Shown: positions 1 through 64,000, counted from the stretch's first letter. The stretch: DNA of 64,000 bases from Schmidtea polychroa (GCA_044892525.1 CM097888.1:78182001-78246000); one strand, 5' to 3'. Notes: generated from the letters alone by a model not told the origin. Made by a program: numbers and translations.

Positions 1-108
1 ATGCAACTTGAAAGATGTAAAATTAAATCTAATTTAATAGTTAATTTTTTAATTAAATGAAAATATTAAATGAATGTATGTTATGGATTGATGTGGTATG
101 TAAATTCC

Positions 109-486
109 TTAATTGGTAAAAACTACTTTTTCTTGTTCATATTCTCTTTCCCAGACCGGTTCGAACTTTATCTGTCCTTCAGGATCAGAATCTACTTCAG
201 GCTTTGTCCATATTTCATGTTGTTGTTCTTTCGTATGATATTTATTTACAATTTTTGTTTTACATTCTTTATCACAAATTTTATGTTTTATTCCTTTACA
301 TTTTTTTTCATGAAGTGTAAAGAAATTTGTTAAATATCTTTTTCCACATTTTTCACATAGCGTAGAATTCTCATCATTCAACCCAACATTTTTCAAAAGA
401 TGAGCTCTTGATCTTTGATGAGATAACAGAGCTGTATTAGTTCGAACAATTTAATTACAAGGTTCACAAATTTTTTGAGTACTCAT
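109..486 (-). pseudogene. Small zinc-finger ORF (C2H2 plus C2HC fingers) interrupted by one in-frame TAA
   Basis: Extending ORF 109..396 upstream in frame gives ATG at 486: MSTQKICEPCN*IVRTNTALLSHQRSRAHLLKNVG...CEKCGKRYLTNFFTLHEKKC. The first finger has C-x2-C-x12-H-x5-H spacing, with TAA at 451-453 inside it. The second is C-x2-C...H-x3-C. Confidence 0.55.
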
Positions 487-1529
487 TATTTTTAATATTT
501 TTTATTTGGTAACCTTTATATTTATAGTTTAATAAACAAACATGAATGGGGGGGGGGATAACTTGAGGTATAAATATTGTCATTTCTACAAGTTTGAAAT
601 TAGATGGTTTTACCGCAGATTTTTTACATGTGATCTAAAATGAGATAAATAAGCCAATGGCACATGAAAAATTCTCTAATTTTTTCGTTTACCCCTTTAT
701 CTATTTAATGCTTTATATTCAAACATTTTGTAAAGACATGTTACACATGCACATCCAGGTTTTCATTTTATATAGGATGAATAAGCTGATGGTCTCTGTC
801 AAGATTTTCGTTCACAGCAAAGTTTTCGTTCTTCTCGTGATATCAATTTATTAGACAACCTTTATTTTTATCGATTCATTTTGTTTTCTCACAAGTTTCT
901 CCAACATCATCAGATTTCATCATGAGGAAATTCTTGGTTGAAAATTTTGGGTGTAAAAACATAATGGAAATTTTACTATGAAAAGTAATATTCCTAAGTT
1001 CAAGCTATGTTGATAGGACGATATTTTTAATTGAAGAGCTTATTAATAAAATACTAAATTAAAAAAGATTATTTATTATTTCAAATAATTCTTGTAATCT
1101 GTTTTTTGTCCTTTTATTTCTGGCTTCATTGGAATTCACAATCGGTTTAAAATTAAATTTTGGATTCTTTAAAAATCCTGGATCAGCAATTCCTAATCGA
1201 TTTTAGAATCATTTTCAACCTGTAAATTTTCATTTTCATCCCCCAGAATTTCTTTTCATCTATTTTCATCTATTACAAGGCTAATTAATTTTTGAGTGGC
1301 AGGAATCATAGCAACAAGTTGTTTTCCTCTTTTAACCTTTGATTGGTTTTTTTGATTATTAATTTAAAGGATTTGGTATTTTTCCCTTATAAGGCAACAT
1401 ATACTACTCATTAAAAATATTTATTTAATTTTAAATAAAATATAAATTTCAAAAAATGCCAGTACTGTTTATAGTATGCTATAAATGGATATTCGAAACA
1501 CCACCTAAGTACACTCATAATTTACAGAG

Positions 1530-2250
1530 AATCTTATAAGACTTGGTGGCAATGGCATCGTGTGTCAATCGACTAATCAATGTTTAAGTATAAACAAAAG
1601 TACCACAGAGGCCGGTTTCCAGCTTCGAAAAGATGGATGTTTGGTGTAGTCGATACATCTTCCACACCTGAAAAATGTTACGTTCTGCAAGTGTATTATA
1701 AAAAGTGTTTGTCGTCCTGGTTCTATGATTTGGAGTGATGAATGGTTGGCTTACAATCAATTATCGAACGAAGGATATGGACATCAAACAGTTAATCACA
1801 GCATAATATTCATAAACCCTGTTAACCTAGTTCAGTGGTGGCCAACCCAAATCAATCGAAGGGACAAATTTTCGGAAAAATACTATCACATGCCACGATA
1901 AATTCATTTAAATAAATATAACTCGTTTTTACGATTCAAGTAAACTTAGAATCAAGTTTTTAAATTAGAAACATGCTTAATTCGAATATGAATTCTAAAA
2001 AAGACAATTATTGATTTGATGTTTAAAATTGTGTCCGGGCCACATCAAAACGCTTCGCGGGCCACCGGTTGGCCATGGCTGACCTAGTTAATACTCAAAC
2101 TATCAAATTATTGTGGAATAAACTCAAACGACGAATACGAAGAATGATGGGTTTGAGCAGCATTTACTGGAATAGCATTTAAATAATTGTATGTGGAAGG
2201 ATAATCTTGGAAACAGAGGCTTTAATAATTTATTAAATTTAATTCGATAA
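1530..2250 (+). mobile_element. Degenerate Merlin (IS1595/ISXO2-like DDE) transposase relic
   Basis: Frameshifted translation gives RLGGNGIVCQ(I)D*SMFKYKQKYHRGR...WMFGVVD...IWSDEWLAYNQLSNEGYGHQTVNHSIIFINPVN/LVNTQTIKLLWNKLKRR. This matches the Merlin motifs (ID-ES, KYxRGR, SDxWxAY, HxTVNHS, TQxIExxW). It is split by the hAT MITE at 1833-2081. Confidence 0.85.
1833..2081. mobile_element. hAT-type MITE (249 bp) inserted in the Merlin relic
   Basis: Imperfect 15-bp TIR cagtggtggccaacc / ggttggccatggctg. Exact 8-bp TSD acctagtt at 1825-1832 and 2082-2089. Removing the element and one TSD restores the Merlin frame (PVNLVNTQ). Confidence 0.9.
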
Positions 2251-2368
2251 TATTTTTATTTATTTATTCTTTATTTTAATACTATTTTTTATTTATTTAT
2301 AATTATTAATTATTTTTTTAAAAAATAAAGGGAAAAAATATCAGATCCAATTTAAATATTCTTTTTAA

Positions 2369-4764
2369 CACTAGGACGGCCAGAGCGGTTATTTTGACCG
2401 TTAAGCAATTTCATTTTTATTTTGTGAGAAAACGAAAAGGAATTAACGTCTCATATTTTGTGACAATTATTCATTTTTAGTGAACTTGTTGTGCATATCA
2501 AAGCTTCAATTATAGCATTTGTCACGACTGAGATAATGAGGCCATCCCCATGGAAGGCCGAACCGGTCAATTTGACCGGTATATTGAAACACACAAGAAA
2601 GTCACACATAATCATCTTACATACTAGAAAATATAAAACCAAATATAATTTACACACAACCGAAGCATTTAACAGTCATTTGGGAATGTTTTCCACAGTA
2701 AACTTTACTACATACATGGCATATAGCTCCGGATTTGTTATGACAATGAGGAGCAGAACAAGTTTTTCGCTTCTTTAATTTTGGTTGTTCAGAACAGAGT
2801 TCACCAGAGATGGGACTTGCTGTTCGACGGCTTTTGAACTCCTCACAAAGAGATGTAGCTAATTCAAAAATAAAATCCCTTCTTTTTACAGTTGATCCCG
2901 TAGCATCTTTGAAAATAACATGAGCGTTGAGAGCTGCTTTATCAAGCAAATCATAGAAAGTAGCGACTGGCCATCTTGCTGTTGCGGCTTTACTGCTGTA
3001 TAAACGCAACATGCTATCCATGGTATCTACAGCTGTCTTATTTTTGTTATAAAAGTGTATCATTTCAGGCTTTCTCTTTTCGTCAGATCTCACACTAGCA
3101 GTAGAATGGAATGTTGACATGACAATGACTTTCTTGTCCGATTTGCCTTGATAGGAAACAGTGACAGTGTTTTGACACGATAAATGAGTCGATTCAAAAA
3201 GAGGCTTTTTCTCCAAGTGAGCTGATGATAAAAAGCGTGAATTTAATCTTACAGTACCAACCAATGTTGTTCGATTTACAAGGAGATGTTCAGCTAGTGA
3301 GAGACTTGTAAAGAAATTGTCAGTGCAGACATTGTATCCTTTATTGAAAAATGGCTCCATTAGTTTCCTGACTACAAAATCACCCAGCCGTAATCCACAG
3401 CGTTCGTTTCTATCGTGAGCCCCTAAATATGGCATTTGATTGATGACAAATTTGGTTTTGACATCACTGAGAATCCAGTATTTGATACCGAATTTATCAG
3501 GCTTATTTGGCATAAATTGGATGAAGCAACACCTATTTTTTAGCGGCAAAAGTTGCTCGTCGACAGTAAGGAAGGGATTAGGAGTATAAACTTGAAGACA
3601 GTTTGAAACAAACAAGTCAAATATTTCACGAAAATGGGCATATTTATCTTGTTCTACTCTTTGACGTCGAGAACATTGTTCATCAAAACGAAGAAAGCGC
3701 AGTATCTCACGGAAACGGTTCCGAGACATGACTTCTCTGAAGTAAGGAGATCCAAATTGAGATGACCAGATTGAATTGATAGAATGTCGGCGAAAGCCTA
3801 ACACACCACGGAGATACAGCAATCCAAGAAAAGCATCTAATTCTTGTAGACTGATACACCAGTCTGACGAAGCTTCTTTTCCTTTCATAATTGTGTATTT
3901 TTGAATTAACTTCAGCATTCCCTCAGAGACTATCAAGCGCCAAGCGCTCAGGGGTGAGTCAATTTTGCGCTTTGCAAAAGCTTTCACACCAGGTGTTCCA
4001 CTAAAAATATTGTGCGCAGGGAATCTGCCAACACTAATAGCGTGATTGTTTTCTACTTGATTCCAAAGAGTGCCATCCCTGCCAGATAAAAGCTGATTTT
4101 CTAATGAAGAAATTGAGCTATTGACTGACTCATTGTCACTTTCTAACGAACTTCCATTATCATCAGAGTTCCATTCATGTAACTCTTCGTCAGAATCATT
4201 TCTTTCGGGCTCATCATCACTTCCCATAGGCTGATCTTCATCTTCGGAGAGAGCAGCGTCAATATTCCATAGCTTCTGTAAAGCACGTTGAGCAGCAATT
4301 CTTTTAGTTGGCATATTTGATTCTAAAATAATGATAAAAACTCCGTCAGTAAAATAAGAAACGTCAAATTTATTATTGGATTCTAATGAAAACACGGTTT
4401 TATAATGTTTGTTACACTTTTAATAAGCACTATCTTTGAATAAAAGCAAGAGAATATTTATAAACAAGAAATGAAGTATACATACATACCAGTCTGAATA
4501 AACGCGAAGACAATGTTTAAAATAGTGTAGCTTTGTGTCAGCTAAACAAATATTTTTATTTCATTGTTGTAAGTAGTTTAATAAATTAACTACTGTTAGA
4601 ATAAAAATAGTTAAATTTTGAAAGCGTGTTAGTAGCACAAAGAAAGTATTGCTAAATGAGTTGCATCATAGAAATCTCAGCATGAAAATAAGGAGCATAT
4701 GTGCACCGGTCAAATTGACCGGTTTGGCCTTCCAAGGTATAAAATATTTCCGGCCGTCCTAGTG
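2369..4764 (-). mobile_element. Full-length piggyBac DNA transposon (2396 bp)
   Basis: TTAA at 2365-2368 and 4765-4768. Perfect 13-bp TIR CACTAGGACGGCC (2369-2381 / 4752-4764). 30-bp subterminal inverted repeats 2551-2580 / 4705-4734 (29/30). Intact transposase inside. Confidence 0.97.
2650..4314 (-). CDS. piggyBac transposase (DDE_Tnp_1_7-type, 554 aa from first ATG)
   Basis: Open frame with acidic N-terminus, catalytic motifs TVDEQL, CTDNFFTS and YNKNKTAVDTMD, a basic KLKKRK motif, and a C-terminal Cys-rich domain CSAPHC...CHVCSKVYCGKH...CFGC. The ORF track starts at an upstream GTG (4395); the first ATG is at 4314. Confidence 0.95.
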   Translation of the reverse strand: MPTKRIAAQRALQKLWNIDAALSEDEDQPMGSDDEPERNDSDEELHEWNSDDNGSSLESDNESVNSSISSLENQLLSGRDGTLWNQVENNHAISVGRFPAHNIFSGTPGVKAFAKRKIDSPLSAWRLIVSEGMLKLIQKYTIMKGKEASSDWCISLQELDAFLGLLYLRGVLGFRRHSINSIWSSQFGSPYFREVMSRNRFREILRFLRFDEQCSRRQRVEQDKYAHFREIFDLFVSNCLQVYTPNPFLTVDEQLLPLKNRCCFIQFMPNKPDKFGIKYWILSDVKTKFVINQMPYLGAHDRNERCGLRLGDFVVRKLMEPFFNKGYNVCTDNFFTSLSLAEHLLVNRTTLVGTVRLNSRFLSSAHLEKKPLFESTHLSCQNTVTVSYQGKSDKKVIVMSTFHSTASVRSDEKRKPEMIHFYNKNKTAVDTMDSMLRLYSSKAATARWPVATFYDLLDKAALNAHVIFKDATGSTVKRRDFIFELATSLCEEFKSRRTASPISGELCSEQPKLKKRKTCSAPHCHNKSGAICHVCSKVYCGKHSQMTVKCFGCV

Positions 4765-4769
4765 TTAAT

Positions 4770-5215
4770 GAGTTAGAGTTTTTCTAATACGGATGCATTT
4801 TTCAAGGAGTGCATCAGACGATTCATATTGATCCAAAAACTGGGAAATTGAAGACCAAGTTGTTATTATTATGACAGAAAATTCAGAAAATGAATGACCA
4901 AATAATTCGAACGAAATTCTAAATATTATACACAACCAAAATTTTAAAAAGAAAACCAACTTTTAAATAAAAGATGGGGTAATTCTAATGGCAGATAATA
5001 CGATTTGGATACCCAATAGTCGACGAATAGATTTTGGTGACAAAATACCACACAAAAATGTGTCATGGCAAATCAATGAAAGTGGAAAAATATATAGCAA
5101 ATATTTTTTAAATGAAAAATATGAGACAACCAATACAAGACGTGATTCAAGGTTGTGAAGATTTTGATGTGGTATGCAAATTCCTTCTGCTTACATTACT
5201 CGACATTGAATAAAA
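4770..5215 (+). mobile_element. Degenerate Gypsy-like LTR retrotransposon pol fragment (end of RNase H to integrase zinc-binding region)
   Basis: Frameshifted motifs NTDAF(S)R (ADALSR-like), IKDGVILMADNTIWIPNSRR, H...HG, and KNMRQPIQDVIQGCED, in the expected order. Confidence 0.6.
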
Positions 5216-5532
5216 TTTCTCATGAAGATTTGTTAAAATATTACAAATAAATTATATTGTTTTTAAATTTAATAAATATTTAACTATCGATGTTAATAAT
5301 ACCAAAAGCATAACAANNNNNNNNNNNNNNNNNNNNNNNNNNNNNNNNNNNNNNNNNNNNNNNNNNNNNNNNNNNNNNNNNNNNNNNNNNNNNNNNNNNN
5401 NNNNNNNNNNNNNNNNNNNNNNNNNNNNNNNNNNNNNNNNNNNNNNNNNNNNNNNNNNNNNNNNNNNNNNNNNNNNNNNNNNNNNNNNNNNNNNNNNNNN
5501 NNNNNNNNNNNNNNNNNNNCATTTTACAAAAA

Positions 5533-8500
5533 CTAAAACTTATTGTTGACTGTATTAATGTATTCTCTTAGGATAGTTGTTAGGTGGTACTTTTTTTCAG
5601 TCGAATGACAACCTAGAATCCACGATCTTGATCCACATTGAATTTGAAATGCCGAGTGCATGTCTGAATAAATTATTTCAAGAAATTACAATAATGATGA
5701 TTTTATCTTCTTTATTTTATTTTTTGTTAATATATTGCGTCATTAGCACGTTGCGGGATGCGTTGCGTTGCTCCTTTGAGCGCATCAGTAATCGTAATGA
5801 AATTATGAATAGTTTAAATATAAAAATTAGGTAAAAGCAAAAAAAAAGAAATTGAGTCCTTGGGGAAAAAACATGAAAATCTGCAAGATTCGAAACCTGT
5901 TAGTTCAAAGTGTTAGTAATCTTAAAAATGTTGAATTTAAACTACTTAAATATGTAAAATAATTAATAAAGTAGAATAAATAGTAATACTTAAAAGGCTT
6001 AAAGTAATCATTCACCCTGTTCTACTAGATAACACTTTCTATAATTTTAAAAAATCAATAAATTTTATAACATAAACTATAAAATTATAATAAAATAATT
6101 TAGAAATTTTTAAATATATTTATTGGAAAATATTTGAAAAAAAATTTTAATAAAAAATTTTTTTATTTAATAAAATTTGTGTAATTTATTTATTAAATCT
6201 ACTAATATCTACAGTTTTTCTATATTACCATACGGGAAAACTGTCGAAATATATTGTAACGAGTATGTTTGAGTGAAGCTTTCTAATAATGAAATCGTTG
6301 CCATGTTTATTTGATTATTTATTTTAATTATTTGAATAATTAAAAATTTAACATAAAATGATGAATTTATGTACCTTTTCTATCTGGAATATCATACAAT
6401 GAAATTTTTGATAAATCCAGCGCTTTTTCAAAGGAATGATTATGAATGATTGTCCTACAATATGGTTGCAATTCCCTCGTGATTCTTGTTAGAATGATCG
6501 AGTCGTTGAACATAAATAATCCGCAATCTTTTGCCTGTCGGTAAAATCTAAAAGTATCTAATTAAAACAATGAAACCCATAAATTTATACCGAAAGTCAG
6601 GGTCGATTGATTTGGTGTTAGTTGACGGCATATATAAGCATAGATTCTCCTTTGTAATAAAATATCTTCCTGGTTCAATCAAAATCTTAATCAAATCAGT
6701 TGGGAAAACCATTGTAAAAATCTTACCGGACAATTAATTATGCTTTCTTCAATTTCCTTGAACTTTTTTGCTCTGCTAATTCTGGATTTCTCCTTAAAAC
6801 AAAAATTATGTATCCGCGCGATTGATGAGGTCAAAGGTGAATTCCATATATTTAAACCTGATAAAGGTGTCAGAAATTCACAAGCATTGAAATGTGTTTT
6901 ACTTTATTTTTTCTTCATTTAAAGAATGATCAGAAAATCATCGTTAAATTGAAAATAAATTGTTACCTACAGTGTAAATTGGATAAAAAAGGAAATTGAA
7001 ATTGAAAACGATCAAACAATGATGAAGAAGATAAAAGATTTATTTTATGCATATACATTTTGGATTATAGTTTTTGTCAAGCTTTTCAGGAAACTCCAAT
7101 TCCATGCAGGATTTGTAAGGACCGACTCTATTGTACATAATATGCAGATATTTCCAATACATAGGGTCCACAATATCCAGGTTTTATTGAATTAACATGT
7201 TTATTTGATGTAATATAATTTTGTTTATTTCATTTCCTTTCATGTTTTGTTTTTATTTTATTTATTTTTTAGCTAGTCATTTCATTTTTTTTATTAAACA
7301 ATTTCAAAAAGTCAATATGCTGGAAATAAATAAAACGATATCTACAAATTAAGAATTGTTAAGAATTCCAAACATTCTTTTCTTTTATTTCAACTAATTA
7401 GGATATATTACATTTTTTCATATATTATATCATATATTAGACAAAAGAACTATTTTATAATTAATACATAAATATTTCATGAAGTACTGATTCTTGTAGT
7501 TAAATAAAAAAATATTGTTTAATTTATTTTATAGATTTTTCATCTTGTTGAGTGACCTTGACATTTAATAGTGTTTTGTTTTTGTTTTAATAATCATTCA
7601 ATATTTAATATAATGTTAATTAAAATTTTTAAAATGTTTAATTAATATTGTATTTATTAAAAAGCTTGACTATGAATAAGTAAAGATATCGATGTTCGAT
7701 TCACGAATTTTCGGCACTGCCTTTTTAATTAATAATTTTTATATAAATTTTTCAGATCAAATTATTATTATTCTAATTAAAATTAAGATTAAGATTAAAA
7801 TAAAATGAAAATGATAAACTATTAAATGTGATTGTTATTACATAATAATGAAAACAGTGGATTATAATTTCGAAAAAAGGGAAAATTTTGTAATAAATGA
7901 AAAGCTACATTTAATGTAGAAAACTTCTAGAGACAAATTGCACAAAAATCATATTCCTATATTAATCATAAATAAATTTAAATATTAAGAGTCGTTACCA
8001 AAAACAGAAATAAATAAAATAATAAATATTTGATAGAGTAACATATATGCTAACAAGCATTTATTTCTAATTTTTTTCCCGATAAAGTTGACAGAATCTT
8101 GGAGGTTAGGCAATATTGAAGAGAATAAATTAATTTTACCTGAACAATGATTTTGTTTATTTTTGTTAGACCACCTAGAGACCTTCTAAGATGCTCGATA
8201 TCAGCATGTTCTGGTGGAGTATTAGAGAGAGCCCAGTGAATAATACTCATATATTCAAGAATCCTATTGACTGGTTTGAGAAAAAGTTCATTTAACCTAA
8301 AATCTTTATTATTCCAATATAATAATGCATATTATACGATATCATTCCTGATTCAGGCTGGTTATCGTGCATAGCTAAAAAGTTTCTGAATTTCAAATTA
8401 GTTTCCCGACATCTTTCGATAGTTTCTAAACTGTTTGAATAGGAAATGAAAAATGTTCCATAGATTATCGAAATGTCATTGATATGGTTTTCTAGGAGAT

Positions 8501-11500
8501 CACCAATACAAGTCTCTGTTGACCACTGGCTTAATCTTGAGTCAAGATTTAAAATTAAACTTTCTGAAGGACCTATGAACATGAGAATGTCACCAAATAT
8601 CACCTACAATATCATGTAAGAATTAGTGAAATATTTAGTGTTATGTTTACCTGAATATTGTGAGGTCCCAATACCATTCTGTTTGACAGCAAAGCTCGTT
8701 TTAATGGCATATAATAGTAATCATTGATACATTTTATTATCTGTAAATATCGCTTTTCATTTAATAGTAGTTCTTTTATTACAGATTTTCTGAATAAATA
8801 TTTGGACTTCATATCCTATAAACATAAAATTAATTTATTTTGATACTTGATGTGAATTATTATTAATATTCTGTACGCTCAATCCATTTTGTACTTTTTA
8901 TGATAAATAAAAAACAATTAAAAAAATGCTTATTTATTATAAGAAATGATCATGAACATTTTAATTATTCAGGATGAACGTGAGCGCCGCCTGAAATGCA
9001 TTATTACATCCGACGTGACATTGGATCATACAAATGCTTTACGGTTTCTTTAGAAATAAGATTCCATTATTAATCAACCCGTAAATGCGCAATTAGTGAG
9101 AGATCTGGCCGACAAACCGGTCACGAAAGAATCTAAATCCTTCTTAATCTGTAGGAAGTGGCACTACCAGATTATCAATGATGTCTTTGGTGTAATGTTC
9201 TCTGTCTAACATTTCATGAACATCCCAAATTCATTTTTAACATCATTTCAGTTTTAAGAACCATGTTCCAAGATAAAGTCATTAAAAGATGTCCATAAAA
9301 AGTCATATAAATGGTCGTTTAATACTAAAGAGTTCACTATTTACGTTCAAACATAAAAATGACTCATTTCTAAATACATTTGACTCCAAATCAAAAGGTT
9401 TCAATGAGATCCTTCAAGATGACATTTTACAAAAAAAGACAAATTATTTATCTTAAGTTGGTAATAAGATAACAAGTGGAAAAAATTAACCATTATCATG
9501 AAGTGTCACTAAAAATGAAGAGGTGTCTGTGATAAAAAGAACTATAAAAGAAAATACAAGTTTAAATGTAGCTAAAAAAGAACGACAAAAACATAGAAGC
9601 CTAAAAACATAAAGGAAACGAGACAATTATAAATAAAGAAAAAAGGAAGAATTATTAATTGAATAGAGAAAATGAAGAAAGCAAATTAAATTTTAAATAG
9701 CACAAGTTAAGAAAGTGATGGGGAACCTGTGGCCTCCCGGAGCTTCACGTACGGCCTCCGGAGCTTTATCGAAATAAATCCTAATTTATAAAAAAAACCT
9801 TGAATCTTGAGGATTTACAAATAAAAATAAATAGTGAACTGTATATATACCGTACTGTACAAGCATCCCGTCGAGTACAAAGAATGAAATATAAAAGTCA
9901 ATCATTCACACCCATAAATACAAAACGTATGTACACAAATAAATAAGATTACTGAACACTCATTTGTGAAATGATGACTTATTTACATCAATTTTTCGAT
10001 TCAGAAATAATAAAAATTTTCCAGAATATTTCGTACAGCTGCATTTTTCAAATCTGGAGACCGATTATAAACATTATTTTAATTACTGTGTATAAACAAA
10101 AGATTTAAAATGAAATTGATTAATGTTAAAATACTTTATTACTGCGGCCCCATTTGGAGGCGACAAATTTCAATATGGCCTATGGAAATAAAAAGGTTCC
10201 CCACTCCAGAGTTAAGGCAATAAAATGAAACCCGACAATTTAAAAAATCTATTTTTACGAAATACTGAGACAATCTATTTTCAATTTCATTTAATTGCAA
10301 TGAATGCAATTGATTTAATTTAACAAATAATGCCTTATTTAAACCATTAACGATTTTAAAAATTTATCGATATGACTAGTAAATTTCATATACTACTCTT
10401 TTATCTCCAAACGAAATGGTAATTCCCTTTCTAAATGAACTAGTTTATTTATGGTTATTTCCATATCAACCATCATCGGAGATTTTCTTTTTTCCTGTTT
10501 CCCAGAAGGAAACCCGTTCAATTTCCCAATTTATTTCTCTTTTATTAGTTGAGCGCAAGACAAAAGAGCGAAAAAATAATTTTATTTAAAATTTTTATTT
10601 AATTAAAAATACAGAATTTTGAATTAAATATTCTGTATTATATATAAAATTTTAATTAATTAATTAGTTTGTATTTCTAAATTTACACCTTGGGAGTTCG
10701 TCATTGTTGTCATAAAAACACGCTTGGAGTCTGATCAATAAATGTTAACGCTAATTCACCTTTTGTATTTTTGATAATAAAATCTGTTGGTTTTTAAAGT
10801 CTTTATTTATTCTTAGAATTATGAGCTCAACAATATTTGAAAGAATTTTACCTGTTGAAATGAAATATTTTCATCGCAGTTCAAAACTATTTTGTCTTTC
10901 TTTTTATCTTTCTTTTTGTCTTTGTCTTTCTTTTTAGATTTATCTTTGTCTTTTTCTTTGTTTTTTTCTTTATCTTTTTTAACCTTTTCTTTTATTTTGT
11001 CTGTGTCTTTGAATTTATCTTTTTCCTAAATGAATTTATAAAATATTTAAGAATAATATTCAAATAAATATGATAGAAAGCCAAATAATTATTATTTTAA
11101 ATATTATTATTTAGGGTTTTATATATTTTATATTAGCGGTAATCCTGTGATATTCGACGTGCCATTTTGTGGTATTCACAAGGTTTACGAACATGATCGT
11201 ATGATTATTGGATTAAATTCCTGATAAAAGAATGATATTGAAAAGAGCCAAATAAGTACGAAACTAATCTGTCATCAAAAACTACAATACACCTGATTTT
11301 GATTTGAGTTTTTTTAATAATTATTGACGATATTGATATAGATTAATTGTAAGGTCTTTAGAAATCATATATAGCATTTAATACAATGCATCTGTATGTT
11401 AGGGAAAAGAAGGAGCAAGATTTATTGGCAAGTTGTGTCACGAATTACTATTCCAAGGTTTCCACTCTGTCCTAACTATGTCAGTGGGTTAATTTCATGG

Positions 11501-14500
11501 TTCATTTAGTTTTAGACTATTGTCTGATAGCTCTATTTGTTAAATAAACCAAAACCATAAATCCAATGATTTCTTACACAAACGTCTTTATTAAGTTTAA
11601 AATTTATCCAAAAATCAAAATCACTTGAAAAAGGCAGTGCCGACAATTCGTGAATATCAAAAAAAACATCGATATTTTTACTAATTCATAGTTAAGTTTT
11701 TTAATAAATACAATACATTAATTGTTATTAATTGTTGCTTTTATTACTTATATCCAGTGGTGAGCTATGCATGTCCTGCGGGGGCTCGGCAGAGCCCCTT
11801 GTTAACTTTTAAAAAATTTTGCGAGCCCCTTGTTGTTCTTTCAACTGTGATTTTGCGCTTCACTTCAAATTAAAATTTCTATTGTTTTAATGGGAAGATT
11901 AATAAATATCTGAAACATGTTAATAAAATTGATACCAGAAACAATAGTATATCAAAATAAAATTTCTGGACGCTTTTATATTTTACTAAAAAAGCAAATT
12001 CGGAAAAAAGCATTTTTTTTCTGGACGAAAAACACCTAAATTTTTTTTGCGAGCCCTTTGTTGTTTTTTTCACAGCTCACAACTGCCTATAAGATAATAA
12101 TTTACTCCATGGACAAATATTTTATTTTTAAATATTGAGTTGTAAATCTGATAATTATATAATATTCTTTCGAATAATGAAAATATTAAAAATAGGGTGA
12201 CCACACAAAATATTAGCGGACAAAAATTTGAAATTATTTTTTTTTAACTTTTAATATTTCTCTGAAAATTTTATAATAAATTACATTTAGACTAAATTTT
12301 AATAAATAGATTATTTAATTTTTTCATTGGTTATTCCATTTTATATATATTTTCGCTACCATTTGTGCGCATGACATTTTGTCCTAGCATCAAATATAGC
12401 TAAATAAATATCTTGTTGCTTCTTGCCATTGAAAGTGTTAATTTAAGTAATAGACTAATTCTAAAGTTGAATTATATATATAAGTACCGCAAACTGTAAA
12501 TAATCAAATATTCTGGTAAATTAGATAAAATTTTACAAATATTAAACCCAACCGAAACTGAAGGATTTGTTGAATCTGTAGTTGGCTTGAGTACATCTGG
12601 TTCTTTAACACTTATCTAAATAATATGGCATATTAAATATTAAATGTTATAATTGACTTATAAAAGGCGTAATAAGAATTGAATTAAATCTTGAATTAAT
12701 TAACCTAATAAATAAAATTAATTTATTCTCTGTTTAATTCATAAAAATATGTGAGATTTTAAGAGGGATTGAATATGTACTTTCTAATTTATAAATTATA
12801 TTTATATTAAAATTGTTTTTATTTTTTAATATATAAAATATTAAAGATTTATAAATAAAGTTTAATATAAATATAAAAATACATACACATCAAAATAACG
12901 GATTTCACATTTTTTAATTGAAATTTATTAACACATGTATTGTTTCAAGTATTTATGATGATTTTTTATATGTCATTAGAGTAATTAAAATTATTTTTTT
13001 AATTTTCCATTTAGATACATTAATTTCAATGTTAATGCAGGGCCGTTTCTACCACCAGGCAAGATTATGCCGCATTTTCAATTAGAACCTAAAGCAGTAA
13101 AACATTTAGAATATACCAAATATACCAATCAACTCTGTAAATTCTTGTGTGGAAATATATAATTATAATTATTAGAAATAAATAATTATATAAGTTAAAA
13201 TAAAAATATAGAATAATTTCATATTTTCTGTCTTATTTGATGATGATAGTAAATAGGGGCTCGCTAACTCACATACCACTAACCCCCCTGGTGAGGATTT
13301 TTCCCTAAAATTCCTAGTATTTTTATGTAGGTCAACTCAAATTTCATTATTTTTTACAATTTTCGATTCTTAAAAGTTATTGGACTTTCCTTTTTTTATT
13401 CCCCATTACACAAATGCGCGCATACAGTCGGTTTTTCAACCCCCGACATATTTTTTATACTTGACTTACTTTGAGTTAGACTATTTATTGAAACTATATA
13501 GAGTGTGTATTGGACCTACATTGAGTCAGGGGACCCCTATTTTTAAAGTCGATTTTACTTACATAAATTTGAATTGACCTACATAAAAACTATGAAAAAT
13601 TTCCAAAAAACCTTGAAAATCATAAAATTATAAAATTTGAATTGACCTACATAAAAATACTAGGAATTTTAGAAAAAAATCCTCGACAAGGTGAGGCGAG
13701 TGGGTATGTGAGTTAGCGGTCCCCTATCAATCTAGTATAGTAAGATTGTCGAAACATATCGTAAAATAGATATTTAAATGTAGCTTTCAAATAATTGTTT
13801 AATTTTGCGCACAAATTTCTTTTTCCTGAATTATTTATTAAAATGTCTACATGCAAACATATATAATGTTAATTTTTTAAATACTTTTAGTAATTGTTTA
13901 ATTGATGATTTTTTTCTGTGACCTCAAATTTTTAAGACATATTTTTTTTGAGGTCGCTAATTTATGACATGAAGAAAACCAAGAAAAATTCATTCATATA
14001 AATCAAATAAAAATCGATAAATTTTAATTAATGACTTCAATGATGCTGGGAAAATTTCACTATTAGCAGTATTGAAGAATATTAGTTTTTTTTAATTAAT
14101 TTACTTTGATTTGAAAAATTGGATTTTTCGGAAATTATTATACTATGATTCTTGTTGTTCAAATTTGTGATTTCTTCAAATTGAAAGTTGTGTAGAATTT
14201 AAAAATATAGAATTTAGTTGGTGATATTTATTGTTTTTGAATTTGCTTGTGGAACTGAGTGTATTTTACTATACATATATTTACAAGAAATTTACTAGAA
14301 AATATTTTCCTACTCTGAATGACTTTGGTAATGATAGTTAACACAATTGAAGATTTCCATCAATTTTCTTTTTCAAATCAATTTATTAAATTTACTAATT
14401 GCTCTCTCTGTTTGAACTCCAAAATTATTGTGGATGATTTATGGATCAAAGATGGCGTTATTCAAGATTCAGAGCAGTTTTATGTCGACAAATGTGCTCC

Positions 14501-17500
14501 TGATGTAATTATAGATTGTCAGAGTGCAATTTTATCTCTAGGATTCATCGATATTCAAATTAATGGTGGATACAGATATGACTATTCCAATTTATCACAA
14601 GAGCTTGAAACTAGTTTAAAAGTAGTTAGTAAGAACCTCGTTAAATTCGGCGTGACAGGTTTCTGTTCAACACTTGTTGTGTCAAAAGATGAAGTTTATC
14701 ATGAAATATTGTCGAAAACCTATAAAATGCCAAGTGAGAATTCACAGAATCTAGGATTTCAAATAGAAGGCCCGTTTCTATCGGGTTTAAAGAGTGGAAT
14801 GCATGATCAAAATTCATTAAAAGAATTTGGTCCTAATCCGGTTGAGACTAAACACGAAACAATTAGCTCAATTCATGGCTTTATGTTTTGTGTTAAAAAC
14901 ACATCGTAAATCGTGTTCACTTTGAATTGTTGCAAGACTACAAAATATATTTATATCAAGCCAGTCTAAACCCCATAAAATTTTTCCACACTTTTGGAAC
15001 TATTTATTTGACAAATAAAATTTAAATATCGATAAATTTTATGAAGAGTAATTTGCCGCCATCTCACCTGAACCTTGTTGATTTCAGAATTCCTAAGATG
15101 CTCCAGAATAGCAACAAGAGGATCCTAAAACAGTATTTTAAAATTATTTATTATTTAATAAAGTTCAATATATTATTAAAATGCCAAATAATAATTATTA
15201 ATAATTTAATTTTTTCTTATAAAATTTTAACATGTTTAGCACTGTTGCTGACGCCTTAACTAGTAAATTTTCGCTAAGTTTTTTCTTGGTTTTTATATTC
15301 TATACCAACATCAATCATTTCGATTCTGATGAACAATATTCCCTATTTTTCTGTAATATGTATGAATTAATAATTATAAATTCTTATCATTTCACACTAG
15401 CGTCACAGCCCGCTATAACATTCGATGATTTGGCTTTTAAAATTGAATTGATTTACATCGTCGACAAAATTTTAATTAATTGATTAGTTTGTATTTTTGC
15501 AATTAAGTTGTCTTAATGCTTCCTAAGAAATTAAAAGTATTCAATTCATCTTTAATTTTTTTGCTACCAGCCAGAAAATATATTTTTAGATATTTTGAAA
15601 AATTTGTTTAATTTTGCAAGTGATTCGCATAACTCAAAATATTTACTTGTTTCCTTGAGAGGATTTATTAGTACATTTTACGTCCATTTGTTCACATTTA
15701 TTTAACCAATAAAGACAACATGTAAATTGAGAAATATAAACAAAATTCAATTCATCAGTGTTTCTAAAATGTTGAAAATAGTCTTCCTTATGTTTTACAC
15801 ATCTGTCAACGTTCTGGAAATTGTTCTATACCGTTTACGTAGAATACTACATGTTTTGAAGCGAATCATTTTTCCAATTCACTGTTAACTTTTTCAACTG
15901 ATATGTTCTCCCACGAAGTGAGTTTTTCATAGGAAAACAGGTAATAGTTTAAAGGGGAAAGGTCTTGTGAGTATGGTGGATGTGGTAATATCATAAACAC
16001 TATCTCAGCAAGCTAGTTTTCAGTTAACTATACCGCATGTGGAAATGAACATTTTTAAAACTGTTTCCGTACAGCCAACGACTCTTTTGTCGAACCGTGT
16101 CTACCATATAAACACTTTCAATTTATTTTACCACTAATTTAGCTTATTTATTAATATTTTAAAAACCATTTTAAATAAATAAAAACTATTGATCTACAGT
16201 CTGAATTGAGGATAAAAAATAGAATATGAAAATAATCGATCAAAGGTAAAAAGAATAAAAATTTTTTGTTAGACGCAATTAAATTCAAATCTTCTTTAAG
16301 CATTTATTTTTATAACAACTTCAAAATTGTCCCGTTTACTAGCGTATTTAAACACCGAGGCGTGATAATTATTAATATTGATGTAATTACTGGTCATACA
16401 TTTAATTGATTTAATTTAATATAATTTAATATAATATGATATAATTTAATATAGAATTTGAATATAGAAATTTAACAGAAATAATTATTTCTACTAACTG
16501 ATCTCACTTCTACCATTTAACCATAATAATTTTATATAGAGATTTACTAACTCCTTACATTTTTAATTTATAAAAGTTACTCTGAACTTATTCATAAAGT
16601 AATTTTGACCTGTTTCACTAGAAAGATAAATTGAATATATATGAACTAATTCATATATGTCATCGCCAGTAAACTTACTTTATCATTGCATTTACTAAGT
16701 GGCTCCCATAAGTTTCTAATAATAATATCTGTATCTAAATCTGGATTTGTAAGAGAAGCTTCCCGAACAATTGATCCTAAAACATTTCAAACTAAATATG
16801 ATAAATATCAATTTAAAATTCCAAATAAAATTTTCTTTATCTTCATTTATTTGCAGAGTATATTACTAAGAATTCTCAGCAAAGCTCTTNNNNNNNNNNN
16901 NNNNNNNNNNNNNNNNNNNNNNNNNNNNNNNNNNNNNNNNNNNNNNNNNNNNNNNNNNNNNNNNNNNNNNNNNNNNNNNNNNNNNNNNNNNNNNNNNNNN
17001 NNNNNNNNNNNNNNNNNNNNNNNNNNNNNNNNNNNNNNNCGGCTGCTCTTTATACGGCTTTTCGCTATAACGGCCTACTTTAATTACGGCACTTTTTCGA
17101 TTTACGGCCTAAAATGTTTCGTTATACGGCCAAAAATGTTATGTAGAACTGCAAAAAGAAGCAAGAACCAAGGCAAGACAAACAACGTTGGATAAATTTC
17201 TTATTTGATTCGTTATGCGGCGTTTCGCTTTGCGGCCAACTTTCCTGGAACGTATCTAGGCCGTAAAGCGAGGTATGAGTGTAATAATAATAATTTTAAT
17301 TTCATAGTGTTAATTTGCACACGAAGAATATGCATTATATCATTAATTGACAATTACATCTTCAGAATCCTTTAATATTGCTCTGTTCAAGGCCATTGAG
17401 AGCGATTAAATAACCAATGAAAAATAGTAGCAATTTAAATTAACAATTGTCATTACCTGTTAACTGTTTTAGTAGGAAATCATCAATTTCTGGATATTGG

Positions 17501-20500
17501 TTTTTCAGATAGGACTTTGTGTCAGCACAAATTTCATTGACTGCTTCACCGAATTCAAGCCAAAAGTTTAATTTATTAATGGAGAAATAAGCATAGCACG
17601 GATGCACATTTCCCTCTGTATTTATTGTCCATTCTCCGAGTACTATATAAATAATGATGTTAGGGTTGTGCAAATTAATTAATCGAATGGCGAACGTAAA
17701 AAGTCAACAGATTTTTAGGAATACCGAAAACAAGTGACAATTAAAAAAACCAATTACATAAAATAATTTAAATTTGATGTGAATCCCTAAAAATTTAAAT
17801 ATTAAAATAATAATATGTGCAGGAAGTTCAGCGAGAAAATAATACAAACATAACAAAAAAAATAACAATATTAGAACAAATTCAAAAAGAAGGTGATAAC
17901 AAGAATTAAAAAGAAAAAGAAAATGTTAGCAAAAAGAAAAAAAATAGAATGGGAAATAGGAAAAATACATTTATAATAGGTTAAATTATCAAAAAAAATG
18001 ATCTAAAATGAATCAAAAGTCGAGAAATCCAATATGGAGTCGCAAATAAGGTGCATTAAATAAATTAGAAATTTTTGGAACTAACATAACTCTACGTATT
18101 TCCTCGACTAAGTTCAGTGGCCAGAACGATTTGAATAAATTAAAATATTATTATCGTAATACACTTTCACAAGTTCTATAATAGTGTAATGGTAATCAAT
18201 GTATAAACAGTTTCAACAACTAGATCAAATAATTGATGAATAAACAGTTTCAACCATTATTAACTGACAGATAGTCAAAATATATCAAATAGACAATCCA
18301 TCATACTATCAGAGTTGGCACAAGTCGATGAACCACTTAATGAAGGAAATTTTGCCGAATTAATCTTCCTAATAATATTTTTTCAATGTTGGTGTTGTTT
18401 TATATTTTCTAAGGAGAAATGTAAGAGAATAATCTATATTCGTTGAATTTCAATCTGTTTTATTGAAATTAGGCAGATAAATAATTGCCTTATTGTTGGT
18501 TTGTTAACATGCAAGATTTATTTACTTTATTTAACAGAAGTTTGCGATAATTTATAGATAGTTAGATCAATGGTCTATGTTGTGATTTGTCCTTATGGAA
18601 TTTGGTTGCTGGTGTAATTAAATTTTTTGACAATTAGTTGGTATTATTTTTACGGTGCAATTTCATTGATGATTTAATAAATATTATTGATATATAACGT
18701 CAACAAAATTAATTCAATTTCTTTGGAAAAAGGGGCAAACATAATTTATAAAATTGTTAAACATGATCATAATTTGCAATTAAACATAAATCAAAATAAA
18801 TGAGAACTTTAATGAAATTGTTAAGCCTGTTTTACTGATTAGTTTGAAGGATGAAAGGATGAATAAAGGATGTCTATTCGCAAGTCGATTAAAATTGCAA
18901 TAAATAACCTTTTTTTGTGCATAATAAAATTTAACTGATTTATGTAGATCTAATTTTCTTACAATTCCTCTGTTTTCCGGTGAGTGTCAAATGACACCAG
19001 GGACCGTAATATAAATTGGACACATATATTTTCTACCAATAGTCCGTGCACCCATGATAATGTTACCTAACTATAGTTAACCAGAGTGAACTCAATTTTT
19101 ACTAACACTCATCCATTCGACACATTACCAACGTCGTTCATTCGAATAGTATGAAAGCGTTGTATTCTAGGTTACGCTGGAAATAGGACAAAAAGATATG
19201 ATTTTGTTACTATGTAACCCATCAATAATAATGTAAATGCTGATGTAATGCAGAAATTATTCCATCATAACTATCGAGTGTTGTACTTGTAGCTATTGAA
19301 TATGTTTCTTATCTAGTCTTTGGAACTTTTGAATAATCTTTGAAAAATGACAACAGTACTTCCCACCTATGTATATATAATGAAAAAAGTTATATATTTC
19401 TTGAACAATTGGAAAAAAAAGCCTTCTGCATCTAAACAACAGTCAACTGATGGTCTACTAACAATATTCAAGGAATGACTAGCATCGTATGATATATTTA
19501 GAATAATGAAGGACTATCTTGTTAAATTGAGATGGTTTTAAGAAAATCAGAGTAAAGATGAAATCTTACATGGTGATTGATAAGTGTTAATGACTATAAT
19601 GGATAAATTTTGACAAGTGGATCAAATTAAATTTTTTTTTCAAACTAAAAATGTAACAAAACATTTTATAAAGAAATAAAATAAAATAAACATTTAAAAA
19701 TATATATAAAAAAATGTCATATATAGTCAGTTATATTGTCAGTGAGTGACCATTTGATCATAGGTTTGCCATTTTCATTTAGAATTGCTATTTTGATCGA
19801 AAGTAAAGAAATATTTCGCCATTTTGATGGATGAAAGTGTTAGTAAAATACATGAAAAAGAAAGTTTGCCCTAGTAAAATTGACCTTATAGTAGATTATA
19901 TACAGTGATTATGGTCTTGGTTTTCTGACATAGAATATATGAAAATAGACTTAAATTTTGGTAGGGTATCATAATTTATAATTTAAAAAGTTTCAGTTAG
20001 ACATGATTATATAAAAAAATATTTAGAAATTAAAAATTATTCTGATCCTTACTGAATTTATACTGTCCAACTGCACTTATAGGAGCAACAAAAGTTGATT
20101 TAGTAAATTCATTCATTTCAATGAGCATTTCGTTTCCAGCCTCTAGGGTAACAATCATTATTGTTATATATAAATAACCGACAGCTTACCAAAGGCACCG
20201 AAAGGTATAAAGAGGTGAATGTGCCCGTTTTCATTTTTTGGTTTGATATTTGCGGCAAGACTATTCATGAATTCTAGAAGTTCTGGATGCTCAGAATTAT
20301 TGTTTTTTCTACTAAAACATTTGTTTCTAACTATCCACATTTCGTTTTCTCTGTTACGGTGTCCAAACAAGCCAATACTCCTACAAGAATGTATTAAATT
20401 TAGTTTAAAATCTTACTTTTATATTGCCACATATGTGTGAGTTTAGTTTTTTTATTAAATTTTTTTTTAAATGTGTGTTTTATTTGTTGAATTCCTTATT

Positions 20501-23500
20501 TATGGATTACTACACTGAAATATTTGTTTAAATAATATGATGAAGGTTATTATTTAAATTTTAAAAAAATTATTTATTAAAATAGCTTGACTATGATGAA
20601 TCAGTAAATATATCAAATTAATCAATATATTTACTGATTCATAGTCAAGCTTTTTTAATAAATACAGTGGAAAAGATATCAGTGATGAAATTTGAAAAAA
20701 AAGTTCTTATAATATTAAAAAAATGTTTATAATTTTACTTTGGACTATGGATATTATTAATAAGAAAATCATTTGACTAATATAAATTATTTGAACAAAA
20801 TGCAGATTTCAGGTGGTAGACAAAGATTGTAGGAACAAATTTGCTTGAACGAATATTACGTAACAGGAAGGTGTTGATACTAAGTAGAGAAATTTGTGTG
20901 GAGATTTTAAAATATATAGAGATAATTGAGAAATTAAAAAGTAAGAGTGGAAAAACTTATCAAAATCAAACGAGACTTACCGATTGTGAATAAAATGTCT
21001 CATTACCCCGAAATCTACCGAGTAACAAGTGTAACGATCCAATTTTGAACTTACTATTCCATCATTATAATTTTGTGCCTCATTTAAAATTTTGTCATAC
21101 CGAATTAAACTTAATTAAGTTGTAAACGTATAAATGAATTCAAATTAGAATAAAAATTTTTGTAGGAAAAATAAATTTGATTTTTCACCCGAAATTAATA
21201 AAGAAATTACATAAATATATTAAAACATGTTCCAATAAACCTCTAGATAAGCTAAAAAATTGTGTACACTACTCAAGGTATGCATACATACTTATTAGTG
21301 ACATGCAGTCAGATTCACAGGGCAATCACGAAAACGGATATTAAACATATATTGAACTTAATCACAAAAACCGTTACGATAAATTATCTGCTTATAGATT
21401 AGTTTAAAATAAATTTACAATAAGTGTTTCATTGTTGAACATTCACATGTACTAACTGGTGGTACCTTGAATAGGGTTTGCATAATTTAAATTATATTCC
21501 CATTTCATTGGCAAAGTATAAACTACAATCTAATGTAAAAGACTTGAAACGAATATTTGTTGATATGAAAGCAGTGAAATTTAACATTTTTTTCTAAATG
21601 TGCTTAAAATCTTTCATTCTTTCCAATTGTAGTAGTGTATTATTTGTGGATAAATTCATTAGATTATTTGAAAATTTATAATTCCAATGTTCTTAACGTA
21701 AACGTGCAAAAAGAAAATTTTTTTAAATCAATTATTTGTGGATAATATGTGAATATGCAGAATATACAGAATATGTACAGAATATGTACAGAATATGTAC
21801 AGAATATATGTTGACCTATCTATGGTCATTGAGTAATATGTTATAACCAGTGATTGGATTCGATTTTCTTTGGAACCAGTACGCTTTTCAAATTTTTTAT
21901 TGATTTTATTGATTTGTAAAATGAAAAATCCGTACGCACTTATTAGAACCTATTAAGAACCATCACTGACTCTAACTAACAAATATCATTGATTTATAAA
22001 AAAAATTATTTTATATTACAAAAAAATTAACTAATAAATCGATTTACTAACATAGCTTTACGGCCCCTCAGAACTGATTCCAAATCATAAATCATAGTTT
22101 TGAGAGTTGTTGAATCAAAATCATAAGGAATTGGTATCACTCCAAAAATTACAGAATCTAACAGTATCTAAACTCATATTTCAAAATTAAAATCATTTTT
22201 TAACAAAAGATAAAAAACCATAAAAATATATTACTTCCTCTGTTCCAAAAAATAACTGAGCTATTTGAATAATTTAAAACATTTATTCAAAAAAAATATA
22301 AAGAATAAATTAAATTATATGTTATTATTATATTATAAAAACTTTTTTTTTCAAATTTCACCATTGATTTCTTTTTAATTGACATTGTATTTATTACAGT
22401 TGACTATGAATCAGTAAATATATCATAAACATCGATATATTTACTAATTCATAGTGAAGCGTTTTCATAAATACAATGTTATTATTGTTTGGTAAATATT
22501 GGTAAATATTTAAATAATGCGTTATTTCAAATTAATAATTTTCTCAAAATCAATTTTCAAATTAAATAAATCCTTCAAAATGACAAAAGATTTAATCAAC
22601 ACACAAAAGTTAGATATTATCCAACATTTATTACAAAATCACAAAAATCTGGAACCAAATAATGCATGATTATGAATAGATAAAATTTTGTTATTTTTCA
22701 AATTATTATTCTTAATAATTAATTAAATCTTTATTTTGAAATATTTTATAAAAACTAAAAACTGCACTTGCACAAAAGATTAAAACATTAAATCATGTTG
22801 TAATCTTGTTGTAATTATCCGTTTCTTAGTCTAAAAATTAAGAAAAAAGCCAAACTGTAAAGACATACAAGTAATTCGAATAAAGATTTTATTCAAAAGA
22901 ACATTGCAATAAATAATTGATATATCTGCTCCAATAGCCAATATACCAACGAAAGCAAGGACACTTAATCTGGCGATTGTATGGAGATTGTTTTAAGATC
23001 TTGACCATCATCATAGAGATTATAGCTAATAAAACGAAGGCTTCAGTTTCTTGAATGTCTGGCATATTTTCTTTATTGGTTCTGGCGAGATTTAATGATT
23101 GGGAAGTTGAATGTTTCATTGTTTCTTTTACATTGAATTTGATTTTGGAAAAAAGTGAGAATTATTTAAACAATGATTTTTAATTTGATTTTAATTTAAT
23201 TAATTTAATATTATATGTTAAGTTCAATTATTAAATTGATAAAAGTGGGAGTCAGTGGCACTACACAAACAGCTCAAATATTTTGGCACGGAAGGAAAAG
23301 AATTTTTAAAAATTGTTTTGGAAAAAAGGTATTGTTTAAAAAATTAAAATTATATAATTTATTTTAAAAACTTTATCCTACATGCACATACCAAATTTTA
23401 TAGCATTGAAATTTTCAATGCATTTTAAAGAATTGTGTTTGTTTTGATTTCAAAAGTATTTTTCCAGCCGAAAAGCAGAACAGAAGCTCCCTATCATAGA

Positions 23501-26500
23501 AGATTAAAAATACTACTCGTCGAATAATTGATCTATATACATATTTTAATATAGAGCTTTGTGACATTTTATTTTCAAAAAGAATTGTGTAATTATATAT
23601 GTGCATTTAATCTATAATGAAGATTTATTTGTATTTTTATAGTTAAATTATTCAAAAAAAGTAAGAAAAATAAAAATATAAAACACATGTCAAGAGGGTA
23701 GTGCAAAATTATGTCTGTTACAAAATGATGCTCAATGTAATGTATGCTATTTTTATTTTTATTTTTATTATTATTATTATTACAATTTTTACAAGGGAAA
23801 TATGAAAAAAAAAATCAAACATTAGAAAATATTAAATAAAATTGAAATATTAAATTATTATGTTTAAAGTTTCTTATTAATTAACGAAGATCCTTGCACA
23901 AGAACATATCCTATTATTGAAAGAAATAAAATTTGTTAGTTCAAGATCTTAATTTGATTTTCAAGTTATATTATTATTGTACGTAATAAATTATTTTTAA
24001 ATACACACGCACAGTCACACATTTAATACACATTCAGCTCAGCTGTCCCGCTACAGTTTTTAAAGGAGACTCTGGTGGATTCAACAGATTTCCTTAACAT
24101 TGCAATCGACCACATAGATAAGGATTACATAAACATTTCAATATAAATATTGCATAATATAACATACTATAACATAACACACAACAACATGTAGCCTAAA
24201 ATTACGTTTTCATCGGCCGTTACTAAAATAACACCAAAGTATTTTTAATACGCTGTTTTATCTGTATTATTTGAAGCTTTGACACTCAATGTAATAAATA
24301 AGTGACTTGATACGTGTTTAAATATAGAATGATCAAAAAATTAATTTTTCGTAAATTTATAAGTTTCTTGAACATATGTAAATTGTATTTTTTTTTAATT
24401 GAAAATTAAAAATTTACTTCTGCACCAGGCAATTTGCTGGAAATAAATATCACTCTAGGATTAGTCCAGCCTGAGTAGCCCGATGCAATGCTCTGCAACT
24501 GGTACATATTATTGAGACTTGGTTTTTGCCATGGCAGAGGTTCATTATTGCCACATTTGACAATATCGGATCTTTGTAATAAAAATTTATTGTTTTAATT
24601 TAAAAAAATTAAAAGAAATTAAATTTATGCAAAATTAATTATAATTTTTGAAGGTATTTTTAAAATTATAAAGACATGTGGAAATATTTTGAAAGCAAAT
24701 TATAGACGCTTATAGACATTTCTTTATTGTATTTACAATTCCCTTAATATTTGGATCTCTCTATAGAATTTCGATGAATAATATTAAAAAGTTAATTAAT
24801 TGTGCCAAATGAAAGTGGAACAAAAAGCACGAAAATAATTTTCCGAAAGCTATAAGGCAAACACGAATAATGACAGATCATACAAAATAATAAATATAAT
24901 TATTCTACAAAAAACTATAATTTATTATCGATGTTTCCAAAAATACAGAATATATACGAAAATTATATTATCTTTATGTTTAAATATTATTATTTTAATT
25001 TAAAAAAAACATTTTATCAAAACTATAATTATAAAATATAAAGTCGAAAAGAGAAAGTAAATAATAAATAAGTACGAAGGGCGGCAATATTCACTGAAAA
25101 ACAATTAAACACCTATAATCACCAAATAAGGATAAAGAANNNNNNNNNNNNNNNNNNNNNNNNNNNNNNNNNNNNNNNNNNNNNNNNNNNNNNNNNNNNN
25201 NNNNNNNNNNNNNNNNNNNNNNNNNNNNNNNNNNNNNNNNNNNNNNNNNNNNNNNNNNNNNNNNNNNNNNNNNNNNNNNNNNNNNNNNNCTAGTAAGTGA
25301 AGGAAAATAACAAGACAACATTTAAAAACATCTTACTTTTTTTCATCACTATCACTTTGATGATTGCTGAATATTTTACATTTTTTTATTTTCAGAGNNN
25401 NNNNNNNNNNNNNNNNNNNNNNNNNNNNNNNNNNNNNNNNNNNNNNNNNNNNNNNNNNNNNNNNNNNNNNNNNNNNNNNNNNNNNNNNNNNNNNNNNNNN
25501 NNNNNNNNNNNNNNNNNNNNNNNNNNNNNNNNNNNNNNNNNNNNNNNNNNNNNNNNNNNNNNNNNNNNNNNNNNNNNNNNNNNNNAACGATTCGCTCTTC
25601 TGATTTATTAGTTCTGTCATTCTCCTTTCTTCCCAACTGAGTAAGTTACTCAAAGTTATCTGGAATAATTAGTTTTCAAATTACAAATTCATATCTATAT
25701 AGGAATCACTTTGTCTTTTATATTCCTTGGAGTTAATGAAGATCTCGGAGTTTTTATTCTGGGACTTGGGCGCGGTAGATTAGAAAAGTCGATTGATTCC
25801 ATTAAATTAACAGATTCATTTGGATTCAGTCCAGCAAAAAGAGCTTTACTAGCTTGCTCTATATCGTGAGGAAAGGAGCTTGATGAAGACCATTGAGGTT
25901 TGGTAATGGCTGATTCTGTTGCAATTAATTATCAAAATTTTAGTTTATTTTATTTGTTATATAATGAATTCGTGTATTAAACCTAATATACAGATAGCCA
26001 TTGTGTTAAAATCAAGGCCATAGCGATTGATGAGTATATAATAACTTATTCAAATTCACTTGAAAATGGCAGTGCCGAAAAATCGTGAATATCAAAAACA
26101 TCGATGTATTTTCTGATTCATAGTCAAGCTTTTTAATAAATACATTATTCATTTTAATTTGTATTGTAGTTAAAAATTTTATAGTAGATAAATAAATAAT
26201 ATATTAAAATATTATTAAAAATATAATTAAAATAGATTTACATTGTATTTATTAAAGAAATTTAACTATGAATCAGTAAAAATATCGATGTTTTTTCTTT
26301 TGATATTCACGAATCAGAATCACTTGAAAATGGCTGTGCTGAAAATTCGTGAACAGCAAAAGAAAAAACATCGATATATTTACTGATTCAAAATACAATG
26401 TCAATTGAAAAGAAATCAGAGGTGAAAGTTGAATTTTCAGTATTTCGAATATTATTTTTATCCATAGTAAAAATAATAATTGAAGCCAAATGTGAATTTT

Positions 26501-29500
26501 AAATATATCTAATGTAACTGTTTAAACTAATTTTTTTTAACAAATTAGGAATTTCTGAGATTGATAAAGAAGAACTTATAGTTGAAGGAGAATATAATAA
26601 TAAAAATGGAATGAATGAAGAACTAAAAGTAACTGGTGACAATATGCAGAATTAAAAATTATTTATTGCTTAGAATGAAATCAATTGGAAAATTGCTCAA
26701 TTTTGCTGGCGCAGAATATCTACGAGTATTGTTCGTGAAAAGCCGATCAGAGTAAAGATGTAAAACCAATATGTATTAATGCTTTGGTGCTTCATCATCG
26801 TGTGGATAGTTTGCATCCATCATAAAGAATCCATCTCTACTCACCTTTCACAAAATAATTGAGAAAAGGATTAAGAAAAGCAGCGAAGAACATACTTGAA
26901 AGTAACAGTTGTTTTGGTTGTCATTTAGTTTATGTAAGATTTTTACTTTTCCTATTTCATTGAAATGTTCAGAAACTATACCTATAGTATTATTCGTTAA
27001 TTCTGACTACTTGAGTATGTATGCGCACACTTCTTTTGGTCACTGTGCAGACACGAGTAGTAGGGTTTTTGGATTTTATTTGAAATTGATTTTTTACGAT
27101 TGCTTCTAATATTAGGGTTGTTGTTTAAAAAGTCTGTTTTTCTGAAATTTTCGGTTTCGATTTGGATTTCTTTTGCTGAAGGTCGTTTTTTGTTCCTGGA
27201 ATTTTGATATTGAAAAATAAATCCTTTTCGGAATCTTCTTATTTTAATTATAATTCAAATTGAAGTTAATGATTGTGTTAAATAGTTTAACTCAAAGAAT
27301 GAATACAGATTTATTTGTGTTGACAATAAAATTAATGATAAATAGATGTCTGTGCATTTTAAATCGATTGCTGCTACAAATGGAACTTCAATAACTGATG
27401 TAGAAGTTCTTTTCGATATTCCCAAAGCTGACACAGGATCCATTACTTAAATCATGTTGGAGACATTTAATGCACCAATGATGTGTGTTTCAATTCAGTC
27501 AGTTTGTACGCTTCAGGTCGTATCTCGGGTATCCTTGTGGATTCTAGTAATCCTGTATCTCGCCCTATTTCAATTTATGAAAGATGTGTTTCCTCATGCT
27601 ATTTGTAGAATTAATTTAGCTGGAAGAAATTTAACTGATTATCTAATGAAAATTATGACAGACAGTGGATACAGTTTTACAACTGCTGACGAAAGCGAAA
27701 TTTTTCGAGTTATTAAAGTAAAATTGTATTACATTGCTCTTGATTTTGAACAGGAAACACAAACTGCTGTTTTTTCATCGTTTCTTGAAAAGAGTTAAGA
27801 ACTACCAGATGATCAAGTTACTACCATTGGACCTTAAAACTTCAGATGTCCAGAAACTTTGTTTTAGCGATCATTATTGGAAATGGAAACTGCTGGTATT
27901 CATGAGATGACATAAAGCAGCATGGTGAAATGCGATGTATATATTTGTAATGATTTAATTAGCAATACAGTCTTATCAAGTGGTTCGACAATGTCTCCTG
28001 GTATTGCTGATCGTATGTAAAAACAAATATCACATTTGATTCCATCAGCATCAATGATAATTAAACAATTATATTACTATAGAACTATGTTACAATAGCT
28101 ATAGTATAATTTCTGTGTAAATTTTCTAGCAAAGAATGTTTTAACCCTTAATTGCATGATTTTTTTTATTTATTTTGAATAAAATAAAGTAATGTTTTGT
28201 ATAGTATAAGTATATTGAGACTTGTGGCGCATTTGGCGGTCACTTTATGAACTAAATCCGTTAAAAGGCTTTGTAGCTCACAAGCAACACTACGAAATGG
28301 TTAGTTCTTATTTATTTTAGGCGATCTAAGCAAGAAATTCTGGTATGTTGCAAATTTGCTACACAATGCAATTAAGTGTTAAATGATATTAACTGTTTAA
28401 TTCCCTTGAACAATATCCTGTCTCACGCCGAATGACTTCGAATTAGCCTGTCTCATCTTGTAGTGTTCTATATTTAGCTAACGTGCGTGACGTTAATTCA
28501 TACTGGTTTCATACATGGTGATATGTTTGCGAATTATTTTTATCAGTGTAAATTTTTGTAGGAAAACCGGTCATTATTCTTAGAACATCCTAATAATTTG
28601 TTTTTAATGAAATACTTCAGAAAAGAAGAAATTTTTGAATTAAATCATGAAAAACAGGAATATAACAAGAAAATTACAATTTGGAAACGAATGGAAAAAC
28701 ACCGAATCCATAAAATTTTATGCTTTAATTAGTGTTTTATTGGAATGGGGTGCAATAGGAAGTGAAATATTTAAATTCATTAATATTGAAAAAGTGATGA
28801 TCCGTTCCACGTGCCACTATTTGCAGAATTTGAATACTTCAATTAATAGTTGTATTAAAAATGAAGGAGTCACGAAAAATTATCCACAATAAATGCAAAA
28901 TATTTATCCTCATAATATAATTGTTGTGATGGTATTGTATTGGGCTATTTTTATTATTTTTCTGATTTTCAGGCGGGCGATAACAGCGTGAAAGGTAGTA
29001 GTAGTGATGGTAACAGTTTGAACAGTTATAGGTATGAGATAATATTTCCGTTATTTGCTTTATCATTCTAATTAATATTATATTTTAGAAAAAACGAAGA
29101 ATCAATGGAAGTGCAAAAAAATAATTATGACAATCAATTTGTTTTATAAATAAAAAATAATATCGACTTTTTAACCCTTTCCAGCCCAGTGATTCCAAAT
29201 GGAATCATTAGTTAAAAACTCAGTTTTTTTCTCTCTACTACCAAAACGGTTGGCAGTAACTAGTGAGAACTATAGTAAGATATGTTTTTAACAGTTGGCA
29301 CAATTTTTATCTCACTAAATTTGTAAATTTGTATTTTTATGATAAAATAAGTAGTTTTGGTACCTACTTACTGCATATATTTTTTTTTGTTTTGAAAAAA
29401 TTTGGGCTGGAAAGGGTTAAAAGATTTTGTGAAAATAAATGATTTTTTAATTGATGAGATTGTTTACTGCTTTGATAAACATCGTTTTGTATTTTTGGTA

Positions 29501-32500
29501 TTTTCGGTCAATATTACTGATGACCAAGTTTGTTTTGTAATTTAAATGAAATGAAACTTTATCTATAACTTTTATTACTCGTTTTTATGTGCGTATTGTT
29601 TGAGGACCAGAAATTGTGAAATTGGTACCTCTTAGTGCCAAAAAGCATTTTTATTAGACATAGATCGTTTTTGTAATTTAGTAGTAGTGCTATATTTTTT
29701 AAATATTTTTAGTAAAAAACTCTGACTTGTAATGTGAATTTGTCAGTATTAAATATGTTTTGTATTGTGGACAAACAATTTAGTTTTCAAAATAAATACT
29801 CATATTTACAATAAAAAACTAATACACTTTTCAAACAAAGTATATGAATAATATGGATGATGAGTTCAAGTCCATCCGAGTTGTTATTACATCAATTTTC
29901 TTTGCTTCTAATGTGATTTATTTTAGAATTGATGCTTATAAATATTCTAATTGCTTTACTTTGTAACATTGGAATATTAAGCAATGAAACAATTTCGAGT
30001 AATATTTGGAATAATAAAGGTGTTAATTTAATACACTATGTAAAAATACATCAGTATTTTCATGTCAGGTTACCAAATAGAGATTATAGAAGCTTAACTT
30101 TCGCAAATAGGTGTAATTAAATAGTTAATTGAATTTAAGTCAACCATTCGATAGAATACAGTTTAATAAAAAAAAAGATATAAAATTGTCATAATATTTT
30201 TTTTATAAATTTTATAACAATGATACCATTAATATTTTTAAAAATTTCTATTCACAATCAATTTTAATAAAAATTTATAAAATTATTGCTAATACTTTAA
30301 TATTACTATATATAGATTGTTAATTGTATACATTATTAATAAAAATACTTAAAACAAATCAATTGAATGAATATATAAAATTAAATAATTTATACGCTAC
30401 CTAATTTGAACTACTTACTATCTCATATTTATGCTATTAATAAATATTTCACCTTTCAATTTTATTAATATTGTCAAAATTTATTTTCACGGGTAGAATA
30501 AAGAAATTTTTGTCGTTGAAATGAGTATGGAAATTTGAAATTTGTAAGTACAGGTAACCCTCGATTAACACGGTAGTTTGGTTCCAAGAATACTCCGTGC
30601 TAATTAAAATCGTGTTAATCGAGACTAACAATTAATACAATTCATGGGGTTTGGTTCCAAAAAATTTAAAAAATGATTTATGTTTTTGATAGTTTTTATT
30701 ATTTTCATGCATCCAGTACAAAAAAAAAGACGATTGAAATACAAATAGACTTGAAATCAAAATTTAACAAAAAATAGTAAAATAAATTAATTCATTTTGC
30801 ATAAATATCAAAATAAAAATATGGCATAATTTAACAAAATTCCATCATAATCACTTTCAACTTCATCATCACTCTCAAAATCTCTGAAAAAATATGTAAT
30901 GTGTGGCTGATTCATTTTTATTGGTGCTTCTTCATCACTTGAATAATTTTCTGACACTTCATTAGTCGCTTGTGGTTTCTGGATTATGGTTATAAAATCA
31001 GTGAGAAGAGCCTGTTTTTGATTTTTTTTTAAAGTTCTTTCTCAACTTCTCGGTAAGGAGCTAAGCATTTTTCTATCTCGCATTGAATTTTCAGACTACG
31101 GTCCATTGACGGGTCATTGTCAAGGAAATGGTTTTCTAATTTTTTAGCCATCTCAAATCCTTCTCTTAATGATTTGAGTGTGAAGTTTTGAATTTTGAAA
31201 CCGTGTTAATTAAGGGTTTTCATCAATTTTGAAGCCGTGTAAAATCAAAACCGTGCTAAAAAATATCGTGTTAGACAAGGGTGTGCCGCAATATTTTAAC
31301 CGTGTTAAAGCGAAATCGTGTTATTCAAGTACTGTGTTAATCGAGGGTTACCTGTAGTTTAATATTGGTAGCGTATAAAATATTTTATTTTGTTTTCTAT
31401 ATATTTGTTTAACTGATCGATTTTAAGTATTTGCACCAGCAGTTAATATAATATAGTTTGTAAAAATTAAAAAAAATATTTATAATTTTAAAAAAATCTT
31501 TAGTTAAATTGAATTGATTTAAAATTTAGAAAATTTTAATTTGAAGTGTTTATATTGAGTATAAGGCAGTTTTTGTGAATGATGATTAATAGGTTTCCCA
31601 AGGTAATAAATATAAATGAAAAAAATTATTCAAATTTGTTGAAATACGTTAACAAATGGTTTTGATCAACTTTCTGGTCATTTTAAATAAATAAAATAAA
31701 GTCTTAATTCGTGTTTTATATATTTTTACAAAGTCTTTATGCTTTCGGTTGGTATAGGTCAACCACTATGTTGGACTATAATGGTTAAAACCATGTCTTT
31801 AAGTTTACTTTAATAAAACCAATTAAAATTTATAAAACTTTTTATATTTATTATTATTTTTATTTAATTGTAACTAAAATTTAAAATGATTCGATTTAAG
31901 ACTCTTGTTTAAAGCAACCGGTTTATCCTTGAAAAACTAATTTGTCTGTTTCGCATTCTGTGAAAGGGACAGGTACTTTATAATAATTTTATTCTTGATA
32001 TGAAAGTTCAGCTCAGAGTTCCACAATATTGCATTGGGAATTTTATTAATAATTAATATATTAATATAAATTTTATTACTGTATTGATCATGTTTAATTA
32101 AAGATTTATTATAATTTAATTAAATAATTATATATTAATTTCTTTAGTATTTAATATAAGAATTACATGTCAATAATTGTGAATAATATATTAACTATTA
32201 TATAAATCTGTTGTATAAAATAATAAAATGTTTGTCTAATAAAATATGTGATGTTTTCTTGCTCAAATTACCCTCTTTGTTTAAATATGGTTGATAAGAA
32301 TAAACTTTTGAAAATCTTTTAAATCGATACAATAAATACTAGAGCAACGCAACCTAACAAAGGCAAAAAAGTTAAATATATTTTATAAATTTCTATTTTA
32401 TAAAAAACTTATTTTAAATTCATATAGCGTTATTAATTACTCCGGTAAATCGGAATTGATCTATTATGTAATTAGTGGGAATAGTTGAGAAAAAATGAAA

Positions 32501-35500
32501 TATTTCTATACAAATTGATAAAAGTATATATGAATAATGAATTGATCCTACTTATTATTTCTTCAATATCACTTTTCACATGTTTTGGTCTAGACTTTTC
32601 CGAGGAAATAGGTTTAATATCTTCAGTTATTGCCAACCGTCTCCAGACTGAACCCTAAAATATAAAAAATGAAATTCGTGGTTGCGATTAATTTTTAATT
32701 AATTATAAGGTTTTGGAAGCACTGAAAAACGCTGTTTACATTTAGTTTGTGATCTAATATTTTCAAATTAATGAAGAATTTCAGTGAATTACATGGACTT
32801 TTTTCTTAATTTAGATTTATTTTTGAAAAGAAATTTTGGGAAAAGAGATTTCCAGATCTGGAATGGAAAAGAAATGATAGGAATATTATCAAACATTAAC
32901 AATTCAAGAACAAAGTTCCGAAAAAGATAAAAAAGAAAATTATAAAACCTAAACAATTTGAGATTAAAGTTCTGAAAAATATTAAAAGGAATATTATCAA
33001 ACATTAACAATTCAAGAATAAAATCCCGAAAAAGATAAAAAAGAAAATTATAAAGACTTGTCCAATTTCTATGAGCCGAGGTTTCAGGTCGATTATTTTA
33101 TATATATTATTTCTTTAATAAAAATTGTTATCGTTTATAACGGTTATTGTTAATTTTATTACATATTTTATTTGGGGTGTCATAATTTCTTAAATACACA
33201 CGCACCCCGATTGTCCCGCCACAAGTTTTAACGGAGACTCTTTCGGGCTCATCAAATTTCTTAAATAATCTATACAAATTGGACACAAACTAAGAGTAAA
33301 TATTTAACAATATATATATAAAACAATTGTATATATTAAAAAGAGCTTGGATCAGTAAATATATCAAAAACATCGATATATTTACTGATTTATAGTCTTT
33401 AAGCTCTTTTTAATAAATACAATGCAAAAATAAATCAGTGGTGAAATTGGAAAAAAAGTTTTTATAATATATAAAACTATCATTTCTTTTCCATTCTGGA
33501 TCTGAAAATCTCTTATCCCAAAATTTCTTTTCAAAAATAAATCTAAATTAAGAAAAAAGTCCATGTAATTCACTGAAATTCTTTATTAATCCGAAAATAT
33601 TAAATCACAAACTAAATGTAAACAGCGTTTTCCAGTGCTTCCAAAACCATTTTCTCTGACAGTGCCGAAGATTTGTGAGTATCAAAAAACATCGATATAT
33701 TACTGATTTCTAGTTTTCAAGCTCTCTTTTTAATAAAAGCTATAGTTTAATTTAGTTGGTTAGAATTATTGTATTAACTAAAAGTTAATTTTCAGTTGCA
33801 ATGAATCAATTTCTATCCTATTATGCTCACCTGTGTATAATGGGCAATAAGGGTTTTTGATCTATTTTTCATTTTGATCCAAATGTCAGTTGCACACACA
33901 GTGGCAGTGATATACGCAACAAAACGAGCTTTGAATAGTTTCTGGCTACTTTTGTCATTTAATACTATTATAGGAACCACATACATAATAATTCCGATCA
34001 GAACCAATGATAAATATCTTCCAAATATGCTATCGTAGAATGGATCTGTTTTATTCATCAAAGATAAGGTGGGAAGTGGTGAATAGTTTATGTAGCGCCG
34101 TATTAATAACCATTATATATGTTTAATTACGTTTATGGCTTCGTCGCTCACAATTTTACATTTGAATTTAATAGCCAGATTCAGAACTGTGGTACAACAC
34201 TTGATTTGATTACAATTATCAGCTAATCAGGACCACGCTTAGATAATTATCCACCTCCATGCAACAATAACCTTAATTCTATTATTAATTATATTGAAAT
34301 GTTTATTTTTAAGAAAATATTTTTTTGTTTATGTATATTGAGAAACAAATATATTTTAGTCGGGTATAATCATTTACGTCAATATTATTATATGATTTAA
34401 ATTAGTGAGTTTTTTATTATATCTTGAATACACATTAATAAAAGTAGTGAGTACAAAAATATTTTGACCTGGTGAACCTCCAACGGCTGCCAGAGAGCAA
34501 TGCACGCGATGCACACCCATCTTATGTGGCCTTCATCATAGTATCGGTAAATTGAAGTATTGTAGATATTATTCAAACTATACCTCAGGAAAGGTAACTT
34601 GCTCCTGGTAGTACAGACCACAAATGTGAAATCGGTTTTGTGATAAATATAATGAATGGGACACAGGCCTATTTCTATATCCTCTAGCTGACTTTATATT
34701 ACGAACTTTGCACAGTTATTTTCTTTGCTCTCAACACCAATAATTAAATTACCTAATTAATAATAATCGTGAGTGGTTTGATGTGTGTGTGTATGTTATT
34801 GTATAATTCATATTTCATGTTCATTATTACATAATAGTCTTCGATCCCAAAGAGATAAATACTTCAAATATTATGTCACAAAATAGATTTTAAATATACC
34901 AGACATTGAATTATTTAACAACTACTTCAGCATGTTTCATTTCATTTTCTCTTTCGATTTGTTATCACAAGTTATAAATTTTCCTACTCTCATCAACCAT
35001 ACAAATACTATCTTTACCCGAATCTGTCCAACTGACATGTCGACACTGATTGCATTCGATAAATAGTGCCGTTTCCAGGCTCCAAATTCGAATTCTGATG
35101 GCGAATATGGAAGATACCATCCAAATGTGCGACATTTTGGAACCCATAAAATGTCCTGAATGATTCTTTAAATAAAATTGAACCGAGATCTCATTTACTT
35201 GTTCGGTCAAAAATTTCCAATGCCAAGATACTTGAGATGATCTTGATAAACTTCTTGGATCGAGATATGAAAATATTTTTAGGCTTATATTTCTTGGAAG
35301 GATTCTCGTAAAATCAACTCGCTTTAATGGAATCTTTTTATTGAAATAATCATAAACACAAAGAAGTTGGCCTGCACTAAATTTATTAAAAAGCTCCAAT
35401 AGGAAATCATTTCTCTGTTGATCTGTCCAAATATCGAACTAGAAATTTAACCATTGAATTTATTAACTTTTTTAAATTCAAATTAACCCAATTAAAAATT

Positions 35501-35697
35501 AATTCCTTTCTTTCTTTAAAAATCGTTTTGTTGTATTGTTTGTTAGATACAGGCGTCCAATTGCTATAGACTGTTTGATATTGGGAAGTGTTGAAATGAT
35601 TTTTACTCGATATTTTTTCGAGTTTTTTATTTACTAATTCTCCAATGATTTTTGTATCATCTTGAGTAAGATCATTTATAGACATGGATTTTTTCAT
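5533..35697 (-). CDS. ECT2L: Epithelial cell-transforming 2-like RhoGEF (F-box, DUF4347, DH, PH), multi-exon
   Basis: Phase-consistent GT-AG exon blocks: 35488-35697, 35199-35438 (F-box [20 protein letters not shown]) and 35018-35155 (LWVPKC..FGWYLPY..GAWKRHY); 24418-24571, 22052-22167, 20190-20380, 20053-20142 and 17457-17642 (DUF4347-like); 8651-8815, 8338-8603 and 8140-8296 (DH); 6727-6792, 6591-6685, 6375-6547 and 5533-5663 (PH, TAG stop). These are collinear with human ECT2L as I recall it. Probable further exons lie near 25690-25918, 16696-16790 and 15069-15125. Some junctions are unresolved, partly because of N gaps. Confidence 0.92.
9713..10209. mobile_element. hAT (Charlie/Buster-like) MITE, about 497 bp
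   Basis: Imperfect TIR aagtgatggggaacct / aggttccccactccag (shared core tggggaacct). 8-bp flanks agttaaga (9705-9712) and agttaagg (10210-10217) match 7/8. Confidence 0.7.
11755..12085. mobile_element. hAT-like MITE, about 331 bp
   Basis: 12-bp TIR cagtggtgagct / agctcacaactg (11/12). Internal direct repeat ttttgcgagccc..ttgttgtt. The putative 8-bp TSD is degraded (cttatatc vs cctataag, 5/8). Confidence 0.55.
13256..13724. mobile_element. MITE with long (~90 bp) imperfect TIRs, TA-flanked
   Basis: Left end ggggctcgctaactcacatacc...aaattcctagtatttttatgtaggtcaa matches the reverse complement of the right end ...ttgacctacataaaaatactaggaattt...gtatgtgagttagcggtcccc. TA lies on both sides. Superfamily uncertain. 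Confidence 0.8.
14319..14909 (+). pseudogene. AMDHD2: Intronless, 3'-truncated N-acetylglucosamine-6-phosphate deacetylase (NagA/AMDHD2) copy, antisense in an ECT2L intron
   Basis: [41 protein letters not shown] and KSGMH match the N-terminal ~170 aa of AMDHD2. Homology stops near 14845. The downstream LAPE, GHS, THLFNAM and TDA motifs were not found. Confidence 0.8.
15775..16105 (-). mobile_element. mariner transposase C-terminal relic
   Basis: [19 protein letters not shown]...[22 protein letters not shown] matches the mariner YSPDL and GI..LPERW..C motifs, with stops. Confidence 0.85.
17040..17281. mobile_element. pogo/Tigger-like non-autonomous element end, running into an assembly gap
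   Basis: Terminus ...ccgtaaagcgaggtatgagtg followed by TA (reverse complement CACTCATACCTCGCTTTACGG, Tigger-like). Repeated (t)acggc motifs at 17040-17130. The other terminus is not visible. Confidence 0.55.
21755..21808. repeat. Short tandem repeat (cagaatatgta)x4-5
   Basis: gcagaatata cagaatatgta cagaatatgta cagaatatgta cagaatatatg. Confidence 0.85.
27420..28065 (+). pseudogene. ACT: Intronless actin pseudogene fragment (about aa 112-325), antisense in an ECT2L intron
   Basis: PKA....[10 protein letters not shown]; [31 protein letters not shown]; YIALDFEQE; LEKS*ELPD; FRCPETLF; METAGIHE; [15 protein letters not shown]. Several stops and frameshifts. Confidence 0.93.
28145..28378. mobile_element. 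piggyBac-type MITE (234 bp)
   Basis: TTAA at 28141-28144 and 28379-28382. TIR cccttaattgcat / atgcaattaagtg (12/13). Confidence 0.75.
28973..29149 (+). CDS. Putative last two exons of an unidentified gene, antisense within ECT2L
   Basis: ttttcag|exon 28973-29031|gtatga...ttttag|exon 29089-29149 splice in frame to [45 protein letters not shown] follows immediately. Confidence 0.4.
29175..29416. mobile_element. piggyBac-type MITE (242 bp)
   Basis: TTAA at 29171-29174 and 29417-29420. Perfect 14-bp TIR ccctttccagccca. Confidence 0.9.
30551..31354 (-). mobile_element. Internally deleted pogo/Tigger element (804 bp)
   Basis: TA TSD (30549-50 / 31355-56). 21-bp perfect TIR caggtaaccctcgattaacac. 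Residual transposase C-terminus [32 protein letters not shown]... with an acidic tail. About seven cgtgttaa-like subterminal motifs at 31200-31340. Confidence 0.92.
31923..34520 (-). CDS. Uncharacterised 140-aa four-exon gene model with a hydrophobic segment, nested in an ECT2L intron on the same strand
   Basis: Exons 34469-34520, 33831-34045, 32552-32654 and 31923-31975 join in frame (phases 1, 0, 1) with GT-AG ends: [46 protein letters not shown]...[18 protein letters not shown]...[17 protein letters not shown]. No family recognised. Confidence 0.5.
32709..33648. repeat. Long inverted repeat (about 172-bp arms, about 600-bp spacer) with an internal tandem duplication
   Basis: 32709-32880 is the near-identical reverse complement of 33477-33648. 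A ~67-bp segment at 32879-32946 is repeated at 32989-33055. Confidence 0.85.
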
Positions 35698-36479
35698 TTG
35701 TACAAAAATATATGTAATAATTTTATTTTCAATTTAATAATAAAATGAAATAATAAGTTTCTTTAAACAAAAAAATTAAAACTTTAAAAATGTTAGATTA
35801 TAGTGTCATAGAGTGACCTTTATTAAAACAACACTAAGTTATTGTAATTTAAATATATTCTAGCAATTCTTAGTTAATTTATATTTAAATAGATTTAAAA
35901 AAATATTTTACATTAAATTTTTGTACATTTTTATATTACTTTTTTGAATTTTGATTTATTTAGAGCATATTGTAATTGCTAAATTTTATGAGTGTTTGGT
36001 TCACTTTTGAAAGTTGAATTTAAAAATTCTTAAATAAAAATAATACCACAAATCATTTTGAAAATCACAAATCACTTTATAATCATTTATAATTTCAAAT
36101 AAATACAAATAACTATTCAGGAAAATTCAAATTTACTATTTCCATTCAACTGAATTCTTCACTAATGTTAATTTGATCATCAATTATGCAGAGTTCTTTA
36201 AGATTTCTAATTGATTATGATATATGATAAAATATAGTTAGGTGATAACAGAATATTCATGGTTTCCAAAGTTGTTAAGTAATTCTTTAACTATCTAGGC
36301 TTGGAATTTAGATCCTTCATTAGAATTATTAGAAGTCTTTTGCATGTGCGAGAACCATCCGTTTTGGCCTGGTTGGTATTACTGGGTTCAAATAACTTAC
36401 CAGTTATAATTTCGACTTTAATTTCAATGAATATTTTCACAAAAAGCATAATTCATCCTACCCTAATAATACTCATCAT

Positions 36480-36980
36480 TAATTGACGTTAGTAAAGTTC
36501 GAACCCGTTTGAAACTTAACTAAATGTAAATTATGTTGCCAATACCGTGAACTTAACATTCTAAGAGGTTCATTAATGATCAATAGGTCTTCAAATTTTA
36601 TGTGCCTATGATATTATCTCAATTTACTTCACAAATCCTCCCAGCTACTCTGTATCATTTTTTTCAGTTTCTATCAGAAACTGAAATTCATTAATCAATA
36701 TTTAATTTAACCCTATAGCATCGAACGTAACTTTCCATAAACACGTATTTGATGCAGCAAATATGCAGTTTTTGAAGCCACTGCCGATATCAAAAAAACC
36801 GTCACTTTTCACTTATACATTTATTAACCATAGTTGCTGGAATTGCGGTTAATCTTCTAAATATTACCACGTGTTTCACAGATTGTACACCCGAGGTTAT
36901 GTAGTTATTTTTTTTTGTAATCAAATTTTAGGAGATTCTACGATGCTCTTCTGTTCTCACCGCTGTACATGATATGCCCT
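36480..36980 (-). mobile_element. Possible highly degenerate Gypsy RT relic
   Basis: Weak motifs GHIMYSG (LGHII-like) and YHRHIKF...INEPLRML (Y.R.I..F..I..PL-like) in the expected order, with many stops. Confidence 0.3.
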
Positions 36981-37517
36981 GCAGGTCAACATTCACTTAA
37001 ATTATCTCAGTAATAATTACAATTATACTCAAATTAGAAATTGGTATTCATATGCCAAAAAAAACATTTTCTAAAATATGAGTTAATAATTTTACAAACT
37101 GCAAATTGGTGTATTTGTTGATTTATCATTTCAGGAAAGGTTCAAAGCAAAGTATTTTTTTATTTTATTAAAATATATGATTAATTTGAAAAATCTTAAA
37201 ATATTTGTCTTGTAAAATAAATTTTTTTAAAATTTACCCTGTAAAATTTGCGGGGTCTTGTTAGTAAAAACAAATGATGTAACAAAAAATATGGATACCA
37301 GATTTTAAGCTAATCTGGAGATATAAAACGTGAGAATTAAAATTAATTTGTTATTTTATAGAACGATATTTGGGGTAAAATTAATCTGATTAGAAAATTT
37401 TTGCAAAGTGCAAATTACAATGTAAGCGAAGTGTCTTGACATTTGCCAATTCTAACAACTGATTTAAGTTGACATAAATTCCACTTAATTTCTTAATGTT
37501 CAAACAATTTCACTTAA

Positions 37518-37742
37518 CCCTTTGCGGTCCATAAAAAAGGTTACCCACCAGGTCCACAATTAATGATTTTTTGTATATATGATTTTCTCGAACTAAACTG
37601 GTCAAAACCCAAGATAAATTATCTACATTCTACACATATATTTGTTCTTAACAGGAAATGCAAAAAAAATACATACAACGAAATCTGAAACTTCAAATGA
37701 GCAATTATTAGAATGTCGAGTTAGACATAGGACCACAAAGGG
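37518..37742. mobile_element. piggyBac-type MITE (225 bp)
   Basis: TTAA at 37514-37517 and 37743-37746. TIR ccctttgcggtcc / ggaccacaaaggg (12/13). Confidence 0.85.
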
Positions 37743-37871
37743 TTAATAATGTTATTACTGATCTAACATCCGGAAACGTTTCTAGACTTCACAATAATGC
37801 CTTTCAAAGAACGATTCAAAATTTTAGCGCATGATGTATCTAAAATCATTTTTAAAATACTTTCAAAAAAT

Positions 37872-38234
37872 GGTACTTCAGTGTTATCTTACCCCCAAAA
37901 ATTAAATTATAAAATACAATTAAAATAGCAATATAAAAAATGAAAGAATACATTATTGATGACGTTATTGAACATTATTGAACATGAATTTATTAAGGCT
38001 ATCTGTGATTTATGTGATTATGTGAGTTTATGTGGAGCAAACGTGTTCTAAGCAACAGTGCCGATGTGTTCGACACTATTCTCAACGACATTGTGGTTTT
38101 TTGGTCACCTGGATGACCATTTACAAACTCTTTACAAACATTTGCTGAGTTTGTAACTGTGATTTAGAAAATAAATACAATAATTGTGTTCTTTTTTAAT
38201 TTAATTTTTAGGGGTAAGATAACACGGAAGTACC
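37872..38234. mobile_element. Merlin-type MITE (363 bp)
   Basis: TIR of about 38 bp starting with GG (ggtacttcagtgttatcttacccccaaaaattaaatta, 2 mismatches). Exact 8-bp TSD caaaaaat at 37864-37871 and 38235-38242. Confidence 0.85.
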
Positions 38235-38573
38235 CAAAAAATTATTAAAATGAAAATGAAGTCAGCAAGTTGCCAGTGAAAACGAAATGCTGAAGTAAAA
38301 ATAAATATCTACAAAGATCTTTACACAGTTTCTTTTTAGTTTTATTTACATTCCTAAACAATACTCAGGCACGAATTTTAATTTTCAATTTTTCTTGTCG
38401 AAATAATATATTTTGGACTTCAACTATACCAGACTTTAGAAATTACACATCGAAGCACTTAATTTAAACAAATACATTTAATTTTTAAGTTTAACTCTTA
38501 TAGCAATATTTCTTATCATTATTCCTATGTTCTGATTCGAAAGACTTTTTTATTTAGTAAAAAAATAAATCAT

Positions 38574-39653
38574 TCATATAACCAATTTTAATTTCAAAAA
38601 CTCCGATTTTATTTTCCCTTGAAAATCAATGCCCCCATGATAAATTGCTTCTTGATTGTTAGTAATTGAGCATGCACCATCTGTTCTTGTATTAGACAAA
38701 GATCCAAGAAAAAAATATTCCTCACAATTTGGAGACATAACATACAAAAAACCGGCGCAATCTGCAACATGGCTCGCTTCAATAAATGAAGATCCTCCTG
38801 AAACTACAAATCCATGTTTTCCTGGAATTAGACAATGACCTCTTCTTCCAGCTTTCCTGCGACCTACAAGTGGACATTTTTCTAATTGAAATTCCGGAGC
38901 TCGTTGAATCAATGTCGATACAGCATCGCAAGCTTTATCAGAATTTAATCCTTTAATTACATGAATGTCGATTACTTTGTCATCTCTTCCGCCAACTATA
39001 AAGATTTTGGAATCTATAATCGCTGTACAATGCCCACTCCGAGAATCTATATTTAAAGGAAGATCAGAATAAGTAAATTTCGTAAGATTTGCGTTGCATG
39101 TCAATTTGAACGCATTTCCATAGCGTCGCTGAATTCGAGTGCTTCCTTCACGTCCAAATATTAATATACCAGGAAATCCAGTTGACGATTTTAAATTGGC
39201 ATTAGCAGTATGTGATGACAGACCAGCCCCTTTTGGGAAACCTTCTACGGCAGGGGCATTAAGCCACTTGAAATTCTGAGCATCGAAAATATTTATGGCA
39301 CTTGTCCGAGAATGACCATCCCATCCACCTATTAAAACAATATACCTGTTAGAGAATACAACTGCAGCATGCTGACTCAGAAATGGTGAATCAGACGAAG
39401 TTAAATCATCAAAATGATAAGTGTTCATATCAACTTTAAAGAATTCGTTTGTTGGCTTCAATGAATTTACTACTTTAATTCCACCATGAACAAATAAATA
39501 TTCATTTACAGATACTAGGACATGATGTGAAGAATAAACTTTTCCAGTTAATTCCTTTATTTCTTCCCATTGTAAAGGTGAATTTTTTTCTCTGGACACT
39601 AGAGAAAATCTTCTAAAATTACTATCTGAACCTTCAAAATTATTTTTATTCAT
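38574..39653 (-). CDS. KLHDC9: Kelch domain-containing protein 9-like, single exon, 359 aa
   Basis: Kelch GG repeats plus IGGWDGHSR, AGLSSHT, GREGSTRIQRRYG and SRSGHC motifs that I recognise from KLHDC9. ATG to TGA is open. Confidence 0.88.
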   Translation of the reverse strand: MNKNNFEGSDSNFRRFSLVSREKNSPLQWEEIKELTGKVYSSHHVLVSVNEYLFVHGGIKVVNSLKPTNEFFKVDMNTYHFDDLTSSDSPFLSQHAAVVFSNRYIVLIGGWDGHSRTSAINIFDAQNFKWLNAPAVEGFPKGAGLSSHTANANLKSSTGFPGILIFGREGSTRIQRRYGNAFKLTCNANLTKFTYSDLPLNIDSRSGHCTAIIDSKIFIVGGRDDKVIDIHVIKGLNSDKACDAVSTLIQRAPEFQLEKCPLVGRRKAGRRGHCLIPGKHGFVVSGGSSFIEASHVADCAGFLYVMSPNCEEYFFLGSLSNTRTDGACSITNNQEAIYHGGIDFQGKIKSEFLKLKLVI

Positions 39654-40048
39654 TTACATAGCAACACAAACAATAAATCATACTAAAAATAGCTTGCTTA
39701 TGAATTTAATTCATAAACGAGCAATAATTGGTTAATGATTTCAATTAACAAAATGATTGTACCCTGGATTTAGACTACAATTTATTTAATTTAAATTTAG
39801 ACCTAACTTTAATTCAAGAAAATTTATAACTATTAATAACTGTAGATTGAATTCATTATTTAGTAGTGATTAACTTATCTAAATTTCTTGCCACTTTTAG
39901 TTTAATTTGCGTGTTTTGTTGAGCAGTTTTTATTGGCGCATTTTATAAAATTTACAAAACCAATCCAAATCAAATTGAATCATTGTCAGATTTTAGTCGT
40001 GCTAGATTTATTATTTCATTTTAATTCTCTAGCTTATGACATTTAAAC
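39654..40048. promoter_or_regulatory. Candidate bidirectional promoter between KLHDC9 and the Sox-like gene
   Basis: The divergent ATGs are only about 395 bp apart (39653 and 40049). CCAAT-like motifs (attgg near 39934, ccaat near 39965) and slightly higher GC are present. Function is inferred. Confidence 0.4.
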
Positions 40049-41340
40049 ATGGAGCTGAATTACTCGTTGAATGATAACAATTTTAATTTACAATTAGTAA
40101 ATTTAAAACTATTGCAAATGGTGTCATGTTAATATAAATTTTTTAATTTAGGAAAGCGAATCCTTGACTTATTTCGATTTATGCCAAAAATGTTCAGCAT
40201 ATCAAAATAGTCTTAGAGACTGGATGAAACATTTAGTTGACCGTCATCCTTTACCTATTCAGTGGATGAGTGATTTGGCAAATAATTTAAGCGATGACAA
40301 ATTGTCTAAGCCATATTCGACTGTTACCGAGTCTCGTAAGAAACGCAAGAAGCATATCACTCCAAGGCCATTGAATAGTTTTATGGTAAGATTTTTAAGT
40401 TATAAATTAATGGAGTTTTTCGTTGCATTTAATTTAAATGGTATTTCAAATTTAACAAATATTATCTGATTAATTTAATTAATCTGATTAATTAATTTAA
40501 TTACAGATTTAAGCTTAATAATTTTTTTCATTTCATCTTAGTAGAAATTTTGTTCAACTTTCGAAGTTTTATTAACATTGAATATGTTGATAAGTAAATA
40601 TGAATTTGTTCAATATTTAAAAAATTATATTATTATTACATGATTTGGTAAATGAAAATATTGGATACATAGAAAAGTTGAATTAAATGATTTATTGATT
40701 ACTTAGTTGTCATGACATGGAATATTTAGATTTATTGAAATATTGCTCACAGAGGAATTGTTTATTAGAAATTTCAGTGATATTTTATTAGGAAAATCAA
40801 ATTAATTTTTAAAATAATTCCTAGGAATAAGAAGCTTATATATCTTCTAATAAATGCTAATTAAGAAGTTGGATATTTAACAAATTTAAAAAATTCGTTA
40901 ACAATTTGGTTTCATGTTGTTATTGTAAGTTTAAATTTTAATTTTTGCGCATTCCAAAGTTAATTCAAATTGCCATTTAACCACTCAATTTATTAGCTAA
41001 GCTGATTGCATTATTAGTAATTTTCTGAAACTGGGAGACCTTCACGGTTATTTTATTATTATATTTGGATTAATTTACAGTTTCAATACAGACAGTCACA
41101 GGTGAATTTATACAAGTGTTACTATGGTTTACGATGCGGAACCCCAAATTTGTGGGGCTTCAAATATAACGTAATAAACAAACAGAAATACAATAAGCAA
41201 TAACAGATCGACTCATTTATTATTATGCATAAAAATTACATTGCGAAATAATTGATATCTTCTAAATATATAATTTTCTGTTTAACAATGAATGGCTATA
41301 ATGTTATTTAAATGAATATTTATTAACTAATTAATAGTTA

Positions 41341-41423
<83 letters not shown>

Positions 41424-44400
41424 TGTGTGTCCCCGGGTTATAGCTAGTTATTAAGAATCACGATATTAAATGAAGTGGAAAATGTCCAATTAACAATCTA
41501 TTATAAAATTATCATTTTATGTTGCTTATAAAATTTCACTGATATTTTGCCGTTTTTACTTAATAATTTTGAAAAATGCTCCAAAAAATTTCATGTCCAA
41601 AATCCTAGAAAGTTTGATCCAACCCTGCTAACAGTTGAACTCAGGTTTTAATTTAGTAAGACGTTGATAAAAAAACTCACTTATAAAACGATGTCCATGC
41701 ATCTGTATATTTCGGTTATATGGCATTATTCATTGACATTTTGCAGCAAAATACGTGTTGATTTAAAAACTACGAGTTAGCATGAGATTAAGGGAAATAA
41801 AATAAAATTTTAAGTTTACATATGTTTGGCATTTTAAAATCGAATATTTTATTTTTAGGACTTGAAATAAAATCATTTTCAGAAAGTAAGTAAAAACGGT
41901 ATTTAAAACTATTGTTTGTTTGTACCAATAGAAATTTCAATATCTCAAAATGTTGAAAAAACGCTAGAATATTCAAATTTAACTAATAAGTGTTTAGAAA
42001 TGATCCTATTAGTTCTGCAAATTTTCGAGTATTTAACTTGATGGGTTTAACTTCATAATTTTATTTTTTTTACATCCATGAAACGCTAGGTTATTTTAGT
42101 TAGTTAGAAATTAAATTAATACTTTTAAAATGAAAATAATTTTCATAATATGAAATAATTTCAAATTTCAAGACAGAATTAACTTAATTCATAAAATACA
42201 CTGAGATATTGATTAACAAGGGGTGGAATTAGAGACAATATTGAACAAAAATTCTAAAATCTTTGATTGAAAGTATTTGTAGTGTTCAATAAACCAAATT
42301 AAGAAAAAAGTAATTTTTTTTAATATTTTATAAATATAAATTTCTATCATTCCTCATGTAAAATTTAAGATAACTTATTTCATGTTCAATAAATTACATA
42401 GTTATTACTTTATTTTACCGATTCTGCATTATATAAATTGGACGAATAATGTTATCGTGTAATTCAATTAATCTTCAAATGATATATGGAACATATTCTA
42501 TTGTATCTTATCAAGGATTTGGTCGAATAAGAGGCACGCTTATTTGCAAATGGTAATGATGTAAAAAGTGAATATTGGGTACAAATACCTCGAATTAGAA
42601 TATATTGAAAGCGGGCAGGGATTAATTGTTTTTTTTGCTTTCACAAAGTTAATCTAAAAAAATACCAAAACAGTAAATCTTATAGACTCTATAGTATAGA
42701 TATATTTGTCATTTTTATTATATTATTCCGAGATAAAATAACATGGAAAATGCTAATAAAATTCCAGCTAATATTATTGATTGTCTAAAACATTTGACCC
42801 AGAAAATGGCCTAAATGTTGTAAATAAATTAAAACCTTCATTACAATTTTCTTTACTCCATTGGACAGGAATTACCAATAATTTATCAATAATTAAATTT
42901 CATATTCCTGAGCTTTTATTCCACTTTAGAAATTTTGAGAGATTTTATTCGTTGTCTCAAAAAAATGAAATATTCTGCATAACAATTTAATAACATGGAA
43001 ATGCAATTATGGAAATTCAATTTATCTCAAGGCAACTTGATATTTTACCTGTAGTGAAACAGCTTTATGACTAATAATTGGTGCCATTGAGATAATTGTA
43101 ATAACATCATTTTACTCTAAAATAATTTCACCTCGGAAACCAATTTGTACGTATTTAGTTTTTTGACAAGTCCTTTTTGTTTGATTTCTCTGGGTTTGCA
43201 ATTTATAGCATGTGATTCATGTTTGATAATAGCTATGTTCAATGAAATTAATAATCACGCTTTTTATAAGGTCAAAATTGTTTTTCGAAGTTTTGCTGGA
43301 GATAATAGTGAAATTTTCAAGTGGCCCATATTTTAAGGATTGCGTGTGTTAAATACTTTATTCGTTTGTGTGATTAGTGACGATAAATGATTGAAGTGAT
43401 TGATGCGCTCTCTTGTAGCGCTTATCGCCCAGTGCCCACATGTGGAGAACGAGACTGATGATGCCTGCATTTATCAATGTCGCTAAGAATTATCAGTCAT
43501 TATATGCAGATGGGCCCTTGTGATTCAATTATTTGTTTTATTTATTTCTCAAACTTATTGTTTTAGTTAGATTTAATTAGAACCTCGAGTCTGCGTTCAA
43601 TTATAAGATGAGTTTATTGGAATTTTTTTTCATATTTTTTCCAATAAAATCGAAAATCATTTTTTAAGATTGACATTAATTTTTCAAAAATTATTAACAT
43701 TTTATAGATCACCCGTGCGCCATTATATATAAATATGACAATTTATTTTTTAAAATCCAAATTAATGACTGTCTATCTTTGATGAGATGATTAATAATTA
43801 TAATTGGAAAATTAAAATTTGATTGGTTAATTTTTCCGAGAAATTCTGATTTAAAATATACGAGACCATTAGTGATTATTTGTTTTACGCTTTTAAAAGT
43901 GCAAATTTCAAAATTTTGGATGAAAATTTGTGTAATTAAATTTTGAGTTAATAAATATCTCAATACATAAATTCTCGATAAGTGTTACAAGGGGTGAATC
44001 AATTTTTTTCAAACCCATAAAAAATAATGAGTGACAGCTCTCGAATTTTAATGAATCAGTTTTTGATTCATTTTTCAAGAGTTTTATTTATCCAGCAATA
44101 GAGCTATTGAGGGTGATACTTAATGAGAATTTAATGTATTAACAATATTTTAGTGAAAAAATATTTTACAGTAAATAAAAAGTATCGTTTTTGGTTTGTA
44201 TATTATTCGCGCCAAGAGTTTACCAAAAATTGAACTCATTACAAACCAACCATTCACATCATTAAAAAATAATTTTCCACTGTCAGTAATTAAGATAAAC
44301 AAAATTTATACCTTTATATATGTTATTTTGCATTCATGACTGGCGCGTAGTATGAGGTTGGTATTTTGGTATGACATTGAGAAAAATTTTTCTGTTTAGC

Positions 44401-46333
44401 ACTATAGGCGAATTGTAGAAAGTAAATTGTTTAAACTTTGGCATTATTTTATTAAATTTGCTTTTGGCCGCGTAGTAATAATCGTTACAGAACTATTTTG
44501 TTTTCTAGCACAGGAAAAATTGACAGAATTAATTATATTATTGAGTGAAAAGAAATGTTTAATAATTCATATTTCGACGATATTGTAGGTGGATTTTTTA
44601 AAAAGGTGCATAGAAGTCAATTTTGATTGCAATGTATTCTTTCATTTTTTGACTGATTACGTATTTTTGGGGAAAAAATTAATTCGTTTTTTCTAATGGT
44701 AAATCTCAAGTTCTGGATTGTTTATAATATATATATTTTTTATTTCTATTATTACATATCTATATAATTGTGTTGTTATACTTTGCTTTAATCTATCCGC
44801 CAATGCTAAAAAGAACAGAATAAAATTGGTTAGTCTCAAACAGCAATTTTCGACGTGTCATCCCCAACTATATCATTATTAAAAACATTCTAGCCAAGCC
44901 TATACAAAATAAAAATCTTGATTACATTTTAAAAAAGTGTAATGAAAATTTCACTAGAAATTATTTTGAAAAAATTATATTTTATTCAGATATTTTCGAG
45001 GCATTTAAGAAGAAATGTTCTCATTTTCTTTAGTGATGCTTCTAATTCAGAAATAAGTAAACTGCTTGGAAAGTTATGGAATAACATTCCAGCTGCCATT
45101 AAATCAATGTATGATAATGAAGCCAAGAAGCTTGCAATTTTGCACTCCAAAGAATTTCCTGAATATAAATATCAACCTAAAAAGAAAAAAAAACAATATC
45201 TGACTAAATGTCCTATTAATTCCACACCTTTGTCGAGTAATTCATATGAAAGTATTCAAGATATTAATTCAGTAACAGATGTAATACAGAATTCATCTAA
45301 CAACTTACATAAGGAAAGTAATCCTACTTCTGTTTCGTCTTACGGAAGCAATCAGGAATGTAATAATTCATTTATGAATCATAGTGTAAAGTCCAGTAAT
45401 TTTCCCAAAGAAATCAATCATAAACCAAATAGAAAAATTGAAAAGCAATCGTGCAAAATAATTTCCAATCAAATAATGGATGATTCAGAAGGTGCTGAAT
45501 CCAGCCCATCATCATTTAAAAACACCATTAAAAATGAAGTTTATTCCACTTATAGTCCATTTCTAAATGAATCTCACAGTATTCTTTCAGATTTAAGTTA
45601 CTCTTCGTCTCTCAACAACGTTTCAAAACACACTAGCGATTCCATTATAACGAATTCTCCTATCAGAGAAGAAATTGTCTTAGAAAATAATAAAACCTCT
45701 CAACAAAATAACGTAAACAATTACCGACACGTATTTCAGAGAAATTCAACTCTATCAAACAATTTGTTGACCCCTTTAACCATTGTCACTGACAAAGTTG
45801 ACGACCAGAAAGATTTCCCACCATCACGAATCAATATCCGCTATGTGAAAATCAATAAACTGCCAATTCAGAAATCCGATTTCCCATTGACGGGATATTT
45901 TCAAAATTTCAATAACGAATCAAATCTTCATGTTCAAAGCTCCATTCATCACGCTTTGAATACGACATTAACTCCGAATATGTCGGTAAAACGCGAGGCA
46001 ACTGCCAATAACAGCATGATGGATTATATCAATCGAAAACGTGCAAATCTCGATCCTCTTATAATCGATGATATATTTGAAAACGAACAATTCGAAGAGG
46101 AAGTGTTGAATTTCGACAATCCTGATAACAATAACAGTTCTCCTTGGTCGTTTAAATCACCTAACTTTAAAATATCTACCGGTTCCTCGACACTGTCAGA
46201 TAATCCTTACAAAGAAACGTTTTGTTCTTCCCCGTTCCATCTATCAGAAACTGATACCCAGCCGATTCCAGTTCAACGATTGCCAGCAATTGGCTCATGG
46301 TTAAAGTCTAACTATTCTGAATTCATGATCTGA
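40049..46333 (+). CDS. Divergent Sox-like HMG-box transcription factor with N-terminal C2H2-like finger (three exons, about 541 aa)
   Basis: Exons 40049-40096, 40152-40385 and 44990-46333 join in phase 0. HMG box KHITPRPLNSFM|IFSRHLRR...NSEISKLLGKLW...EAKKLAILHSKEFPEYKYQPKKK. Long Ser/Asn-rich C-terminus. Sox subgroup not assignable. Confidence 0.88.
41344..41430. repeat. (TA)n microsatellite followed by a short (GT)n
   Basis: About 38 TA units seen directly. Confidence 0.97.
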
Positions 46334-49300
46334 TCCGATCCGATCCGATCCAGCCTGATCCATTATTCTATTATTCTATTCAAATGTGTGTTTTCTCCAT
46401 TAGGATTACTTGTTCTGAATTCTAGCTGATTTTGAGTGTGTTTATAAAGTTTTTGTAACGCCTTTTCTATGCAGATGTTATATATAAATAAAAATATAAA
46501 TATAAATATAAATATATAAATTTTATTGACATTGTACAGTATTCCATATGCCTGATCTTGTACCGCATTTATTACTATACTCAATAGACCAATCTATATG
46601 TTCTCACATTTTCTATGTTATTATTGTCCACACGAATTATTAGTATAAATAATGCGTGTATTTATTACTCTGTAATTAAGGAGGAGGAAAATGATCGTTC
46701 AAATTTGCGCTTTCAAACATTTTTCATGTATAAAATATTTTCTCCTTTATCAAAAATTTAATTTTTTTTGATATCGCTATTCATCATCATATATTATTCT
46801 CCGTTGCATTTGTTAGATTATGTAAATTTTTATACGAAATGTTGTTATTTATTGTATTTTTATACGATTTTTGCTTTGGATACACTTTTATCAAATCATA
46901 TTGCCAGTATGAGCATTTATTGGTCTTGTTGTTATGGCTGCTCGAATAATTGTTTCGTACGGCGGAGGAGTCGCGATATTTTTATGGTTGCCGCTGCCGC
47001 CATTTGGTGTAAATATCAATTGCATTACGAGCACATTTTTCTCAAACTCAATTTTTTGTACTCAATTTCAATTGATTTATGTTCATTTTATTTTTAATAG
47101 AAATGAATAAATAAATTTTCATTAATAGTTTTGTTTTGAATTTCAATATTTACAAAATTTGAATGTGCTGCTAACCATAGGAAAGTGCTTATTGAAAATA
47201 AAATTTTCATAAATCTTAGTTCTTACTTTGTTCATTCATTTACAACAAATAATAATTTAATTTTAATATTTGATCACATGTTAAGATAATCTAATGGTTA
47301 ATTACTGAAATTCTCGCGTAGCTACATGAGAACTAAACTGAATTTTTTTAAACTTTCTGTAATGTATAGTTATATTTTATTTTTTTTGTAACGTTTGGCG
47401 CGTGTCGCGTTTTAAAGAGTAAAAGAAACTATATAGCGATAATTTACCATAGTAAATTATCACTATACAAAAAATTGATTTCAAATAAAATTTCAATTAC
47501 GAAAATAAATTAAGAAAACTTAACAAGCTAAACGCCAAGAAACAACTAGCTATAAAGAAGTTAGAATTTATCTGAAACACAAATTATTGACAGCCTGCAA
47601 ATCCTCAAATCCTATTCTAACCAATATCAATACTTGTACGGACAATTCCTTCAAACTAGTTCTATTATTAGAAACGGATTAACATTTAATCACTGTCTAG
47701 TTTCCGAAAACCTTTCTATTCTTCAGAAATTTTGCAGTTGAAACACAAAGTATTTTTTTAATTTTTATGTTAATAAAAGTTTTAATATTGTCATTGCAAT
47801 TATACTTTAATCGTCGATTTTACATACAAACAACCCAGCTGTCCCGAGACAGTTTATTTACTGGTGACTCGGCTGGGTACTACAATTCTCTAAATTAACA
47901 CTATAATAATACACAATTCCTATTTTACTTAAATAGAAACTACAATATATCCCCACTATTTAACATAAATAGAACTTAACAACCTAACACTTTCGTTATC
48001 CCTTATCTTAAAATATTTATTTTTTACTGAAAATGTGACATCAAATGAAAATTATTTTGAATTACAATTTAATAATATGAAAGCATATAATGGTATTCAT
48101 GAAAATGCTTTAATCAAATTAATTAAATATAAATTTTAATTAAAAATTGCATTTTAATTTACTAATATCTGTGGAATAACTTTTAAATTGTTTGTTTAAA
48201 TGTTCAAAAAAGAAACAAAAATATATTATAGCCGTCATTAATCCTAGATATGAATATGAATATATATATATATATATATATATCCGTCGTATGCGTTACA
48301 TAGTGAAATTGTGAATGACAAATGCATGACTACCAATTAAGAGGGTAACATTATGCCCTATACATTTTTATTGTACCAATAAATGCCAAATTTGTTTATC
48401 GCTAACAAGAAATTAATATTTTAGTAAAATTTTTATATAAAAATCTTTAAAATAATTATTTTATTAGTGCTCCCTCTCCTCAATAAAATACTGGTTCCGG
48501 TCCTGATGTAAGATACCTAGGGAAATCACGGATATGATTAATCATTTAAAACTGCTGCAACAAGGACCGAACTCAGTCACATAAATTTAATTTTTTCTCC
48601 ATTTTTACATTGATGAATCAATCAGAAAATATTGTTTATTCATTTTTATTTGCCAAAAAACTACGTAAGTCATTTATTAATAAATTAAAAAATTTATATT
48701 CAGCCGCAGTTATTTATTTAGATGATCCTCTTATGATTAAAACCCAACCCATCTTACAGATCACATCAAGAATTAACTGTCAACCTCGGTAACATCACTA
48801 ATAATTCTATAATTTCTCCGAGTTTCCTTTCAGCTGCCGGGGCCCGTCAGCCTAATTTAATTAAGCTTTTTCCAAATCACTAGAACATGAATGCAGAAAA
48901 CACAAGTCGAAATGAGATTTTCGTGTTTCTCAAAACTCTTCAGTTGAGGGAATTCAATCAGAACAGATTTATGAAGTCGACTATTTTCCACTCTAATGAA
49001 CTCAGTAGAAACATTTAATTAGGGAATCTCCATCTAATAATCCCAGGAGAATGTTGATTATATTGTAATTGTTAATTGATATTGGTTATTTGAGCTGTTT
49101 CTTTTTAGTGGCCTGTAAATAATAATAGAACGGCACGAGTTGAGCTTGACAGTGTTTTCCTAGCGCTCGTGGATTCGCTCACTGCTCTCATACCACTCTC
49201 ATAGTTCTGTTTGTTTTTACTAGAGCATGCTGACTAATGACTGATAGAATGAATGGGGAAACATTTCCCATGTTTTCAACTGAGCTTGAAACTATTGCGT

Positions 49301-49759
49301 GAGGATATTAGTTTAAACTCACAAATGTTCAGTTATAAATGGGTTAGACGTATGAGATGAATGAGACGAATGCAATCGTATGGAATTCTCTCGTTTGACA
49401 AATAGCTTTTACCGAAGCTAAAGATGAGGAAAAATCGACCTGATGAAATTCACTTTTTTATGATTGATGTTTAGATAATTATTTGTAAAAAATTGTTTTT
49501 ATTGGGCGTGTTCGGCATGATTTGCAACGAACATTTGATGCGTGATTTACTTTTTGAAATAATTTGCTAATTTCTGCTTCTTTTTCAGATATTATTTTCA
49601 ATTCATCTATTTACATTATTATAATTTGCTCTTTTTTTACGACAAGTTTGTCTAATTTTGATTCTTTTAATTCCACTCTAATTTGTGCATTGAAAATCCG
49701 CAATTAACTTCCGCTGTTATATTTTTTTTATCAGTTATAATATTTTTAATCTTTTCCAG

Positions 49760-49904
49760 ACTACTGGCCACTCATGCTAATCAGAAATTCAGTGAGGAAG
49801 CTAGAGTTTTTGCAGCATTTTTCACAAAAATAATAAAGAAACATCAAACAAAGCAGGCGATACAAAGGTTTTTGGGGGATGAAAGTTTTCCATATGGGGA
49901 TTAA
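49760..49904 (+). CDS. Putative orphan terminal exon
   Basis: Strong acceptor tttttaatcttttccag, then open frame LLATHANQKFSEEARVFAAFF...DESFPYGD*. Upstream exons were not identified. Confidence 0.3.
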
Positions 49905-50112
49905 AAGGGGAGATGATATGGTTAAGGGGATAAATTACATCGAAGAAATAAATATCTATTTCACATAAGATTTTGTTAAAATAAATAATTTTTACAAATA
50001 ATTTCTAAATTCTTACGTTATTTGATTAACAAAATTTGTATAAATAATTTTAAAAAAAAATTTTTAAAAAAATGATACACCATGGCTAAATGGGCATTGA
50101 TTTAAAGATTAA

Positions 50113-50129
50113 CCTCTTAAGTGGCTATG

Positions 50130-50203
<74 letters not shown>

Positions 50204-50344
50204 CTTTTACCTTAATAAGTATCATCCAATAAGATAATATTTTATTTTTTGTAACACTGCCCAAGACGTATATATACACTAGCGGATAATAAAACTCGCC
50301 GCTGAGAAGCGCGTTTCGTTTGACGAAATAAACCACTTAAGAGG
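50113..50344. mobile_element. piggyBac-type MITE (232 bp) carrying a (CA)n(TA)n microsatellite
   Basis: TTAA at 50109-50112 and 50345-50348. Perfect 12-bp TIR cctcttaagtgg. Microsatellite at about 50128-50200. Confidence 0.85.
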
Positions 50345-52292
50345 TTAATAATACAAATAAAACCTACCTATAATAAATGTATGTGTATGTATTATAGCCA
50401 AGTGACATTTAATTAAATCCATGACATTAAATAATGGCTTACGCGGATAGAAAAACTTACTGTTGGAAGAAAAATAAATACCTGCACACAAGCACGGTTT
50501 ACAAAATCTACATAATAAAAATTACACACAAATGGATATTAATTAAAGTCCAATAAATTCCAAGTTTTTAATTTTGAAACAAATTAATATGAATAAATTT
50601 GAGGATGTCTCTGATCGTAACCAATTTTTTAACTCCACAAAGATTGTATTTAGTAAAATTGAAAATAGGGAAAGGATTAAAGTCTTCTCAGCTCATGGAT
50701 TTAACAGAATGAATTCGAAAGTATATTTTCTGCAATACGCCAAGCCGTTAATGTAGAACTCCAAAAACCAAATCACAGTAATTTGAGAAATTACTATTAT
50801 CACATTAGAAGGTTCTATCCTAAATGTATGATGAAACAAAGTATTTTAGATAAATGTTAAGTTTTTGTCCATGTTAAAATAAATATATAAACGTTTTACC
50901 GATTTTATCATAAAATCTAAAAGATATTTAAAAATATTTATATTAAATGAAAAAGAAAATAAATCATTAATTACATAGAATTTAACATTAAAAATTACCG
51001 TTAATATTAAAATTATCACAAAGCACAATTGACTGGATTTTATTTAATGTCCAATTAAGCATATTTTCGTAAATTGTGTAAAATGGTGAATTTACTGTAA
51101 TTAAAACAAAAAATTTTGGTTTAAAGAATAAAAACTCAATAATAATAATGAAAATAAAACAATAAGTTTTACGTCACCGAAAAATATGAATAATGCCGAT
51201 CTTACGTGAATAATCATGAAATTTAAACTGTTTTATAAAACTGAAACTCAAAAAGTCATTATGAATCATTCATTCATTTTCTCCTACAACTTATTGTTCA
51301 TTTCATCCAACACTCAACACAAATTTGATTCCGAATTAATTATTTACGACGTAAAAAATGTTGATTTTGTTGATTCCATTTGATGTGAAGCACCATGACG
51401 TTTGGTAACAAAAATGCCAATCTATTTTAGCCCATTCTATGCCCAGAATTATTTTTGTTGAAATTTGTTCATTATTAGTAGGAAAATATCTTAAAATACC
51501 TATAAATATGAGAAAAGTGATAAAAATTAAATGATATATTTGGATATAAAGTAAGTCTTGACTAATCATACATAAAACAATAAATATTTTTTAATTGGAT
51601 TGAATAAATGGAATAATACTTAATTTTATAACTGATTATTTAAATTATAATTTTTATTAATAAGGTGATACTCAAACATTCGTTTTACAATATATTTTGA
51701 CAGTGTTCTTGCTGGTAGGACATATTAACTATAAAAATTATAGATTTTTTTAATAAATTTATTAATTTTTTTTCTAATAAAAATATATATTTTTAAATTA
51801 TAAAAATTATAATTTAAATAATAAATCTTTTTTTATTTTGTAACAAATGTATAAAAAAAATTTTTAATTTTGACATTCTATAAAATTTGAAAAATTTGAA
51901 ATTTAAAAATTATTTAATTTAATAATCTAATACATTTTAAACATCAACAATCCATATATATTCACTTGAAAAAGGCAGTGCCCACAAATGCGTGAATATC
52001 ATAAAAACTTCGAAATCTTTACTGATTCATAGTCTTATTCATAGTCTTCATTTTTTAATAAATACAATGTCAATTGAAAAGAAATCAATGGTGAATATTG
52101 AAAAAAGTTCTTATAATAATTTAGTAAAACTATTTAAAAACATTTAAAACGCAATTATTTAAAGCATTTTTCACATTAATTTTTGGATCAAATGACTTTA
52201 TCAACAAAGATTCATTAATTATACGTTCCCAATAATTATTGAAAGTTTTTAATAAAATTTAAAAATCAGACATACATATTTTTCTCATACAG

Positions 52293-52366
52293 CTTTTATT
52301 GTGCTCACCAATGTTTATCAATGCCTTCAGTTTATAATGTTAACGAGCTCCAATACAGAAATTAAG
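52293..52366 (+). CDS. Putative orphan internal exon
   Basis: tttctcatacag|...|gtaagt with one open frame (FIVLTNVYQCLQFIMLTSSNTEIK). Confidence 0.3.
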
Positions 52367-55300
52367 GTAAGTCTCTCCAATGAATGTGGTATTACACACA
52401 TAATTTTCAAAATTTTTAATGCTGATATTTTTTTAATAATCATAAAAATATAATAATAATAAAATGATAAAATAATAAAATAATTTAAAAATCTAAAATG
52501 TTCCAAAAGTTTTTGTTCACAGAATCATGATATTCCACAATACATTTTTGTAGGTAGTGCACCGTATAGGAATATTTGAAGATATTGGGCGCCATGTAAG
52601 TCATTTCATGATGAGAAAAAATATATGTTTTGCGTGTTGGTTACTTGGAGTTTTTTGCATATGACCAAATATATACGTAACAAAAGTGGGCAAATTTGAA
52701 TTATTGGCTATGAGAAGTGAGGAATAGAAATTAGAAAGATTTCCAAAAAATAACATTACAAAATGAAGTAGGGATAAAATATTTACAATAGAAATGAATA
52801 GAAAATTAGAATATTCTAAGAAAATGGCGAAATCCATCATGGCTGACCAGTAGCTACTGAAAATTAAGTAAAAGACGAAGAGTTAAGAAATATATTAACA
52901 AAAAACCAACCTGAAATAACATTAGGAATTAAAATAAATAGGAATTAGTTAATAAAATTTCTAAAACAACATAGAATATTCTAGAAAACTCCCATAATTA
53001 AAAATAAATAAAATATAAAAATTAGAAAACAAAATAAATAATAAATTACGAAAAATCGTCATCAAAATTGATAAAAATTAAGATTCAAAATTAATTATTA
53101 TTGTATTATAATGGTTAATAGATTTTTGTCTTTTTGATTTAGTTCAAGGCGAAATCACTTTCAACAATAGGCAACCAATGTTATTATGAATTTTTCCGGC
53201 CCATAGGCACTTTTCAAGATATTAAAATGATATCTTCAATAGGAAGTAGCAGTTTTACTATTCTGTTCATCTGGGATAGTTTTAGTGCGCCGTTTATCGG
53301 TATACTTTCTGTGACACTTAGGATTCATCGGACTAGAGTCCAGTGGGCCGTGTGTGATGAACAATTTTCTATTTTTCATTAATATAATAGACAACACATG
53401 TAAAATTAACATCTAACCAACATTGTTTGTGGTACGGAACACCAAGAGCTCGTTCCATAATGTCCAGTGGGCTATGGGTAACGAGCATTAAAACTATTTT
53501 AGACTTAAATCTCTAACAGAATACAATAACAATATCAATGTGATACCAATCATATAAGTCAAAGTCATAGGTCAGATCATCATGCTTAAATGAATAAAAT
53601 AAGGACGGATCCTTGCCAAAATTTCAAAAATCTACTGTAACTTTACTTTCAAGGAAGCTCGAATCTAAGCGTGCTCAAATGGTACCTAACCAACATGTTT
53701 ATCAGTCATTTTCATGTCATATGATAATAAACTTGTATGTAGTTCATTCTCGGTTCCAATTCGAGTGAAAGAATTCCAAGATCGACACACACTATGGCAT
53801 AAGGGATAAGTCCTGGGAAAGCAGTTTTCCAAAGGTTCGCGTCATCACAGAAAAGTGTAAAGGGACCTAACTGAATTCGGGTACCAGATCTTCTATCGGC
53901 AGCCCGCGAAATGATTGGAATGCTCGATGATTATAGTGTACAGAGGTACACTCACTTCTCGCGAGTATTCCCATATGCGACACATTACCAACGTTGATCA
54001 CTCAGTGGGTATCGGGTGGTTAAACAAGTTATTATATCTTGGGTTGCGCCGGAAACGACACGAACTGCTAAAATGTGGATTATCTGCGACCTACAAATTG
54101 TGTACAAAGTGATTCAATTATATATGTAGAAATTAGTTGTCACTCATCATTATACGCTGAGAGTGCTCATAATGAGTAGGAAATAGATTTTATCAAATTA
54201 CCTCATCCCCACACACATATATTATTTATAATAATGATTATAAATTATTATTATAAGAACTTTTATTTCTTCCAATTTCACCACTGATTATCTTTTCCAT
54301 TGAAATCATTAAGAAGAGAGCTTCAATACTATAAATCAGTAATATATCGATGTTTGTTGATACTCACGAATTTTCGGCACTGACTTTTTCAAGTGAATTT
54401 TCAGTGGTGAAAATTGAAAAAGTTCTTATATTACAGAAATGTATAAATTACACAAATTTTAAATTTAATTTTATAAATAAATAATTTTAATAAATTAATA
54501 AATTTTTTAATAAATTAAAAGTATTTTTAATATTTATTTTTACTGATAAATAAAATTATAATGGAATTATATGACCAATATATAAAAATGTAATAATCCT
54601 CTATTGGAATTATGGCGAAATTTTAATTGGGACACCATCTGTCAAACTTGGCAGATTTTATGAAATTATTAATGAGTTTTTTTGCGACTCGTACTATATT
54701 AATTTATATTTTTTAATAAATGAGAGAAATAATTTTTTTCCTGAAAAATAATCCTCAAAATAACTTTGAAAAAATTTTATTGATTTAAACAAAATATCAT
54801 AAGTAAATATTTGTTTTAATTTTATCAGTGCCGTTGAGGAAAAAGTGGGAATTTACAACACACATTAACTGTGAATACTTGACAGTGATTGTTCCGAGCA
54901 AACCTTCTAATAATCAAAATATTCTTTGTTATAATTACCACGATCTCGCCTTACTCTGTCAAGACATAATCCATAAAATTTCGGACATAAATCATCGGTG
55001 AACAAGAGCATGTATTGAGAGAAAGGGGGTGAGGGGGGTGGAGAGCCGTAATTATAAAAATCGCTATGATGTGACATTAGTGTGTGTCTCTCAACGAGGT
55101 AGAGCAGAATTAATTATTTATTCGTATATTCTGCCTTCTCCTTTCCTTTAAAGATATTCAATATAGATAATGCAAAATAATGGTGGTGTGAATGGTGTTT
55201 TGGATAGTGTTTTATCGGCCTCATCACTTGGGAGTACAGTATGGCTTAGAGATAAGCTTCACATGATGATTCCGTTCTCTATAGCATCTCGATGCATACT

Positions 55301-57981
55301 CAACAGGATTAAATTGAGCAAACCCATTCAACCGGAAATACTCCGTCAGGCGAATTGAATAGGCAAGATAATTGTATCAGTAGATAAAGTTGAAACTCTT
55401 CTCTCTTTTTAATTTGATGAAATCTTAGTTGATTATCGTCGAACTTTTGTCGTCTATAATATGTCCATCATCGCACCGTTGAGGCAGGCTAGCGAGAGAA
55501 TGTCAGGAATAAAATTGAAAAATGAAATTAATGTTGCCCCTGTATTTTATATTAAAATTTTATCAACTAGAAATCATTTTCCAAACATTTGTTAAAACAA
55601 ATCCTAATGATTCGAAATAATCCTCTCATTTATCATTTATTTATTTGTTTTAATTTTAATTCAATTATATTTAATTCAATTCATAGAATTTTATTAAAAT
55701 TGAATTTTTTCCTATAAGTTTTTAATTAATAAATATTTAAATAAAATTTAGTAGAATTTAACAAATTTACAGAATTTTTTCAGGGAGTTTTCTAACGAAT
55801 GTTCGATTATTTTGTTTAAATGCTTTTCGAATTCTCTATTTTCTATGAAAGATTTTATTTGAATTTAATGATCTATTTTTATTTGAAAATGAAAGAAATT
55901 ATTCGATCAAAATTGAAGCACATTAAAAATTTCAAAGAAGGGTTTGGTCATTGCTTGAGATTGCAGACTTCAAAATAACACAGAGATGAAGATGATGGAG
56001 AAGTTGAAGGAATGACCATTTAATTTTAATTGAAAACGATTTACCTAAGAAGTCACCGATGCTGAAAGTATTGCACTTATCACTGGAAGACTCATGAAAG
56101 AATAAAGACAGAGAAATCGATTGAAAAACAGAAGAGATTTTCACCAAAAGTGATTTGTAGGTTTAAATTCAATAAGTGGCGACCTTTCACTTTGAAATAA
56201 TTTCCAAGAACGCCTTTTAAGTTTTAGGAGATTATTTAGCGAAGAATGCCATTCCAAATCTCATTCAAAAGAAGATTTACTGCAAATGTTGTTTGCAACA
56301 GGATCAAAGATAATCTTGAAATAACAAAATTTCGATCTGAAGAAACAAAATTTTCATTCTTTATCATTTCGTAATTTCTAGTAATTCCTTAAAATCTAGG
56401 ATAGTGTTACGCAAACCAATTCAAGTCGGTGCCCACTTGGAATCAACATTTCTAATAACCCTTTCCTAATTTTTAATAAATACTTTTAAATACAAAGTCC
56501 GTCGAATGACGGAAATATAATCATAATATGTGGAACTCACACAGACTGACACAGATAATGGCATTTTATGCATAAATTATGTGCAACAAAGACAAATATC
56601 ATGCTAAGTTAAAAGTTATATTTTCCATTAAACCTACATTATATTTATTAAAAAAATTGACTATGAATCAATAAATATATCGATATTTTTCAATACAAAT
56701 GCATCCCATACCAAAATTCTACGAGATTGCCACTGCCATATTTTTTTGACATCTTCCAACTAACTGCAAGTGCCCTCGAGTGTATTTTTAACTCCCTTTG
56801 TGTAACAGTGATTCTTTGATAAAAAATATTTTAATAAGGCATTATTTAAATAACGTCTTTGCAGTACAAATAAATTTCTGTAAAAATGTTATAGTAGATC
56901 TCAAAAAGAATAAATACATGTAAAAATATGTAAACAGAAAATCTCAACAAAAATTCCTTATTAAATGAAATGTAAGACATCCAAATTAATTTGGAAAGTT
57001 AAATTAAAAACACCTGAGGGCTAATATGGGTTGATTTTAGTTTTAAAGTAGAAAAAATTCAAAATCTTTTAGAGCAAGAAATTGATAAATATAAACATTT
57101 ATTTACCCAGGAGGACTAAATAGTTTTTTAAACTTAATCACATTTATTTAAGCTTATCAGTACAGATGCAAAGTTACAAAATAAGGGGACTATTTTATGT
57201 TTATAAGTTTTATTAAAAAAATTCAAAATTTAAACAAAAAACTTCCGCGGTAATTTGAAGTTTAAATTTAAAAATTTAAATTTGAATCAGTTTGAATAAT
57301 GTGTTTTAGTTATTCAAATATATTTTAAAAATCAAAAAAATTAGAAAAGGCATTATTTTTTAAATAAAAATATTTTTTTTTTGATTTTTTTAAAGAAAAA
57401 ATATTTATTATTAAATTTATTCCCCATTTTAATATCAAAAATTAATTAAATGAATGCCTCTTTATTAACTAGTTTTATTACAAAAATTTCTAATTAAAAT
57501 TTCTAAAGAATACATTAACTTAATGAAGCATTAAACAGATTTCCTCTGAATTTCCGGAATTTTGTGATTCTGATAAGTGCAATGCTTAATTTTATTATTT
57601 TAATGAATATTTTCACTAAAATGTGTTTTCTGTAATTCAATTAAGTTTATAATAAAGTCGAAAGATCAAAGGTTTAGAGGGCCCTTCAAAATTAGGGGTT
57701 TTCTGATTTTATTTTTAGAACTATATTGGAAAATTCATTAGACGAATTTTTCAATTTATTTTCTCTTCGTTTTTTTTCAGATGATAATAAAACAAAACAA
57801 AAATTAAAACAAGAATTAGATTGCGCAACTCAAAAATAATTGTTTTGTAAAACTAACATTAAAGCAATAATCGGTTTAGGTTAGTGGCTATTCGAACTAA
57901 CACAGATATCTCTGACTCCGCATTTTATATTTCGTGCGCGTAAGGTTAATAAATAAATAACTAATGTTTTATTAGAAATGT

Positions 57982-58097
57982 CACGACATTTTGTCCACGA
58001 CATTTTGTCCACGACATTTTGTCCAATGACATTTTGTCCACATAACATTTTGTCCACGACATTTTGTCCGTGACATTTTGTCCTGTGACATTTTGTC
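57982..58097. repeat. Minisatellite, eight units of 14-16 bp (cacgacattttgtc)
   Basis: Eight gacattttgtc-core units seen directly. They explain the spurious repetitive ORFs 57881..58108 and 57961..58182. Confidence 0.95.
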
Positions 58098-59571
58098 CTA
58101 GAACCCAATTAAACTTATATATAAAATATGCTACACAAACACGGTTACAACTAAAGAAAAGATGATCGGTTATACAAACCACCCTGAAGATTATTACTAA
58201 GTGTCAAAGCTGGCTTTAAAATGCGCCAACAGCTCGACAATGGTGAAAGGAAAAAGATGAGGGTAGAAACCATCGGACAGGCACAATCCAATAGAACAAG
58301 AGTTCTTAACGGATGAGGTGTACCTCCTCAAGTGATGAGTACATGTTTTGATTTGTTCCTTTTTTGAATATAAGTAAAAGATGGGAACAGTAAATCAACT
58401 TTTAGAGGAAGTATGAAATATAAAAAGTTAGCAACATTTGGATTCAGTAATTTGAATATGAAAAAATAGCTAAACATAATTTATTGAGTTTTAATTTGTT
58501 GATCATGGCGGAAAGCCGTCCTGGTACTTCTTTTCAACCGAAACGAAAGCCGACAGAGATCTCAAATTTTTATTAAACCTTTCATTGTAGATTCCACTAA
58601 TTTATTATATTTCTAATTTCGTTAATTTTTTTTGGGTTTATGACAATTTTTCCAGGGATTTATAATTTCAGTTTGCCTTCACATATCCTTATTTAAAAGA
58701 ACAAGAACCAACACAATTAAGTTTTAATCTAATAATCATAAATGTTTTGTTAATCCGATTTCCTAGGACTGTTGCACTGTGCATAATATATATGTTAGCC
58801 TGATTGCGTAAGTGGGTGACTTTCAAATTACATCATAAACAATGCCGATTTATTAAGGAAGATCGAAAAGAAAACTTTTAAAATGAATTTTTATAGTTAA
58901 AAAAAATTCAAAAGATTTAAAAATTATAATTTATTTTGAAATTTAAATAGATTGGGATTAGAAATAATAAATTAAATAAAAAACTATTTAATTGAATTGA
59001 ATTGGTTTGTCTAATTTTTATTGAAAATGTCGGATTATATTTCCGGATTATATTAATATTAAAATAATAAAATTGGATTAAAAATAAAAATTAAAAATAA
59101 ATTATTAATTATTTTTTAAATTTATTAATACTATAATTAAATTTATTTGTAATAAATTTATAACATCAATGATTATCATGCCACAACAAATCAGAACTCC
59201 ACAAACTCTTGTCATGATATACAGTGTATATTATACACCATTTCCAATATGAATCAGCTATAAGCAGGCAATTTGTCACAATTTTGTGGTTAATAATATT
59301 TGTTAGTGTATGAAAGGGCAATTAATAAAAAAAATGGGTGCTGAATTTTAATTTTATTGGATGTGAATAGATCTGGATGCATTTCTCTCATGGTTTTGTA
59401 TGCGGCCAATAGGCATGTGTGTATTCATAGGACAATGTTCACATTTTCCTGCTTATAATATTGAATTTTGAAATCGTATATAAATGTGTTATATGAAAAA
59501 TTACATATTATTCAAATTGATCTCGATTCATGTTTTTGAAAATTATGGTGATAATAATAATTCATACTTAC

Positions 59572-59620
59572 CTGCATTCCAAAGATGATATCACCTTTTT
59601 AAAGAAACTTTTATTTTGAC
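59572..59620 (-). CDS. Putative 49-bp internal exon of an unidentified minus-strand gene
   Basis: Consensus splice signals ttattttcag|...|gtaagtat with one open frame (QNKSFFKKVISSLEC). Confidence 0.4.
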
Positions 59621-60673
59621 CTGAAAATAAAGTTAGGTAAACTTATTATATTGATGACATTAGGGATTATTTAAAAAATTTTATATTAATCTGTACTCTG
59701 AAACGAAAGTAAAGGAAATTGAGAATGAAAACTGATATTTGATAAAGATAAAAGAATTTGCAGATAAAAAACGTCAATATTTTTAAAACTGCGTTTGAAG
59801 AGGTTTAAAACCTTTGAAAGTGTTTGGCATGAAATTCCAATAATCTCCATTAAATTGTTTGTTTTACTAGACTGTTATTCGTCATAAGGCAGTTGTATTA
59901 GAACCTGGAATAATAATTAAACTTAATATATTCAATTAAATATATTACAATTTTTTATGCTGATTTAATAAAAATTTTTATTCTAAAGATGTCAATAATG
60001 GAAATGTTGCATTATGAAAATTATGGAAGTCGCAAAAAATTCAACAAAAATTCTAAATTAGTGATTGTATTTTTTACATTATTTATACAAATAATGAGAA
60101 TCCATCAGTATAATTTATATTTTCTTATCATTTTTATAATTATATGAATTGATGTAGAATGGAATTATAAAAATGAACAAATGTTAATGTTACAAAATCC
60201 AATGAGTACTGTTAAATTTCTGAGTTGTAATTATTTGCCACCTAGTGAGTCAAATCACATTGAAAATGGTTACGGGAATACGAAATGATTTCTGTTGTGT
60301 TGGTCGACACACGTGGGACATAAAAACGAGTGTTCCATTGTATTGCTTTGTGGGAAAACGAGATCGAGCGACAGATGTTGCGGACAAAATTGAACTCTAT
60401 GCACATACTCACATTCAACCCGAGGCCTACGAGAATGAATGGCGGTGAACAGTTTACCTACATCTTTCCTTCGTCTTGATGATTGACTCGATGTATTGAT
60501 ACATGCAGCTGCTATTCTCTTAGCAAATTAAGTCTTGGTTATTCCTGTTGGTTAACTCTTTCAAACTGCAGTATTTACCATATTAATCATTTCCCTGTAA
60601 TTGTGCTCATTTATGAAACAATTCAAAGCTGACATGATGATCAAATTTCGTTTTCTATCAGTTTCATTTGTTA

Positions 60674-60723
<50 letters not shown>

Positions 60724-60840
60724 ATACAATAAAGTGATAATTTAAGCCTTTTGCTGCGAATAATGTATTTAATGAAAAAATTTTCGACTATAACAGTCCT
60801 TGTTTTAAATAATAAATGCTGCTACCAGAAATCATCACTT

Positions 60841-60884
<44 letters not shown>

Positions 60885-61007
60885 GTATAAAATGATGATT
60901 GCTTGGTAGCAGCATTTATTATTTAAAACAATAAAATGATAATTTAAGCCTTTTGCTGCAAATAATGTATTTAATGAAAGAATTTTCGACTATACGATAG
61001 TCCTTGT
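60674..61007. repeat. Composite repeat: (TTA)n, ~78-bp direct repeat, 130-bp hairpin with (TAA)n loop, direct repeat
   Basis: Direct repeats at 60726-60803 and 60928-61007. Perfect 27-bp inverted arms at 60801-60827 and 60904-60930. Confidence 0.9.
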
Positions 61008-61417
61008 CAATCTCCTGGAATTTAGCAATGTTCTTCCCCAAAATACCTTTCAATCTTTCTTTGATTTCCTTTCTCTTAATTCTCATTGGTTGTAAATATA
61101 ATGAATTGTTTTACTAAAAACTTTTAAAATTTTTTACATTTAAAATTTCAAAATGACACAAACTAAAAATTTTTAAATTTTTTTACAGCTTCTATAATTA
61201 GCTTCTAGAAGCCTAATAAAATATTTGAAAATATTTTAAATAAAGCCTCCAATAACTACTTATATATGCTATTTAAATATTTCAATAAATGTGTCAATTT
61301 TGATTTTCAAACCCTATTTTTAAAAATTTTTTTTTTTTTATATATTATTCTAATTATTACTTTTTAATTTATTCTATTTTTTTTAATTTCTTTATATATT
61401 GTCAGTTATTCTCAAAG

Positions 61418-63965
61418 TCAATGACAACAGATCAAATTCATGATTTCATTGATTTCTTCTTTAGTGTTGATCTTTGGCTGTCTGTTTATGATGAGAATTG
61501 CTTCTTTGATTCTGACATTTTTCTTTTGGATGTTTCCATTAGCTATGATTTCTATTGAAATATTTTTTCTTTCTTCTGTTGGCTGACACTGCCGGAGATG
61601 TCTGCCCAACGAGGATGTTCCACCAGGATCTAGATGTTCTTTAACTCTTTGGTGCAATGTCCTGAGGGTACTTCCAATGTAGATTTCATTGCATACATTG
61701 CACGTGATGCAATAGACGATGTTTTTTCTAAAGCACATATCTTTCGGTGTCTGGCAGTTTTTCATTGTGCAATTGTTTTCTCTATTTATGTTGCCTGCCA
61801 GAGCCCTTCTCAATGTCCAAGATTTATGTGCTATCCGAATTGGAAGACCGGTACGTTTAAGTTCTTTCAGGATCTTGAAGTCGAGTATGTCACTGATGAA
61901 TGGGATATTCAGATAGAAATATTTCTGATTTTTTTGTGTTAATTCCTTAGATCTTCTTGGGGTAGAATTCATTCTTTCAATGTCCTCACCTTGGTATCCG
62001 TTTCGGTGTAGGATTTTATTGAAATTTGATTGCTCTTTAAAGTTTTCGTTTTTCTCCGTGCATCGATTGGCTATTCTTCGTTTCTCGTTTCTTATGACAT
62101 GTACTTTCTGTAAGTATGGAAGCGCTGATCTTTGGTGCATAAATATTTCTTTGCGAGCTGGTTTTCTGTAGAACCCGTATGTTGGAGTATTTTCTTCTAT
62201 TTTGATTCTCAAATCCAATAAATTGAGGGATCCATCTTCTTCCGGATATTCGATTTCGAACTTAATATCTTGATGAGCCGCATTGAATGTATGAAATATT
62301 TCCTCCGCTTCTTTTTTGTTTTTGGTCGTGATGAAGATATCATCTACATATCTTGCATAGAAACCGATGGGTTGTATGGTCCTCAGTGTCTGTCGTTCGA
62401 GGTTATCCATAAAGATGATTGCTAGCAGTCCTGATATGCTAGAACCCATAGGCAGACCTTTAACTTGTTTATAGATATTTTGTTCAAAGGTAAAATAGGT
62501 GTTCTCGAGGATAACAGTAAGTAGTTTGGTGATATTCTCGATATTCATTTCCTTTATTAACAAGTTGCTTTCTCTTAATTTCTTTTCTAAACATTGAATA
62601 GCCTCTGTTGGTTCGATAGATGTGTATAGTGATACGACATCAAGACTAAATGGGTATTGGAATTCTCTATGACAAATCATGTTATTATTTAGTCTTGTCA
62701 TGAGGCAGTCGCTGCTTTGAAGATGGTGTGGTATCGTGTCTAATAAAGGTTTCAAGATCTTTGCAAGGAGCCAACTTGTTTTAGTTGTTGGTCCATTTTT
62801 GTTGGACACTATAGGTCTAATTTTGATACCAGGACCCTCTTTGTGAGTTTTAATTAGGTGGTAGAAGTTAGGAAGATCAGAATTTTTTGTGACGAAGCTG
62901 TTGGTTATTCTGTTGTTGAGCCTCATTTCCAAAGCTATGGCTTTCCATACTTTGTTGATCTTCATTTCGATGGTGTTTGGTGACATGCGGCTGACTTTCT
63001 TGTATGTTTCGATGTTGCCGAGGTGTTCGTAACCAGCTTCACAGTAACGATTCTTCTCTATAATGCAAAATTCTCCCCCCTTGTCACTTGGTAAGTAAAC
63101 GTACGGTTTCTTTTTAAGGGATTTTAATATTGCCTGTTCGTCTTTCGTTAGGTTTGAGAGATATGGTTTTCTTCTTTCCTTCTCAACTATCTCCATGATT
63201 TTGTGACAGACCTTTGAGAGTGTTGAATCTAATTCTGCATCAGGATTTGGTTGATAGAGTTTATCTGTGTTTATGTATACTGGGAGCTGGTTTTCGCTAT
63301 TTTCATTTTCATGCGGTATTGTATTGTTCCATTTGATCTGGTACGCAATGCGACAAAGAGCTGTTTTGAAATTGAGGATGGCTGCTTCATCTATTTCTCT
63401 GTTTATACTGAACTTTGGTCCTAGTGAAAGTAATCCTTTTTCACCTTTGGATAGACAATTTGTGAGATCGGTTACTAGTTCTTTGTTCACTGTAATGCTT
63501 TCGTTTCCGTCCAGTGTTTCATTGTTCATAACAAGGCCTGCTTTGAGCTCCTTTTTTCTCAAAAGGTGTTTGATTCTTTTGTCAAATCGCAAGGAATAAT
63601 GTGCTTCTGCTGTCATGAAGGATTGTCTTTGTACCTCGTAGATCAATTCTTTTGGGTGGTTATTCAAATACGTTTTCAAAATGTTTTCTTGATTCTTTTG
63701 TTCCCTATGAGTTTCTCCGTACATACTTCTAATTAAATTTGTTAAAATATAATCTTTGATGTTTTTATTTCTCTTGATGTTTCGATCTTTGTTGAGAATC
63801 TGAGGTAAGTGGATGTTATCAATTGTTGTTGGATAGATCTTTCTTTCCTTACATCGGCGAAGGAAATTTATTTGGCAGTATAATTTCGCAATTTTCTCGT
63901 TGATTCTAGCTAAATTCCGTATTTCCAAGTATTTTGCCCGGCTCAGGCCTTTTGAAAGTATAAAA
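61418..63965 (-). mobile_element. Penelope-like retroelement (RT plus C-terminal GIY-YIG endonuclease), open reading frame
   Basis: FLRRC, LSLGPKF, LPSDKGG, IRPIVS, DVVSLYTSI, GLPMGSSIS, YARYVDDIF, LNLLDL and YRKP motifs. GIY-YIG with CCHH: IVYCITCNVCNEIYIGST...KEH...RH. No internal stops over about 848 codons. Confidence 0.97.
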
Positions 63966-64000
63966 TGATGTCGTATCACTATACACATCTATCGAACCAA
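63966..64000 (+). mobile_element. Start of a second, 5'-truncated Penelope-like copy in opposite orientation
   Basis: 63966-64000 is the exact (35/35) reverse complement of 62608-62642 and reads DVVSLYTSIEP on the plus strand. Confidence 0.85.

Follow-up and report, generated by a model that had tools for sequence, protein, structure and literature searches.

A young, repetitive piggyBac family with mirrored ends and a likely recent transfer between species

The stretch of DNA analysed here (the window, 64,000 nucleotides of Schmidtea polychroa) carries near its beginning an element with the ends and the open reading frame (ORF) of a piggyBac transposon, and the question raised by this locus is whether such a copy is a gene kept by its host, a silent relic, or one member of a family that has recently been moving, and how its ends would be recognised. 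A first-pass annotation of the window had proposed a complete and potentially active element with peculiar CAC tips and asymmetrically placed palindromes. According to our main reading, to which we assign a probability of about 0.85, the element retains its full ORF and comes from the youngest sub-lineage of a selfish piggyBac family that targets TTAA and has recently spread to about 110 sites, and it likely follows the mechanism of the T. ni piggyBac with the roles of the two ends swapped.

The features of the element are collected in Table 1. The gene runs on the minus strand, so that the element has its 5' end at window position 4764 and its 3' end at 2369. The TTAA sites, the perfect terminal inverted repeat (TIR), the 554-aa ORF, the DDD motifs and the Cys-rich domain (CRD) that had been described are confirmed to the base. 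Just two matches to the TIR occur in the 64 kb when up to two mismatches are allowed (0.05 expected), and the two arms of a 30-bp internal inverted repeat match at 29 of 30 positions, the values for 20 shuffles being 18-22. The gaps between this repeat and the TIR, 17 bp at the 5' end and 169 bp at the 3' end, and the palindrome at 2386-2400 are also as claimed.

Table 1. Features of the piggyBac copy in the window, with the basis or the proposed role of each.
Feature	Window position	Strand	Basis or remarks
TTAA target-site duplication, element 3' side	2365..2368	.	Sequence; TTAA on both sides in 72/74 two-ended copies
3' terminal inverted repeat, 13 bp	2369..2381	+	Ends in the predicted core-domain box (8 bases)
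3'-tip palindrome, 3 bp from TIR	2385..2402	.	Candidate CRD site, corresponding to LE35 of T. ni
Internal unit: box, 3 bp, 19-bp palindrome	2551..2580	+	Predicted third transposase site; putative counterpart of the T. ni left-internal site; relatives have it at the same position
piggyBac transposase ORF, 554 aa	2650..4314	-	Acidic N-terminus, DDD(D) core D252/D332/D430/D433
Cys-rich domain	2656..2760	-	C519, C524, C532, C535, C540, H543, C550, C553; C5HC2, aligned to 6x67
Branch-point-like motif, pyrimidine tract, AG acceptor 8 nt before ATG	4323..4351	-	Motif; an X17 contig passes into foreign sequence at this point
130-bp deletion site, within predicted 5' intron	4414..4415	.	1/74 copies
Predicted splice donor of 5'-UTR intron	4484..4489	-	Motif alone
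5' internal unit: box, 3 bp, 19-bp palindrome	4705..4734	-	Candidate binding site of a second dimer, corresponding to RE63 of T. ni
5' terminal inverted repeat, 13 bp	4752..4764	-	Sequence match
TTAA target-site duplication, element 5' side	4765..4768	.	Sequence

The statement that every component is intact has to be corrected, since the window copy measures 2396 bp against 2526 bp for the family-typical element and lacks 130 bp by a deletion private to it, which leaves the full ORF in place. As the gap is located between a donor-like motif at 4489 and the acceptor signals at 4351-4323, the missing segment is probably intronic, and its loss is probably harmless. The transposase mRNA would use the acceptor 8 nt before the ATG, whether this is reached by splicing out the element's predicted 5' intron or by joining a host exon to it, and therefore the 130-bp loss would not stop expression. 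No join of the predicted donor to this acceptor was present among the reads and contigs of the sequencing runs examined.

The encoded protein is matched by PF13843 (DDE_Tnp_1_7) with an E-value of 6e-70, and its catalytic residues D252, D332, D430 and D433 are the equivalents of D268/D346/D447/D450. In phmmer searches the T. ni piggyBac is matched over residues 23-551 (E 4e-65), and piggyBat over residues 126-478 (E 1.6e-28), a match that stops before the CRD. The predicted structure (pLDDT 79.6) retrieves 6x67 as the first Foldseek match (E 2e-34, 31%) and 9c0f as the second (20%). Eight CRD ligands align with those of T. ni in the order for which the class name C5HC2 is used in the survey literature (PMC13461360); the CRD alone gives no better than E 2.6 against 6x67. 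The N-terminus is acidic and contains six S/T-x-x-D/E motifs, and the residue preceding V429-D430 is Ala here and Gly in 15 relatives (alignment A1). The nearest proteins outside its own cluster are 45% identical, and the database search returned no protein between 45% and 99% identity.

Copies of the element were sought in the genome assembly G000 (781 Mb in 1012 contigs, four of them large). A similarity search gave 137 candidates, 40 of which were scored, with long matches at 98-100%, and exact 25-base tip patterns detected 110 5' tips and 89 3' tips, with 0 matches for the controls; comparison of the 89 3' tips with 100 of the 110 5' tips yielded at least 69 tip pairs. The alignment set is composed of 74 two-ended copies shorter than 3 kb, two longer copies with insertions having been left out. 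These copies diverge from the 2526-bp majority sequence by 0.45% on average and by 1.17% at most, in a sample tilted to intact tips. TTAA is present on both sides of 72 of them, most having been picked by patterns that include TTAA. Flanks are shared by two pairs among the 74, which are segmental duplicates; the dispersed copies otherwise have unrelated flanks, the sign by which mobility is recognised in the piggyBac superfamily. Copy number and identity, the check that had been proposed for this locus, thus describe a numerous and nearly uniform family.

The variation within the family has the form expected of copies drifting since their insertion. Singletons account for 232 of the 249 variants found in 25 copies, and the private changes in the ORFs of 72 copies comprise 73 silent, 245 missense and 24 stop changes, where the mutation spectrum predicts 75, 246 and 21, respectively (omega 1.03). 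Purifying selection, which a crude pN/pS of 0.69 in 25 copies had appeared to indicate, was discarded when the mutation spectrum was taken into account for the 72 copies and the ratio rose to 1.03. Private ORF changes are drift after insertion and not host constraint. The proposal of a recently mobile and non-domesticated piggyBac is supported by the copies, their low divergence and this neutral drift.

Only 14 of 76 two-ended copies have an ORF of at least 548 aa, and two of these 14 are without one catalytic Asp. A 1317-bp derivative that keeps only 77 bp of the 5' end, including the 5' internal unit, represents 8 of the 74 copies, 7 of them with different flanks; since this derivative has multiplied, the 5' TIR and the 5' palindrome are enough at that end in vivo. 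The window copy shares five bases with the copies L002, L005 and L210 and differs from L002 at 2 of 2396 sites; it is a member of the youngest sub-lineage. Other copies have one, two or three of the five bases, and this ladder suggests a master lineage that went on changing during the spread.

Other observations concern the composition of the family. Locus L118, considered as an older sister family on the basis of 87% identity by tblastn, has 8 substitutions in 2487 nt and was rejected as such. No copy with an inverted ORF was found in the family, the 74 copies being collinear and 47 further loci one-stranded. Two 3'-truncated copies with a 4555-bp period form a tandem array at L082 (G000:C3:140714401-140724000), beside L077. 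Two different derivatives, found in L048, L051, L215 and L218 and in L049, L050 and L219, both have 854-bp deletions, starting at element positions 79 and 617; both are of the younger lineage and multi-copy. The exact end pattern had 0 matches in metagenome_contigs, and none of 6 pattern matches in viral_contigs was confirmed as a viral carrier.

The arrangement of the ends can be described by three units, each composed of an 8-base box, 3 bases and a palindrome and each read inward: the first is fused to the 3' TIR, the second is 178 bp further, and the third occupies positions 31-60 from the 5' tip. Counted from the 3' tip, two of the palindromes occupy positions of about 17-34 and 194-212; the other, counted from the 5' tip, occupies 42-60 and is 28 bp past the TIR. 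In T. ni the transposase footprints are reported as LE14-35, LI181-199 and RE43-63, the spacers measure 3 and 31 bp, and an internal site is noted in other elements too (Morellet 2018, PMC5861402). The 3-bp spacer is at the 5' end in T. ni (PMC5381638) and at the 3' end here, which makes the layout mirrored relative to the ORF. Because their positions from the tips match those of the T. ni sites and of relatives, the palindromes are likely CRD sites. It is more likely that the working pair consists of the 3'-tip palindrome, with the 3-bp spacer, and the 5' palindrome, with the 28-bp spacer, and that the site behind the 169-bp gap is a third, internal one, as in T. ni. Of the earlier idea that the asymmetry predicts CRD sites, the palindromes as probable sites are retained, but not the contrast of 17 and 169 bp as the key feature. 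The 3'-tip palindrome is degenerate in the window copy, where base 2390, one of the five bases of the youngest sub-lineage, breaks one arm (a mismatch present in 3 of 74 copies), but not in the family, since the typical palindrome with perfect 6-bp arms is found in 62 of 74 copies.

The T. ni piggyBac (6x67/6x68) is, in the descriptions available, similar in TTAA, a 13-bp TIR, 19-bp palindromes, one end with a 3-bp spacer and one with a long spacer (31 bp, 28 bp here), a third site located some 190 bp into the end with the 3-bp spacer, the DDD(D) core, a CRD of C5HC2 order, an acidic N-terminus with CK2-type motifs and a splice acceptor just before the ATG. It differs in sequence (31% identity in the structural alignment), in the letters of box and palindrome, in its tips, which are CAC here, and in the spacing of the first two CRD cysteines, which are separated by four residues in our element. 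Moreover, its short-spacer end is 5' of the ORF (PMC5381638), whereas our element has both its short-spacer end and its third site on the 3' side of the ORF; and the third unit here faces like the near tip, whereas the left-internal boxes of T. ni appear, in our own reading of the published data, inward of the palindrome (PMC5861402). The SG4 piggyBac-like elements (Bouallegue 2017, PMC5381638) are also described with a TIR and palindromic subterminal repeats, direct and inverted, and with tips that follow the rule C[C/A/T][C/A/T]; table S2 of that paper may include mirrored cases or the window family itself. Planarian families resemble ours in near-zero divergence, a length of 2.1-3.2 kb and TIRs of 13-17 bp, and have been called possibly active (PMC10813416).

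The CAC tips, which had been presented as an unusual trait shared with piggyBat, lose this meaning: they agree with the published tip rule C[C/A/T][C/A/T] (PMC5381638), CACTA is one of four common tip motifs of young planarian piggyBacs (PMC10813416), 11 of 19 relatives start with CACTA, and the protein is nearer to T. ni.

These relatives come from a layout screen of 91 loci (L002, 10 other matches in G000 and 80 metagenome loci), 26 of which are two-ended. Seven of the 26 were dropped (one copy of the window family, five near-copies and one without a 3' palindrome), and the remaining 19 were labelled by eye, with L182 and L193 placed on weak palindromes and L120 and L124 representing one family. 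The layout is mirrored in 7 and as in T. ni in 12. On a quick IQ-TREE tree of 34 rows it needs 4 changes, at least 3 of which are forced by well-supported branches, and the label is not clearly clustered (38 of 500 shuffles are as low). The long-spacer unit of the relatives and their third site flank the ORF as inverted repeats, and a single recombination event between these two would reverse the layout. No description of the mirrored layout, of the family or of the transfer discussed below was met in titles and abstract beginnings of the literature; the supplements of PMC5381638 and PMC10813416 and figure S21 of PMC5861402 could hold these. At L120-L124, G000 contains further piggyBac families, at least three in number, which have CACTA tips, the T. 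ni layout and 33-41% identity to the transposase; one of them has a similar palindrome core, such that cross-binding is conceivable.

If the tetramer model proposed for T. ni (Luo 2022, bioRxiv 10.1101/2022.09.26.509586) is transferred to this family, one transposase dimer would hold both tips via the TIR box, its two CRDs would sit on the 3'-tip palindrome, and a second dimer would bind the 5' internal unit to complete the tetramer. An accessory role would fall to the unit 194 bp inward of the 3' tip, and excision would proceed via TTAA hairpins. The 3' end would play the LE role and the 5' end the RE role. No empty site or excision product was seen.

Half or more of the sampled element words were found in 18 runs, which include three organism codes, metagenomes and unlabelled runs; none of those listed is registered as RNA. 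Four runs were aligned to L002 and to two host genes (window 38300-46600); their kinds were guessed and the organisms are known by code. Run X1 (organism A) is the host, with 4 differences in 1494 nt of host genes and spliced introns. Its element contig is unspliced, extends from tip to tip with the alleles of the youngest sub-lineage at depth 107, and looks like read-through; it is not the window copy because it includes the 130 bp. In X4 (organism B) the Kelch gene has 157 differences in about 1281 nt and the element is at the majority sequence. Organism B was considered as a second host and rejected as carry-over, the 3' junction being that of the insertion at G000:C1:59352159, and two short contigs of X4 equal host non-coding DNA. 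X24 (organism E, raw polyA reads) has 260 of 305 host-gene reads below 90% and 0 at 99%, 15 of 19 element reads at 99% or more, and, in 3 of 3 reads, a base that 1 of 51 G000 copies has; the signal of a second host in organism E is suggestive and thin.

X17 (organism C, its kind guessed as RNA) shows nothing on either host gene and an element depth of 14-120. Its element has 9 differences from the majority sequence in about 2180 nt (about 99.6% identity); six of eight of its own variants are absent from all G000 copies examined, a 685-bp deletion is absent among the deletions of the 74 copies, and three junction 30-mers are missing from G000 at 2-3 mismatches. The X17 haplotype and the database protein P0001 sit between two G000 lineages, as would be expected from a shared recent founder. 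Recent horizontal transfer is therefore the probable route by which the family came to this host and to one or more other species, a possibility already raised for this locus and made likely by the junctions, variants and deletion that are X17's own.

This interpretation has to be weighed against the view that near-identical elements elsewhere are carry-over, mixed samples or mislabelled strains. Carry-over is proven for organism B, organism E rests on 19 reads, the absence of host genes in X17 may reflect expression, and the gap in the database between 45% and 99% identity is also in its favour; X17's junctions, private variants and deletion, together with the lack of 99% host-gene reads and the rare base in E, speak against it, and we regard this view as rather unlikely. 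More serious, at somewhat less than even odds, is the view of a genuine, young family that is by now silent or dead, with the window copy as a passive passenger that makes no transposase. Most copies are indeed broken, the 130 bp of 5' non-coding DNA absent from the window copy could hold promoter parts, no spliced transposase transcript is present in the host run X1, and an arm of the 3'-tip palindrome is mismatched in the window's sub-lineage. This sub-lineage is nevertheless found at several sites (L001, L002, L005, L210, L237) with 2 differences in the closest pair, and therefore moved after the base change; moreover the main X1 contig carries its alleles at high depth, although they occur in 3 of 74 assembly copies.

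The two other alternatives are far less probable. A piggyBat-like element, with the end recognition of piggyBat (arrays of sites on one end and a different CRD fold), could account for the CAC start and for two sites on one end, and piggyBat itself begins with CAC. We consider it very improbable, since the piggyBat match is the weaker one and ends at residue 478, before the CRD, Foldseek places 6x67 on top, and perfect palindromes are present on both ends here. The part of the piggyBat description consulted (9c0f; PMC11707139), which agrees with our element in superfamily and TTAA, gives 44-bp steps between three imperfect palindromes on one end and none on the other, and a CRD fold of another type (Cys3His1 + Cys2His2); structural identity is 20%. 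As for a single domesticated gene under host constraint, the outcome that had been named in advance as refuting the earlier proposal, the open ORF of the window copy is compatible with it, but more than 100 dispersed copies with different flanks, intact ends and neutral private changes (omega 1.03) leave it practically no weight. The recently mobile family with ends used as in T. ni in swapped roles is thus preferred.

The deepest X17 contig (depth 120) exits the element precisely at the AG of the acceptor, 8 nt before the ATG, and continues for 145 nt into foreign sequence. The 30 foreign bases shown run in frame into the transposase, and we take them, from their motif, to encode an EF-hand loop. 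Most simply, and in our view likely, splicing has joined the transposase in frame to a host exon; the alternative is a genomic deletion whose end coincides with the acceptor base. The peptide of the trapped exon has no match in G000 by a degenerate search. piggyBacs, T. ni included, have been described as natural exon traps, and CSB-PGBD3, with its acceptor 7 nt before the ATG against 8 nt here, is similarly a host exon joined in frame to a transposase (Newman 2008, PMC2268245); unlike it, the X17 fusion is in one contig of a young repetitive family and has no sign of conservation or of a fixed role.

A more far-reaching reading, which joins several claims and which we consider speculative and improbable as a whole, is that piggyBac ends are a flipping cassette, with three or four flips among the 19 relatives, and that this mirrored family is currently active, has very recently passed from one animal species to another (likely freshwater flatworms) and has been fused in frame with a host EF-hand exon, which would be a nascent event of the CSB-PGBD3 kind. 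If it were true, the family would be a native integrating vector for its hosts.

In a 2025 survey 13,693 piggyBac subfamilies are listed, 9 (about 40%) of those tested were active, and horizontal transfer is common in the superfamily (PMC13461360). Our family is an ordinary addition to this well-mined superfamily, with the modest extras of mirrored ends, a likely transfer and a likely in-frame fusion. From its copies a transposase can be derived that is open to testing and 45% identical to the closest database protein beyond its cluster, and natural end mapping is partly done, since derivatives with no more than 77 bp of the 5' end have amplified. The mirrored layout also implies that symmetric "left-left" ends, if designed after T. 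ni, would here be copies of the wrong end. If both transfer and fusion hold, the family would be a dated and very young case of horizontal spread with exon trapping.

Several other features were recorded in the window. An AT content near 27% and short introns are in keeping with a planarian source. A remnant of a Merlin/ISXO2-type transposase (1650-1901, plus strand, PF12762, E 7.5e-7) is located about 460 bp from the 3' end of the element. On the other side, a multi-exon RhoGEF gene (about 5535-22167, minus strand) has DH exons at 8131-8791, PH exons at 6376-6555 and about 5535-5660, and upstream exons at 17455-22167; it is on the same strand as the element, and the idea that the window copy lies within a host intron was abandoned because this gene appears to end at a stop about 770 bp upstream of it. 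A 196-aa ORF in a RhoGEF intron (14319-14909, plus strand) has no Pfam match and resembles a sugar-deacetylase fragment. A Kelch gene (minus strand) and an HMG-box gene (plus strand) are arranged head to head at 38574-46475; one X1 contig with GT-AG introns at 40097-40151 and 40385-44988 spans both, and therefore their 5' ends seem to overlap. An open ORF of 856 aa (61418-63988, minus strand) with RT and GIY-YIG domains, possibly young, is assumed by us to be a Penelope-like retroelement. Finally, a degraded actin-like fragment, probably a pseudogene, is found at 27454-27798 on the plus strand (PF00022, E 6e-4, below the cut-off).
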